From: a virus
Lineage: Duplodnaviria; Caudoviricetes
Strand: one strand, 5' to 3'
IMG/VR virus record: IMGVR_UViG_3300033434_000383
Span: 1-57,119 of that record
Length of the DNA stretch: 57,119 nt
Made by a program: the position numbers and the translations under genes. Every line of letters starts with the position of its first letter. The first letter of the stretch is position 1. Below the pieces are notes generated by a model. It had not been told where the DNA came from, did not search any database, and was given only the letters and a program-made list of their open reading frames with translations. Positions 1 to 57,119 of the stretch are shown here, piece by piece.

Positions 1-546
1 TTAATTACCATCTGGCACCTCTCCAATTACTTCGCCCGTTATATTTATAGGTTCTTTCTTTTCTAGTAACTCTCTTGCTCTTTGAGCTAAAGTAAGAGTT
101 GCTTGAGTTTCCATCATAATAGAACCACCATTTGCACCAGTTATTTCCCGTCTTTCTGCTGGTTTATATCCTGCTCTATCTAATATATCAATACAAGCGT
201 CTAATCTTGTTTTAAAACTAGCATCTTCATTTCTTGCTATTTCTACTACTAATTCTAACATTTCCTGTGAATACTCTTTAAAATCTTCCCATAGTTCTTT
301 CCTATGTTCTTCTATTGAATTAGAAATCTTAGGATTATTTAATATATCAGTTACAGGCGTATTTTTAGAATATCCTGCTGTTTCCTTTGCCTTACTTGCA
401 TTTCCTGACTTTAAATATTCTTCCACAAATCGCTCTTGTTTAGGATTTAAACTATTATCTTTCTTCTTAGGTCTTCCTGGCTTCTTAAGTATATTTCCAT
501 TTCTATTCTTAGCTGGTTTATAGTCCATTATCTCATCATCGCTCAA
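1..546 (-). CDS. terS: Terminase small subunit (Terminase_2-like)
   Basis: LNPKQERFVEEYL..GNASKA...AGYS..T motif and ILDRAGYKP..EITG motif; TTG start after AGGTGA; its 3' end overlaps an RBS and ATG (position 11) of a gene leaving the window. Confidence 0.8.
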   Translation of the reverse strand: MSDDEIMDYKPAKNRNGNILKKPGRPKKKDNSLNPKQERFVEEYLKSGNASKAKETAGYSKNTPVTDILNNPKISNSIEEHRKELWEDFKEYSQEMLELVVEIARNEDASFKTRLDACIDILDRAGYKPAERREITGANGGSIMMETQATLTLAQRARELLEKKEPINITGEVIGEVPDGN

Positions 547-800
547 TATATCACCTACTTTCTATATCAGAATTATTTCCTACTATATAACAAATAAAGA
601 TGCACAAATGACATATATTTTAATAATAAAGTTTATATTTTTGCTTCGCATGATTATCACAATTGAAATAATGAATGGAGAGTGATAACATGCTGCAAAC
701 CATATTTATTTAATTTTATAGATTAGCCTAAAGAGAGTGATTTAATCACTCTCTCTCTTTTGCTATCGCAAAAGAGTTAGTCTTTAATTAATAATAAGGA

Positions 801-1013
801 GTGTTTAATATGGAAAAGTATTTAACAACTGAACCTTGTCCGCATTGTGAGGCCGAGAATGAAGAATCTGTTTTATTTAATGGTTCATATATAACAACAT
901 GCCCATCATGCGGTGAGAAACTTCGTATATGTGGTGAGTGCTTACATTATGGTAAAGGTAAATGTGATTGGGATGAAAAAACAGGGTGTTATAGGGACGA
1001 GGATAATATATAG
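801..1013 (+). CDS. Small zinc-ribbon hypothetical protein
   Basis: CPHC, CPSC, CGEC and further Cys; AAGGAG RBS. Confidence 0.65.
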   Translation: MFNMEKYLTTEPCPHCEAENEESVLFNGSYITTCPSCGEKLRICGECLHYGKGKCDWDEKTGCYRDEDNI

Positions 1014-1033
1014 AAAAGGGGAGCGATAAATAA

Positions 1034-1270
1034 ATGAAAAAGCTTACAATTAAACAAGCGCACAATATTATTAAATCAAAAGGTTTACTTCATACAATCT
1101 TTGTACCATACAACAAGCAATTTTGGCCTAATATCTTCCGCAGCGTAACTTTTACAACGGATAAAGGACTCGACAATTATTATTCTAAGGCAAAGCACAT
1201 AGGTGAGGATGGTGTTTTTTATCAAGTATCTAATGAAACTACTCTGCCATATTATCAAGTAACACCTTGA
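1034..1270 (+). CDS. Hypothetical protein
   Basis: AAGGGGAG RBS; co-oriented with neighbours. Confidence 0.55.
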   Translation: MKKLTIKQAHNIIKSKGLLHTIFVPYNKQFWPNIFRSVTFTTDKGLDNYYSKAKHIGEDGVFYQVSNETTLPYYQVTP

Positions 1271-1276
1271 CTGTTT

Positions 1277-1306
1277 TTGTACAATTTGTGCATAATGTGC
1301 TATAGT
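1277..1306 (+). promoter_or_regulatory. Promoter/operator of the Phd-HicA TA operon
   Basis: Extended -10 TGcTATAGT; TGTACA-ATT-TGTGCA palindrome (TGTACA is the known YefM/Phd-type operator core). Confidence 0.5.
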
Positions 1307-1336
1307 AAGAATATACTAAAGAAGGAATGATGCAAA

Positions 1337-1786
1337 ATGGAAGGAGTAGCTATGCTTAAGAACATAAATTTTTCTGAAGCTCGCGCTCAGTTATCGCCTA
1401 TATTTGACCAAGTTCTTAATGATCAACAACCAATAATAGTAAAAAGAAAACGTGATGAAGCATTTATAATTAAATGTGAATTACAAAAACAAATTTTATC
1501 TAACTATAATCTAAACGTTGAAGAAATGCCCGAAGACGATGGTTCAATGACGTTAGCAATACATCAATTAGCAATAGTTGTTAATCAAAAAACATTACCA
1601 GAAGCTATAGAAGACTTAATATCAGAATTAAAGATTTATGCTGAAGAATATATGAATAGATTACAATTATTTTTAAATGCACCCAATCGCAAAGGACACT
1701 TACCTTATACACTAAGAATTTTAATGTGTGAATCTGACAAGGAAATTGCAGAAATGTTAGTATTTGAAAATGCCACCAAAATTTAA
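1337..1786 (+). CDS. Antitoxin with Phd/YefM-like N-terminus and HicB-like C-terminus
   Basis: NFSEARAQLSPIFDQV..PIIVKR Phd motif; C-terminal half resembles a HicB fold; overlaps the downstream toxin. Confidence 0.7.
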   Translation: MEGVAMLKNINFSEARAQLSPIFDQVLNDQQPIIVKRKRDEAFIIKCELQKQILSNYNLNVEEMPEDDGSMTLAIHQLAIVVNQKTLPEAIEDLISELKIYAEEYMNRLQLFLNAPNRKGHLPYTLRILMCESDKEIAEMLVFENATKI

Positions 1787-1994
1787 AGACATAAAAAAAT
1801 ATTGCGATAATACAGGTTGGGTGCTAACTAAAAATACAGACCATTGGTATTATGAAAAGACATTAGCAAATGGTGACGTACTAACAACAAGAATCAGCCA
1901 TTCAGTAAGCAAAGAATTGTCTAAAAACCTATGGAAAACAATTCTAAAGCAACAATTAAAAACCACAGAAGAAGACTTTTGGAATAATATATAA
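1764..1994 (+). CDS. HicA-like toxin
   Basis: GW...DHWYY..TTRISH...LWKTILKQQL dsRBD-like HicA pattern; likely ATG at 1770. Confidence 0.7.
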   Translation: MKMPPKFKDIKKYCDNTGWVLTKNTDHWYYEKTLANGDVLTTRISHSVSKELSKNLWKTILKQQLKTTEEDFWNNI

Positions 1995-2083
1995 AAAACA
2001 TTTTTTTCTTCGCATGGATAACCTTACTAGAAAGGAGCTTAATAATACCATAATATTATTTAAGACAAAGGAGTAAATAATAT

Positions 2084-2350
2084 ATGTGGAAAATTACCAA
2101 AGACAAACTATTTGAAAAAGACCCAGAAATATTTGAGAAGTCAACCGTGTGCTTTTCTTCAAAGAATTATGATGGTAGAGAATTGTTGTATAAATTCCGT
2201 ATGAAAGATGACGGTGGAATAATTTACTATTATGGTGTGTCAAGTTCAGATAGCAGCTTTGCGCCGTTAGATGATTTCGGGATGCCAAATGCAGGTTGCA
2301 CCATGATAGAATACTACAACAAAGAAACTAAAACACGGGAATTGCTATAA
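2084..2350 (+). CDS. Hypothetical protein
   Basis: AAGGAG RBS; FRMKDDGGIIYYYG..PLDDFGMPNAGCTMIEY resembles small phage/plasmid proteins. Confidence 0.65.
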   Translation: MWKITKDKLFEKDPEIFEKSTVCFSSKNYDGRELLYKFRMKDDGGIIYYYGVSSSDSSFAPLDDFGMPNAGCTMIEYYNKETKTRELL

Positions 2351-2427
2351 AACAAGGATAACATTGTAGGAAAGAGTCTTCATAGACTCTTATTTTTATT
2401 TTCTTCAATAATTTTTCGAAAAGGGAA

Positions 2428-2847
2428 GTGTTTTTAATGATTAAAACATATGCAAATTGGGAGGGTGATCTAGGCGCTTATCTACAAATAGGTGATGAAG
2501 TAGATCAAGAAATGGTAGACTACTTTATAAATGTTCTTCCTCCAGCTTGTATGAATGGTGAATGTGTTCAGATAGGCGAACCTTATTCTCATAGGTATGA
2601 TGAGAATGGCAAATGGGAAGCGACTTATCCAACGCTAAAATCTAATAGAAAGTTTGGAGCAAAGAAAATGGCTGAATATATTCCCTTTGGTCAGCCAATT
2701 CTTATAGGCCATCATTCAGAACAAAGAGATAGAAACTTCGTTGTCAATTTATTTTTCCAGGTAAACCATCGGACGAGATTAGAACGATACTTAAAAATCA
2801 TTCATTTAAATGGTCGCCAAGCCGTAGTGCATGGGTTAGAATGTTAA
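2428..2847 (+). CDS. Chimeric or deleted hypothetical protein containing a DUF3560-like fragment
   Basis: IPFGQPILIGHHSE.RDRN is the DUF3560 signature, fused behind an unrelated N-terminus. Confidence 0.5.
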   Translation: MFLMIKTYANWEGDLGAYLQIGDEVDQEMVDYFINVLPPACMNGECVQIGEPYSHRYDENGKWEATYPTLKSNRKFGAKKMAEYIPFGQPILIGHHSEQRDRNFVVNLFFQVNHRTRLERYLKIIHLNGRQAVVHGLEC

Positions 2848-2973
2848 ATAATAGTGGTATATACGCCGCTAAACGTGTTATAGAAAAACTACAACAGATG
2901 TAGGAATTCTAAGTCGTTCTTGATTATTGATACTATATATGATATTATCAAGGGAGCTTTAAGGAGTTGGTTT

Positions 2974-3222
2974 TTGTTGTCTAAGTTGAAAAAGCTACTA
3001 GAAAGAATTAGGAATAATCCTAAAACAGTTCGGTTTGAGGAACTTGATAAAATTCTTATCAAAGAAGGGTTTAATAGACGACAGTCGAAAAAAGGAACAA
3101 GCCATTTTTACTACACTAAAGGTAATAAAACACTATCAGTTCCGTTCAATAAGCCATATATACTTGAATGTTATGTTAAAGATATGTTAGAACTAATCTC
3201 AGATGAAGAAAGAGAGGTATAA
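2974..3222 (+). CDS. hicA: HicA family toxin
   Basis: NPKTVRFEELDKIL..GF..RQ..GTSHFYY..VP..PY...YVK; TTG start after AAGGAG. Confidence 0.85.
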   Translation: MLSKLKKLLERIRNNPKTVRFEELDKILIKEGFNRRQSKKGTSHFYYTKGNKTLSVPFNKPYILECYVKDMLELISDEEREV

Positions 3223-3226
3223 CCAC

Positions 3227-3583
3227 ATGAAAACCTTTGAATATTACATGAAATTACCATATACAATTATCCTCCAAGAATCTCCTGAAGGTGGCTATGT
3301 AGCAAGCATTAAGGAATTACCAGGATGTATTACCCAAGGTGAAACTAAAGCTGAAGCCTTAGAAATGATCGAAGATGCTAAAGCTGGCTGGATAGACATT
3401 GCATTACAGGATGGCAACGAGATACCAGAACCAACTACAGAGCAATACAGTGGTAAATTCATTGTGAGAATACCCAAGTCATTGCATAAGTCGTTAGCAG
3501 AAAAAGCCAAAGAAGAAAATGTGAGCTTAAACCAACTGACAACATATTTATTGTCGTCAGGAATAGGCAAAGCTAAATTATAA
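3227..3583 (+). CDS. hicB: HicB family antitoxin (RHH C-terminus)
   Basis: ELPGCITQGET..EALEM..DA; YSGKFIVRIPKSLH..A..ENVSLNQ. Confidence 0.9.
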   Translation: MKTFEYYMKLPYTIILQESPEGGYVASIKELPGCITQGETKAEALEMIEDAKAGWIDIALQDGNEIPEPTTEQYSGKFIVRIPKSLHKSLAEKAKEENVSLNQLTTYLLSSGIGKAKL

Positions 3584-3600
3584 ATAAATCAATATTTGTT

Positions 3601-3629
3601 AAGAGAGACATATTATGTCTCTCTTTTTT
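3601..3629 (+). terminator. Rho-independent terminator
   Basis: AAGAGAGACA-tattA-TGTCTCTCTT followed by a T-run. Confidence 0.7.
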
Positions 3630-3654
3630 ATATCTAATTTTGGGAGGTAACTAA

Positions 3655-4584
3655 ATGGAATATACATTAGAAACACTAAAGGCTATTAATCCAAGTCGTC
3701 GGTTTATTGATAAATCAACAGTAGACAAAGTAAATACATGTATAACTGAAATTGAAAACGATAGAAACCCTAATATGCCAACTTATGGCGATATTGTAAG
3801 ATATACTGATAAAGATGGCAATTTTTATAGTTGTGCCAGCGTACAGCCTGCCGATGGTTTTACAGGTGAAAACGAAATAAATATTTGTGTAAGTGGCAGT
3901 CATGGGTTTTACTGGAATCACAATATTAGTACAAGTGGTGGCCCGTGGTATCATGTAGATAAATCACATTTTAAATTAATAGGAAAAAGTACAGGTAGTT
4001 TCTGGGTTTGGGGCTATATGGGAGCTATCGGTAATGGTGGTGTAGATTTTACCGTTGAGGTCAACCTTTGGGAATGTAACATAAACGAACAAAAGTATTC
4101 TACTGAATTTTATGATAGGCAATATATTTATGATACTGGAAAAATTGACGATCATAGTGGTTATCGTTGGTTTGGTAAATATATTGCATTTAAAACTTTA
4201 GAAGATTATAAAGCATGGCTAAAAACATTTAACGGAATAGAAATTAAAGGAAATATGGACAATCAAACTATTGTTTGGTTTGATAAAAATACTGATCATT
4301 ATATATCTTTGGGCGCTTATAAAGTTATAGAAAACTATGTACCTGATACCTGTGTAGCAAATGGTGTTCGAGAGTGTAAGAGAGTTTATGATAATAAAAA
4401 TCATAAGATGGACACTTATATTACCTATGATATACCAGAATTGGACTGGAGAACTAACAAAGAATATACCAGAGCTAGAAAGCATTTAAATGATAATAAC
4501 GAAATCACTCAAGCTATACATCGAATGGCATACAAAAGAATTGCACGTGGAGTGTCAATTGAAAGTGTAATTCTTAAGAACTAA
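3655..4584 (+). CDS. DUF4121-like protein (family usually seen in plasmids/ICEs)
   Basis: P..GD.VRYT..G.FY..A, STSGGPW and FW.WG..GA.GNGGV.F..EVNLWEC motifs; GGAGG RBS. Confidence 0.6.
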   Translation: MEYTLETLKAINPSRRFIDKSTVDKVNTCITEIENDRNPNMPTYGDIVRYTDKDGNFYSCASVQPADGFTGENEINICVSGSHGFYWNHNISTSGGPWYHVDKSHFKLIGKSTGSFWVWGYMGAIGNGGVDFTVEVNLWECNINEQKYSTEFYDRQYIYDTGKIDDHSGYRWFGKYIAFKTLEDYKAWLKTFNGIEIKGNMDNQTIVWFDKNTDHYISLGAYKVIENYVPDTCVANGVRECKRVYDNKNHKMDTYITYDIPELDWRTNKEYTRARKHLNDNNEITQAIHRMAYKRIARGVSIESVILKN

Positions 4585-5605
4585 TCTTAAAAATACAACT
4601 TGGGAAAAAAATCAAGGAATTCAAAAGTTTATTGATAGTGTAATTCTAGAACTTGAAGAACTGAATTCTATTCCGTCAGACAAACAAGAGTCTGTAAAAA
4701 AATATGCTTACAAGTATCTAGTAGAAAATTAATTTAATAATTATTATGATATTTCAGATTATAACTTTCAGAATACCTTTGAAGACCTTAGCCCCAAGTT
4801 TTACCCGATGTTACGAATGTTAATGTTTAAGATATTACAGGAAACAGAGGTAAAATAATTATGTATAGATATAAGTTACGACGACTAAAAACAAGCGGCA
4901 TATGTGATATTTGCAAACTGGTTTGCTATGATATATATCTACAAATTGAAGAGAAACATCACAATTTTAATAGTAATGATATATATAGCGTTTGGAGTCA
5001 ATACGGTTGTATAATCACACAGGGCATGAGGTTTTGACCAAAGGAAAAAAGCTGGCCGAAATGTAAAGAAAGGTGCAAAATCATTTCACATTATAGCGCC
5101 CTAATTAAATAGTTTATTCTCTTGCCGTTGTAACATCTACTATATCCCTGTATTTCAAGCGCCTATTGGTAATAAGCGACAACTGGCTTGCTCTCTTATT
5201 TATTTTATGACAGGTTTTCAGTTTTTTCGGTATTAAAGTAATTTGCTTAAGTTCTTCTAAAATATTATGCTGATTAATCGTTTCACCCGAGAAACTAGCT
5301 CTATAGTCTTTTTCCATCTTTTAATAGCAATATAACAAGTTAAATTATACTTTTCTGTCTCTGTACGCAAGTTTTTAAGTTCTTCAATCGCATAAGCACT
5401 TGTCTTAATATTACTCCTTTACAGCAAATGTAAGTGTTTGAACATTTATTCCCTCTTGATTAAATTTATCAATCATTGGTTTAACATAAACAGAGAATTA
5501 TTCATTATTTATAGACACCCCCTTGTTATTCGAAATATTCCGTTTATTTTTAAGGTAATTCCCCCTGTTCAAATAGACTTATATGGTTCCATCCATGTAT
5601 TCCTC

Positions 5606-6049
5606 CTACTTATCAAAGTCCAAAGAGTCATCATATATAACAGGATCATCTTCATGCATACGAGACGCAGCTTTTTTAAATGCTTCTTCCCAACCTGCCT
5701 TTACTTCTTTCTTTTCTGCATCCAATTCACGTTTCAGTTCATCAAGAGTTATATATTCACCACGAGCATATTCCTCTCTAGATTCTAAAACCATACGATC
5801 TATAGAATCTCTTACTCTTGATTCATATTCTCTTATTGTATCTTCATTAATAGGTTTACCAGCTCTTTTAAGGCAGTACATTACCATATCTTGAAATTCA
5901 TCTTCAAATTTAATCGGCTTTATATAGATTTGTTCATCGTCCGCAAATACTTTAACCTCACAATTATGCTTTATATTGAATTTATCCCTAAGTTCTTTAG
6001 GTAGGACTATCTGACCCTTAGTACTCACTTTAACATTATACCGTTTCAT
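5606..6049 (-). CDS. AbrB/MazE-family antitoxin-like protein (paralog 2)
   Basis: VSTKGQIVLPKELRDKFNI AbrB domain; C-terminal AGWEEAFKK MazE-type tail. Confidence 0.75.
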   Translation of the reverse strand: MKRYNVKVSTKGQIVLPKELRDKFNIKHNCEVKVFADDEQIYIKPIKFEDEFQDMVMYCLKRAGKPINEDTIREYESRVRDSIDRMVLESREEYARGEYITLDELKRELDAEKKEVKAGWEEAFKKAASRMHEDDPVIYDDSLDFDK

Positions 6050-6089
6050 TATTGCACTCTCCTAATGTAAGATTCCTCGTATTTTATTC

Positions 6090-6346
6090 TCCTATTTTAT
6101 GAAATTAAATTCGTTAAATGAGCTTTCTTTTTCTTGTAACTTAGATTTGGTTACCATTACTTTAACCACGCCACAATCTATATAAACCTAGAGTTGGCAT
6201 GTCTCTAAATGTACTAACAATAGCCAAAGCATCCTTCATTACGTTTGGCTAAATTATTATACATGGCCTAATTTTACTTATTTCTGCACCTACTTAGGAC
6301 TAAGTTACCAGAATACATCGTATTGATTAATTTCTAATTTTTTCAT
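6090..6346 (-). pseudogene. mazF: Decayed MazF/PemK toxin
   Basis: ATGA overlap with the upstream antitoxin stop; reads MKKLEINQYDVFW*..GAEIVKIRPCIII*PN with stops and frameshifts; 3' end approximate. Confidence 0.65.
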
Positions 6347-6789
6347 TCATCTATTAGATGGGTATCAAGACATTCTAATATTTCATCATTACTTTTCCCA
6401 TCTGCTTTTATCTTTGCAAAAGCTTCTACCCAACCTGCCCTAACCTTTTTCTTTTCCTCATTTATTTCTTTCTCTAATTGCTCAAGAGTTATATATTCAC
6501 CTCGTGCTACTTCTTCTCTAGCTTCTGCAAATATCCGTTCTATTGAGTTCTGAACTCTTATTTCATACTCTTTAATCGTATCTTCATTGATAGATTTATT
6601 ATCTCTTTTAAGACAGTACATCACCATATCTTGAAATTCATCTTCAAATTTTACAGGTTCTATAATAATTCTTTCATTTTCTATATATAGTCTAATTTTA
6701 CTATTACTGTTTAGATTTAGTTCATCTCTAAATTCCTTTGGTATATCAATTTGTCCTTTTGGACCTAAGGTAATCTCAAATTTGGCCAT
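6343..6789 (-). CDS. AbrB/MazE-family antitoxin-like protein (paralog 1)
   Basis: LGPKGQIDIPKEFRDELNL; shares KFEDEFQDMVMYCLKR..ARGEYITL with 5606-6049. Confidence 0.75.
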   Translation of the reverse strand: MAKFEITLGPKGQIDIPKEFRDELNLNSNSKIRLYIENERIIIEPVKFEDEFQDMVMYCLKRDNKSINEDTIKEYEIRVQNSIERIFAEAREEVARGEYITLEQLEKEINEEKKKVRAGWVEAFAKIKADGKSNDEILECLDTHLIDE

Positions 6790-7507
6790 TGTCGTACATC
6801 ACTCACTCTCTGATTAACGTTTTGACAGGCAACCAGTTCATTCCTGTAACTTGCTTACGTTCTTAATATTTTGCTTATTAATTGCCTCATCTGAATAATT
6901 GCTTATATGATTCTTGTTCCAATATTTTAAAAACTAAATTACCTTTGGTCTTAAACTTTTAGGTCTATAATTTGTTTAAAATAAATGCTAAATTTGTTTT
7001 CCATGAATTTGCACCGTTCTAATTCAATCTTCTACGCTCTTTATAAACAACCGATCAGTAGTAGTTTATGCTGTTTGCCTTTAATTATCAAATTCCTTTA
7101 CATTAACTTATTATATTAATTTCGTATTTTAATTTAATATAATTAACTTGCCTAAATTTAGTTTTACGCATTAACTTTTTTTATTTTTTAAAGCAACTAC
7201 CAAAAAAACAGCCCCTTCTCGGTATGATTTTTCTCTAATTAACTCCTCAAGTCGCTCCAAGTTATAGTAATAAGCCCGTTACTTTTATTATTTGTTCTTT
7301 ATCTATTTTTCCATTTTTAATTATTTTTTTACGTAATCTACACTATTTTGTAATTCTCTTTGTGGCCACATTAGCAAATAATCGGTAATAAACACAATGA
7401 CCATGCCAATATACGCATGGTCATCTCAAATATAAAGTATTTTTTCTACCTGCTAAAAATATACATTACTTCTTCCTTATTAATATTTTCGGTCAAAAAA
7501 TCTGTTT

Positions 7508-7904
7508 TTAACTGTTTTTTCCCTCCTCACGCCGCATACATAACTCCCTTGCCCTACACGCTATTTCTCTGGTTTGATCGCTCACTTTATATTTTTTACG
7601 ACCCCGTGGCCTAATCAAGTATTTCTTTACAAGCCTCTAGTTGGACTTTATATGGAGCATTTTCATCTCTTGCGATAAAAATTAAACGATCTTGAGCTTC
7701 TATAGCATACAGTTTAAATACTTCCCATAGTTCTTCCTGTTTTCTCTTTATAAACTCTACAATCTCAAGTTTATTTAGGTTTTCGTGACCAATAGAATAA
7801 GCCGTTTTCTTAGAATATCCTGCTCGCTTAGCGCTTAATGTTTCATTATTAGTTTCTAAGTAATGAATTACAAACTTCATTTGCTTATTAGTTAGGTTAT
7901 CCAT
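7508..7904 (-). pseudogene. terS: Second terminase small subunit, frameshifted near 7612
   Basis: LTNKQMKFVIHYL..SAKRAGYSKKTAYSIGHENL; removing one base at ILD restores DRPRG..IACRAREL, matching LAQRAREL of terS at 1-546. Confidence 0.7.
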
Positions 7905-8353
7905 TAAATATCACCTCCTTTATAATCACTCTAAACTAACAAAAGCGCCATAAGCGCTTTTGAAAAAATGCAAAACAGCATTTTTTTATTTACTTAGTCC
8001 AACGACTAAGTAAATATAGGCATGGCTGTACCTAATGAAATACATTACAATTTTATATTTAAGCATTTTCATTAGTCTCAGCCGTTCCATTGCCTATTTT
8101 AGTCATTACTTTACCACATTTGCACCAACACTCAGCCTTCTTAAATATTACATAAATGCTACGTTGGCACTTGTTACATATATATTGGTAAAACAGTTAG
8201 CTTAACCTCCTTTCCTCAAAAATAAGTATTTCACCCAAAATATACTTTTTGAATACAAATACGAAACGCATATATCCTTTATGTGAAATTTCCAGTTTTC
8301 TGTCTTAGATCTCAAATTATTAATATAACTGCATTACTAAATTCACAAATTTC

Positions 8354-8782
8354 TTAATCATCCTCTAAGTCACTAAGCCTCCATTCCTCCCGTGGTATTA
8401 CTGGTGTTATTTCCCCGCCTTTTATCTTACGTTCAAACTCTTCCTTCTCTTTTTTTCGCCTTAACACTTGACCAAACTCAATCACTTTTTTAAAAAACAT
8501 TTCTAAACTCATCACTTGCTTGTGTTTGATTTTTTTTACATATAGGTAGCTTAAGGGAACCCTTGACTTATTATTACGCATAAAGTTCCTAAGTCTATAA
8601 TAATCAACTGTCAACTTTTCTCCAATATATAAGGGCTTATTTGTACATTTTAAAATATACTCCCTAGTAATATAATTAATCATTTCTTCTTCCGAAATAG
8701 TTTTATTAGTATTGTTCAAATTCCAAATATCCTTTCCATGATGAGCTTTGCGAATCATGGCATGATAAGCATAGCGCATCAT
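8354..8782 (-). CDS. Hypothetical basic protein
   Basis: 142-aa ORF downstream of the Rep-like gene; no recognised motif. Confidence 0.45.
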   Translation of the reverse strand: MMRYAYHAMIRKAHHGKDIWNLNNTNKTISEEEMINYITREYILKCTNKPLYIGEKLTVDYYRLRNFMRNNKSRVPLSYLYVKKIKHKQVMSLEMFFKKVIEFGQVLRRKKEKEEFERKIKGGEITPVIPREEWRLSDLEDD

Positions 8783-8940
8783 GTTATATTTTTGTATAGT
8801 TATTTCATATAATTACATTTACGTATAATATCTTACGTATAATTTATGGATCATTTTAGCCCTTTATAATAGTTCATTTTGAACCGTTACATTAGCCGAA
8901 ATATCCTATTGATTTTGCCATTTTGACCTATTGAAACACC

Positions 8941-9456
8941 TTACTCAATATCAGTGTCAATATCACGAAAATTATCTCTATCCCCTATTTCATTTCCATG
9001 ACTAGCAAACTTTATTGGTTCTGGCAGACGCCATTCACTATCCTGATTTAAATAATAATAATTTTTCAAGCGTCCTCCCCAAGGACTTTTTACCTTTCGA
9101 ACCACTCCGTACTTTACTAATTCAGCAATAGCTCTACGATTAGCTCCGCGCGACTTACTCATCAGTGTCTCTAATGTATCTTCCTTCGGGTATACAACGC
9201 CTAATCCAAAACAAATACACGAACGCAATACCATATACATTAACTTTGCATTTGCTGACAACCCACTTTTCACTATAGCATTTGGAGTCATAAAACCATT
9301 TCCAGTTTTAGTATCATATGGATCAACTTCTGGAGCATCCACGGGTACTATAACAAGCTTAGTTCCGCTGCCACATTTAACTATTAAATGTTTTTTTCGT
9401 TCTTTAACGGTCACAGATAAAATCTGTTTGCTCTTACTATTATTTTCAATTAACAA
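8941..9456 (-). CDS. Winged-HTH (HTH_36-like) replication-initiator-like protein
   Basis: LSANAKLMYMVL...YPKEDTLETLMSKSR...RAIAELVKYG.V...NYYYL pattern. Confidence 0.6.
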   Translation of the reverse strand: MLIENNSKSKQILSVTVKERKKHLIVKCGSGTKLVIVPVDAPEVDPYDTKTGNGFMTPNAIVKSGLSANAKLMYMVLRSCICFGLGVVYPKEDTLETLMSKSRGANRRAIAELVKYGVVRKVKSPWGGRLKNYYYLNQDSEWRLPEPIKFASHGNEIGDRDNFRDIDTDIE

Positions 9457-9830
9457 ATTCCTTTCACCTCAGTTTACTGCATTTGTTTTCTATAAAACAA
9501 CATATACCATCTCTACCGCAAGAACATACACAAACTGCTTTCTTAAATATTACTTCAATAATTCGCTGGCATTTTTCATAAACGTATTTATTAACCAAGC
9601 ACTAAACCCCCATCCTTATAGAACTCCCATTTCTGTTTCATTTAATAATTAGCTCCTATTCATTTTTACGACTAAAATTCCCCATATACAAACTTTACCA
9701 CGTTTCGTAGTAACCTTCAATGCATTTCGATAGGTTATACCTAGGTTACTACAGCAATAGTGTTTCCATGCCTAATTAGCAAAATAAAAACAAGCTGCAA
9801 TAAATTCAGCTTGTTTGTGGTATATACAGC

Positions 9831-10829
9831 TTAGCTGCTTTTGTTTAATTTCTTAATAGCTTTTGCTCTCTCCTTCCGCTTTAAGGCTATTTCTTCCCTA
9901 TGTGCTTTTCGATAATCCATTTGCTTTCCTCTATTCCGACATTCCTTTGAACAATATACCGATCCGTCATCACCTGGAATAAAATACTCATAACAATATT
10001 TGTGCTTACACTTTATAAAGGACTTACCTCTCGTCCAGTCTAAAATTATCATTTTATATAGTAATCCCAGAAGTGACGGCGAACTCCAACTTACATTTAC
10101 CTTTCCTGATACAGTAGTATATTTCTCACGTACATCTTGAGTCATGTATTCTAGATTAAGATCAATATATAGCTTAGCACATCCAAAAACGCCACCATTT
10201 GCTTTTACCCATTCATCATATTGATCATAATCCTCCATTTCCGCTGGACTCATCCGCGGCGTATTATCCCATAGTTCTAATAATTCATCCCAACCATGCT
10301 GTTTAGCTGCCTGAGTGGTTTCAGTATACAATTGCCTTTCCATAATAGCGTAATTTTCCTGAAACGACTTTGAGTATACTATATTACGCAAAACTTCATC
10401 GTTTTGACTAGGGTTTTGCACACAATCATAAAGCTTTATAAGGTCACGATAATCAATAACACATCTCCTAAATTCATCTACCGAAATTTCATCGATTAAC
10501 CGCCGAGCTTGTGATTTTTCTTTTACAAGAAAGCAATTATGAATTTTCCCGTCATTATCCTCATACTTCGAATATGGAATACCAAATTCTTTTACCCATT
10601 TAACCATTTCTTCTGGATTGTTTACATCAATATTAACGAAGCATTCATGTATATTTAATTCGTCCTTGTCCTTTGTATAATTGACTTCGGCTACTTTGGG
10701 TTGTTTTCTTTTCTTGTCAAAATAATCAAATGGATTATATTTAAATATCTCTGATCCTACTGGAACTATCATATTATTATCTAGTCTATAGTCCGAATAT
10801 TTGTACCAAAAAATTTCATATTTAAACAT
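9831..10829 (-). CDS. DUF6076/CGNR-type C-terminal zinc-finger protein, probable regulator
   Basis: C-terminal KCKHKYCYEYFIP...YCSKECRNR..YR; divergent from xis/int; ATG at 10829 after GGGGGA. Confidence 0.6.
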   Translation of the reverse strand: MFKYEIFWYKYSDYRLDNNMIVPVGSEIFKYNPFDYFDKKRKQPKVAEVNYTKDKDELNIHECFVNIDVNNPEEMVKWVKEFGIPYSKYEDNDGKIHNCFLVKEKSQARRLIDEISVDEFRRCVIDYRDLIKLYDCVQNPSQNDEVLRNIVYSKSFQENYAIMERQLYTETTQAAKQHGWDELLELWDNTPRMSPAEMEDYDQYDEWVKANGGVFGCAKLYIDLNLEYMTQDVREKYTTVSGKVNVSWSSPSLLGLLYKMIILDWTRGKSFIKCKHKYCYEYFIPGDDGSVYCSKECRNRGKQMDYRKAHREEIALKRKERAKAIKKLNKSS

Positions 10830-11002
10830 CGCTTTATTTCCCCCAAAACTACGTAGTAACCTCATGATATTACATCGCGGGTATTACGTCAAATAAAATA
10901 TTATGCTATATTAGTCATATAAACAGATTATGGCTATGCAATTAGCCTATATATCTTGTAAATTTTCTTATTTTATCTAGAAAGGACTTATTCTTAATCT
11001 TA

Positions 11003-11215
11003 ATGACCGAATATAATAACTGGGATACTCTTCCCCTCACACTAAGCGTAAAAGAAACTGCGCAACTTACTGGCTATGGACAAGCAATAATCCGTGATCT
11101 ATGCCGAAGCCGCCGAATCCCTTGCCTCCATTTAGGACGTGCTTTCCGCATCCCCAAAGATGCACTTCGTAATTGGCTTAATACTGAATGTTATCAAAAT
11201 GGCACTACTGCATAA
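11003..11215 (+). CDS. xis: Excisionase (HTH_17)
   Basis: LSVKETAQLTG...IRDLC...IP.LHLGRAFRIPKDALRNWL; directly upstream of the integrase. Confidence 0.8.
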   Translation: MTEYNNWDTLPLTLSVKETAQLTGYGQAIIRDLCRSRRIPCLHLGRAFRIPKDALRNWLNTECYQNGTTA

Positions 11216-11304
11216 TGAGACTTTATATAATGCCATCTACAGTTAATATAGCTGCCCCATTTTTTTCCTTCGGATGATTTGTTTTTCGAAATGGGGTGCG
11301 TAAT

Positions 11305-12474
11305 ATGGCAAAAAAAGTGACTAAAAGAGGCAACGGCGAAGGCACTATATCTCGGCGTAAAGATGGTCGCTGGGAAGGTAGGTTGACGATTGACTTTGAT
11401 CATCAAAACGGTAAATCTATTCGCAGAACGTTCTATGGAAAAACTCGTAAAGAAGTTCAAGAAAAAATGGAAAAAGTTAAAGCTCAGATTGTCACTGGCA
11501 CTTATGTTTCTGACCGAAAAATTACTATTGGCGAGTGGCTAGACACTTGGCTTATAACCTACTCAAAACCTAATGTTCGGATTGCAACATGGGAAAGTTA
11601 TGAAACTATGGTACGAGTTCATATTAAACCTTCAATAGGTAATATCCCTCTACAAGACCTTCGCCCTGAGCACTTGCAGAAATTATACAATAACAAGTTA
11701 AAAAGTGGGAGAATCAAGGGCGGTGGCTTGTCCCCTAAAACAGTTGGTTACATTCATACAGTTTTACATATGGCTTTAAAACAGGCTACAAGGGAACAAC
11801 TTGTCATTCGGAATGTAGCGGAACTGGTTAATAAGCCGAAGCAAAAAAAACATGAGATTACGCCTTTGACACTTGATGAACTGAAGGGTTTCTTAAATGC
11901 AGTTGTAGAACACCGTTTTTTTGTTCCCTTCCTGCTTGAATGTCACACAGGATTACGGCGTGGCGAACTTCTAGGGCTTCGTTGGCAAGACATTGACTTC
12001 AAACAAAATACGCTTACAGTAAAACAAGCTCTCATTCGAACACGGCAGGGTTTATTAATGTCAGAACCTAAAACACAAAAATCCAGGCGTACCATTCCAC
12101 TTTCGGATGAAGTAATGGCTACTTTAAAATCCCACAAGGCAAAACAGAGCCAAGTTAAGTTATTGGCTGGAAAAGCATATGAAAACGCCGACCTAGTCTT
12201 CTGCAATGAATTAGGCCATCCTATCGATCCTAGGAACTTTACTAAGCAGTTTGCACGTATTTTAACAAATGCCAATCTGCCAGTAGTGCGCTTTCATGAC
12301 ATGCGACATAGCCATGCTACCATGCTCCTCATGCTAAATGAACATCCCAAGGTTGTTCAAGAAAGGCTAGGACATAGTACCATTGCCATGACGTTAGACA
12401 CATATAGTCATATACTTCCTGGTATGCAGAAACAAGCAACTGAGAAAATTAGCCAAGCATTAAGTAACACATAA
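11305..12474 (+). CDS. int: Tyrosine integrase
   Basis: KRGNGEGTI N-terminus; TGLRRGELLGL, HDMRH, LGHS and DTYSH catalytic motifs. Confidence 0.95.
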   Translation: MAKKVTKRGNGEGTISRRKDGRWEGRLTIDFDHQNGKSIRRTFYGKTRKEVQEKMEKVKAQIVTGTYVSDRKITIGEWLDTWLITYSKPNVRIATWESYETMVRVHIKPSIGNIPLQDLRPEHLQKLYNNKLKSGRIKGGGLSPKTVGYIHTVLHMALKQATREQLVIRNVAELVNKPKQKKHEITPLTLDELKGFLNAVVEHRFFVPFLLECHTGLRRGELLGLRWQDIDFKQNTLTVKQALIRTRQGLLMSEPKTQKSRRTIPLSDEVMATLKSHKAKQSQVKLLAGKAYENADLVFCNELGHPIDPRNFTKQFARILTNANLPVVRFHDMRHSHATMLLMLNEHPKVVQERLGHSTIAMTLDTYSHILPGMQKQATEKISQALSNT

Positions 12475-12496
12475 GTCTTTTCCGAAATAATAACTA

Positions 12497-12538
12497 TTAA
12501 AGCCGTCAGCAATATAAATATAATGCTGGCGGCTTTAA
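12497..12538. terminator. Bidirectional terminator after the integrase
   Basis: TTAAAGCCGTCAGCA / TGCTGGCGGCTTTAA stem. Confidence 0.7.
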
Positions 12539-12541
12539 TTT

Positions 12542-12563
12542 ATTGTCGTCAAATTGTCGTCAA
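12542..12563. repeat. Tandem 11-bp repeat, probable integrase arm-type sites
   Basis: ATTGTCGTCAA x2 between int and the tRNA fragment. Confidence 0.65.
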
Positions 12564-12610
12564 ACTAAAAAAGCTTGCAAGGTAATAAACCCGCGAAGCC
12601 TTGAATTTAC

Positions 12611-12655
12611 TGGTGGGGCATACTGGTTTCGAACCAGTGACCTCTTGAATGTGAA
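12611..12655 (-). other. 3' half of tRNA-Val(CAC); att core
   Basis: Minus strand TT-CAC-AT TCAAG AGGTC ACTGG TTCGAAA CCAGT ATGCCCC A CCA gives anticodon loop, T arm, acceptor strand and CCA; the 5' half is absent. Confidence 0.85.
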
Positions 12656-12751
12656 TTAGGAATTAGGTCTAATCTATGCAGATAACAATAGGTAAAACCT
12701 AGTATCTACGCCGCTATAGCCATATAGTTATATATGTTAGTATATGTTTTT

Positions 12752-12780
12752 GTTAGAACATGGTTAGAAGTATGTTAGAA
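12752..12780. repeat. Three GTTAGAA repeats at 11-bp period, probable arm-type sites of the prophage integrase
   Basis: Copies start at 12752, 12763 and 12774, about 100 bp inside the att core. Confidence 0.55.
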
Positions 12781-13147
12781 GTCAATCATTGTTGCTAGAG
12801 CATGTCTATTGTAAGATCAGCTTTAGGAATTCTTTCCTATTATATTACCGTACACTTATTGCACGCCAATCGACAGCTTGACTGTTTTTAATTCATACTG
12901 AAAGCTTCTTTATATTGAGGTAAACATTCGGTCTTGTCACAATAAGAATATACGTCGTCTGGTTGAAGCAAAACCCTTCTTTATCTTGATTTAATCATAT
13001 CATCTTTCATCTTGAAAGTGGCATTTATATATGATAAAATTCTACAAAATATTAAACTAGCTTATGTTTTTTGTAATTATTTTGCAGGAAATTAATGTAA
13101 TTTGTCGTATGAAATATAAGGTATTTCAAAAATTAGGAGGAACCTAT

Positions 13148-13867
13148 TTGAACACATTATTTTCTATTTTATTACTACTCTCAATCTTATTTTTTATTAT
13201 TGGTTTATTCAAGCCATCCCTGGTAATTCGTTGGGGTAATCCTGACAAACGGGGACGAAAAAAAGCTTTGACCACTTATCTTATTTTAATTGTGGTTTTC
13301 TTTATCGCTGGAGCAACGACAGATTCATCGGAAAATTCCCAATCACAACAAACTTCCCAACCATCTCAAGGGCAACAACAAACTGAAAAAGCAGCTGTAA
13401 AAACTTATAAATCAGGTCAGTATAAAGTTGGACAGGACATTCCGGCAGGTGAATACGTTGCTATCGCCAACGGTCAGGCTTATATTGAAATAGCAAAAGA
13501 TTCTAAAGGCACAATGCAAAGTATTTTAGCAAACGATATTTTTATTAACAGAAGCATAATCAGCGTAAGTGATGGTCAATACCTAAAAGTTCAAGGATGC
13601 GAATTATATGCTTTTAAAGACGCTCCGAAAGTACAAGATAATAATGGCTTTCTTCCTGCCGGCATGTATAAAGTCGGTGTAGACCTCCCTGCAGGGGAAT
13701 ATAAAGTTACCTCCGAAGGCGGAGACAGTTATATAGAAACCAGTAATACAAGCCGTCATTCAATGGGTGATATAGTTTCAAATGATATCTTTCAAGGCGA
13801 TAAATACGTAACTGTATCAGATGGACAGTATGTAAAATTCTTCAGGGCAAAAATCAAAGTAAAATAG
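13148..13867 (+). CDS. Membrane-anchored surface protein (moron)
   Basis: TTG after AGGAGG; two N-terminal TM segments, S/Q linker, two G.YKVG.D.PAGEY repeat domains; GCAGGAAAT..GTCGTAT sigma-H-like promoter near 13084-13110; terminator at 13873-13893. Confidence 0.75.
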   Translation: MNTLFSILLLLSILFFIIGLFKPSLVIRWGNPDKRGRKKALTTYLILIVVFFIAGATTDSSENSQSQQTSQPSQGQQQTEKAAVKTYKSGQYKVGQDIPAGEYVAIANGQAYIEIAKDSKGTMQSILANDIFINRSIISVSDGQYLKVQGCELYAFKDAPKVQDNNGFLPAGMYKVGVDLPAGEYKVTSEGGDSYIETSNTSRHSMGDIVSNDIFQGDKYVTVSDGQYVKFFRAKIKVK

Positions 13868-13946
13868 CACCCAAGCCCCTCCACCGAGGGGCTAATTTAT
13901 TAATAAAAAGAACCGCCTATAAGGCAGCTAAGAGGAGAAATCATAT

Positions 13947-14170
13947 ATGACTAATGGCGTATTGAATTTTAGCAAGATGGCAGATAAGCTTAATGCCTCC
14001 ATGCAAAAGCAGCGGAATCAAAAACTGCCAAGGGGCTACATAGTCAAATCGTCGAATTAATTAACGGCTTTGAAAGAGACTTAGAACCGGATCTTGAGGC
14101 CGGGGCACAATTGGTGTCGTTTGGCCAAACCGTACAGTTTCACATAGTTGATGTAGGGTATTGGAAGCCA
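13947..14170 (+). pseudogene. DUF6173-like pseudogene
   Basis: AGGAG RBS and ATG; frameshift near 14030, then INGFERDLEPDLEAGAQLVSFGQTVQFHIVDVGYWKP; truncated. Confidence 0.55.
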
Positions 14171-14470
14171 ATCAAAGCCGTTTTTGCTGATTTCATTTCC
14201 AGTGTTGCACCCAAGTGAAACTATTTACCCTGTCAAACAGCCAATTTAGAAAGCCAAGGTATTTTAATCGTAATTTTGAAGTCGGAAAATTTCATATTGC
14301 CTCCTTTTGGCAGCGAGAAACCATCCATGACATAATGACTATTTATTCCAGATTAATAGCTGACTTACTGTTTCATTTTCGTAACATTTTACTTGTATAT
14401 GAATTGCTAACGCCAGTAATAAACTATATAATACTATATAATACTATCCCTAATACAGGGAGGCAACAAT

Positions 14471-15331
14471 ATGGAAACTTACACCACTAAAGATGAAATT
14501 AACCGTGAAAATCTTAAGGCTAACACGTTAGCATCAGTTATCCTTCGTCTTGATTTTACGCCAGTATTAGATATAAAAAGCTTTATAGAAATTGCGCAAA
14601 AAGTCTTGGTTCCTTTAGAGTTCAAATACAGCGAAGGAATTCTTAAAGACATTGAGGTAAAAATTAATGATCCAGGTGAATCAAGCAATGATGTTATTTT
14701 TAAAAAAAGTATAAATAGAGAAAATGTTTATAGATTTTTAAATGAAAAAACGCTTACGACTTTTAGTATTAACCGGTTTTTTCTTTCTTGTGAAATAAAT
14801 TGCACTGCTAAATACTTGTTCAGTCAGTACATCACAATATTTTGTAAACTTATAGATAACTTAAAGGGGAATTTTGAATATCTCAATGTAACACGTTTAG
14901 GATTACGAAAAATCAATATAGTATTATGTGAAAACATGGAAAATGTGTTTAATTGTTTTGAGAAACAATATTATGGTAGTTATTCCTCAAACATTAATTC
15001 TGAACTTTTAATGCTTGAAAATAAAGATCATTTTAAGTATCACAATATAGGCTTTAATTTAATTAAACAATTAAATACCGGAATTGCTCAAATTATCGAT
15101 GAAAAAACTAGTACTATTACAGAATCTAATGTCATTCAAGTAGCACTTGATATTGACGGATATTTAAAAGACAACGACGTTAGTGCCATAATCAATTGGG
15201 AATCAACTATTAAAGATATAAATAATCATATATTCACTATTTATAAATCGCACCTCTGTTTAGACTTTCTCAGCGATTTAATAAAAGGCACTTCCAACAA
15301 AGTAATAGGAGGTGTAACATTAAATGCTTAA
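14471..15331 (+). CDS. TIGR04255-like protein
   Basis: NTLASVILRLDF N-terminus, YRF..INRFFL, TRLGLRKIN and LDID motifs; GGGAGG RBS. Confidence 0.7.
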   Translation: METYTTKDEINRENLKANTLASVILRLDFTPVLDIKSFIEIAQKVLVPLEFKYSEGILKDIEVKINDPGESSNDVIFKKSINRENVYRFLNEKTLTTFSINRFFLSCEINCTAKYLFSQYITIFCKLIDNLKGNFEYLNVTRLGLRKINIVLCENMENVFNCFEKQYYGSYSSNINSELLMLENKDHFKYHNIGFNLIKQLNTGIAQIIDEKTSTITESNVIQVALDIDGYLKDNDVSAIINWESTIKDINNHIFTIYKSHLCLDFLSDLIKGTSNKVIGGVTLNA

Positions 15332-15500
15332 ATTTATAAATACTATTGATAAAAAAAATTCATGTGATGAAATTACTTTTAAAAATAATGATAGGCGAAT
15401 CATTTTTAAAAGTAATTATTCTACTACAAACAATAACATCAACGCGCAATCAAAACCGCCTTTGGAAGTGCGAGAAGTAACTACATGGAAAAACCGTTAA
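15324..15500 (+). CDS. Unannotated 58-aa protein coupled between the TIGR04255-like and MBL genes
   Basis: AGGAGGTG RBS; MLKFINTIDKKNSCDEITF...TTWKNR*; overlaps both neighbours. Confidence 0.6.
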   Translation: MLKFINTIDKKNSCDEITFKNNDRRIIFKSNYSTTNNNINAQSKPPLEVREVTTWKNR

Positions 15501-16444
15501 TTATTGATTTCAACAATATTTTTTTAGAAATATATTTAATAGGATATTCAGCCGAAGGAGAAAGCATTCTTTTTTTACTTCGTACTGAAGGTAGAGAAGA
15601 ACGAGTAGTTTTTTCTGGTGTTATTGATAGTTTTGAAGTTAAGAGTATTAATTATACAGATATATTACTTCATCATTTAGGTATTCAAAAAATCGATTTA
15701 TTGTGTTGGACTCATCCAGATAGAGATCATTCAATTGGAATTGATAGTCTATTGAATAAGTATGCCGACATAGATAAAACAAAAATTGTTTTACCCTGCT
15801 CACTATTCGAAAACCGATCAAAACTTACTGCTGATGCTTCTAGACGTTGTGATACAATTAAATCAGCAACATTAAGACGCAACGACGAATTAAAATATAA
15901 AATTATATATGCCCAACATGATTTAAGAGTATATGCTCGGCATTTCAGAAATCGCAAGGCTGAAGATTACTTGTTAGATATTACTGCTTTATCACCAGCT
16001 CCTTCGTTAATAATACCCCAAAATTATCATCATCAATTAGATACTAACTCATTTTCTATTGCATTATTAGTTTCATTTTCAGGAATAAATGCCTTATTCA
16101 CTAGTGATATAGAAAATAGAACACTAGCCTTTCTCTCAGATGAATTAGAAATGCCTCAAAAAATACACTATATTAAAATTCCCCATCATGGGTCATCGGG
16201 ATCAGATAAACTTATTGATATTATTGAAACACTCGATACTTCTGATATAGCTTGTACTACAGTTTTTTCAAAACACAAACTTCCAGAACAAACAATAATT
16301 AATAAATATAAATCAATTTCTACTCATGTTATTTCAACATCCGACTTTATTAACAACGAACCGGCCGGAATAATAGGTACACAATATGATATAAAAAATG
16401 CAACATATAGTTATAAAACATCTAATGATATAAATGACTTTTAA
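15485..16444 (+). CDS. Metallo-beta-lactamase-fold hydrolase (ComEC/Rec2-like)
   Basis: GESILF, IDS, THPDRDHSIG (HxDxDH), N..SI, FTSDIE and KIPHHGS motifs. Confidence 0.8.
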   Translation: MEKPLIIDFNNIFLEIYLIGYSAEGESILFLLRTEGREERVVFSGVIDSFEVKSINYTDILLHHLGIQKIDLLCWTHPDRDHSIGIDSLLNKYADIDKTKIVLPCSLFENRSKLTADASRRCDTIKSATLRRNDELKYKIIYAQHDLRVYARHFRNRKAEDYLLDITALSPAPSLIIPQNYHHQLDTNSFSIALLVSFSGINALFTSDIENRTLAFLSDELEMPQKIHYIKIPHHGSSGSDKLIDIIETLDTSDIACTTVFSKHKLPEQTIINKYKSISTHVISTSDFINNEPAGIIGTQYDIKNATYSYKTSNDINDF

Positions 16445-16466
16445 ACACAAAATATTTATCGACGAA

Positions 16467-16498
16467 CTGATCCACCTCCAACCAAGGAGGTGGATCAG
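16467..16498. terminator. Terminator between the convergent moron and the late operon
   Basis: CTGATCCACCTCC / GGAGGTGGATCAG perfect 13-bp stem. Confidence 0.75.
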
Positions 16499-16579
16499 CT
16501 ATTTATTATTTCCAACCAAACCATTTTCTCAACAATGGCATTATATTCACCGTAAATTTGAAATCAGGTATTGTAATCT

Positions 16580-17089
16580 TCATGCTGCCAACGACTCTAA
16601 CTTTCGTAACAAATCAGCCGGTGTAACATTGTCTGCCGAGAAATCCGGGAATATGTCTAAACCTCCTGCTTGCAGGATATATGTTACCGCCTCGGAACAA
16701 TCAAAAGTTTTCTTCCCATCACCCCGCGCTGTTATGCCTAATATATCGTGTAGGCCACCATCAACACACGCCATCCAACCATAGGGCGTATTAAGCAAGC
16801 TTTTAGCTTCTGACTCTGCTACCTCATAATCAGGTACATCAACAGTAATAGTACGGGTTTTACGCTCCTTATAAATATCAATAGGCGATTTAACAAAACC
16901 ATCTGGTGTAGCTTCTAACAGTCCGTCCAGCATAAATATACCGACATGAGTAGGATCATCCCCAGCGCCTTCCGCTTTATCTATAACTCTGCCAATTATG
17001 TACCACATCCAAGCCGACAACTTTTTCCGCCAGGTATTAACTTTTGCGCGATTATCTTCCGGCCAACAAAATAAAACATTCACCTTCAT
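16580..17089 (-). CDS. Permuted papain-like NlpC/P60 amidase (YiiX/YaeF-like)
   Basis: THVGI (His), LEAT..G.V, L..PYGW, FDCSEAV (Cys), VTPADL. Confidence 0.75.
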   Translation of the reverse strand: MKVNVLFCWPEDNRAKVNTWRKKLSAWMWYIIGRVIDKAEGAGDDPTHVGIFMLDGLLEATPDGFVKSPIDIYKERKTRTITVDVPDYEVAESEAKSLLNTPYGWMACVDGGLHDILGITARGDGKKTFDCSEAVTYILQAGGLDIFPDFSADNVTPADLLRKLESLAA

Positions 17090-17156
17090 TTATACATACC
17101 TCCACATAAAGAAAAAAGACCCGGTCATAAGACCGAGCCCTTTCCGTTGTAATAAT

Positions 17157-17975
17157 CTAATCTAAATAGCTTTCACGATCATCATAGTCAACTTCCGTAG
17201 CTTCCGTTAGCTTGGTTTGTATATTAACAATATATTTATCGACAAAATGATCAGCTATGCTTGTTTCCCCTGCCGCAAGATTTGCTTCGAAGTCTGAGAC
17301 AGTAATTGCCTCGGCACTAGTTTCATCGAGATTACAGTAATAAGTATCTTCCAGTAATATTGTTTCTTCGCCAAAATGACGATACCGCCCATTTTTACTG
17401 CTAATAACAGTTAACGGCGGTAACAACGGCACTAGGTCTTTATTATTAACCACTCGCAATAATGGAATATCCCGGTATTCACATACCCCATCATAGTTAG
17501 TAATCATCGGCTGACCAAAGGTAATGCTCTGCCCGATAGTAAAACCATCTTTAAGTAAATATAGATGAAGAATAACCGTAATAGCACCACCTAAAGAATG
17601 GCCTGTTAAGTATGTCGTATAGCTGGTATCCAAGTCAGACAAAATCAGATCGTAGACTTCAATTGCCGATTCAAGAAAACCACTATGAATATAGATGCCT
17701 GTTTTTTCATCTAAAGTTTTCGCATACTTCGCATCTTCAACCCAATTTTCTATAGTATAACTTCCTCGAGTAACAATATATTGTGCTTTATTGGTATCAT
17801 CGAAAAGCAATATACATTGCCCATCGGTTTCAGTGGCTTCAACAACTTTTACCCGGTAAGAATCGCTATATTTTTCCTCAATTTCTGATTCTGTTTTGTT
17901 ATAAGCTGCGTCCGCCATTTTCATATATTTTAATATTTCATCTGCTGTTAAATTTGATGATAAATAAACACTCAT
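17157..17975 (-). CDS. Class 3 lipase (alpha/beta hydrolase)
   Basis: RGS..NW..D, IHSGF, TGHSLGGA nucleophile elbow, TFGQP, RVVNNKDLVP.LPP, YRHFG, DH..Y; ATG after CGGAGG. Confidence 0.9.
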   Translation of the reverse strand: MSVYLSSNLTADEILKYMKMADAAYNKTESEIEEKYSDSYRVKVVEATETDGQCILLFDDTNKAQYIVTRGSYTIENWVEDAKYAKTLDEKTGIYIHSGFLESAIEVYDLILSDLDTSYTTYLTGHSLGGAITVILHLYLLKDGFTIGQSITFGQPMITNYDGVCEYRDIPLLRVVNNKDLVPLLPPLTVISSKNGRYRHFGEETILLEDTYYCNLDETSAEAITVSDFEANLAAGETSIADHFVDKYIVNIQTKLTEATEVDYDDRESYLD

Positions 17976-18083
17976 AATTAATTCCTCCGATAAATTCTTA
18001 TTTGACATACATTGGCATTACCAAACACCTATTTTATTGATGCATAAAGAAAGGCTCGATCTTATTTGACCGAGCCTTTTGCA

Positions 18084-18989
18084 TTATGAAATTTTATCAC
18101 TAAGATCTTCCAAACCTTGTTTTAACCCGGCAACTAGTCCGGCCAGTGCCGCACTCATAGCAGCAATTTCAATAGAATTGCGCACTTTAACCCAAGGGCT
18201 ATCAGTATTTTTAATTTCATTTGTAAGTTCCGTAATCTTAGCAGCTATTGCTTCAGAAATTCCGGTTGTAGTACTGGTGGTGGTAGTAGTAAGACTCGTA
18301 ATAGCGGCCGTAACGGCGGCTTCCTTTGCAGCATCCTCAACAGTTGACACAGTAGATTCCTCCCCAGTTGTTGTTTCGACAGTTAAAGTAATAGTTCCGG
18401 TTACAGTAGATCCAGCGACCACGGTCACATCAACAGTATTCGATGAATAACCGTCCATCGTTGCCGTAAAAATATAAGTCCCGGCCTCTAGCCCCTCGAC
18501 GGTGGCCTGTCCGACAGAATCGGTTGTAGCATCGCACGAAACTGAGTTGACAGTATAAGTAAGCACTACCCCTTCCATTGCGGAGCCGGAACTATCTGTT
18601 ACAGTGATGGTTACAGCTCCAGTAGTAACGGTTTCAGCAGCGGCTTCTGTTTCGGCTGTTGTTGTAGCAGTTTCACTTGATACTTCGGTATCCTCTACAG
18701 TTTCAGCCGTAGATTCCGAATCTGTTTCGGTAGCTAAGTCGGCAACCACTTCTTCATCAACAAACCTTTGTAAATTAAATTTCATTTCCATTGCCAAACA
18801 CACTCCCTTAATCTTTTTTATAATCCACCGCATAATGCGGGCGATGGTCCTTAAACCATATGGTATTGCCGCCTCAGCTTCCGCTTTGGCATAACTAAAA
18901 ATCGCCACTTGTGCAGCCTCTAATTCAGACTGCACAAAGGGCGATTTTGCAAGATATTCAAGTATTTGTACGACTTTTTCAGTTGGCAT
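18084..18989 (-). CDS. Lysis-region protein with a CarboxypepD_reg-like (Ig/prealbumin) domain; probable internal start at 18791
   Basis: ITVTDSSG..G..TTDS.GQA...GL.AGTY..TAT..GY domain; acidic T/E-rich linkers; in-frame AAGGGAG RBS before MEMKFNLQRF. Confidence 0.65.
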   Translation of the reverse strand: MPTEKVVQILEYLAKSPFVQSELEAAQVAIFSYAKAEAEAAIPYGLRTIARIMRWIIKKIKGVCLAMEMKFNLQRFVDEEVVADLATETDSESTAETVEDTEVSSETATTTAETEAAAETVTTGAVTITVTDSSGSAMEGVVLTYTVNSVSCDATTDSVGQATVEGLEAGTYIFTATMDGYSSNTVDVTVVAGSTVTGTITLTVETTTGEESTVSTVEDAAKEAAVTAAITSLTTTTTSTTTGISEAIAAKITELTNEIKNTDSPWVKVRNSIEIAAMSAALAGLVAGLKQGLEDLSDKIS

Positions 18990-19533
18990 AATCAGTCACC
19001 CCCCTGGCAATTGCCCTGGCAAATTCATCTTGCCAATGCTGGTCTCCAAGCTTAGAAGCATTCTCTTGGTTAGATATAAACGCCAGTTCGGTTAATACTG
19101 CCGGTGCATCGGTATGTTTTGTCACATACAACGAATCAGTTTTTAAGCCTCGGTCAACTAAGTCACCTAATCCAATTAGTTGATTTTGGATGAACTCTGC
19201 TAGCTTCGCGCTTTGGGGACTACCAGCACAATAAATTGTCTCTGTTCCATTCGCCACCGAATTACTAAAAGAATTGCAGTGGATTGACACGAACACATCG
19301 GCACCAAAGTTATTTGAAATGTTGCACCTCGCTTGCAGCTCAGTAGTTGCATCATCGCCAGAATAACCAACATCTTTATCGGTTTCCCGCGTCATAATTA
19401 ACGTGCATCCGGCAGCTGTTAAATAATCTCTAACCTTTAAAGCTACAGTCAAAGCAATGTCTTTTTCCTGTAGGCCATTTCCGCAAGCTCCCGGATCGGA
19501 GCCACCATGACCAGGATCAATACAAACCTTCAT
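18979..19533 (-). CDS. Endolysin, N-acetylmuramoyl-L-alanine amidase (Amidase_3), no cell-wall-binding domain
   Basis: IDPGHGG, EKD, FVSIHCN and LTELAFISN motifs. Confidence 0.92.
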   Translation of the reverse strand: MKVCIDPGHGGSDPGACGNGLQEKDIALTVALKVRDYLTAAGCTLIMTRETDKDVGYSGDDATTELQARCNISNNFGADVFVSIHCNSFSNSVANGTETIYCAGSPQSAKLAEFIQNQLIGLGDLVDRGLKTDSLYVTKHTDAPAVLTELAFISNQENASKLGDQHWQDEFARAIARGVTDYAN

Positions 19534-19535
19534 AT

Positions 19536-19784
19536 TTATATCCCCTCCATTCCATCCAGTCTTTTGTGCGCAGATTTTGTGCTTTCTTCTACTACAACAA
19601 GGCGCTTATCAATATTTTTCTGGTCTTGCTCTAACCTAAACAGCATATTTTTCATTTCATTAATTGCTTCATGTAAAGCATTAATTGCTGTTTGCAATGG
19701 CTTAACTATCAGCAGTTTAACTACTCCCGCGGCGAATCCAATCACTGCAATGATCTGGACTGTACTATTTAAATTTACCTCCAC
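19536..19784 (-). CDS. Holin-like membrane protein
   Basis: Single N-terminal TM, coiled coil, VEESTKSAHKRLD motif; immediately before the endolysin. Confidence 0.6.
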   Translation of the reverse strand: MEVNLNSTVQIIAVIGFAAGVVKLLIVKPLQTAINALHEAINEMKNMLFRLEQDQKNIDKRLVVVEESTKSAHKRLDGMEGI

Positions 19785-19828
19785 ACCTTCCCCTCCCCAA
19801 ACATAAAAGTAACGGCTAAATTAGCCGC

Positions 19829-20359
19829 TTAATTCGTTGTAGCAGTTGTAGTATCTGAAGTTAGAGCAATTGTGCCGGTTACAGTAGAGCCAGTGACCGC
19901 AGTTACGCTTACGCTTGCACTCGTATAACCGCTTTCTGCAGCAGTAAATTCATATGTACCTGCTGTCAACCCAGAGAATGTAACTTGACCGCTTGAATCG
20001 GTCGTTCCGGAGCCTCCGCTATAGCTGACGGTGACGCCGGACAAAGCAGTGCCGGAGCTTTCAGTCACGGTAAGTTCAATTTTAGTATTACGTGTTACCT
20101 TGTTGACAAGCAACGTATCTAATTCTGCAATATAGGTATCGCCATCAGTCCACGGGATTGTCTGTGTTGTTTCATTATTTCCATCACTTAACACATGTCG
20201 TTTCCCCTGAACATAAATTCGACTTATATAACCATCAGGCAATCCTGAGTAAGTTGCCCCTAAATCCGCGGCAAAATTGGCGGGCGTATCACAATAGCTT
20301 TCTGATTCTCCTCTGACATATACCCATCCGTCAGGATGATGCTGAAACATCGTTGACAT
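19829..20359 (-). CDS. Tail-fibre-associated protein with C-terminal CarboxypepD_reg-like domain
   Basis: Follows the tail fibre; LTVTESSGTALSGVTV..TTDSSGQVTFSGLTAGTY. Confidence 0.6.
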   Translation of the reverse strand: MSTMFQHHPDGWVYVRGESESYCDTPANFAADLGATYSGLPDGYISRIYVQGKRHVLSDGNNETTQTIPWTDGDTYIAELDTLLVNKVTRNTKIELTVTESSGTALSGVTVSYSGGSGTTDSSGQVTFSGLTAGTYEFTAAESGYTSASVSVTAVTGSTVTGTIALTSDTTTATTN

Positions 20360-20371
20360 CTAGTGCCCCCC

Positions 20372-21622
20372 TTAGTATTTGATAATGTAATTCAAAACGA
20401 TATACGGCGGCATATTGTTATGTGCTTCGCCGCCACCCGTATAATTAGTTCCATTTGATGATTCAGTGGAGGCACTGTTTCCGTCGCTTTCCATTGTTAC
20501 ATATCCCGCTGTGCCACTAGTACCGCCAGTAATAGTATGGTGATGGCTTGGCATCTCATCTGTCGTCAAGGTATGCTCAGTTTCGCCGCCGGTTGCCGCA
20601 AGCGTGGAATAAGTATCTCCTTTACCTAAAACAAATTTATCCTGCAAGTCCGGCAATGCAAATGTCGTACTTCCATCGCCCGTTCCATAAGTTGTCCCTA
20701 TAACATCGTACAAATCCGCATATGTTGTTCGAGACACCGTTGATCCATCACACAATAGATAACCATCAGGAGCTGAACTACCAGCATAAGATACAATTGC
20801 CCCGGAAGGATTTACGCCCAATGCAGTATTTGCTTGATTAATATCTGGTGCAGTATACCAATTGTCTTGGCCGGTAATAGATTTTAGCATGTACGCCAGT
20901 TTTGACAACATGTTATTCAGGTTATCTGCATCAGCAGTAGCAGCCAATGTATCGTCAATAGTTCGGGTACCTATTTTCGCATCAGTTACAGCGCTATCGT
21001 TAATTTTAGCCGTGCTTACGGCGCTGTCATTAATCTTAGCAGTAGTAACAGCACTATCATTAATTTTATCGGTTGTAACAGCACTGTCGGCAATCTTAGC
21101 CGTAGTGACCGAACTGTCAGGGTGATCAATTGGCGATGCTTCAACGTGTGTATTAAATGTTTTCAATGAGACTAAAACAGAATCTTCATCAATTGTCGCG
21201 GTTACGCTGCTCGCACTGCCAACCGCCGTTATTAAATCAATAACGGATTCAACAACAACAGAACCGCCACCAGCCGGTAGATAATCGCATTCGTCGCCGG
21301 AATTAGCATAGGCGTACATAATATCACCGTCATCTGGATCGGTAGCGAATAAACCGATCTCTCGGAGAAAAAATCCGGTCGTTACACTTGAATTTGTAAG
21401 TGTGCCGCGAACTCTATATGTACCATCGCCCATAGATGTAACAGATTCAATTTCTACTTCTAGCTGTGAATCAACCAGCGCAGTGAAAGAAGAAAGAGTT
21501 GTACTTGATGAAACAGTTCCATCGCCAACCTTTATTTTTGAAAAAGACATTGTTGTGCCAGCTTGAACTTTTGTTTGCAAATTAGCGCCTTGAGTTGTTA
21601 CAGTTAATCCTGTAAAAGCCAA
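20372..21622 (-). CDS. Tail fibre with baseplate-anchor N-terminus and tail-collar C-terminus
   Basis: DUF3751-like GFFLREIGLFATDPD..MYAY; collar motif PSGAI..APDGYLLCDG..SRTTYADLY..TTFALPDL. Confidence 0.9.
   Translation of the reverse strand: MAFTGLTVTTQGANLQTKVQAGTTMSFSKIKVGDGTVSSSTTLSSFTALVDSQLEVEIESVTSMGDGTYRVRGTLTNSSVTTGFFLREIGLFATDPDDGDIMYAYANSGDECDYLPAGGGSVVVESVIDLITAVGSASSVTATIDEDSVLVSLKTFNTHVEASPIDHPDSSVTTAKIADSAVTTDKINDSAVTTAKINDSAVSTAKINDSAVTDAKIGTRTIDDTLAATADADNLNNMLSKLAYMLKSITGQDNWYTAPDINQANTALGVNPSGAIVSYAGSSAPDGYLLCDGSTVSRTTYADLYDVIGTTYGTGDGSTTFALPDLQDKFVLGKGDTYSTLAATGGETEHTLTTDEMPSHHHTITGGTSGTAGYVTMESDGNSASTESSNGTNYTGGGEAHNNMPPYIVLNYIIKY
20969..21118 (-). repeat. Five 30-bp in-frame repeats (DS.VTT.KI.) in the fibre shaft
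   Basis: DSSVTTAKIA DSAVTTDKIN DSAVTTAKIN DSAVSTAKIN DSAVTDAKIG. Confidence 0.85.
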
Positions 21623-21623
21623 A

Positions 21624-22274
21624 TTAAGATACCTCCTTTAAGGTCAGCACTTTTCCGCTTACCAGCGCTGTGCCAAAATATGTTGTGCCGGTTACGGCCC
21701 CCATTTCAAAAGCCTTGGGGAAAAGTGTTAGCATTTTGCCATCCACCAACGCAGTGCCAAAATACATATTGCCTGTCCAAGTCCTATTAATAATAATACC
21801 TTCCAACCACGACCGGATATTTTTTACTGAATTTATCATCTCGGCCAGTTCCGCTAGTACCGTTGTACTTGAAACGACCGTTTCAGTTGTAACCTTGAAA
21901 TAGTACGGCTCACCGTCATATTCAAACCATTCTTTAAGCGATGCATTAAGCCCCGCGTCTTCCACGATTTGCTTCACTGCATAAGCCGTACCTTTTTGAT
22001 ATTTATATATATACCCGTTTTTGACCAAGGCCCGGCGGACGTCCAGGGATAAGGTCTGATCGTAGAAATCAACTTGTATCTCCCCCGCTAGGTTGTCCAC
22101 CACATCTGAGCAGGCATTATCTACATCAGCAATGGTCAGGCAATTCTTTATCGAACTGACTAATGCCCGATACTCGGTGTCTACAGCTTGGCTGGCTGCT
22201 ATAATATCTGGATCGCTGCGGAGGTTCTCCGGCAAGAGTTCTAACAGCGTAACATCGTAAACTGTTTTACTCAT
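21624..22274 (-). CDS. Baseplate/tail protein, P2 gpI-like
   Basis: KGTAYAV, EWFEYDGEPYYF, KNIRSWLE; synteny after gpJ. Confidence 0.85.
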   Translation of the reverse strand: MSKTVYDVTLLELLPENLRSDPDIIAASQAVDTEYRALVSSIKNCLTIADVDNACSDVVDNLAGEIQVDFYDQTLSLDVRRALVKNGYIYKYQKGTAYAVKQIVEDAGLNASLKEWFEYDGEPYYFKVTTETVVSSTTVLAELAEMINSVKNIRSWLEGIIINRTWTGNMYFGTALVDGKMLTLFPKAFEMGAVTGTTYFGTALVSGKVLTLKEVS

Positions 22275-23421
22275 CCTCCAGACCTCCATAGGTCAAGTTG
22301 ACTGTACCCTCGAGCGCCACCTGAGTATCACTAACCTCGGTATATTCTGGCGAAGTAATAACCACCCGTTTCGCGCCCGCGCCGATAATATCGGAAATAA
22401 GCTGGGACGGATTAATATCACGGCCAATAATAGATTTTTGCCAAATCACATAATCATCAACCGCCGAAGTTACTGCCGTTTGAATTGTGCTGGCCGAAGT
22501 TTTGTCTGACGATTTTATATAATAGGTAGCTTCAATATCATAAGACACTGTTTCCGGCGCACTTACTGTTACATTATCAGTCAGTGGCCGCCTTGAATCA
22601 TCCGACAAGTATTCTTCGACTTCGGAAATCAAAGTGGAATCTGGCAATTCCCCATCAGTCAAAATAAAACAGACGTCAACTTCTCCGGGACTAGCCGAAG
22701 TAACGCTAACGTCAATAATTGATGAGTTACATTCTTTTGTAAAATACTCATACGCTCCTACCGGGCCAGCCACACTGAAGGATTCGGGCTTTTGGAATAT
22801 CCGCCCCTTTAATGTATCATCGTCCTCTTCATCGGTCCCGCCCTGACTAGTGGAAGTATTGGTCGTACTTGATACATATTGAATAGGATCTACCAAAGTC
22901 GTAATCTGACCGGCTAAATAGCCATTACCATCGGTGCCAGTCTCAGTGCATTCCACCGTTACATCTACATAGGTATCACCGGCGACCACTTCAGCATATT
23001 CAGTCGTAGCAAAATAAATTGATCCGCCAGCGCTTACCTGTGTCCCAGACGCAATCGCCACCGCCGACTCTTGAGCCGCCGACAAGGTAAAACGTTGAGT
23101 AGTCGTAGCAGCGGTGGCTTCAGCCCTGTTCACCCCCACCCTGGCGCCAAGGTTTTCGAGATAATCCCCACTCGAATATCTAAGCAGGTTATATTTTGCC
23201 GCCTGATCAATAAGTTGATAAGCCGCATAAATCCGTAATGCCTGCGAATAAATCCAGATCCGGACCGGATCACCGTCCGCCAAGGTTTTGCTTTCGCCAG
23301 TTGACTCTTCATAAGCAGACTCATACTCTGTTACCATGGCCTCGAGGAGTGTATCCACGTCTTTCTCAACAAAATCTATATCCGGTAAATTTTCTAAGTC
23401 CTCAATCATCGACAAGGTCAA
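22267..23421 (-). CDS. Baseplate J/gp47 protein
   Basis: GGTDEEDDDTL..RI, FSVAGPVGAYEY and RPLTDNV.V motifs. Confidence 0.9.
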   Translation of the reverse strand: MTLSMIEDLENLPDIDFVEKDVDTLLEAMVTEYESAYEESTGESKTLADGDPVRIWIYSQALRIYAAYQLIDQAAKYNLLRYSSGDYLENLGARVGVNRAEATAATTTQRFTLSAAQESAVAIASGTQVSAGGSIYFATTEYAEVVAGDTYVDVTVECTETGTDGNGYLAGQITTLVDPIQYVSSTTNTSTSQGGTDEEDDDTLKGRIFQKPESFSVAGPVGAYEYFTKECNSSIIDVSVTSASPGEVDVCFILTDGELPDSTLISEVEEYLSDDSRRPLTDNVTVSAPETVSYDIEATYYIKSSDKTSASTIQTAVTSAVDDYVIWQKSIIGRDINPSQLISDIIGAGAKRVVITSPEYTEVSDTQVALEGTVNLTYGGLEDE

Positions 23422-23710
23422 TCACCACCTTGGGATACATACATCCGTTTAATTCATCATACTCAAAAGTTACACTATTAATAGAAGCGCGCGGTTCATA
23501 CTTGTTTATTTTAGTGATATATTCGACTGTCATTTTAGCCTTGGAGCGTTCCAGCGGCAAATCGAGAAAACTCATATCAACGCCAAACTCACGATCAAAA
23601 GGAACAGTGCCAGCCGGTGTGGTCAATATCATATGAACATTTTGCATAATTTCATCGCTACCGGTGGCCGACCAGTTAATCACAATACTTGAAGCGCTTA
23701 TACTGCTCAT
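23402..23710 (-). CDS. Baseplate wedge gpW/gp25-like protein
   Basis: QNV..IL.T..GTVPFDREFG..YEPRA. Confidence 0.85.
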   Translation of the reverse strand: MSSISASSIVINWSATGSDEIMQNVHMILTTPAGTVPFDREFGVDMSFLDLPLERSKAKMTVEYITKINKYEPRASINSVTFEYDELNGCMYPKVVIDLVDD

Positions 23711-24111
23711 GAAGTTTCCTCCACATATTCCTCTAACGTAATATCTACCTTGCCTTTATACACTTCGCCACCGTTTAAAATGGTGTCCCAGGTTTCACTC
23801 ACCGACTTAACCACCCATTTGTTTAGGCCGACAAGCGTACCGCCAATGACTAAATACTCGGCTTCGCCAGATTCGGCTTTATCCTGCCAAACCTCCATTT
23901 CTTCGCGCGGTTTTACACCAAGAAATGCATTTAAGGATATGGTAAAGGAAATTGTAGATAAACCAGGACCAATATATTCCGTGACAGGTTTCTCGCCGAT
24001 GATTTCATGAGTTGCATACCGGGAAGCTGTTTCCCGCTTAAAGCCGGTAAAGTTATATACTTGCGAATCCGAAATCTCAAAAATAATGTCATCACCGAAA
24101 TAGCCGATCAT
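23707..24111 (-). CDS. P2 gpU-like tail protein
   Basis: IG.FG..IF, H..IG.KP..EYIGP, LEEY. Confidence 0.8.
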   Translation of the reverse strand: MIGYFGDDIIFEISDSQVYNFTGFKRETASRYATHEIIGEKPVTEYIGPGLSTISFTISLNAFLGVKPREEMEVWQDKAESGEAEYLVIGGTLVGLNKWVVKSVSETWDTILNGGEVYKGKVDITLEEYVEETS

Positions 24112-24112
24112 A

Positions 24113-24586
24113 TTAAACCACCGCTCCCGTATTGCTGCCGCCTGATTCTACACCGCTATGGGTATGGCTTAAAAAACTCTTGCCACTAATCGTCGCGTCA
24201 CCAGATACCGTCAATGTGCCATTAATTGTGACATTACCGTCAAATACAATATTCTCAGCGCTAATAGTAAAAGTTTTAGAACTTTTATCATATTTCATAT
24301 AGGCATCCTGAAGGAATTCTTTATAATAGATATTCTCTCCCGACTCGCCCGGTAAAGAACTGTCATAATAGTAACGGCCTAAGCAGAAACCTTTCGCCAA
24401 GCCGTTGCCTAAAAATATACACAGAACTAATTCTCCGACATTCGGCATTTCATACTCAAAGCCTAACATTGGAAGGTCATCGGTCACGATACTATCCTGG
24501 TCCTTAAAACAAACTCGAACACAGCCGGTATCATAAGCGACGGAACTCACCGTCCCCACTCGCAAAAGATTCTTTATATTTTCCAC
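24113..24586 (-). CDS. Baseplate spike (gpV-like)
   Basis: RVGTVSSV, MP.VGELV.C, C-terminal HTHSGV..G..TG iron-tip motif. Confidence 0.85.
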   Translation of the reverse strand: MENIKNLLRVGTVSSVAYDTGCVRVCFKDQDSIVTDDLPMLGFEYEMPNVGELVLCIFLGNGLAKGFCLGRYYYDSSLPGESGENIYYKEFLQDAYMKYDKSSKTFTISAENIVFDGNVTINGTLTVSGDATISGKSFLSHTHSGVESGGSNTGAVV

Positions 24587-25596
24587 TAATAACCCTCCAA
24601 GACTTTGTGCATTTCAATGCTGATTGTAAAGCCGCTGCCGGTTTTCCGGGTAACCTTATCCAAATAATACTTACCATCAAATATTCCAAAGCCGAAAGTT
24701 GTAACTGTATGACTGGAGAATAGCTTTAAATTTCCCGGCAAATCCATACTCATGGTATATTCCTTTTTATTAAGTTCCCGAAGTTTTGCCTGTGCCTTTC
24801 GCTCGGCTTCAGCTAAACTATTGGCCTTTTCGTTCATCTGATATACCTTGCTGCCGGTTTTATCAGGAGCGGTAAAGGTATAAGAAAACGTTTCCCCTGT
24901 CGTGGGGTTAGTGTATTTAATCAAGCAGCCGTCATAGCCAGTATCAGTGAAAGTGGTTTTTGCCTGCCAGCTAATAACGTTTTCCTCAGTAATGGTCATA
25001 ACCGAGTCCTTAGCTTCATATTCGGTTTCGCTAAAAATAACAATCTTTTGATTATATAACTTCATGGCCAAACTATTGTTTTTGCATAGATCAAACAAAA
25101 ACGAGACGTCCGGCGTCTCGCTCTGCTCGATATAATCAACAACAGGATTTGTTGAGGAATCAAAATACAGCCCTACGCCAGCAGTATCAGCAATATACTG
25201 GGCAATACTTTTCACCGTGGCAGACTGCCAAGTCTTACTTTTGTTCGTAGTCATGAAATTAGTATCGCTTGGCGTAGATACTGCACCTAAAGTTAATTTG
25301 CGCGGCCGCCCTGAATAACTTGGCTCATCAACAATAAATGCCCCACAGGATAATGATTGACTGTCGCCTGACTTATCCCAGTTAGTTGTTACTATAGTCG
25401 GTTTTACAATATCGCCCTTCGTTGGTGCCCAGCCATCTATCCATTTTTTATTATTATCCTTAAGCTCGATAGAAACATCGTTAGCCTCTCCAGAAGCATT
25501 ATCGGTATAGCTAAAACTAATCAGATCCGCCTCGATATATTTTGTTATGTTTGTACCTTCATAAAGTAATTCAATATTAGCGCGTCTTGTTTCCAT
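24586..25596 (-). CDS. Baseplate hub / late control protein D
   Basis: SFSYTDN..GEA.D...L.D...W; Q.E.D.SFL..LC; synteny. Confidence 0.85.
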   Translation of the reverse strand: METRRANIELLYEGTNITKYIEADLISFSYTDNASGEANDVSIELKDNNKKWIDGWAPTKGDIVKPTIVTTNWDKSGDSQSLSCGAFIVDEPSYSGRPRKLTLGAVSTPSDTNFMTTNKSKTWQSATVKSIAQYIADTAGVGLYFDSSTNPVVDYIEQSETPDVSFLFDLCKNNSLAMKLYNQKIVIFSETEYEAKDSVMTITEENVISWQAKTTFTDTGYDGCLIKYTNPTTGETFSYTFTAPDKTGSKVYQMNEKANSLAEAERKAQAKLRELNKKEYTMSMDLPGNLKLFSSHTVTTFGFGIFDGKYYLDKVTRKTGSGFTISIEMHKVLEGY

Positions 25597-25599
25597 GAT

Positions 25600-25806
25600 T
25601 TAAGCCCAGGGCGGCGTACTGGACGCCGTCGTGTCCTCTTCTTCAATATCCGGCAAAGTCAATGCAACACCGCTCGAAAAAATTACGGTTGATATATAAT
25701 CTGGATTAGCCTTCATCAATTCCTCCGTATATTTAACCGCACCAAGTTCATTAAAGGCGATACTATCAAAAGTATCGCCTGATTTTGTTTTATAGGTTGT
25801 AGACAT
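25600..25806 (-). CDS. Tail protein X (LysM-like)
   Basis: YKTKSGDTFDSIA..ANP..PPW. Confidence 0.85.
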   Translation of the reverse strand: MSTTYKTKSGDTFDSIAFNELGAVKYTEELMKANPDYISTVIFSSGVALTLPDIEEEDTTASSTPPWA

Positions 25807-25817
25807 TTTTGCACCTC

Positions 25818-27803
25818 TTAGGCAAAACTTAACCGCTGCCGCCTTTCTATAAGCGCATTAAAGCGGCTCTCAAAATCGTGATAAGATTGATCACTGGCAG
25901 TTTTTAATGTATTTTGATCAGCATTGCCTTGGATAATGTACTGTGGTGAGTAGCTTACCGATATAGTGCCTGTCAAACCACTGCCGGACAATCCATTCAA
26001 TAAGCTTTGCGTCCTACTATTCGGTGTAACCTGGCTACCTCGCGGCAACCTCAAAAGCTCCGGGCCGCGTTCGCCAACCAGCGCAACCCCACCAGGATGA
26101 TAGTCAGTGCCATCAGCGTAGGCTGGAAGACTGCTAGCTTGCATACCAGACTGTAAACTACTGCTAGCACCGCTAATTAAGTTTTGAACAAAACTACCAG
26201 CACTGCTGATTGCATTAGATACAGCATTAGGTATTTGCATAACCCAATTAACCACGGATTGATAAACACTGGAACCCCAAGCGTCGATAGTTGCTAGAAA
26301 TGAACTCAGTGCCCCTTCAGCGTTAGCTGGTAAATCAATGAAAAACTGAATTGTACTGTTCACGCCAGATCCAATTGTTGTAACCATTGCTGTGGCCGTT
26401 GCAGAAACAAATGCAGTAACTCGCTCCGGCAGAGTCGCAACATAACCAATCATATACCCAATGCCATAGGCCACACACTGCACCGCTCCACTAATACCAC
26501 TACTGATATAGCTCGGCAAGTTAGTTATAAACTGTGTTACGGTGGTATAAACTTTGCTAAACCAAGCCGTCACACCGCCCCAGACCTCGCTGGCTTTTTG
26601 CGAGATGGTATCCCAATTACGATATAATAGGACTCCGGCAACAACTACTGCCACAATCCCGGCAACAATCCAAGTTAGAGGATTCAAAAGCATAGCAGAA
26701 TTAAGCGCGACCTGAGCCACCTCGGTTAGTGCATATCCCTCGCGCAGCAGTGCCAGTGCTGTCGTTGCTGTACCCCACGCAGTGGTTAGAGCAGTAATTA
26801 TCATCCCGCCTTTTTGGGCTGCAACCATCGCCAAAGTTGCGGCCTCATTAGCAGCAATAGCCCCGGTCAATGTTATGACTATCGGCTCGATCAACGGCCA
26901 ATTATCTAGCACCCAAGATACTCCATTTACAGCGGTACTCATAACATTCCCCATACTTTGACTTAAAGCTTCTAACTGCCCACCGCTTGTGAGATTCACC
27001 AGCATATCAGACAATTTTGATGCGTTCTGCGTCATTACATCAAAAAAACTACCCTGCTTGATAGAACCGTCAAGTGCAACCCCGGCCATTTGAGCCAGCG
27101 TAGTTTGCCAAGTACCAGAAATAGTGCTCATAACGCCTTTCCATGTCTTGGACTGCATCTCAGTACCGCCTTTAAACCGTTCATTCATCAGCGAGAACAT
27201 GGCTTTATTGAAGTTTTCCTGATCGGTTATTTGGCCTTTGTTATTGACCACTATCCCCAAGCGAAGTTTCTCCGCCTGGGCAATAATCATATCCTTTGTT
27301 ATGCCAAATTCCTTCATTCTTTCAAGTTCGCCTGTTTGTGCATCAGCCACCGCTTCCACTGCCTGCATTAGATCTTTGCCCATGACGGACGCCATATCAC
27401 CGACCGCCGGAAGAACGTCCTGCGCGGCAATACCATAACTTTGAAGCCGAACCGTAGCCTCAACTACACCCTTCGTATCAAATGGAGTTGAATTAGCATA
27501 ATTAGCCGCCCAAACCATTGTCTGAGCGGCTAATTCCTGATCCTTCATAACCACATTCAGTGTATTCCTATAACTCTGCATATCAGCGGCATTATCAATC
27601 ATTCCTTTACCCAGGGCGGCAATGCCTGCAGTTACACCAATCCCGGCAATCGCGCCTGAAAAACCACTGAATGCTCGTTCACCAACACTGGCCTGAGTTT
27701 GAGCTTCGGCCATATACCGTTGCACTTGCCCAAAGCTTTTTCCCATTGATGCCTGAATCTGTGCCCCGAGTAAAAACATAGTTTCATAAGTTTTACTTGC
27801 CAC
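25818..27803 (-). CDS. Tape measure protein
   Basis: A..TPF..V...VRL.SYG tape domain; A/G-rich; YA.GT..GG.ALVGERGPEL C-terminus. Confidence 0.9.
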   Translation of the reverse strand: MASKTYETMFLLGAQIQASMGKSFGQVQRYMAEAQTQASVGERAFSGFSGAIAGIGVTAGIAALGKGMIDNAADMQSYRNTLNVVMKDQELAAQTMVWAANYANSTPFDTKGVVEATVRLQSYGIAAQDVLPAVGDMASVMGKDLMQAVEAVADAQTGELERMKEFGITKDMIIAQAEKLRLGIVVNNKGQITDQENFNKAMFSLMNERFKGGTEMQSKTWKGVMSTISGTWQTTLAQMAGVALDGSIKQGSFFDVMTQNASKLSDMLVNLTSGGQLEALSQSMGNVMSTAVNGVSWVLDNWPLIEPIVITLTGAIAANEAATLAMVAAQKGGMIITALTTAWGTATTALALLREGYALTEVAQVALNSAMLLNPLTWIVAGIVAVVVAGVLLYRNWDTISQKASEVWGGVTAWFSKVYTTVTQFITNLPSYISSGISGAVQCVAYGIGYMIGYVATLPERVTAFVSATATAMVTTIGSGVNSTIQFFIDLPANAEGALSSFLATIDAWGSSVYQSVVNWVMQIPNAVSNAISSAGSFVQNLISGASSSLQSGMQASSLPAYADGTDYHPGGVALVGERGPELLRLPRGSQVTPNSRTQSLLNGLSGSGLTGTISVSYSPQYIIQGNADQNTLKTASDQSYHDFESRFNALIERRQRLSFA

Positions 27804-27963
27804 TACTATTCACCGCCTTTATTTCCTCGACGATTTCAAATAACTCAAATACAGATAACCCAAGAAAAAAATCTATGCCAGTAAATGAGGCTAAAGCCAA
27901 ACGGACAGCTAACTTTTTAAGCTGCTGCCCGTCTCCTGGCTCTAATCCTGCGCGAACAAAAAA
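27793..27963 (-). CDS. -1 frameshift extension of the tail assembly chaperone (P2 E'-like)
   Basis: Slippery TTTTTTG at 27963-27957; -1 frame open: FFVRAGLEPGDGQQLKKLAVRLA...VNSSGK*, overlapping the TMP start. Confidence 0.7.
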   Translation of the reverse strand, partial: FFVRAGLEPGDGQQLKKLAVRLALASFTGIDFFLGLSVFELFEIVEEIKAVNSSGK

Positions 27964-28232
27964 CTTGTCACCATATTTTTTACTTTAATAGCCTCCCGCG
28001 CCGGTAAGCTCTGGTAAAATTCAATTGGTTTAGAACTTACCTTTGCCGCTAAAATACAGGCATACCCAACATTCATTTCCTTGACCATGGCAACTTGGCC
28101 GCTAACCATGAATATTTTATCAGCTTCAATTAGATCTGTGGTTTTTAGGTTTTCCAGGCCCGACAAATCTACTTCAGTATATTCGTTGCCCTCAAACATA
28201 TATGGTTTATTGAATTTCACTATGTTATCCAT
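27942..28232 (-). CDS. Tail assembly chaperone
   Basis: KPY.FEG.EY..VDLSGLE.L...DL; located between tube and TMP. Confidence 0.8.
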   Translation of the reverse strand: MDNIVKFNKPYMFEGNEYTEVDLSGLENLKTTDLIEADKIFMVSGQVAMVKEMNVGYACILAAKVSSKPIEFYQSLPAREAIKVKNMVTSFLFAQD

Positions 28233-28243
28233 TCGTCGTCCTC

Positions 28244-28765
28244 CTAAATATTATCTTTAATATCGGCAAACACATCGGTGTCATTGACAATATAAATAAA
28301 GTTGAGCTTGTCCAGTTCTAACAAAGTCGAACCATTTTCTACGACCTTAATATACAAGACTTCTAAGGTGTTTTTCGTATCCGTGGGCTTACTTACACCT
28401 AGCGTACCAAGTTCCAAACTTTTCGGAATAACTTTAAGCGTTATTTTTAGCGCCCGCTGATTAAAAGTACCGCCGGAAATATCAAAACTTTGTTGATTGG
28501 CACGTAAGATTAATGTTTTAGCCTCCGGTACCATTAGACTAAAGGACTGATCAATAAGAGTCCGAAAGGGAATTTCAATGGTCATACTTCCAAAATGTCC
28601 AGGAGTCGGGCTTTCAAACTCCCCGGCAATCCCTGCTCCAGAAATGGTTTCGGTCATAGCCTCCATTTTCGGTAAACTCACTTCGCCAGATACACCGACC
28701 AGCTGCTCCCCTTCGTTGTAAACGTTATAGTTAACTACTTTATCCGGTACGGAATTAACGCTCAT
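28244..28765 (-). CDS. Tail tube protein (P2 FII-like)
   Basis: NYNVY..G..EV.LP...TI.GAGIAGE; ELDKLN. Confidence 0.88.
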   Translation of the reverse strand: MSVNSVPDKVVNYNVYNEGEQLVGVSGEVSLPKMEAMTETISGAGIAGEFESPTPGHFGSMTIEIPFRTLIDQSFSLMVPEAKTLILRANQQSFDISGGTFNQRALKITLKVIPKSLELGTLGVSKPTDTKNTLEVLYIKVVENGSTLLELDKLNFIYIVNDTDVFADIKDNI

Positions 28766-30228
28766 TAGCTATCACTCTCCTCTAGCGCCGTGGTCAAAGC
28801 ATCTGCGTCATATTCCAACACATTAATAATAGTTTCTGCTGGTGGGAATGGGGTCAGGTACTGATGAAAAGTAATTTTGCCATCAATTAAATCCGTTGTC
28901 GGGTTATCATCAGAAACAAATTCAATTCTGGCATCAGCCAGCTGATATTTCGCCTTATATCCATTGGCCCGGATGTTTTCGGTATCAATAATGGTATCAA
29001 TCAGGCGACGATTCATGGCACTGTCAACTTTCTGGAAATAGGTTAATATAAAAGTGTTGCCCCACCAGTCAAACATTCGCCGTACCGGAATCCAGCGGTC
29101 CTTTACATCGGTTGATGTTGGGTAAATCCCAGTGTTGTTACCCCAACATACCCAACCATTAAGATTAAGCGCAGTAATAATGCCCTTGCCATTTAAGGTA
29201 TTGCCCTGGGCCTGGTCGAGGTAAATCTCGGTTCCATCGTCCAAAACTGTGCCAGTAATATTGAAATCCTTATTTGACGGCGATACATAAGGCACGCCAT
29301 CGTTTTCATAGTCGGTATAAGCCACTAACGCGGCCAACATAGCACTCATATAAAAGGTATAATCATCGACAACCACTTTCGGCCAACAAACCAAGGCATG
29401 CTTATCATTATATGAATTGCTGTTTTTCCAAGCGTACACCGCAGAATACTCCACAACCTCAGAAGTATCAACATCCAGAATGCAGTTACAGTTATAAATT
29501 CCGTTAATGCTTTCGCAAGCGGCGATCATCGCAATGCCGACCGACGGAATATGACTCCAACCTGGTGCCAAAATAAGGCCAGGCAAAAGACCTAGTTGCG
29601 GGTACACCTGACTGATATTTTCCAGGCCGGTATACTTGCCGGTAGATGAGCTATAGCTACCAATAATATCGTCTTTATCAACCGCGGATGGGTCAAGTTT
29701 TCGGTAACTTAAAAGCAATTCCGTTGCTGAACCGATACTTCCAGCACTTAAAACCGTTAACACCACATAGCCGTCGTCATCAAAGGCCAGTGTATAATCG
29801 GTATCCTCTGTATAAGTAGTTGCACCATCTGAGCTTTGGACAACAAAATTAGCATTTATCAGTATACCTTCTTTTTCGATGGTGATAGCTCCACTGGAAA
29901 TGGTATTGGATTCACTTGTTACCGAGCTATAGTGCTTATCTGGATCAAGGACATTGACAAATATGAGCGGCGACACATTAAATACTTTGAATGAAGCATA
30001 CATGGATTGACAAAGTGTGTAGCTCTCCCAGTCGCTGGAATAACCCAGGTATTCCATAGCTTCCGAGTATTTTTCGACCAATATCGGAACATTGACTGCG
30101 CTTGATGGATCATCTAGAAGATTAATTGGCGCAGTGCCGACAATAAACTGATTCGCACTGTCGGCTGTGACCGGCGTTGTAACTGAAGTATCGTTTTCTT
30201 GGATATACACGCCATGAGTATAAGACAA
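28765..30228 (-). CDS. Tail sheath protein
   Basis: HGVY..E, GTAP.N, LILAPGWS, SPSNK, WGN.T, VRRMF. Confidence 0.92.
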   Translation of the reverse strand: MSYTHGVYIQENDTSVTTPVTADSANQFIVGTAPINLLDDPSSAVNVPILVEKYSEAMEYLGYSSDWESYTLCQSMYASFKVFNVSPLIFVNVLDPDKHYSSVTSESNTISSGAITIEKEGILINANFVVQSSDGATTYTEDTDYTLAFDDDGYVVLTVLSAGSIGSATELLLSYRKLDPSAVDKDDIIGSYSSSTGKYTGLENISQVYPQLGLLPGLILAPGWSHIPSVGIAMIAACESINGIYNCNCILDVDTSEVVEYSAVYAWKNSNSYNDKHALVCWPKVVVDDYTFYMSAMLAALVAYTDYENDGVPYVSPSNKDFNITGTVLDDGTEIYLDQAQGNTLNGKGIITALNLNGWVCWGNNTGIYPTSTDVKDRWIPVRRMFDWWGNTFILTYFQKVDSAMNRRLIDTIIDTENIRANGYKAKYQLADARIEFVSDDNPTTDLIDGKITFHQYLTPFPPAETIINVLEYDADALTTALEESDS

Positions 30229-30244
30229 ATTAAATCACTCCTCT

Positions 30245-30718
30245 CTAAGTTAAGGGGTCAACGATGGTTACTTTAGGAATGTTCCAAGTAGTTTCCACCA
30301 TCGCAAAAAATTTTGGGAAGGTATTTTCCGGGTTAAGACTCCATTTGAAAGGATATACGAGCTCAAACGGCCCAACATATTTATAGCGCATAAAATGGTT
30401 ATATATAGTCCCAATGGCATTTAATAGATCCCGGTGACCTTGGTAGTTGGTATCCTCATCCTGGATACCGATTTCAAAGCGAACATTGCATGTATTGGGT
30501 TCTTCTTCGTTTTCGTCTTGACCATCATCTACAATAACCCGGATATAGGGAAAGTACGTGATACCCGCCTGACCGGATACGTTGGGATCGGTCGCAGGTA
30601 GCCACTGTGGGCAAATTAAAAACGACGCCACTGCGCCGTCCTCGTTTTTCAAGTACCTACCCTCGAATAGTTTTTCAAGTTCAGACACCAGTTTATCCTG
30701 CAGCATTAAGGGCGTCAT
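30245..30718 (-). CDS. Tail terminator-like protein
   Basis: Synteny before the sheath; FPYI.V...G motif. Confidence 0.6.
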   Translation of the reverse strand: MTPLMLQDKLVSELEKLFEGRYLKNEDGAVASFLICPQWLPATDPNVSGQAGITYFPYIRVIVDDGQDENEEEPNTCNVRFEIGIQDEDTNYQGHRDLLNAIGTIYNHFMRYKYVGPFELVYPFKWSLNPENTFPKFFAMVETTWNIPKVTIVDPLT

Positions 30719-31284
30719 TTTCCGGCCTCCAATACCCGTTTTATTTCATGATCAAGGCGTTTTTCATAGGTTTCAAGTGATTTTCTCTCAACCACTTCCC
30801 GCGTTTTTTGATTTCCCACCATTCGTGGAATCGGAGGCCCCATTAGCCGCTTAATCGGTAGCCGCTTTTTACTTGTTCTTTCGAAAATTTTTGTACCGTT
30901 TATATTTGCAACAAAGGCATGCCGTAGCTCTTTCATACCCGGTTTCTTAGCACCTACTTTAAGTGCCGCCGGCGGATTTTTCGGGCGCGGCTGGTTCGGC
31001 GAAAATTTAAACTTATCCAATGGCATGGAGCCATCTTTGGAACACACCGAAGCTGTTAACCGGCTTTTTGATGATTTTCTAATATTGAATGTAGCACGCA
31101 CTGCTGCCGCTTTAACATAATAATTATTCCTGGCCTCTTTAACGGCCTCACTTCTGGTGGTGGTGGCCGCCCGATTTAACGCCCTTGATACAACTACAGG
31201 AGCCTGCTTAGCGTAGGCTCCTAAGTGTATATTTAGCTTCATCAGATCTTTCGTGTCAACCACCACCCGGAACATATTCGCCAT
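30715..31284 (-). CDS. Minor tail protein Z-like (tail completion)
   Basis: RALNRAA, AFVA, IF.R..K.RLPI..L.GP. Confidence 0.8.
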   Translation of the reverse strand: MANMFRVVVDTKDLMKLNIHLGAYAKQAPVVVSRALNRAATTTRSEAVKEARNNYYVKAAAVRATFNIRKSSKSRLTASVCSKDGSMPLDKFKFSPNQPRPKNPPAALKVGAKKPGMKELRHAFVANINGTKIFERTSKKRLPIKRLMGPPIPRMVGNQKTREVVERKSLETYEKRLDHEIKRVLEAGK

Positions 31285-31289
31285 TTACA

Positions 31290-31604
31290 TCACTCCGATA
31301 CCGCCAGGGTTATATAATAATCGCCTAAGTCCTCTTGAACATCAAAAACAAGATACTTCTTACCATCAAAAATCTGAACTGAGTTTACTTTTGGGCGATC
31401 ACCAAAGACACTAGCGGCAACATGGTACGATATCGTTGCCGGAAAATAAGACTCAGGATTATTTAATGATTGCTGACGTTCCTTATATAAGTCTTCGTCA
31501 ACAACCACCTTTATTTCGGTGCCGTTAATGGTATGCGCTGTGGCAAAGTCGTCGGTGCTCATCATCATGGCTAGATCATCCGCTAAATAATCACTTAATG
31601 CCAT
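31290..31604 (-). CDS. Head-tail joining protein
   Basis: D...F..HTING...VVVD; synteny. Confidence 0.6.
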   Translation of the reverse strand: MALSDYLADDLAMMMSTDDFATAHTINGTEIKVVVDEDLYKERQQSLNNPESYFPATISYHVAASVFGDRPKVNSVQIFDGKKYLVFDVQEDLGDYYITLAVSE

Positions 31605-31606
31605 GA

Positions 31607-31888
31607 TTACTTCCCGCTAACAACAACGTCATCAACATTTAATTTTATTTCATCCGTCACATCCGTGGTAGCAGCATTAATTTTGCTTGTTTTCTGAGAT
31701 TTTTCATTTGTTTCGGCAGTTGATATTTCGGCCGAACTATATTCCTGTATAGTTTCGCTAACGATTATTTCACAAACACCCATTGAAACCAGACGGGCCT
31801 CCTCTTTATCAGATAAGCCCGTAATTGTCTCGCTAACAGAATGAAATTTTCCGCCAGCCTTAACCATTCCTTTTATTACCTTTATCAT
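31607..31888 (-). CDS. Head-associated hypothetical protein
   Basis: G.TI..LS..EEARLV..GV motif directly after the capsid gene. Confidence 0.55.
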   Translation of the reverse strand: MIKVIKGMVKAGGKFHSVSETITGLSDKEEARLVSMGVCEIIVSETIQEYSSAEISTAETNEKSQKTSKINAATTDVTDEIKLNVDDVVVSGK

Positions 31889-31896
31889 GTAATCAC

Positions 31897-32937
31897 CTAC
31901 AATACTGTGGCAACAAGCCAGTCGTCAACATCTTCTGGCACCGGAAGCGGTCTAGCACTAATCCGGACCATCTTTACATCATTATTAATATCTACCCAGT
32001 TTTTCGGTACCCGTGGAGCATCATAAGTAACAAATCCTTCGCCGTCGATCTGAGTAATTGCTCCGTAAAGACGTTTACCCATATTAGGAGTACCCATAAT
32101 GATTGTACCTGATGGCAACATCGCCGTTTCATTACCGTCATCGTCAATAAACCACTCATCATACGTGTACACTTGCAAGTCTAGGTCAGTAATATATGTT
32201 ACCATAGTAACCGCATCATCCTTAATTAGCGGCTGAACAGTCCCTAGATTAAAACGCATAGTGTCAAAAATTTCCTTGATAGCAGAGTTACCAATAAAAG
32301 CCTCATACACGTCTGACGCCATAACGACAACTTTTGGAGCCCGACCAGTGGCTTTAATAATCTTAAGCCGCCATTCCCTTAAATCACCGTGTATATCAGC
32401 AGCATCAGCAGACCACAAATCGGTGTCAGTTAAGGTAACGGTATTGGTAAAGCTGTAATCAACTACTTGTTCAATATAATTGTCGGTGCTATCGATTAGA
32501 CCATTCATAGTAATTTTACCGTTAAGCAATAGCTCTCGGCATTGCCATTCTTCTCTCCTGGTAATAAATTCATCAAGCTCAACTAAATCTTTGGCAAAAA
32601 GCTCGGCAGCCCGTTGTTCAGGAGTTTTAGCACTATAGATTGTTTCACCAATAATACGCGACTTAATATCTTCAGCCGTCATGATCCGCTGCGGTGCAAT
32701 TTTCGGCACTTTATAGTTTCTAGTCGAAAATCCTTGACGGTCCATAGTTATCCCGCCAACCATTGGTGCCACAAACGGGGCCATTTTACGCTTACCTTTT
32801 TTGAAATCTACATCAATGTCTTCTGTAACAAAAGTTTCAACCCGATTAAAAAAGGTATCACGCAAAAAAGTCCTAGCAGGCTTCATTCTTTCAATGGCCT
32901 GCATCATTGTTCTAGTATCATACAATTCAATTCCCAT
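31897..32937 (-). CDS. Major capsid protein (lambda gpE family)
   Basis: TFLRDTFF, R.MAPFVAP, RREEW.C, SARPLPVP. Confidence 0.92.
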   Translation of the reverse strand: MGIELYDTRTMMQAIERMKPARTFLRDTFFNRVETFVTEDIDVDFKKGKRKMAPFVAPMVGGITMDRQGFSTRNYKVPKIAPQRIMTAEDIKSRIIGETIYSAKTPEQRAAELFAKDLVELDEFITRREEWQCRELLLNGKITMNGLIDSTDNYIEQVVDYSFTNTVTLTDTDLWSADAADIHGDLREWRLKIIKATGRAPKVVVMASDVYEAFIGNSAIKEIFDTMRFNLGTVQPLIKDDAVTMVTYITDLDLQVYTYDEWFIDDDGNETAMLPSGTIIMGTPNMGKRLYGAITQIDGEGFVTYDAPRVPKNWVDINNDVKMVRISARPLPVPEDVDDWLVATVL

Positions 32938-32954
32938 TTATTTTATAGCCTCCT

Positions 32955-33335
32955 TTAGGATTCAATATTTTCTTTAAGATATATTCCATATTGCCGTAAA
33001 CTGTCGGCGTGATCACTGGCGGTATCAGTACTACCAAACACCAATGCAGCACTGTTAAACTCCCCTGAACTATATGCTTGGGCAATAACATCGGCACTGG
33101 TTGCATCAATGTCCTCCGCCAGAATGTACTTTGCGTTCTGGGAACCATCAGTGGCAGTGCTGACAACTAAATTTGCCTTACCGCCATCGGTGATAATCCC
33201 CAAAACACTGCCACGGGCTAGCTCACCCTGACCTGATGCAACTGTTACCCCGGCAAGTACGATTGGAACGGCAGTTCCGGCGGTCAAGTTGTCAGGCGTA
33301 TATGATCCCAACGAACTGTATAATGCTTCACTCAT
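32955..33335 (-). CDS. Head decoration protein (lambda gpD-like)
   Basis: G.L.RGSVLG, ILAED.D, Y.SGEFN..AL, LR..GIYL. Confidence 0.85.
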   Translation of the reverse strand: MSEALYSSLGSYTPDNLTAGTAVPIVLAGVTVASGQGELARGSVLGIITDGGKANLVVSTATDGSQNAKYILAEDIDATSADVIAQAYSSGEFNSAALVFGSTDTASDHADSLRQYGIYLKENIES

Positions 33336-33341
33336 TCTTAA

Positions 33342-34472
33342 TTACCCCCTTAATTTATTTACTGCGTCAACAATAGAGTTGACCGTTTTCTCTTGCTTAG
33401 CTTGCTTTGCAGTTTCGTCCACATTGACGCCATCTGTCGGAATGGACGTTACGTTTTTAACTCCAGATACGTCAGAATCTTGCTGTGCATTTTTCAAATA
33501 CTCGGTCCCCCTTTGGGACTGCAAAACAGCGTTTTGAAATGCAAGCTTTTCGGCCTCCATTGGCTCGCTGAATTTAGCTTTGTTTAAGAGTTCTGGGTCA
33601 ATGATATTGGCAATCTGCTCAATATCTTGTATCCTTTTACGCTCTTGAGCCACCGCGCCAATCTCTATCTGATCTACAAAATCAGGATAAATTTTTCGTA
33701 AATCATCAGCATTTTTAATTTCCACTACTGTGTCCTCCTCGTTTTTTTGTATATTCGCAGCAGGTTCCATTGGAGGTTCCTGCGATGCAACAAAGTTTCT
33801 GGTAACCTCGAAGAATCTTTTCATTGAGTCGTTAGAGGCATTTTTTATTGCCAGCCGATTAAAGATTAAATTCGTGATATTCTCCTGCTCCCCATAGAGC
33901 ATTTCCGTAGCAAACCCTTCCCTGATAGCTGTGCTTGCGCTCATGTAGGTTTCTTGATCCATCATGTCAGAAATCTTCTCGCGGTCCAAGCCTGTACCAA
34001 GCTGATAGGCATTGATAATAGTATCTTTAACCACATCCAATACATCGGCGGACTTTCTAAGATCGGAAGCATAACCATAAGAGCTCGTTAATGGATTATG
34101 CATCATAAAAATGCCGCCTGGCGTGATTTTTCGTTTGTCACCCGCCATAAAAGGTATTGTGGCCGCGCTCATTGCTTTACCGTCGATTATTGTATTTACT
34201 GCTGCCCCGGTGTTTTTGTGCTCCATCAAGGCATTGTAGATACCTGTTCCTGCAAATACGCTTCCTCCATAGCTATCTATCCAAACGTCAATGTTCTTAC
34301 CAGCATGCTGTGCTAACTCTGTTCGGAACGCATTCGGCGAGGCAGCTTGCATACCAAACCATTCATACAACCAAGCGTCATCATCTTCGATAATGTCGCC
34401 GCTAATTCGAAGTATGACCTGATTAAGATCAGAGTTTCTTTCGAAATTCCAGAACTTACTCACTTGTCCCAC
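33342..34472 (-). CDS. ClpP-type prohead protease with scaffold-like C-terminus
   Basis: I.S.GGSV, AMSAAT (Ser), MMHNP (His), ETYMSA; ERKRIQDIE tail. Confidence 0.9.
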   Translation of the reverse strand: MGQVSKFWNFERNSDLNQVILRISGDIIEDDDAWLYEWFGMQAASPNAFRTELAQHAGKNIDVWIDSYGGSVFAGTGIYNALMEHKNTGAAVNTIIDGKAMSAATIPFMAGDKRKITPGGIFMMHNPLTSSYGYASDLRKSADVLDVVKDTIINAYQLGTGLDREKISDMMDQETYMSASTAIREGFATEMLYGEQENITNLIFNRLAIKNASNDSMKRFFEVTRNFVASQEPPMEPAANIQKNEEDTVVEIKNADDLRKIYPDFVDQIEIGAVAQERKRIQDIEQIANIIDPELLNKAKFSEPMEAEKLAFQNAVLQSQRGTEYLKNAQQDSDVSGVKNVTSIPTDGVNVDETAKQAKQEKTVNSIVDAVNKLRG

Positions 34473-36096
34473 TGGTCATTCCCCCTTTCGGTTCCTTTAA
34501 CTCCTCCATAAATCCCGCCCCCTTAATTTTCTGGTTTTCTATTTTGGCTTGCTCGATATTATCATCAAAGCTTCCCCCTGTTAGTGCAGTTGTCTCCTGC
34601 TCACGCGTACTAAATCCGTTTTCCACCCGAAGGGCCGCGGCTTCAACTTCTTTTACAGGGTCAAGTTGGCCTTGTGTCGGCCCGATCCACTCTGCTTTAC
34701 ACCAAGCTGCCTTGACTAACGGATCAATAAAAAAACCTGGAGCTTTAATGCGCCCGATTGCAACGGCCTCGGATAACCAAAGCTCATAAAGCGGTTGGCA
34801 AAAGTCACTGTCAAAAAAGGCCCGGTCGACTTTTATTGTCTTCCAAGCCTCCAAAAGCGCGGCCCGACTTGCTGAATATGACGCGGTGAACGACTTCATT
34901 AAGAGTTCATAGGGCACCTCTAGCGCCGCGCCAATTGTTTTAGCCATTGTTGCAATGAATCCCTCAAAACCACTCGCTGGGCGTTTAGGGTCGGCCATAA
35001 TTACGTCTTCGCCCGGTTGCAGAATATTAAAGGTACCTGGGCCAAGCTCAAAATCTCCAGCGGCTGGCGGTGCATACGGAGTTGATTCACCAGTAATCTC
35101 GCCAGTGAAGGGATCAACATTAGTCGGGAGCGTTGTTTTAATAAATGCTGTAAAGAACGACTGAACAACTGCGGCCATGAGTTCAGCCTCGGTGTATCGC
35201 GTAATTTGTTTTAGTTGCTCGATCACTGGTGCTAAAAACGGAACGCCACGATATTGTTCGCAGCGCTCTGAATCAAATAAATGCAGTATATTCGGGTTGC
35301 CAGTCTTAGACCCATAGGCTTCGACTCGTTCCCACTTACGTTCTGTCCCATCTAAGGTACTGTTTAGATATTGATTGCACACCCAGTAAGCAACAACGCC
35401 GCCGTCAGTATTGACTTCAACGCCATTATAGATATAATTGCCTGTCTTATTATTTTTGCCAACAGTATAGTTCGACGTTCCAAGTAGTGAAGTACCATCG
35501 GTTGCCGAGGTATTGGGAGTTGTTACCCTATCACCTTCGATTAAATAAATTTTTAGGCCATAAGGCATCCATGATGTAGGTTTTTCGTACTTGATGAGTG
35601 CAAAACAGTCACCGTTTAGCTTCCAGGACCCGAACGCCAACGGTTGAAGTTCATAAAAATTATTGAGTTTCAAAGAATCAATATGCTTTGACTTAGCAAA
35701 CAGTTCGAATTCCCGTTCAATATTTGCCTCCATATGGGCAGCTCGTTCCTGCGTTAAACCGAGGAACTTATAATCAATCCGACTTTTTAACCTCAGCCCA
35801 GCTCCAATTGCATTGGTTTTCTTGGTTTTAAGCGCCGAAACTGCTAGCGGTGAGGACATAATTAAATCCCTGGACCGCTGACGCAATGTGTGGAGATGCG
35901 GATCAATATCTTCTCGGGCAGTTCGGCTATTAGCCCGCCAACCACGCATAGATTTTTTAGTATGACTCGCTCCACTTTGGTCATAACCGCTATTTGAAAA
36001 CTTTTGTAATGATTCCAGCTTAAACCGGTCAATTTCGCGGGCCAATGCCTTACGTGGATTTACCGCTTTATAGAAATAATCAATAATATTCACCAA
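34456..36096 (-). CDS. Portal protein, lambda family
   Basis: LRQRSRDL, R.EQ.RGVP.LAPV, SYSASRAALLE, DPVKE..A. Confidence 0.93.
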   Translation of the reverse strand: MVNIIDYFYKAVNPRKALAREIDRFKLESLQKFSNSGYDQSGASHTKKSMRGWRANSRTAREDIDPHLHTLRQRSRDLIMSSPLAVSALKTKKTNAIGAGLRLKSRIDYKFLGLTQERAAHMEANIEREFELFAKSKHIDSLKLNNFYELQPLAFGSWKLNGDCFALIKYEKPTSWMPYGLKIYLIEGDRVTTPNTSATDGTSLLGTSNYTVGKNNKTGNYIYNGVEVNTDGGVVAYWVCNQYLNSTLDGTERKWERVEAYGSKTGNPNILHLFDSERCEQYRGVPFLAPVIEQLKQITRYTEAELMAAVVQSFFTAFIKTTLPTNVDPFTGEITGESTPYAPPAAGDFELGPGTFNILQPGEDVIMADPKRPASGFEGFIATMAKTIGAALEVPYELLMKSFTASYSASRAALLEAWKTIKVDRAFFDSDFCQPLYELWLSEAVAIGRIKAPGFFIDPLVKAAWCKAEWIGPTQGQLDPVKEVEAAALRVENGFSTREQETTALTGGSFDDNIEQAKIENQKIKGAGFMEELKEPKGGMTSGTSE

Positions 36097-36105
36097 ATCA
36101 CCACC

Positions 36106-36345
36106 TTAAAAATCCACCGGAATGTATTGCCCCCGGAGTCTTCGTCCGCGGCCGACCGCCTGAGCAGTTAGTTCTTCAACGGCGTTTTCCAAGTTGGTAA
36201 TGGCAGTCCGAATCTCGCCCAAATCCGCTCTTGTTAAGCTTCGGGTCCCTATTTTGTATGACTGGCCACTTAAAACGGCCATTTCGGCATCATAATAGGC
36301 CGATAAACGTGTTTTTGCTCTAGCTAACCGATCTGAAACCGACAT
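36106..36345 (-). CDS. gpW-like head completion protein
   Basis: AE.AVL.GQSY.IG.R.LTRADL. Confidence 0.75.
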   Translation of the reverse strand: MSVSDRLARAKTRLSAYYDAEMAVLSGQSYKIGTRSLTRADLGEIRTAITNLENAVEELTAQAVGRGRRLRGQYIPVDF

Positions 36346-36361
36346 GTTCTCACCTCACTGG

Positions 36362-38206
36362 TTAATAACTCAAACCGGATTTTAATACTCGGCTGGTTTG
36401 CGTTTGCTTTTTACTCTTTTGCGCGGGGTTTACCTCTGAATTTTTGCTCTCAATCAGGCGTTTTTCAATAACATCCCAGTTTATCGGCAATAATTGAAAA
36501 GCCGCCTGCGCATAATTTCTTACGTCAAGCGGCTCATTTCTACGGTCTGATCCGATTTTTTCCCAGACAATTTTAAGCTGTCGGCCGACTTTCTTAGTCG
36601 ATTGCCGCTCCGACAGTAACCCTTTAAAATAAATTTGGTCATAACCTCTTCTCTCATCAAATGGATAATGACAATATCCATCGCCCGGCTGCTTAATCTG
36701 CAGTCTTGATAATACACGTGCCTTACCGCCATCTACTCCAAGGTTAAAGTATAAGGCATTTTCTTTTTTACTTCGCCCTTTGCTATAAATCAGTGGAATG
36801 CCTGCTCCGCCTTTGCCTCGAATGGCAAATATTTTACGGTGTTCATTCGCTCGGCAGAAATTGTATACATCGCTGGTATAATGGCCGCCGGAATCAATGA
36901 AAGTACAAGCAATTTTAAGCCCTGCACCGGAAGCAAAATAAAAAATCGCGTCAAGTTTATCGCTTAACGCTTGCCAGGTAGTCGCCTGATCCGGGTTACC
37001 CATAACCAAGCCGTATTCAATCCCCCAAGACTGTTCTCCCCGCCCCCAGCCGACTACTTCATACTCTAGCCGGTCGTCCTGAGTATCTACCCCCGCGGTT
37101 AAGAGCAATACTCCATCCGGCAAATCGGCCCCATAATCCTCGCGGCGGTCTAACAGGTACGCATATTCATTAGCATTAATGTTTTCTTCCCATACCTCAC
37201 CAAGCACGGTGTTTCTAAACACCATATGCTGTTCAGGATCACCTTTTACCTTCAGATATTTTAAAACAATATCTTCCCACAGCCAGCCAGGTGAAACAAA
37301 GGCATTCCAGTGAAAACTTCTAACCCTTTCAGCTCCTGGATTATAGGCAACCCAATGGCCTTCTTGACGGGCCCATTCGCTTTGTCCAAAACTTTTTAGG
37401 CAATCAGGACATTGATAAACCACGTTAGACACCGAGTAGTTGCCCTGGTTGTCTTTAACGTGGTCAAATTTCAGTCCATTCCAGTTAATATATTGAGGCT
37501 TCTTGCAGTGCGGACACTCTTTTTCCCACTTTTCCTGTGTCCCAGCATTATACTCCACCTCAATACGTGAGGATTCTTTTTTGGTCGGCGTGGAAACATA
37601 AATGGTTTTGTTTCCCGGAAAAGTTGTAGTCCGTCGATCAGCCAGCTCCAGCGCATCGCCTTCACTGGTTGGCAACATACCGTCAATTTCATCGGCAATT
37701 ACTATTTTTATTGGCTTACTGGATATTACCCTTGGGCTATTAGAACCGACTAAATTCAAACTGCCACCAGGAAACATTTTTAGTTGAATGGTATTGTTGG
37801 AATCACGGCTTTTTGATTCGTGAATCTTTTGTTTTAAAGCTGGAGTATCCCGAATCAAAGGTGCTAACCGGCGCTTAGAATAGTCCTGTGCAAGTTCAAC
37901 CGTTGGCTCAATAAACAGAATCGGGCAAGGATCAATGTCTACATAGTATCCAAAGATAATATTAACGATAACGTTTTTCCCGCCTTGGGATGAACTTTTT
38001 ATTATAATTTTATCGATATTAGGATCAACAACAGCGTCAATAATCTCTTTTTGGTAAGGCACCGAGTCACTGCGCCACTTGCCGGGAGCAAAACCAGACT
38101 CGTTTATAACCAGATTCTGTTCTGCCCACTCACTCGGCTTTATGTCTGGCGGCGGAGCGGCAGCTTTAGCTATTTTCTGAAATAAGGTTATTGTTATTGG
38201 ATCCAT
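36362..38206 (-). CDS. terL: Terminase large subunit (lambda gpA family)
   Basis: PYQ.EI.D, S.Q.GK Walker A variant, ADEID, STPT, CPHC..CPDC, GVDTQ, DSGG, RNE.LD. Confidence 0.95.
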   Translation of the reverse strand: MDPITITLFQKIAKAAAPPPDIKPSEWAEQNLVINESGFAPGKWRSDSVPYQKEIIDAVVDPNIDKIIIKSSSQGGKNVIVNIIFGYYVDIDPCPILFIEPTVELAQDYSKRRLAPLIRDTPALKQKIHESKSRDSNNTIQLKMFPGGSLNLVGSNSPRVISSKPIKIVIADEIDGMLPTSEGDALELADRRTTTFPGNKTIYVSTPTKKESSRIEVEYNAGTQEKWEKECPHCKKPQYINWNGLKFDHVKDNQGNYSVSNVVYQCPDCLKSFGQSEWARQEGHWVAYNPGAERVRSFHWNAFVSPGWLWEDIVLKYLKVKGDPEQHMVFRNTVLGEVWEENINANEYAYLLDRREDYGADLPDGVLLLTAGVDTQDDRLEYEVVGWGRGEQSWGIEYGLVMGNPDQATTWQALSDKLDAIFYFASGAGLKIACTFIDSGGHYTSDVYNFCRANEHRKIFAIRGKGGAGIPLIYSKGRSKKENALYFNLGVDGGKARVLSRLQIKQPGDGYCHYPFDERRGYDQIYFKGLLSERQSTKKVGRQLKIVWEKIGSDRRNEPLDVRNYAQAAFQLLPINWDVIEKRLIESKNSEVNPAQKSKKQTQTSRVLKSGLSY

Positions 38207-38687
38207 GTTTGTCTACCTCATGTTCACATCCTCCAAATCGTTCAGGATTATACCCGGATAGTTCGGTTAACGCAATTTTTAATTCGCTTGTTAGTATTTG
38301 AATAATCTCAGGTATGTTTTTGTTCTCCACTTTTGATGCAGCAGTAGCTGGCACACCAAGAATTCGATTTCGAAATGTAACCAACATATCTGTCAGGATG
38401 AGTTCAACATCTTTCCCCCAATGCAGTTCATTTTTCATTTGCTGCAAAAGTAGTTCTGACTTCTCTCTTTTTGCTTTTTCATGCAAAGCTCGCTCACGCT
38501 CAAGATCGGCTTTATAGTCCACATCCAGCAACATATCCCGGTAATAGGCCTCAACACATTTTACTACATCAAACTTCCCATTTAGCTCTCTATCAAAAGT
38601 CTGCTTTTCAGCAACTATTTGATTGACCCTGCGCTCAGATATACCAAGGATTTCAGCCAGTTCTCTAGCAGTTATTAATTTGGCCAT
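38166..38687 (-). CDS. terS: Terminase small subunit (Nu1-like)
   Basis: N-terminal HTH ELAEILGISERRVNQ; coiled coil; overlaps terL. Confidence 0.85.
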   Translation of the reverse strand: MAKLITARELAEILGISERRVNQIVAEKQTFDRELNGKFDVVKCVEAYYRDMLLDVDYKADLERERALHEKAKREKSELLLQQMKNELHWGKDVELILTDMLVTFRNRILGVPATAASKVENKNIPEIIQILTSELKIALTELSGYNPERFGGCEHEVDKHGSNNNNLISENS

Positions 38688-38741
38688 TTTTTACCCCCTT
38701 CGGAAGGAAGTCGCCTAAAGAAATTTTGTACCTAGAAAACT

Positions 38742-38792
38742 TTCGGGGGTCTGAAGCCTCCGCAAACAGTGTAAACACCCGGAAGTACCTAC
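38742..38792 (-). other. Probable cos site (cosQ/cosN-like)
   Basis: Minus strand TAGGTACTTCCGGG..TGCGGAGGCTTCAGACCCCCGA just upstream of terS, resembling lambda-type cosQ plus cosN. Confidence 0.55.
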
Positions 38793-38825
38793 GAAATCTA
38801 GACATTGCCAGCATGCACCACTTAT

Positions 38826-38854
38826 CACTACGACATAGTAGTCAGCATATTATG
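38826..38854 (+). promoter_or_regulatory. Sigma-K-like promoter
   Basis: AC-N17-CATATTATG fits the AC-N16/17-CATAnnnT consensus. Confidence 0.35.
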
Positions 38855-38897
38855 TAATGGCTGTAATAGCCGCACAGCTATGAAAGGTGGTACTTAT

Positions 38898-39134
38898 ATG
38901 TATCGCGAATGGGAAGATCCCGACATAGAAGACTATATGGCAAGTGATCATTACGCGCCACAATATCATCCTCGTATATGTTTACCTCTTCAATGCTCTC
39001 CAAGACAATGCAATCCACAACACTGCCGTCCGTTCGATTGCTATCCTAAACACTGCTATCCTGCTAACCAGTGTTATCCTGGTCAATGCTATCCTACATG
39101 GAAGTGCTCACCAGTTGTATGCTTCCCGCGTTAA
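38898..39134 (+). CDS. 78-aa Cys/Pro-repeat peptide (10 x CxP)
   Basis: AAAGGTGG RBS; acidic leader then CLPLQ CSPRQ CNPQH CRPFD CYPKH CYPANQ CYPGQ CYPTWK CSPVV CFPR. Confidence 0.75.
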   Translation: MYREWEDPDIEDYMASDHYAPQYHPRICLPLQCSPRQCNPQHCRPFDCYPKHCYPANQCYPGQCYPTWKCSPVVCFPR

Positions 39135-39170
39135 TTATATCTATTATTGTTGAGTATAAATAAAACCGCC

Positions 39171-39383
39171 CTACTCGGACGGTTTAAGTCGTGCCAATAT
39201 ATCCTCTTTAAAGAACAACCTATCATTAGTTAACTCTTTCACTGGACTAAGTTTACCACGTTTGATTAGATCAGCAACGTTCTGCCGTGAACACCCTAAC
39301 AGTGCTCTTACCTCAGTAGTATTTATTAACTCGCTTTGAATAAAAGATATTAACTCATCCCGGGTTTCAAATTGTAGTTTCAT
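39171..39383 (-). CDS. Small HTH DNA-binding protein
   Basis: INTTEV..LLGCSRQNV.DLIKRGKL.P..RLF.K.DI. Confidence 0.75.
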   Translation of the reverse strand: MKLQFETRDELISFIQSELINTTEVRALLGCSRQNVADLIKRGKLSPVKELTNDRLFFKEDILARLKPSE

Positions 39384-39550
39384 TTAAACCTCACCAACAA
39401 GTTTTTTAATACAATCAATACAAGCGCAACAACCACCAACGCATCAACTACCGTCTGCAACGTGTCCCCCCGGGGTATTCTCGTATCAAAATACAAAACA
39501 GCCATTATAATAAACAGGATGTCTCCATTAACCTTTTTAATCCAATTCAT
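39380..39550 (-). CDS. Small two-TM membrane protein
   Basis: MNWIKKV..ILFIIMAVLYF...LVVVALVLIVL; ATGA overlap with the HTH gene. Confidence 0.55.
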   Translation of the reverse strand: MNWIKKVNGDILFIIMAVLYFDTRIPRGDTLQTVVDALVVVALVLIVLKNLLVRFK

Positions 39551-39615
39551 AAATTTGATAGACGTGGTATAATAACAGTAGGATGCAGGAGAGGTTTCCC
39601 TCTCCCATTCCCGGC

Positions 39616-39813
39616 TCACTTACGTCGTTTATGCTTGCGAGGCGCGACGTTCGTGGGCTTTTGTTTTGCTATCAGCCGTTCAAGTTTTCGCTTCAACCAC
39701 CTTAGCCCTTTCAGTAACCTTTCGATTAACTGAATGCTATTATTGACTATTGCGAGGACTGCGGCGGCTATAAGAAGCGTTTCCTTGATTTTGCTGTTGT
39801 CCACATCTATCAT
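39616..39813 (-). CDS. Small membrane peptide with cationic tail (type I toxin-like)
   Basis: LLIAAAVLAIV hydrophobic segment; C-terminal PRKHKRRK; GAAAGGGGTG RBS. Confidence 0.55.
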   Translation of the reverse strand: MIDVDNSKIKETLLIAAAVLAIVNNSIQLIERLLKGLRWLKRKLERLIAKQKPTNVAPRKHKRRK

Positions 39814-39836
39814 TTCCACCCCCTTTCTATGGTTTA

Positions 39837-39869
39837 ATTATACCACTTTACTTGTCGCGAGTCAAGTAA
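39837..39869 (-). promoter_or_regulatory. Sigma-A promoter with overlapping operator
   Basis: TTGACT-N17-TATAAT with extended TG; palindrome TTACTTG-N8-CAAGTAA over the -35. Confidence 0.7.
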
Positions 39870-39934
39870 TATAAGGGGAATGTTTTACTAATATTTAGCG
39901 ATATCCGGATACCTCGCCGCTTTTTGTGTTTGAA

Positions 39935-40660
39935 TTAACTTGCTTTTCTTTGATACATTTTTACTAAAAACTCTCTCCCAATTTGAGTCCAGCGGCGATG
40001 GTAAATGACACGTCCGTTGTCAAGAACATCTTGCTTAATTTCAACATAGCCTTTGTCAGCGTATTTACTATACAGAACCCATGTCTCGTTTTGCTTAAAT
40101 TGTATTTTCCTATTAGCAAGGTCATTGTTTAAAGATGTTGCAGACTTAAATCCAAGCTCCTTTGCAATTTCAGTAGCGGTATAAGTTTTATTTACATGCA
40201 TCAAAATAGCATTGGTGCTTTCCGCCTTGATTCTCCTTGCCCGTTCTTCTTTAAGAGCCGTAAACGCTTTAATGGCCAAATCAGGGTCATTAAGTAGTTC
40301 TTCCGTTGCATACATATCGTACTTACGGATGGAGGGTAATACTTCATCAAATATCCAACGTTCAAAGCGTTCAGCTTTTTCTTTAATAACCGGATTTCTA
40401 CTTTGGTCTGCAGCTTTAACGATCAACCGATAAATATCTCCTTCTGGAATAACAAGAACTTCTTGTTCCTTTTCTGGCGATTGCGGATGAGGTACGTTCC
40501 AAGTTAGAACCCCCCTACAATGATCTCGAACAGCTTTATGAGGTATTGAGTATTCTAACGATTTCGCTACATCGCTTCCAACTGCATAAGGATTACTTTC
40601 AACTTCGACAATTCGAATTTCTCCAAACTCGGCGTTTTTAAAAATCTGTAATTTGTTCAT
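39935..40660 (-). CDS. BRO-N / KilA-C antirepressor
   Basis: FKNAEFGEIR, DVA..L.Y, IPEGDIYRL, FE.WIF.EVLP; YTATEIAKELG..WT..GREF. Confidence 0.85.
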   Translation of the reverse strand: MNKLQIFKNAEFGEIRIVEVESNPYAVGSDVAKSLEYSIPHKAVRDHCRGVLTWNVPHPQSPEKEQEVLVIPEGDIYRLIVKAADQSRNPVIKEKAERFERWIFDEVLPSIRKYDMYATEELLNDPDLAIKAFTALKEERARRIKAESTNAILMHVNKTYTATEIAKELGFKSATSLNNDLANRKIQFKQNETWVLYSKYADKGYVEIKQDVLDNGRVIYHRRWTQIGREFLVKMYQRKAS

Positions 40661-40670
40661 ACTAAGCCCC

Positions 40671-40877
40671 TCATTTTATTATTTTAACTCTGCTTGCTTT
40701 CCATTTACCGCCTTGCTTATAGCATCGTGAGTCAACAGGCTCATGCACAACAGCCGACCGAGGCACCGGCTCATAACATTCAACCTGGCCGTAGCCGTCT
40801 ATACTGACATGTCTTGCTGTACATATTTCGATGCCACGGTATTTACAATCTGTTAGCCTGCAGTCTACTATTGGCAT
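40671..40877 (-). CDS. Small Cys-containing hypothetical protein
   Basis: C...DC.Y....C.A..V pattern. Confidence 0.55.
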   Translation of the reverse strand: MPIVDCRLTDCKYRGIEICTARHVSIDGYGQVECYEPVPRSAVVHEPVDSRCYKQGGKWKASRVKIIK

Positions 40878-41040
40878 GAGGTATCACTTCCTTGTTCTTA
40901 GGTAAATATATAAAATACCTATAATAACGCTCTATCTAAACAGCTTACTGTTGCTTTCAAAGTTAATAGCCTAAAAAAGAAGCGCTAAACACAACGTTTC
41001 TTTTTTAGGCTTTGTCTCATTAGTTTATAAAACCTACTTA

Positions 41041-41598
41041 TTAGTATTTAATACAATAATTGAGCACGCTATAAGGCGGCATGTTGTTGTGAGCTCCGTC
41101 CCCACCAGTTGATTGGCTTGTTACATCATCGGTACCATCTCTATTTTCATCACCATATACAGCATTGCCAGATGTTCCACTACATTTATCTCTTGTTAGT
41201 GTTGTTGTATGAGTATGTGCTGGAATCTCATCTACCGTCAACGTATGAGTAGTTTCCCCGCCAGTAGCTGCAATAGTTGCATACGTCGAACCTAAACCAA
41301 GAACAAACTTATCTTGAAGATCAGGCACATTAAATGTAGTGCTGGCATCGCCCTCACCAAAGGTAGTTCCAATAGCTGAATACAAATCTGCATAGTCAGT
41401 ACGACTTACTGCTGAACCATCACAAACAAGCCACCCAGACGGTGCCACCGACATTGCAAACGCTTGAACAGCACCAGTAGGTATAACAGCGCTAGGCATA
41501 AAACTAGAATCAAGTACACCTTCGTCATTTAACACCGGAATTTTCCCTGCATCATCTGCTCCATTCGATTCAACAATTCCTGTTAATACAAAACTCAT
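41041..41598 (-). CDS. Stand-alone tail-collar domain protein, paralog of the fibre C-terminus
   Basis: PTGAV..APSGWLVCDG..SRT.YADLY..PDLQDKFVLG..HNNMPPY.VLNY.IKY shared with 20372-21622. Confidence 0.85.
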   Translation of the reverse strand: MSFVLTGIVESNGADDAGKIPVLNDEGVLDSSFMPSAVIPTGAVQAFAMSVAPSGWLVCDGSAVSRTDYADLYSAIGTTFGEGDASTTFNVPDLQDKFVLGLGSTYATIAATGGETTHTLTVDEIPAHTHTTTLTRDKCSGTSGNAVYGDENRDGTDDVTSQSTGGDGAHNNMPPYSVLNYCIKY

Positions 41599-41788
41599 TT
41601 TTCATTACCCCTTTCATATTACGAAATTTAAAGATTTCTAACTGCCAACTATTAACTATTTTTTAATAAACACCCCCTTTACGGGAGAACAAAAAACCCA
41701 GCAAAAACTGAGTCTTGAAAGCATGAAAAAAGCGCCATGGAAGACGCATGAGATTTTTTAGCTTATTCACTTAATAATTAAGCTCCTT

Positions 41789-43366
<1,578 letters not shown>

Positions 43367-43475
43367 TACCCCTTTCTTTTTTAGACAATAATTAAGTGCG
43401 ACAACTCATACGTTGATTTTGATAACCACCCCCTTAGAAGGAAAAACAAAAGACTCAGCTCACACTGAGTCTTTA

Positions 43476-43784
43476 TCAGTTAAATGTCGTTTCCCACTCC
43501 ATAGGATACAGACCACGTAAATAATCCTGACACTCTTTTTTTACTTTCACCGCCTCATTACCCTCACGTAGTTGATGATGCGAATAACAAAGAATGCAGC
43601 CTTTATAAATTATATCTTCCTTATAAGCCCCAGGAGGCTCATGGTGGAATTTCTCACCTAATGGAACGTGACGGTTACACCTTTTTATAATACAGGTATA
43701 ACTGTCTCGCTCATGAATTGCTTTATTTAGTTCTGCAAGTTTCTTGCCTTTTAGCCGAATGGGCTTTTTCTTTTGAAGATTCAT
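43476..43784 (-). CDS. HNH-like protein
   Basis: ERD.Y.CI..C....FHH.........LC..HH; first gene of the late region. Confidence 0.6.
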   Translation of the reverse strand: MNLQKKKPIRLKGKKLAELNKAIHERDSYTCIIKRCNRHVPLGEKFHHEPPGAYKEDIIYKGCILCYSHHQLREGNEAVKVKKECQDYLRGLYPMEWETTFN

Positions 43785-43853
43785 AACCACACGCCCCGAA
43801 ATAAAAATGCCCCCTGACAGCTCAGGAGGCATTAACTATATTTTCATACTACT

Positions 43854-43892
43854 ACTATAGCACGGAAAAACTGCTATTGAACGTAACGGTCA
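43854..43892 (-). promoter_or_regulatory. Putative late promoter
   Basis: Extended -10 TGcTATAGT, no consensus -35, pointing into the late genes. Confidence 0.4.
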
Positions 43893-43913
43893 TTAAAATT
43901 ATTGCAACAATCA

Positions 43914-43942
43914 TTTACACGTATTAGCACGTGTTATATAAT
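43914..43942 (+). promoter_or_regulatory. hicAB promoter/operator
   Basis: TTTACA-N17-TATAAT with ACACGT-N6-ACGTGT palindrome. Confidence 0.7.
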
Positions 43943-43966
43943 GAAATTACAGGGAGGGAATAATAA

Positions 43967-44161
43967 ATGCCGATGAAAGTCCGCGAAATACTTAAGCTTA
44001 TCAAAGATGATGGTTGGTACGAAGTCGAAAAGGTAGGCTCGCATCGGCAGTTCAAGCACCCAACCAAAAAGGGCAAAGTCACTGTACCAGATCACGGCAA
44101 TAATCAAGACCTTGGCCCTGCACTAGAGAAATCAATCCTAAAACAGGCTGGGCTTCGATAG
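43967..44161 (+). CDS. hicA: HicA toxin
   Basis: DGW...GSHRQFKHP.K.GKVTVP.H...DL....KSILKQAGL. Confidence 0.92.
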   Translation: MPMKVREILKLIKDDGWYEVEKVGSHRQFKHPTKKGKVTVPDHGNNQDLGPALEKSILKQAGLR

Positions 44162-44187
44162 CCCCTCGCCGCAAGGAGGATTATATA

Positions 44188-44595
44188 ATGACTAGCAAAG
44201 ATATTTATGTTTATCCCGCGGTATTTGAAAAAACCGCAACCGGCTATTCAGTAATGTTTCCCGACCTTCCCGGCTGTTTTACAGTAGGAAAAACCTTAGA
44301 GGAAGCCCATACTATGGCGCGTGAAGCTCTCGGTCTTCACCTATGGGGCTTTGAACAAGATGGAGAAGAAATCCCTAAACCATCACTTGTTGACACTCTT
44401 CAAAACGAATACCATGGTGAAGTAATAGGACTAGTCGAAGTCTCGCTGAGCACATTCCGGGCTAAATTAGACACCCGGGCAGTTAAGAAGACATTAACTA
44501 TTCCTTATTATCTCAACCAAATGGCCGAAAAAAGAAAAATTAATTTCTCTCAAGAACTACAAACAGCCCTAAAAAAACGTCTCGGTATTAACTAA
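44188..44595 (+). CDS. hicB: HicB antitoxin
   Basis: YPAVF, FPDLPGC.T.G..EEA..MA.EAL, VKKTLTIP..LN..A. Confidence 0.92.
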   Translation: MTSKDIYVYPAVFEKTATGYSVMFPDLPGCFTVGKTLEEAHTMAREALGLHLWGFEQDGEEIPKPSLVDTLQNEYHGEVIGLVEVSLSTFRAKLDTRAVKKTLTIPYYLNQMAEKRKINFSQELQTALKKRLGIN

Positions 44596-44600
44596 ATTAC

Positions 44601-44641
44601 ATATGAAGCCGTCAGTTCAACTATTACTGACGGCTTCATAT
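44601..44641. terminator. Bidirectional terminator
   Basis: ATATGAAGCCGTCAGT / ACTGACGGCTTCATAT perfect 16-bp stem. Confidence 0.8.
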
Positions 44642-44643
44642 TT

Positions 44644-45141
44644 TTAAAACCTGCACCCTGTTTTATAAGCCAGTAGCCTTGCTGTTGCCACCATGTTCTT
44701 CCACCATAGTGTAATAGAGTCTTCTGATAACCAAAACTTATCGGAAGGTACTTGGTATATATTACTCATTTCTTCAGCAAAACGTCGTTGTACATATCCC
44801 CGCCATACCTCATGACCGTTAATTTTTCTATTCTTTCTCCTAGCTTCCCGGCGAATTGCAAGAAACGTTTTCTTCTTCGGCCCTAATATACTCTCTACAA
44901 GTTCAACAGTAAGCAGCCATTTTTCAGTCTGCTCAAGTTCCTCTAATGAGATAACCTTCTGTATAACTACGTTTCCGGTTGTACCAGTACGGACAAAAAC
45001 CTCCGGCATAGAACGTTCGTCTCGGATATAATTCAAATCACTATAATATTGCTTCTTACGATCTTCATAAAACAAAAGCCATTCGGCAGCGGTTTCAAAG
45101 TCCTGGCTAATCTCCCGTAAAATATCATCTTTTCTTGCCAC
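44644..45141 (-). CDS. Probable late transcriptional activator (RinA/ArpU position)
   Basis: Last gene of the middle operon; TGTTGN...K, VE..L, C-terminal SE.SI..WW..V HTH-like; GTG after GGAGGAG. Confidence 0.55.
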   Translation of the reverse strand: MARKDDILREISQDFETAAEWLLFYEDRKKQYYSDLNYIRDERSMPEVFVRTGTTGNVVIQKVISLEELEQTEKWLLTVELVESILGPKKKTFLAIRREARRKNRKINGHEVWRGYVQRRFAEEMSNIYQVPSDKFWLSEDSITLWWKNMVATARLLAYKTGCRF

Positions 45142-45161
45142 GATAACTCCTCCCCCCAAAA

Positions 45162-45563
45162 TCAAGCAACTTCTATAATCTTTTCCTCTAATCTCTCTAT
45201 ATTAACTTCGCCTATAATTACTACTCTTATCCCCCGACACCCCGCATAGGCAATCTCGGCCATACATCCTTCCGACATCCAATACTTACCGAACACCCAA
45301 ACCTCGTCTGCGCATTCTACAAGTGAAAAGCATAACTGCATCGCATTAAACTGGTCACCATCTGGATCTAAATATCCAAATGTGTGCAGCGGCGATAGCG
45401 GCAATATGTCCCCCCTGGTCGCCAAATACTCACATATTGCTGATGCCTTTTTTATATTGCCCTCCACGTCCCCCCGTAATGGATGAGCAACATAAACCCG
45501 TTTCCTCTTTATCCCTGCCGATCTAAACAATATCTTTTCCCCCTCCACCACTGGAGCAGCCAA
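45162..45563 (-). CDS. DUF4406 / nucleoside deoxyribosyltransferase-like protein
   Basis: VYVAHP.RG..N, P.SP.H, CADEVWVFG..SEGC.AEI.YA. Confidence 0.7.
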   Translation of the reverse strand: MAAPVVEGEKILFRSAGIKRKRVYVAHPLRGDVEGNIKKASAICEYLATRGDILPLSPLHTFGYLDPDGDQFNAMQLCFSLVECADEVWVFGKYWMSEGCMAEIAYAGCRGIRVVIIGEVNIERLEEKIIEVA

Positions 45564-45749
45564 CTAGGCTACTCCTTTTCTCGTCTTTATAGGCTTTTCT
45601 TGTTTAATCTCCGGCGGTCTTTGCTCATACCATACGCATATTGGCGGACATACCAAGGTATCTACTTTAACTTTGGCCTTGCACCCTTTCCGGTTGTGTT
45701 TGCAATCGCACTTTTCCCCCATAAGGCACTCTTTCATTTTCTCCCCCAC
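45564..45749 (-). CDS. Small Cys-rich hypothetical protein
   Basis: Several Cys; co-oriented within the operon. Confidence 0.45.
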   Translation of the reverse strand: MGEKMKECLMGEKCDCKHNRKGCKAKVKVDTLVCPPICVWYEQRPPEIKQEKPIKTRKGVA

Positions 45750-45758
45750 CCTTTCACT

Positions 45759-46217
45759 TTAAAAATCGTCATCATCGTCCGGCAAACGGTCTTTGCCTTT
45801 TAAATTTAGATATTTCGAGAAGTCTAGTTCTTGACTCATTCCTTCTCCCGGTTGGTGTATTTGTACATAGATAGGTTTACCCAGCGACTCCGTAAGCTCA
45901 TGCTGATGTATTTGCTTATTCATTTGCTCTACCCGCCCTTCGTACTTCGGCATTTCTACCACAATCGGGTTACCGCAAGCGCAACGGAATATGTCTCTAT
46001 CTTCCCCCCTGGCCATTGATTGCGTGTCTGGGTTAACTACCCTACACCTGGCACAGGTTAATTCTCCGTCAATGCTGATAACTCCATAAAATGTCTGATT
46101 GCCTATTACTAATCCCCCAGTTTCCTTATCTGGATACCGTACATAAGCGCCAGTTCCACTTTTCCTTCGGCGTTTATTATCTCGCGTCCTCATTATGCAC
46201 TCTTCTGGAGCGGCCAA
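45759..46217 (-). CDS. Hypothetical protein with zinc ribbon
   Basis: CARC..FRCACG; coupled to recU. Confidence 0.55.
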   Translation of the reverse strand: MAAPEECIMRTRDNKRRRKSGTGAYVRYPDKETGGLVIGNQTFYGVISIDGELTCARCRVVNPDTQSMARGEDRDIFRCACGNPIVVEMPKYEGRVEQMNKQIHQHELTESLGKPIYVQIHQPGEGMSQELDFSKYLNLKGKDRLPDDDDDF

Positions 46218-46702
46218 AGACTTGCTACCACCTTCAAATAGTCATAATGCTTAACTTCATATTCCGACGGCATCTGCTTCATCGACAAGGATGCCGGGCC
46301 ATCTTGCTTTATCCATTCTCTCATGCCGGTATTCCAGAACGTCCATGGTATTACATATAGGCGCTGCAAATTGAACGACACCAAGATAAAAGATATTCCC
46401 CCGTCTTGATCCCACTCATCCAAAAATGCCGCCTGATGAGTTTGCAACTCCGACCAACTGATTCGTTCCTTGGCTGTATGCTTTGCGTCAAAGGCTATTG
46501 ATCGGCCCGAATATGTTCCCATGAAATCTACTGCAGCTTTTTGCTCTACTTTAGCTGATACTATTTTGCCTGTCCCATTTCGTAGCGGTATCCATTCTGT
46601 CGGAACTTTGTGTATTACAGCTTTCTTCTGATTCCGGTATGTCATGTTTAGTCTTATTATTAATTCTTCAAAGGGCTTTCCTCTATTGGCATATGTATTC
46701 AT
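46193..46702 (-). CDS. recU: Holliday junction resolvase RecU
   Basis: NRG..FE..I, K.PT, VDF.G...G..IAFDAK.T, HQ..FL. Confidence 0.88.
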   Translation of the reverse strand: MNTYANRGKPFEELIIRLNMTYRNQKKAVIHKVPTEWIPLRNGTGKIVSAKVEQKAAVDFMGTYSGRSIAFDAKHTAKERISWSELQTHQAAFLDEWDQDGGISFILVSFNLQRLYVIPWTFWNTGMREWIKQDGPASLSMKQMPSEYEVKHYDYLKVVASLWPLQKSA

Positions 46703-46830
46703 TGTTTAGCCTCTCCCTTGTATGTTTTAGCTATTTGTCCTCCCCAAGTAGCTTTTGTTCAGAATATTTGGTTTAAATTGTTCTCCTAGTGAAGACACCA
46801 ATAGGGCAGCTTATTAGGCCACCCTTCTGT

Positions 46831-47337
46831 TTAACCTATATTTAATTTAAACGGGCTTACTATAATTCGCGACTCAACATATACAGGCTTTACGTTATTG
46901 CCATTGGGGTCTTTAAACATAATCCAAGTTCCTTGTGCTGATGCCGGAGAATATAAGCCATTTAGATCAGCCTGAGGTATTGCAACAAATTCTCCCTGTG
47001 TTCGTCCTTCAATTGTTTGCTTTGGGTTATTATATTGTGTAGCTGCTGAAATTCCATAACCAATAGTTTCGCCCAGAAATATTAGTTTACCAGTATTCTC
47101 GGCGACTATATAAGTGTAAGTAGTGACCCCTTCTTGGTCACGCAGTTCGTAAATATCTTTCAGTAGCTTCTTTTCTCTAAAATTCTTAATAACAGGTGCC
47201 CCCGATTGTGCAAGTGGCTCTCGCCGCGTTTGTTCCTGTTGATAATGTTCTTGTTGTTGACTTGATGATGATGCACTACAGCCAATCAAGGACACAGTTG
47301 AAAGCATTATCATCAATACAATTATAAGTTTCTTCAT
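46831..47337 (-). CDS. Lipoprotein
   Basis: MKK-hydrophobic-LIGC lipobox; GYGI...TQY.NP..PQAD.NGLYSP.S..GTW. Confidence 0.75.
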   Translation of the reverse strand: MKKLIIVLMIMLSTVSLIGCSASSSSQQQEHYQQEQTRREPLAQSGAPVIKNFREKKLLKDIYELRDQEGVTTYTYIVAENTGKLIFLGETIGYGISAATQYNNPKQTIEGRTQGEFVAIPQADLNGLYSPASAQGTWIMFKDPNGNNVKPVYVESRIIVSPFKLNIG

Positions 47338-47703
47338 TAACGTCACCTCTGCGAATTTTTTGGTAAACTGCCTTATATCTGGAGGTAATGATGTTTAGGC
47401 AATCATAAAATAGGTCTTTCACGCTATCCCCTCCACATTATTGCCGCCAGCACCCCGGCCCCGATCAGCACTAACCAACCGATCTGAGTGCATAGCAGAT
47501 TGTATATTATGTTAGTCAGTTTTTGTATTGCCTGTCGCCTCCTTTACAAATATCCTTTCTCCTATTAGCGAATGTTTCTGATATATCACGTTTTACGAGA
47601 AAATTTTCCACTTCCTATCCATGCATAATCTGAAAAACGAAGGTAACTATAGCAATAGTTTATGTTGATATGACCTCATCTTCGAAATTGGAAGGAGAAA
47701 CTT

Positions 47704-48606
47704 ATGGCACAATTGAGCGGTTGGGTAATTAAAGTCACAAGCTCTTATGACGGAAGTAGTAATGTGGATCACACTTATGTAACTAGTAGTGACGGTCATG
47801 CCTGGGGTTGTTGGGGAAGAAGCAGTGGTGGAGTGACTATAGTAGGCCCTGTTATAGCTAGTTCAAAGCAAGCAGATTTCATGTCAAACCCTAATTCTCA
47901 TGCTGGTCTCGCTTATGGGTCTACTGGTGTTTGCCATCAGACAGCGAATCGAATACTCTACTTCACAGGAAAAATTGTTAGTGCCGCGAGAGGGTATGCT
48001 GCCTCTTCAGCTATGTTTGGCACCTATGGAAGAGGTCAACATTGTACTACTCCAGGCACCCCACCTTCTTGTCGTATACCAGACATTTATGTACAGCGAG
48101 AATGGAGGGATCGTATACGTGCTGGTTCAAAAATAAGTGGTGACATAACAAGTGAAGCACTTACACAAAGTACAACTCATGATTCAAACGAAGATACAAT
48201 GATGCAAAACTATGTAACAAAAGTTAGAATGCTTTATGAAGAAGAAATTGACGAAATCGAATCGGCAGGAATGTCATTAAATAAACAAAATGATTATCTT
48301 GCTCAAGAACTAGATCTGCTACTTGACTTTCGTCTTGGAGATCAAAAGAATAGTGAAGATCCTAAACATTTACACGAATACCAGTCTGCTATGTTAGCTA
48401 AAAAGAATGATTTTTACGAAGAACTTATGAAAAATAATATTACACCCGAAGAATATGCGAATAAACTTAACAATCTTATTTCCGATTTCCTCAAAAAGAG
48501 TGTTACTGTGTTAGGAAAAGAGAAATATAGTAAACTGTTCAACCTAGAACCATATGAAAGTGTTCAAATTGTTGATCCAGAAATCATGAAAATATCAATA
48601 CAGTGA
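47704..48606 (+). CDS. Moron protein with possible permuted papain-like N-terminal domain
   Basis: Opposite orientation to its neighbours; GGAAGGAG RBS; DHTYV..YG.TGVCHQ.ANR His-then-Cys order; helical acidic C-terminus. Confidence 0.6.
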   Translation: MAQLSGWVIKVTSSYDGSSNVDHTYVTSSDGHAWGCWGRSSGGVTIVGPVIASSKQADFMSNPNSHAGLAYGSTGVCHQTANRILYFTGKIVSAARGYAASSAMFGTYGRGQHCTTPGTPPSCRIPDIYVQREWRDRIRAGSKISGDITSEALTQSTTHDSNEDTMMQNYVTKVRMLYEEEIDEIESAGMSLNKQNDYLAQELDLLLDFRLGDQKNSEDPKHLHEYQSAMLAKKNDFYEELMKNNITPEEYANKLNNLISDFLKKSVTVLGKEKYSKLFNLEPYESVQIVDPEIMKISIQ

Positions 48607-48610
48607 TCAA

Positions 48611-48988
48611 TTAAAACGGAATTTCTTCTTCCGGGAATACTTGCCCACCAAAACCATGATTATCTTCTTGCTGAATTTTACGTTCCAGAAACTCCATGTT
48701 CTGAGCTATCACCTCGGCTACTCTGCGCTTTTGACCGTCGTTTGCTTCATACGATCTTATCTGTAGCCGTCCCTCAATTAGTACCCGCTGCCCTTTTGAC
48801 AAGTTATTGCCGCAAATCTCCGCGAGTTTCTCCCATACCACAATTGGAATAAAATCAGCTTCTGGGTGCTGCCCTTTTCCTACAATGCGGTTTACAGCAA
48901 GGTTAAAAGATGCAACCGCCTTTCCCCCTTGGGTGTATCTCACTTCCGGGTCCTGGGTTAATCTCCCCACTAGTATCACTTTATTCAT
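48611..48988 (-). CDS. ssb: Single-stranded DNA-binding protein
   Basis: MNKVILVGRLT.DPE.RYT...; acidic EEEIPF tail. Confidence 0.95.
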   Translation of the reverse strand: MNKVILVGRLTQDPEVRYTQGGKAVASFNLAVNRIVGKGQHPEADFIPIVVWEKLAEICGNNLSKGQRVLIEGRLQIRSYEANDGQKRRVAEVIAQNMEFLERKIQQEDNHGFGGQVFPEEEIPF

Positions 48989-49012
48989 GTTGCTTCTCCT
49001 GCTCCGTTATTT

Positions 49013-49726
49013 TTATACCGCCCTGGGCCTTAGACTTTGCCCCGCAAAGCTTACCGTCAGCATAGTAGACCGCATTCGGTCAATAACTCTTTCCGCATAG
49101 GTTTTACTAAGTTGGTCAACGCTTAAATTCGTTGTAATTATCACCGGTAACATGTTGTTATATCGTTCACTGATAATGGCATCAACCTTTGTTAGTACCC
49201 AACCTTCGGTGTGTTCAGCTCCAAGGTCATCAATAACAAGGATTTTGGTTCCCCTGAGATTGTTTTCAAACTTTGCCCACTCTCCAACGTTTTTGGCCTT
49301 TAGGCTAAATATGGTATCAAGCAGACTTGCCATTGATATAAACATTCCCTGTCCACCCTGGTGGATATGGTGTAAAAGCACTGCTGCCGCCAATGATGTT
49401 TTCATTGTTCCGACAGGCCCCTTTAACAAAAGACCGGTACCGTTTTTTATATTTTCGCCGATATTATCGGCGTATTTTTTTACCTCCAGGTATTCCCCCC
49501 GGATGCCAGCTGGTATCCGCTTTTTATTCATCTCATCAAAAGTACAATTGTGGTACCTTACCCCCAGACCTGAACGTTTAACAGCCTCCGCTATTCGCCT
49601 CTGGTTTTGTTCCTGGTTAAACTCAGAGAGCTCGTTGCTTTTCAGCGTCCCAGTCGACTTCGCTTGGCTTTGTGCCTGCTTTGCTTTTTCTATAGCTGCC
49701 TCTATTTCCCGATTTACTAGTTCCAT
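49013..49726 (-). CDS. DnaC/IstB-like helicase loader ATPase
   Basis: GPVGTMKT Walker A variant, LVIDDLG, RY...P.IITTN, RV.DR. Confidence 0.88.
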   Translation of the reverse strand: MELVNREIEAAIEKAKQAQSQAKSTGTLKSNELSEFNQEQNQRRIAEAVKRSGLGVRYHNCTFDEMNKKRIPAGIRGEYLEVKKYADNIGENIKNGTGLLLKGPVGTMKTSLAAAVLLHHIHQGGQGMFISMASLLDTIFSLKAKNVGEWAKFENNLRGTKILVIDDLGAEHTEGWVLTKVDAIISERYNNMLPVIITTNLSVDQLSKTYAERVIDRMRSTMLTVSFAGQSLRPRAV

Positions 49727-50504
49727 CTTTATCCACCTCCCAAGGTTTATCTAAGTCTTCATAGCCTTCATCACGCCACCCCTTCAAGATGGCATCTAAA
49801 TACCCTACTCGCCTTTTCTTATATTTCACAGCCCGGTCAATGGCCTGAATAATCCAATCACATGGGTAATGGTCAATCATATCCAGCACTAAATCCCTGT
49901 GACCAGTGTTGATTATCCCAAACTTATTTTGTAGAACAGTAAATATCTCAGATACCGTTTCTTCATCTCGCGCGCGTTTAGTCTCTGTATTAAAAGAAGA
50001 ATAAGAAGTAAAAGAGAGATAAGGGTTGCAAGTACACTGCTTGTCAGTTGCAAGTAAGTTAGTAGTAACCTGCTCGTCAGTTACAATGTCATTACTAGCA
50101 TCTTGTCCCTTGGTTACAAGCACAGTAGGAGTAACATGCTCTTCGGTTGCGGATAAGTTACAAATACCTGATTCCTCATTTACTAGCACTGGAATGGCAC
50201 TTGCTGCTTCATTCGGATGTGGACTCTGGTGATCAGCAAAATTGTTTATTTGCCCATATCGTATTCCATCGACTTCATACCTTATAACGAATCTCCTATC
50301 AGCTAACAACTGCATTAGTTCTTCGCCATCACAATTATCATAAGCAAGGATATCGGCTCTTAATTTCTTAGGTCGGTCCTCAAATCGTCCTTCCCGATCC
50401 GCCCAACACCATAGGCCAGCAAAAAAGAGCCTGGCCAGTGGAGGTAATTCCCCTAAGTCTTCGTTTTTGAAGAATCCAGGTTTTATATCGCGCTTTCTAG
50501 GCAT
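49623..50504 (-). CDS. Replication initiator with DnaD-like C-terminal domain
   Basis: R.IKPGFF..E.L..ARL.F.GLW..AD.EGR; AI..A....R..YL.AIL..W...G. Confidence 0.85.
   Translation of the reverse strand: MPRKRDIKPGFFKNEDLGELPPLARLFFAGLWCWADREGRFEDRPKKLRADILAYDNCDGEELMQLLADRRFVIRYEVDGIRYGQINNFADHQSPHPNEAASAIPVLVNEESGICNLSATEEHVTPTVLVTKGQDASNDIVTDEQVTTNLLATDKQCTCNPYLSFTSYSSFNTETKRARDEETVSEIFTVLQNKFGIINTGHRDLVLDMIDHYPCDWIIQAIDRAVKYKKRRVGYLDAILKGWRDEGYEDLDKPWEVDKDGTSKSGNRGSYRKSKAGTKPSEVDWDAEKQRAL
50023..50164. repeat. Iteron-like repeats inside the initiator gene, probable phage ori
   Basis: GTTGCAAGTA x2, GTTACAA x3, AGTAAC.TGCTC.TC.GTT x2 in the low-complexity linker. Confidence 0.55.
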
Positions 50505-50686
50505 GTCCCTTTCCCCCTCTGTATTCCGTCCACTTCAAACTCTAATATCTGTTGGTTGCGCTCATATTCAGCCTTTACAAGCTCTAACCGATTCTTTTCA
50601 TAGCAAACCTTACCTAAGCCAAATTCCATAGTCGGAGAACTTCTCAGCTTACGTCCGCACCTTTCGCAACGTATTACGTCATCCAC
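50483..50686 (-). CDS. DUF6011-like zinc-finger protein
   Basis: C.RCGRKL.......G.G.VC. Confidence 0.65.
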   Translation of the reverse strand: MDDVIRCERCGRKLRSSPTMEFGLGKVCYEKNRLELVKAEYERNQQILEFEVDGIQRGKGTCLESAI

Positions 50687-50907
50687 TAGCCAGCCACCGC
50701 CTTTTTAGCGCATACCGGGCAATCACTCATATAGGGAGTTCCATTGGAGGCCTTACAGCTTCGACAAATTGCCGATAGCGTTCGCCATGCATGTCCGCAG
50801 TTTGGACATTTTAGCTTTACCATCGGATAATTAAACCCGATCTTTTCCCCCCGGCCCCCGCATTTCAAGCAATTTGCAATTGTTGTTTTACCCGGTATGC
50901 ACTTCAT
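50686..50907 (-). CDS. Multi-CxxC hypothetical protein
   Basis: Four CxxC pairs; GGGGG RBS. Confidence 0.55.
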   Translation of the reverse strand: MKCIPGKTTIANCLKCGGRGEKIGFNYPMVKLKCPNCGHAWRTLSAICRSCKASNGTPYMSDCPVCAKKAVAG

Positions 50908-50923
50908 TCAAATCCCCCCGTGC

Positions 50924-51175
50924 TTAACCTTCTATTGCCCCAGCCATACTAACCATGCAAGCTTTACAAACATTCTTACCTTTAAACCAAGTTACATTTG
51001 ATACTTCACCGCAAAAGATGCAACCAGGCTCATGTTTTCTCAGCACTATATTGTCGTCATCCACGAATATTTCCAAGCTGTCTTTTTGCTCAATACCCAT
51101 TTCTCGTCGAAGCTCGACTGGTATAACTACCCGTCCAAGCTCGTCCACTTTTCGTAATACGCCTGTACTTTTCAT
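50924..51175 (-). CDS. abrB: AbrB-family transition-state regulator
   Basis: MKSTGVLRKVDELGRVVIP.ELRR..GI...D.LEIFVD...IVL.K..PGCIFCG. Confidence 0.88.
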   Translation of the reverse strand: MKSTGVLRKVDELGRVVIPVELRREMGIEQKDSLEIFVDDDNIVLRKHEPGCIFCGEVSNVTWFKGKNVCKACMVSMAGAIEG

Positions 51176-51257
51176 ATCAAAATGCTCCCCCATTAAAAAA
51201 CTTCACTAGCCATTTGACTAAGCGCCGATTCTGATATACAATTTTGTTATATGTATT

Positions 51258-51782
51258 TTACCTACCATATGAAGTCGTCTGTGTTGCTGCACAGGCGGCT
51301 TTTTCCTTTTCTATTAAGCACTCCTGAAAACTAATACCATACTGTCGTTCTAGCTCTGCAAGCAAATTAAACTCGCAATGTATGCGCTCGATTATTTCCT
51401 TACCAACGCTTAATATGATTTGCCTATCCTCTGGTTTAAGATCATCGGGCTTCCCCTTGTCCAGCAGCAGCTCTGGCAATTTTCGCAGCGCTTCATCTGC
51501 TTCCCGATCCTCTTTGTAAACACGATGGATTAAGCTGTATATATGCCTGTCCACTCGCAAGTAGCTAAAAAGCTTACTAAAACCAGTTGCTTCAAGTGTT
51601 GCGGCCATCATACCGACCATATTTAGCTTTGCTAGCTTTTCTCTTGCTTGACTCGGTATCGGACGTATTTCCTTCATTGCCGAATACAAAGCATCATCCG
51701 AACATCTAAATTCTCTGGCCAATGCCTTAACCGGCTTGTCACTGTAATTAACAGCCAATCTTACAGTGTCGCCTACTCTCAT
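51258..51782 (-). CDS. Phage early regulatory protein (HTH-like)
   Basis: VKALAREF.CS...LY...E.R.IP N-terminus; early-operon position. Confidence 0.55.
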   Translation of the reverse strand: MRVGDTVRLAVNYSDKPVKALAREFRCSDDALYSAMKEIRPIPSQAREKLAKLNMVGMMAATLEATGFSKLFSYLRVDRHIYSLIHRVYKEDREADEALRKLPELLLDKGKPDDLKPEDRQIILSVGKEIIERIHCEFNLLAELERQYGISFQECLIEKEKAACAATQTTSYGR

Positions 51783-51847
51783 TTTCCAGTCCTCCTTTTA
51801 CTACAGGAAATTGTTTCCTTGCGTCGAAATTTGGTATTTGAACGGAA

Positions 51848-52420
51848 GTGATAAACTTGAAAATGCTTGATAAAAAACTTGAAATGCTTTTAGAAGATGC
51901 GTGTTGGTATTACCACAATAAATCAAAAACAGAGCAATTCCGAATTAATACCAATGAATATACTCCTGGTGATGGTTTCTATGAAATGCAGCAAGAAACT
52001 AACGATGCATTAAGATTTCTAGAAAGCAATGGCTATATTGAACAGTTAGTCATAAGCGCCAAATGTCAGTCGTACAAAATAGCTCAAAAAGGTCTAGAAT
52101 ACTTTGATCCGCCACAAACTCCAATTCAAAATATCACTACGATTACTCAAGGCAATAAAAGTAACGCGATAATTGGCAATAGAAATACATTAAACATGAA
52201 CATTAATGGTGATATCTTTATCGACATTCAATCGTCTGAGTTTGATAATGAGCATAAGATTTTGTTAACTAGACTATTTGCTGAAATCAGTAAAACTACA
52301 GAAAACTCATCTATTACAGATATAATTAAAAAATTTGTTTATGAGATTACTGCTGGTGCAGTAACCGATTCCGCAAAAGCTGCTTTAGTTTTTGCCATTT
52401 CAAAATTATACGCCCAATAA
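51848..52420 (+). CDS. Moron hypothetical protein with wHTH-like region
   Basis: AL.FLE..GYI...Y.I..KG..YF; N/Q/T-rich linker; own ACAGGAAAT..GTCGAAAT promoter at 51803-51830. Confidence 0.65.
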   Translation: MINLKMLDKKLEMLLEDACWYYHNKSKTEQFRINTNEYTPGDGFYEMQQETNDALRFLESNGYIEQLVISAKCQSYKIAQKGLEYFDPPQTPIQNITTITQGNKSNAIIGNRNTLNMNINGDIFIDIQSSEFDNEHKILLTRLFAEISKTTENSSITDIIKKFVYEITAGAVTDSAKAALVFAISKLYAQ

Positions 52421-52637
52421 GTCGTACTATTTTCGGATATTGGGAATAACCGATAATTTCTAAAGGCACAATTATTCTGGCATCATGCAGGTATTGCCCA
52501 TTATGAAATACGTGCTCTTGACGACACATTCTAAAATCACGAACTCTCCCGATTAAGTCTATTTTTAAAACGGCGGCATAAAGAAGTCCGTCACTTTTAT
52601 TCTTAAAATACACTATTTTGTTTGCTATATTGCTCAC
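52347..52637 (-). CDS. Hypothetical protein
   Basis: AAGGAG RBS; overlaps the 3' end of the convergent moron. Confidence 0.4.
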   Translation of the reverse strand: MSNIANKIVYFKNKSDGLLYAAVLKIDLIGRVRDFRMCRQEHVFHNGQYLHDARIIVPLEIIGYSQYPKIVRLIGRIILKWQKLKQLLRNRLLHQQ

Positions 52638-52764
52638 ACTCCTTAATCAATCTTTCACTTGTCGTATTTATCTCTCTATTTTCCGACAGCCAAATGGTCT
52701 AAACTATAGTCAGAGGATAACTCCTCTCCCACTTGCTGGTCCTCTTCCAGGACGGGCTTTCTTT

Positions 52765-52887
52765 TTACCCACGTAGCCAACACCGTATAATATGACCGCC
52801 AACATAAATGACTGCTATTGCTATTATTAAGGGTGTAAACTTATCTATCAAATTAGGCTTTTTTCTTTTCTGGCAATGATCATTCAT
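52765..52887 (-). CDS. Unannotated 40-aa membrane peptide
   Basis: GGGGGA RBS; MNDHCQKRKKPNLIDKFTPLIIAIAVIYVGGHIIRCWLRG*. Confidence 0.5.
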   Translation of the reverse strand: MNDHCQKRKKPNLIDKFTPLIIAIAVIYVGGHIIRCWLRG

Positions 52888-52942
52888 ACTAATCCCCCAG
52901 TTAGCAGTAATATTTCAGCAGTTGAGCTCCTATATTGACTAT

Positions 52943-53245
52943 CTATACAGCTTTTACGTCTACCTCATTTTGCATTAGGTAATCCTCTAATACTTCACGC
53001 CTTATAAGAATCCGCGAGTTTAAGCGAACACACCGTAATTTTTGCTGATTAATCAATTCACGAATTAAAAATGTGCTAACCCCTATTGCTTGGGCTGCCT
53101 CTTTTACACTAAATGCTAATTTGCTATCAGTATGAATAATAGTTAGTGGTTTTACTTCCGCTTTTGGTTTCAGAGCTTTCTTTCCGCAATTAGGGCAAAA
53201 CTTCGCCCCCTCTCGGATAGATTCACCACACTTGCATTCGATCAT
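52943..53245 (-). CDS. xis: Excisionase-like protein (zinc ribbon plus HTH_17)
   Basis: C.CG..I...AKFCPNCG; AFSVKEAAQAIGVS...LI....L..VR...RILI. Confidence 0.7.
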   Translation of the reverse strand: MIECKCGESIREGAKFCPNCGKKALKPKAEVKPLTIIHTDSKLAFSVKEAAQAIGVSTFLIRELINQQKLRCVRLNSRILIRREVLEDYLMQNEVDVKAV

Positions 53246-53275
53246 TAAAAACCCCCCTCGTTCAAAAATGCAACT

Positions 53276-53470
53276 TTACGCTGACTTCTCGCTAATTAGT
53301 TCGGATACACTAACTCCAAGAGCAACCGCTATTTTTACAAGAGTACACTTCTTGGGTTCCATCGTTTTACCACTTAGAATCCTAGAAATTTGTGACTGAG
53401 AAACGCCAGATAATTTAGCTAGTCGATACGGCGTAATATGTTTACGCTTCATAAGCTCTTGTATTTCCAT
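53276..53470 (-). CDS. Cro-like XRE regulator
   Basis: ITPYRLAKLSGVSQSQISRILSG..P...TL.KIA.ALGV; AAGGAGG RBS. Confidence 0.85.
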   Translation of the reverse strand: MEIQELMKRKHITPYRLAKLSGVSQSQISRILSGKTMEPKKCTLVKIAVALGVSVSELISEKSA

Positions 53471-53492
53471 TGCATTGCCTCCTTTCTCTTTT

Positions 53493-53578
53493 ATTATAGA
53501 TGCACACTTGCATAATGTCAATGCTTCTTTGCATCTATTTTAAAATGATTTTTATTGCGATATAATGCATCTATACAT
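53493..53578. promoter_or_regulatory. Lysis/lysogeny switch: lytic promoter and three operators
   Basis: Minus-strand perfect TTGACA-N17-TATAAT (53521-53493); ATGC-N6-GCAT at 53500 and 53521, and with one mismatch at 53565. Confidence 0.8.
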
Positions 53579-53593
53579 GCATTGAGGTGTTTT

Positions 53594-54004
53594 ATGAATA
53601 TAGCTAAAAAAATTATTGAATTACGTGAAGCCAAAGGTTGGTCACAATATAAGCTTTATAAGAGTGCTGGAATTAGCCAGTCGAATATCAGCCGAATAGA
53701 AGCTGGACTAATAATTCCTAAAGGAGATACACTTCAAAAAATAGCTAAAGCTCTTGGTGTCTCAATGGCTGAATTCGACGAAAATACACCTGTAAAGGAA
53801 TTATTCCCCCAAGTCATAGAACAAGCCGATCATATGACATTGGACGAAAAAGAACAAATTGCATTGGACCGTCTTTTAAAAATGCCTACAAAAGAACAAC
53901 AAGAATTATTAACCAAAGTTTTGAAAAAATTTCAAAGCCTCCCGGCTGAACACCAGAAGGCTTTAGCATTAATTATTGATTCTCTTGGTCCATCTGAGAA
54001 ATAA
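53594..54004 (+). CDS. CI-like XRE repressor lacking an S24 peptidase domain
   Basis: LREAKGWSQYKL...GISQSNISRIEAG; divergent from cro; short helical C-terminus. Confidence 0.85.
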   Translation: MNIAKKIIELREAKGWSQYKLYKSAGISQSNISRIEAGLIIPKGDTLQKIAKALGVSMAEFDENTPVKELFPQVIEQADHMTLDEKEQIALDRLLKMPTKEQQELLTKVLKKFQSLPAEHQKALALIIDSLGPSEK

Positions 54005-54059
54005 CTTCTTGTAACATCATTCTAAGTAATAATTGCAAAACTTCTTCCGATTCAACCAC
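53973..54059 (-). CDS. Unannotated 28-aa ORF downstream of a LexA box (candidate antirepressor)
   Basis: GGAGG RBS, GTG start; MVESEEVLQLLLRMMLQEVISQMDQENQ*. Confidence 0.5.
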   Translation of the reverse strand: MVESEEVLQLLLRMMLQEVISQMDQENQ

Positions 54060-54082
54060 GATACTCGCCTCCAAAAGTGTTC

Positions 54083-54096
54083 CGAACATATGTTTG
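54083..54096. promoter_or_regulatory. LexA/DinR (Cheo) box
   Basis: CGAACATATGTTTG matches the Firmicute CGAACRNRYGTTYC/G consensus. Confidence 0.7.
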
Positions 54097-54476
54097 GTTT
54101 TGGTTATTATTTCTTGAATAACCTTTGAATTTCCTGCCTAGATTTAACAAATAGTGCAATATTTTTCCTATAAAAACTACCCCCAAACAAAACACGAACC
54201 ACATTTTTAAAAAATATCTAATTCCACATGTCATAATCTTGCATTTTATGGTTAATTTTTAAATTTATCACAAGAAAAAGACACAACACTAAAAAGGTCA
54301 TGTCTTCTTATAAATATAAGTTGGGAATAAAAAGCTCCTCGAATCTTATTAAATTATGTGCTAATTTACCATAATAACAGCTGACAATCCATAAAATTCA
54401 ATATTGTAATGTTACCTTTACCATATACTTGAAATACATCAAGATTAAAGGGTTGTATTCTTTATAAGACAGTAAG

Positions 54477-54714
54477 ATGGTACCTCGCTTATTAAAATTT
54501 ACAGCCTGAAATTTTAATAAGCGAGGTACCATTTGTATCTTATTAAAAATAGATTTAATAAGACTCCCCCCATTCTATATCCTTATTAAATCTTTCGTCC
54601 CATTCCTTAAATAATTTACTGCCTCAGCTTCAGTTATTAAATTATAGTTTAATAGCAAGCATAATAATTGTATGTTATTAAAATTATCCGGCAATAATTT
54701 TAATAACATACAAT
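54477..54714. repeat. Array of four palindromes sharing an STTATTAAA core upstream of fic
   Basis: Perfect 24-bp IR 54477-54532; 10-bp IR 54538-54563; near-IR 54633-54656; perfect 21-bp IR 54667-54714. Confidence 0.85.
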
Positions 54715-54745
54715 GTAAATTTTTACTACACGGAGGACTTTTGTT

Positions 54746-55909
54746 ATGGATTCTTCTAATCGGTCGGGAACATTTATCAAGCAACCATATGATTATACAG
54801 CTTTTATCCCGAAAACACTCCCCCCAGATCCACCTCTTACTATTGACTTTGAAATCATGACCTTACTTTCCAAAGCAGACAGATGTTTAGGTCGGCTTGA
54901 TGGAATAACCCAGACGCTACCCAATCCTGATCTATTCGTTGCAATGTATGTGAAAAAAGAAGCTGTACTAAGCTCTCAAATTGAGGGCACTCAAGCCTCT
55001 CTGATTGACATCTTAGATGTGTCTGATCCAAAAAGTAACGAAAAAGTGAAAGATGTTGAAGAAGTAATAAATTATATTCACGCTATGAACTACGGCCTTA
55101 GTCGTTTAAAGGAACTACCCCTATCCCTAAGATTGTTTAGGGAAATTCATGAAATACTACTTTCTGGAGTACGCGGTTGCGAGCGCTCACCGGGTGAATT
55201 TCGAAGTTCTCAAAATTGGATAGGACCTCCTGGATGCACTCTTTCAACAGCTGTATTTGTCCCACCTCCCCCTCATGAAATGCTTACTGCTCTTGGCGAG
55301 CTTGAAAAGTACTTTCACAGTTCCGATGATATTCCACCTTTAATTAAAATAGGCTTAATTCATGCTCAATTTGAGACCATTCACCCATTCCTTGATGGCA
55401 ATGGACGAATGGGACGTCTATTAATTACTTTCTGGTTATGCCAACAGGAAATTTTAAGCCAACCATTACTCTATATAAGTTACTACTTTAAAATGAATAA
55501 AATTGAGTATTATGATAGGCTAATGGCTGTTCGTAAAAGAGGCGACTGGGAAGATTGGATTAAGTTTTTCCTAAAAGGGCTTGCTGAAGTATCTGCCGAA
55601 TCAACCGACACAGCAAAAAGAATTTTAAAAATGAAAGAAGATCATTCAAAACTCGTTAATACCTCTGTTAAAAATCCTGCAAACGGCCTTAAGTTGCTAG
55701 AGATATTATTTGAGCATCCAGTTATAACGATAAACTTTGTTTCACAAGAACTCAGCGTATCCTATCCAACTGCAAACGTCTTAGTAAGTGAATTTTGCGA
55801 ACTAGGTATTTTACATCACGGCTCCACTGCTCAACGTAATAGAAAATATATCTATTCTTCCTACGTTGATATATTGCAAGCGGGTACAGAACTTACCGAA
55901 AAGCTTTAA
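54746..55909 (+). CDS. fic: Fic family protein (N-terminal DUF4172-like, C-terminal wHTH)
   Basis: HPFLDGNGRMGR Fic motif; EAVLSSQIEGT inhibitory-type motif. Confidence 0.92.
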   Translation: MDSSNRSGTFIKQPYDYTAFIPKTLPPDPPLTIDFEIMTLLSKADRCLGRLDGITQTLPNPDLFVAMYVKKEAVLSSQIEGTQASLIDILDVSDPKSNEKVKDVEEVINYIHAMNYGLSRLKELPLSLRLFREIHEILLSGVRGCERSPGEFRSSQNWIGPPGCTLSTAVFVPPPPHEMLTALGELEKYFHSSDDIPPLIKIGLIHAQFETIHPFLDGNGRMGRLLITFWLCQQEILSQPLLYISYYFKMNKIEYYDRLMAVRKRGDWEDWIKFFLKGLAEVSAESTDTAKRILKMKEDHSKLVNTSVKNPANGLKLLEILFEHPVITINFVSQELSVSYPTANVLVSEFCELGILHHGSTAQRNRKYIYSSYVDILQAGTELTEKL

Positions 55910-55931
55910 TACTACGCTACGGAGGCACCTT

Positions 55932-57119
55932 ATGGCTGTAATAAAGAAAGGCGACAAATATTATGTAGTTATTGAAGAAGGCCGTGATCCAGTCACTAAA
56001 AAACGTAAACAGAAGTGGTATTCCGGCTTTGATAAAAGAGACGATGCAAAAGCCGAAGAAGAACGCATAAAAACGGAAATGCGCCAAGGTACTTTTATCA
56101 AACCCACAAAAACGACAGTGGCCGAATACCTAGACTACTGGCTAGAGGCTCTTGATGTTAGAAATTCTACGTTAGAAAGCTATAAATGGGCTGTCGACTA
56201 TTATCTTAAACCATCGCTTGGTCATTTCGAACTTAATAAGCTGTTACCCGAACATATCGATCAGCATTTTACCAAGCAACGAAAGACGATGGAGAAAACA
56301 CTCAAGGAAGCTCAAAAGCTCGCTGAAGAAGCCGCTGCAACCGGCGAAGAAGTTAAGATTCCTAAAGCACTTTCCCCCACTTCCATTCGCTATCAATTCG
56401 TCGTTCTCAATGCCGCACTTCGCAAAGCAACACGAATGCGAAAAATACCCTACAATCCCTGTGATGCGATAGAGCCCCCAAAGAAAAACAAATATAAACC
56501 TATTGTTCTTGATATTGACCAGATAAAAACTTTACTTAAAAACGCCATCGAAACAAACATATTTATCCCGGTTGTCATCGGCATTACATGTGGTCTTCGT
56601 CGAGGCGAAATATGCGGCCTCATGTGGTCAGATATAGATTTTGATAAAAAGGAACTGCAAGTTTACCGTTCTCTTGATTGGCAGGATGGTGTATTAACCC
56701 CCGGACCACCAAAAAGCGACCGCAGCGAACGACCAGTACCTTTACATGATATGGCTGTCACAATCCTTCAAACAGAAAAAGAACGGCAGAAACTTATAAA
56801 AGAACAAGCGGGCGATCTAGTTACCGAGGAAGGCTATATATGGGCATGGGATGACGGTCGTCCCCATTCTCCAGACTATCTTTATAAGAAGTTCAAACAA
56901 CTATTAGCATCATCTAAATTGCCTGACATACGTGTTCATGATCTTCGCCACAGCTATGCTACCCTTTTACGCGATCAAGGAATAGACATGGAAACCATCA
57001 GCGAAATGTTAGGACACTATTCATCCTCATTTACTCATGGTACATACGCCCACCCTACCAAAAACACACGCAAAAAAGTCGTCAAGGTTTTAGATGCTCT
57101 ATTCGAAGAAAAGCAATAG
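55932..57119 (+). CDS. int: Tyrosine integrase of the prophage
   Basis: GRDPVTKKRKQKW arm domain; GLRRGEI.GL, HDLRH, LGH and TYAH; ATG after GGAGG. Confidence 0.95.
   Translation: MAVIKKGDKYYVVIEEGRDPVTKKRKQKWYSGFDKRDDAKAEEERIKTEMRQGTFIKPTKTTVAEYLDYWLEALDVRNSTLESYKWAVDYYLKPSLGHFELNKLLPEHIDQHFTKQRKTMEKTLKEAQKLAEEAAATGEEVKIPKALSPTSIRYQFVVLNAALRKATRMRKIPYNPCDAIEPPKKNKYKPIVLDIDQIKTLLKNAIETNIFIPVVIGITCGLRRGEICGLMWSDIDFDKKELQVYRSLDWQDGVLTPGPPKSDRSERPVPLHDMAVTILQTEKERQKLIKEQAGDLVTEEGYIWAWDDGRPHSPDYLYKKFKQLLASSKLPDIRVHDLRHSYATLLRDQGIDMETISEMLGHYSSSFTHGTYAHPTKNTRKKVVKVLDALFEEKQ

Follow-up and report, generated by a model that had tools for sequence, protein, structure and literature searches.

At its lysis end, a temperate phage that infects a diderm Negativicute carries, behind its peptidoglycan hydrolase, a divergent cysteine hydrolase of the YaeF/YiiX type (p169) and a tailed partner protein (p301). 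We favour, with moderate confidence, the explanation that p82, the hydrolase, p301 and p169 form the core of the cassette, that p169 would serve as an accessory lysis enzyme, and that the class-3 lipase gene found among them is inserted cargo. The window, by which we mean the whole stretch of DNA analysed, comprises 57,119 nt of the virus record IMGVR_UViG_3300033434_000383 (Caudoviricetes), and all coordinates given are window positions (Table 1).

Host and layout of the lysis cassette

The host had been proposed from the DNA alone to be possibly a Negativicute, and thus a diderm Firmicute, and this was borne out by several lines of evidence. Window positions 18000-37999 are 100% identical over 20 kb to contig C119 of a MAG (G001) that encodes 37 SLH ORFs of about 410-490 aa each. 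LpxC and Omp85 are both present in this MAG and in a Massilibacillus MAG (G002), and on contig C68 an Omp85 gene and a sibling lysis cassette occur together. The two MAGs belong to one class-level group, and taxonomy mapping places Massilibacillus in the Negativicutes. The phage host is a diderm Firmicute of the Negativicutes type, and the window is a temperate phage (prophage) with a Firmicute-type lysis end; the cassette occupies the Firmicute position, as described for Negativicute prophages in a preprint (Rands et al., bioRxiv 10.1101/606087).

All five cassette genes, in the order p82, Amidase_3 endolysin, p301, lipase and p169, lie on the minus strand, and each was found where the first-pass annotation had placed, respectively, a holin-like gene, an amidase, an Ig-domain protein, a lipase_3 and a YiiX-like enzyme. 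The genes had also been described as co-oriented at the end of the late operon. Their co-orientation is evident, but because terminator-like hairpins lie on both sides of the lipase gene, a single late operon remains in doubt. The plus-strand genes beside the cassette include an MBL-fold protein with PADLOC matches.

Table 1. Features of the lysis cassette and its hairpins (window positions)
Feature	Position	Strand	Description and basis
p82, 82 aa, holin candidate by position	19536..19784	-	one N-terminal TM, coiled-coil-like C-terminus
Endolysin, N-acetylmuramoyl-L-alanine amidase, 184 aa	18979..19533	-	Pfam Amidase_3 and phrog_435
p301, 301 aa	18084..18989	-	helical head, linker, Ig-like domain and two-helix tail; Pfam, AlphaFold2
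Hairpin copy 1 and T-run, between p301 and lipase	18044..18080	-	9-bp stem, 6-nt loop, then TTTCTTTAT
Class-3 lipase, 272 aa, no signal peptide	17157..17975	-	Pfam Lipase_3; ORF open back to 18008
Hairpin copy 2 and T-run, directly upstream of p169 RBS	17112..17145	-	terminator-like, 15 pairs
p169, 169 aa, divergent YaeF/YiiX-type (Peptidase_C92-like) permuted papain-fold cysteine hydrolase (predicted)	16580..17089	-	fold, distant relatives
Strong hairpin, end of transcription unit, between p169 and convergent plus-strand genes	16467..16498		13-bp stem, 8 G-C pairs

The hydrophobic segment of p82 covers residues 9-27 (KD 2.45). The protein matched no Pfam or PHROG holin family, its only matches being PHROGs 1863 and 1009 of unknown function, and its atlas neighbours are unnamed viral proteins. 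Homologues with 56-74% identity are encoded directly upstream of the endolysin in three related loci (L209, L210 and L219), and cassettes that lack p82 have a 61-aa two-helix protein or a Phage_holin_4_1 in the same place. The endolysin gene, which directly follows p82, was identified by its matches to Amidase_3 (E 9.4e-57, 192 bits) and to the phrog_435 endolysin (E 8.9e-58). Since the Amidase_3 domain spans residues 3-180 of 184, it leaves no space for a wall-binding domain, in agreement with the earlier description of this amidase as lacking one.

The YiiX-like enzyme and its partner

No Pfam family matched p169 even at E 10, PF05708 (Peptidase_C92) included; of the 32 distant relatives that the family profile retrieved, 11 matched PF05708, with a best E of 1.3e-8. 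The AlphaFold2 model of p169 (pLDDT 81.3) aligned with E. coli YiiX (2if6_B; VIA-align Z 12.7, with 130 residues at an rmsd of 2.6) and with B. cereus BcPPNE (3kw0_A; VIA-align Z 11.4, Foldseek E 8.6e-4) at scores clearly above those of the next unrelated structures, with sequence identities of 14-18%. TseH (Z 8.5) and PLAAT4 (Z 7.3) were further structural neighbours, whereas canonical NlpC/P60 wall enzymes reached a Z of only 2-3. Within the family, His48, Tyr103 and Cys131 are invariant and Glu59 is nearly so, and His48 precedes Cys131, as in the permuted papain fold. In their order along the chain, these residues parallel His49/Glu64/Tyr115 or 127/Cys128 or 154 in PMC3142127. The model and the distant relatives thus identify p169 as a YaeF/YiiX-type permuted papain-fold enzyme whose catalysis is predicted, and the fold class of the putative YiiX/YaeF-like His..Cys amidase named by the first-pass annotation is supported.

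In addition to the fold and the His-Glu-Tyr-Cys order, p169 shares with the YaeF/YiiX structures (2if6, 3kw0) a similar size and the lack of a signal peptide, but it differs from them in having no direct Pfam match, in its location in a phage lysis cassette and in its occasional fusion to a phage-specific tail. According to the structural study (PMC3142127, Xu et al. 2011), these enzymes have hydrophobic S1 pockets and are often fused to membrane-targeting modules, a fatty acid is bound in YiiX, and YiiX was proposed as a 'likely amidase for a lipid-amino acid bond'.

The more distant neighbours point to different substrates. TseH is a T6SS effector reported to act on peptidoglycan and PLAATs act on phospholipids, so the fold that they have in common cannot settle the substrate of p169.

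Of the 401 genomes sampled from the class, 30 carry genes of the p169 family. A peptidoglycan hydrolase gene accompanies p169 at 16 of the 24 genome loci, on the same strand and just upstream or adjacent, and these hydrolases comprise Amidase_3, two kinds of Amidase_2 and Glucosaminidase. The eight loci without a firm hydrolase neighbour are three in which the contig ends or a lipase intervenes (L001, L213 and L216), a remnant (L214), a weak match (L222) and three with none (L211, L215 and L227). The hydrolase, a p301-like gene and p169 are consecutive in 15 of 18 IMG/VR loci, several of which duplicate G001 loci, so the locus counts are not independent. The first-pass annotation had suggested surveying related prophages for a YiiX-type gene after the endolysin, and by these counts such a gene is a regular member of the cassette.

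The arrangement of the genes also links p169 to its neighbours. Its start overlaps or abuts the stop of the upstream lysis gene in five loci (L212, L218, L223, L224 and L225), the order of p169 and p301 is reversed in five (L219, L221, L223, L225 and L226), and in at least three (L215, L216 and L217) p169 is fused to a p301-type linker and C-terminal tail. A p301-like partner is usual beside p169 relatives, and other cassettes carry an extra papain-like protease (Peptidase_C1). Judged from this synteny, the endolysin, p301 and p169 are likely the core of the cassette.

The p301 ORF and the end of the amidase gene share 11 nt, and most of the 29 homologues of p301 cover the full length. In the AlphaFold2 model, helices at residues 3-78 are followed by a disordered, acidic and Thr-rich linker (82-118), a beta-sandwich (123-202, pLDDT >90) and two further helices (217-261 and 265-300); Pfam assigned a CarboxypepD_reg/Ig-like domain with E 2.2e-10. 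The head is cationic and strongly amphipathic, with a hydrophobic moment of 0.81. At the TM threshold used for tails (19-residue KD >=1.6), 23 of 28 family tails qualified, while the tail of the window's own p301, with a KD of 1.47, fell below it. At the N-terminus, most p301 relatives have an amphipathic helix whose KD is <=1.0; the Cys that follows the helix is not conserved. A tail-anchored protein without a signal peptide would face the cytoplasm, so it would reach the outer membrane only after a prior membrane lesion. The first-pass annotation listed p301 merely as an Ig-domain protein, an identity that stands; what it missed is that p301 is the constant partner, and at times the fusion partner, of the YiiX-like enzyme.

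The same observations bear on the idea that p169 is instead a second peptidoglycan hydrolase, namely an endopeptidase or amidase that finishes the degradation of the polyamine-modified Negativicute wall, with p301 unrelated or a regulator and the outer membrane ruptured passively or by another factor. The four types of endolysin that p169 adjoins, the similarity to TseH, the reduction of the endolysin to a bare catalytic domain and the Peptidase_C1 genes, which show that multi-enzyme cassettes are usual here, are all consistent with such a role. However, the nearest folds are the lipid-binding YiiX and BcPPNE rather than the NlpC/P60 wall enzymes, p169 has no wall-binding domain or signal peptide, and in at least three loci it is fused to a hydrophobic tail. 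The family is also almost unmatched in cultured phages, where a single-sequence tblastn gave one weak Ralstonia phage match only. We therefore consider a second wall hydrolase unlikely.

The lipase and its flanking hairpins

Lipase_3 (PF01764) recognises the lipase at 73.8 bits (E 1.7e-20), the curated cut-off being 22. Translation probably begins at the ATG at 17975, since a GGAGG stands 8 nt upstream of it and the resulting protein is as long as the homologues. The GHSLGG motif (G136-H-S138-L-G140), D191 and H254 do not vary among the 24 sequences aligned; from the usual Lipase_3 residue order, we take Ser138, Asp191 and His254 to be the catalytic triad. The N-terminal 40 residues have a KD of 0.23, and lipoprotein-like N-termini occur in distant homologues from Proteobacteria and further diderm phyla.

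The distribution of this gene is patchy. It lies beside p169 in one of 24 genome loci and in none of the 18 IMG/VR loci, and full-length orthologues were found in only 2 of the 401 sampled class genomes. In the Massilibacillus MAG, a lipase stands alone among chromosomal genes (L002), and at another locus (L003) it is next to tRNAs and integrase fragments. Its G+C content is 0.359, compared with 0.435-0.443 for p169, p301 and the amidase.

The sequences on either side of the lipase gene provide a further indication of its origin. In four sibling loci (L209, L210, L176 and L177), a hairpin followed by TTTTCTTTAT and GGAGG separates the p301-like from the p169-like gene, and in the window the lipase gene sits between two copies of this hairpin. 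The 83-nt spacer that contains copy 1 folds at -27.4 kcal/mol, and copy 1 is absent from the list produced by the consensus terminator scan. A glutamate racemase gene interrupts the loop of this p301-p169 hairpin in L001, and the hairpin seems to be a cargo hotspot. Because T-run hairpins lie upstream of p169 in sibling cassettes as well, p169 could be separately regulated.

Given the patchy distribution, the low G+C and the duplicated flanking hairpin, the lipase appears to be a later-inserted passenger and not a standard part of the apparatus. It has several features of a moron, namely a G+C of 0.359 against about 0.44, a hairpin terminator and an insertion footprint, but the promoter scan found no promoter-like site upstream of either the lipase or p169. 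Transcription of the lipase, if it occurs, is thus probably readthrough from the late genes; this would fit a role at the time of lysis no less than a role as cargo. The lipase alone may be lysogenic-conversion or defence cargo.

These results bear directly on the model put forward by the first-pass annotation, in which the lipase and the YiiX-like amidase together perform an outer-membrane step like that of LysB. On this view both would be made late and released by holin and endolysin, and they would break down outer-membrane lipids or detach the membrane from peptidoglycan. In mycobacteriophages, LysB is an esterase that detaches the mycolic-acid outer layer, has no signal peptide and is a regular member of the cassette. 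What the model shares with LysB is the idea that an enzyme which is lipolytic, lacks a signal peptide and has its gene beside that of the endolysin is directed at an outer lipid layer. Consistent with it, the host is diderm and no spanin was found, the genes are co-oriented without a promoter-like site ahead of the lipase or p169, the lipase triad residues are intact, and the lack of a signal peptide in the lipase, set against the lipoprotein-like N-termini of its diderm homologues, is as expected of an enzyme released by lysis.

A putative parallel for a lipolytic component is Wolbachia phage WO, for which PMC9203015 proposes a lytic cassette with a patatin phospholipase, a holin-like protein (one N-terminal TM, C-terminal coiled coil) and a third protein (C-terminal TM) suggested to work like a spanin. 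These parallel the lipase, p82 and p301. In contrast with the window's phage, phage WO has no endolysin and, according to the same source, infects a host without detectable peptidoglycan, and its cassette is itself putative; its patatin phospholipase is conserved, whereas the window's enzyme is a Lipase_3 that is not. Our literature search returned nothing relevant on class 3 lipases in bacteriophage lysis.

Against the LysB-like model, the lipase is missing from 23 of 24 genome loci and all 18 viral loci that have the rest of the cassette, and whereas LysB is regular in mycobacteriophages, the Lipase_3 is not conserved in related cassettes. The few orthologues, the deviating G+C, the duplicated hairpins, the racemase gene at the same hotspot and the lone chromosomal lipase argue in the same direction. 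These counts lend no support to a LysB-like role for the lipase, which is not a regular neighbour of the endolysin, and the model as a whole is quite unlikely.

That p301, the lipase and p169 are all lysogenic-conversion or defence cargo, expressed in the lysogen and unrelated to lysis, is the least probable reading and a very doubtful one: they do occupy the site between lysin and prophage end that is the classical moron site of Firmicute prophages, with T-run hairpins preceding the lipase and p169 and the MBL-fold gene as a neighbour, but in several loci start/stop overlaps tie p169 to the lysis genes ahead of it, p169 and p301 swap order and fuse, the pair stays beside hydrolases of differing families, PADLOC gave no match for p82, p301, the lipase or p169, and no promoter-like site was found in the scan.

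Spanins and the outer-membrane step

In Rz/Rz1 systems, a type II membrane protein pairs with a small outer-membrane lipoprotein whose gene is adjacent, overlapping or embedded, and the unimolecular spanin gp11 combines an N-terminal lipoprotein signal with a C-terminal TM. Between 16.5 and 20.4 kb of the window, we found no lipobox ORF other than a chance-like 57-aa frame within the amidase gene, and the sole lipobox ORF on the minus strand between 16 and 53 kb (46831-47346) lies in the early region and belongs to a PHROG of unknown function. Ten small or membrane ORFs elsewhere in the phage had no lysis-category PHROG. The Rz-type spanin profile PF03245, the single spanin profile used, was absent from G001 and matched 1 of 401 class genomes. 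Within this coverage no two-component Rz/Rz1 spanin was found, and the earlier observation that there is no lipoprotein/TM spanin pair was borne out in the cassette and among the ORFs examined elsewhere in the phage. As a unimolecular spanin of the T1 gp11 type, p301 was likewise rejected, as it has no lipoprotein signal, although the hydrophobic C-terminal helix of 23 of 28 relatives resembles the anchor of gp11.

The cassette resembles the S, R and Rz/Rz1 type of lysis in lambda in its order, with a small membrane protein, then a muralytic enzyme and, at the end, one or two further genes, and in its host, which has an outer membrane. It differs in that the extra component is an enzyme and lacks a lipoprotein signal, where Rz/Rz1 systems have a spanin pair with such a signal. 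The outer membrane of these hosts is tethered via OmpM SLH domains and polyaminated peptidoglycan, not via Lpp (PMC10628300). Our literature search found nothing on spanins of Negativicute phages or on the exit of phages from diderm Firmicutes, and the Negativicute prophage preprint (Rands et al.) contains no mention of 'spanin' or 'lipase'. Given this tether and the near absence of Rz-type spanins from the class sample, a conserved enzyme-plus-anchor pair behind the endolysin is a concrete candidate for the missing step.

The explanation that we favour, a cassette core with p169 as accessory enzyme, builds on what the sequences show, namely gene identities, fold, host type, synteny, fusions and the insertion footprint. 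From there we infer when the genes are expressed, how the proteins are placed at the membrane, what they cleave and whether the outer membrane is affected. The small membrane protein p82 would be the holin and Amidase_3 would provide the peptidoglycan hydrolase step. p301, with its cationic amphipathic head, its linker with or without the Ig domain and its hydrophobic C-terminal helical tail, would belong to the core. p169, as a predicted Cys-His-Glu-Tyr hydrolase of the YiiX type, would act at the membrane surface after the holin and endolysin step, brought there by a covalent p301-type tail in some phages and here working alongside a separate p301. Its target would be an acyl or amide bond of an envelope component, either lipid-linked or peptidoglycan-linked, and p301 and p169 would take the place held by spanins in phages of Proteobacteria. 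The lipase gene would have been inserted later at the cargo-hotspot hairpin. Weighing against this explanation are the T-run hairpin ahead of p169, the cytoplasmic orientation expected of a tail-anchored protein, the tail of this p301 below the TM threshold and the fold shared with TseH.

In PLAATs the catalytic domain comes first and a hydrophobic helix forms the C-terminus. The forms of p169 fused to a tail are alike in this respect, although their similarity to the PLAAT/LRAT proteins is distant.

A bolder version, to which we give little credence, is that Negativicute phages breach the outer membrane by an enzyme rather than a spanin, with p301 and p169 as a membrane-anchored amidase system of the YiiX type that would free or break through the OmpM-tethered outer membrane. 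p169 might then cut the polyamine (cadaverine/putrescine) amide on the D-Glu of peptidoglycan that anchors the OmpM SLH domains, or it might deacylate an envelope component linked to lipid; p301 could use its cationic amphipathic head as a disruptin-like membrane breaker, and the optional lipase cargo could add lipid degradation.

The lipase, of less general interest in itself, points to a hairpin where cargo genes seem to accumulate. The p301/p169 module, if its role in lysis is true, would provide a biological setting for the YaeF/YiiX family.

The lysis cassette and its host

Five consecutive minus-strand ORFs lie between 16580 and 19784 in the window ORF map, with the positions, order and domains that the first-pass annotation had described (see table). 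A tail-fibre gene and further tail-module genes are located on the 5' side of this cassette, and opposite-strand genes converge on its 3' side. Since the Amidase_3 domain fills almost the whole endolysin, the amidase is too short to hold a binding domain as well. The holin candidate p82 matched no holin family in Pfam or PHROG searches and retrieved unnamed viral clusters only in an atlas search; the 'releasin' family given at 0.90 by the atlas search is a lead only. When the cassette DNA was compared with cultured phage records, the sole match was to 73 bp of the lysin of a Bacillus phage. A 176-aa protein encoded between the tail fibre and p82 shares the CarboxypepD_reg domain with p301, the Ig-domain protein of the cassette (52% identity over 50 residues), and this likeness in sequence suggests that a fibre-associated protein and a lysis-region protein exchanged a domain.

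Positions of the cassette genes and of other features in the window
Feature	Position	Strand	Description
p82, 82 aa	19536-19784	-	Single N-terminal hydrophobic segment, remainder coiled-coil-like
Amidase, 184 aa	18979-19533	-	Amidase_3 at residues 3-180, E 9.4e-57; endolysin PHROGs matched
p301, 301 aa	18084-18989	-	CarboxypepD_reg Ig-like domain
Lipase	start ATG at 17975 (likely)	-	Lipase_3, E 1.7e-20; GHSLGG
p169, 169 aa	16580-17089	-	No Pfam match even at E 10
Hairpin/T-run copies	17112-17145, 18044-18080		Flank the lipase gene
176-aa protein	19829-20359	-	CarboxypepD_reg domain
171-aa protein	46831-47346	-	Predicted lipoprotein; phrog_24725
AT-rich gene set	13064-16444	+	Converges on the cassette
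319-aa protein	15485-16444	+	MBL fold; PADLOC RTasMBL (DRT) 2.8e-13, LmuA 2.6e-12

IMG/VR records the window as a provirus, and species-representative genomes yielded three close lipase loci, from two Bacillota MAGs. In the first (G001), a 30.4-kb contig is 100% identical to window positions 18000-37999 and breaks off within the lipase gene; the second (G002) is named Massilibacillus, a genus assigned to Negativicutes, Sporomusaceae. LpxC and Omp85 are encoded by both MAGs, and 37 ORFs with SLH domains, similar in size to OmpM, were counted in G001. Because one Omp85 gene and a sibling lysis cassette lie on a single 258-kb contig, the link to a diderm host goes beyond binning. The diderm Firmicute host on which the original interpretation depended was thus supported. 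In Negativicutes, the SLH domains of OmpM are described as binding the polyaminated D-Glu of peptidoglycan and thereby tethering the outer membrane (PMC10628300); since the tether runs via this residue, a putative amide-cleaving enzyme in the cassettes is worth testing.

The lipobox and TM scan of the window likewise found no spanin pair: no ORF in the cassette has a lipobox, and the sole one in the phage is the 171-aa early-region protein. PF03245 (Rz), the one profile used for a family known to be diverse, matched 1 of 401 genomes of the class uniting both MAGs and was absent from G001, with a positive E. coli control. A 57-aa lipobox-like frame within the amidase gene was judged to be due to chance. 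The 171-aa protein, in which a Gly-Cys lipobox ends the signal and whose PHROG is of unknown function, may be a protein of the superinfection-exclusion type.

A conserved endolysin-p301-p169 module

The p169 family comprises 41 proteins, all without a Pfam domain, in whose alignment no variation is seen at His48, Tyr103 or a Cys131-Ser-Glu motif and Glu59 is almost invariant; the His48, Tyr103, Cys131 and Glu59 positions are also conserved in far more distant relatives. An AlphaFold2 model of p169 (pLDDT 81.3, pTM 0.77) matched E. coli YiiX at Z 12.7, with an rmsd of 2.6 for 130 residues, and a permuted cysteine peptidase of B. cereus, 3kw0, at Z 11.4, in agreement with Foldseek. Weaker matches were to TseH (8.5), the MARTX RID domain (8.2) and PLAAT4 (7.3), and classical NlpC/P60 wall hydrolases reached Z 2-3 only. 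When 1.84 billion representatives were searched with a profile, 244 relatives were obtained, and 11 of 32 distant ones matched PF05708 (Peptidase_C92). A PDB sequence search with the p169 profile returned nothing meaningful, and cultured phage records gave one weak Ralstonia phage match. The catalytic set of YaeF/YiiX enzymes is reported to be Cys-His-Glu-Tyr, and Xu et al. [quoted passage not shown] Taken together, the proposed YiiX/YaeF-like His..Cys amidase stands at the level of fold and superfamily, although not as a direct member of a Pfam family.

The p169 profile had matches in 30 of the 401 class genomes, with six matches in G001 alone, and neighbourhoods were counted at 24 genome loci. 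A same-strand peptidoglycan hydrolase gene lies directly upstream of or adjoins p169 at 16 of the 24. The hydrolase is an Amidase_3 at L176, L210, L219, L221, L225 and L226, an Amidase_2 at L175, L177, L209 and L223, a second Amidase_2 type at L208, L212, L217, L220 and L224, and a Glucosaminidase at L218. At L222 the match, to YkuD/Glucosaminidase, is weak, and at L214 only an amidase remnant is left; L001, L213 and L216 are interrupted, either by the end of a contig or by the lipase, and no peptidoglycan hydrolase is found beside p169 at L211, L215 and L227. At least 17 of the 24 loci have a p301-like gene or its C-terminal tail motif with p169, on either side, and a Thr/Ser-rich linker joins the p169 domain to a p301-type tail in one fusion protein at L215, L216 and L217. 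At several loci the frame adjoins the upstream lysis gene with overlapping or abutting start and stop codons, and Phage_holin_4_1 precedes the cassette at L225. Hydrolase, p301-like and p169 genes are also consecutive at 15 of 18 IMG/VR viral loci, at least 2 of which duplicate G001 loci; among the remaining loci, one is cut and in two the amidase is separated by recombinase genes from a broken p169. Since the linkage outlasts changes of endolysin family and gene order as well as fusion, this genomic pattern argues that p169 and p301 are members of the lysis cassette and would work together.

Sibling cassettes have further contents. A Peptidase_C1 papain-like protease is encoded between the amidase and the p301-like gene at L175:14288-15031, and also at L208, L223, L250, L251 and L261, as a third enzyme. 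On the viral contig at L263:1941-5841, the gene after the amidase overlaps its stop codon and encodes 197 aa with a TM segment at the N-terminus. Next are an ORF that looks Fic/Doc-like by eye and two genes for large serine recombinases, inserted beside a broken p169 gene.

The lipase as probable cargo, and mobile elements

The Lipase_3 gene between p301 and p169 did not prove to be a regular companion of the endolysin, since it is present at 1 of 24 genome loci (L001, 97% identical and also from G001) and at none of the 18 IMG/VR loci carrying p169. Full-length matches in the 401-genome class sample were confined to G001 and G002, and the other 225 positive genomes encode different, longer Lipase_3 proteins (50-80 bits). 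A GGAGG ahead of the ATG makes this the likely start and gives 272 aa, as in homologues. The lipase gene has a G+C content of 0.359, compared to 0.435-0.443 for p169, p301 and the amidase. In sibling cassettes (L209, L210, L176 and L177), a hairpin, T-run and RBS separate the p301-like gene from p169; in the window, the hairpin/T-run element occurs in two copies that flank the lipase. Homology between L001 and the window stops within the loop of the hairpin, at a 1.4-kb insert (L001:650-2122) whose glutamate racemase gene runs in the opposite direction. The hairpin that separates p301-like from p169-like genes looks like a hotspot for insertions. The lipase of the Massilibacillus MAG is solitary, with a P-type ATPase on one side and unrelated genes on the other, and a third copy, in G001, adjoins tRNA genes and integrase fragments. 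Its distribution, G+C content, flanking hairpins, and solitary and tRNA-side copies thus mark the lipase as putative mobile cargo at the hotspot.

Distant homologues (about 40% identity; L004-L080, on genome contigs), which include the nearest relatives outside Firmicutes, are chromosomal in Proteobacteria, Nitrospirota and other diderm phyla, and many have lipoprotein-like N-termini, a signal that the Negativicute clade has lost. Cultured phage records gave only two Cylindrospermopsis phages, with 37.5% identity over one third of the length. Alternatively, the lipase may be made late and set free at lysis: a scan found no promoter-like site upstream of the gene and the protein lacks a signal peptide, both of which count against pure cargo. 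A helper role for the lipase in lysis has a low probability. Its action as a defence effector was rejected for want of PADLOC support, with no match for p82, p301, the lipase or p169.

Besides this probable cargo, the window holds more than one mobile element, as indicated by the genes at 1-546, 11296-12474 and 55866-57119, which comprise two integrases of the tyrosine type and, at the left edge of the record, the small subunit of a Terminase_2. The integrase at 11296-12474 precedes the AT-rich plus-strand set, which suggests that this set is a separate small island.

Overall, the observation in the first-pass annotation was confirmed and its interpretation partly supported; the likeness to LysB is an analogy only, and the endolysin-p301-p169 module is more interesting than the lipase. 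The Negativicute prophages described by Rands et al. (bioRxiv 10.1101/606087) have the same Firmicute cassette position as here. The patatin cassette of phage WO, a proposal only in PMC9203015, is similar in architecture to the window cassette: it combines a phospholipase with a holin-like protein of TM/coiled-coil build and a third protein that has its TM domain at the C-terminus.

Features of p301

Searches with p301 gave 29 homologues, mostly of full-length coverage, zero matches in cultured phage records, and only the known Ig-like domain in the atlas. In its model, helices at the N-terminus are followed by a linker without order, then a beta-sandwich predicted with confidence and a C-terminal pair of long helices. 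One helix of the head is cationic and has a very high hydrophobic moment, of about 0.8, and the tail is over the TM threshold in 23 of 28 relatives, although the window copy reaches only 1.47. Neither the sequence nor the homologue alignment revealed a signal peptide or conserved lipobox, and p301 was rejected as a lipoprotein because the Cys after the amphipathic helix is absent from most relatives. A complex prediction for p301 with p169 (score 0.00, mark 0.32) carries no weight either way. Taken together, tail hydrophobicity, the helical head and the p169-tail fusions suggest that a p301-type tail would bring an amphipathic head or an enzyme to a membrane.

At about residues 67-80, p301 has an internal M-K-F-N-L-Q-R-F motif, which only some relatives have and which resembles the Prp-cleaved N-terminal extension of ribosomal protein L27 and some phage capsid proteins. 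A p301-like protein at L208:6470-7084 begins at this motif and lacks the helical head, and a Prp peptidase is encoded in the host MAG. Prp-type cleavage of p301 at the motif would release the amphipathic head.
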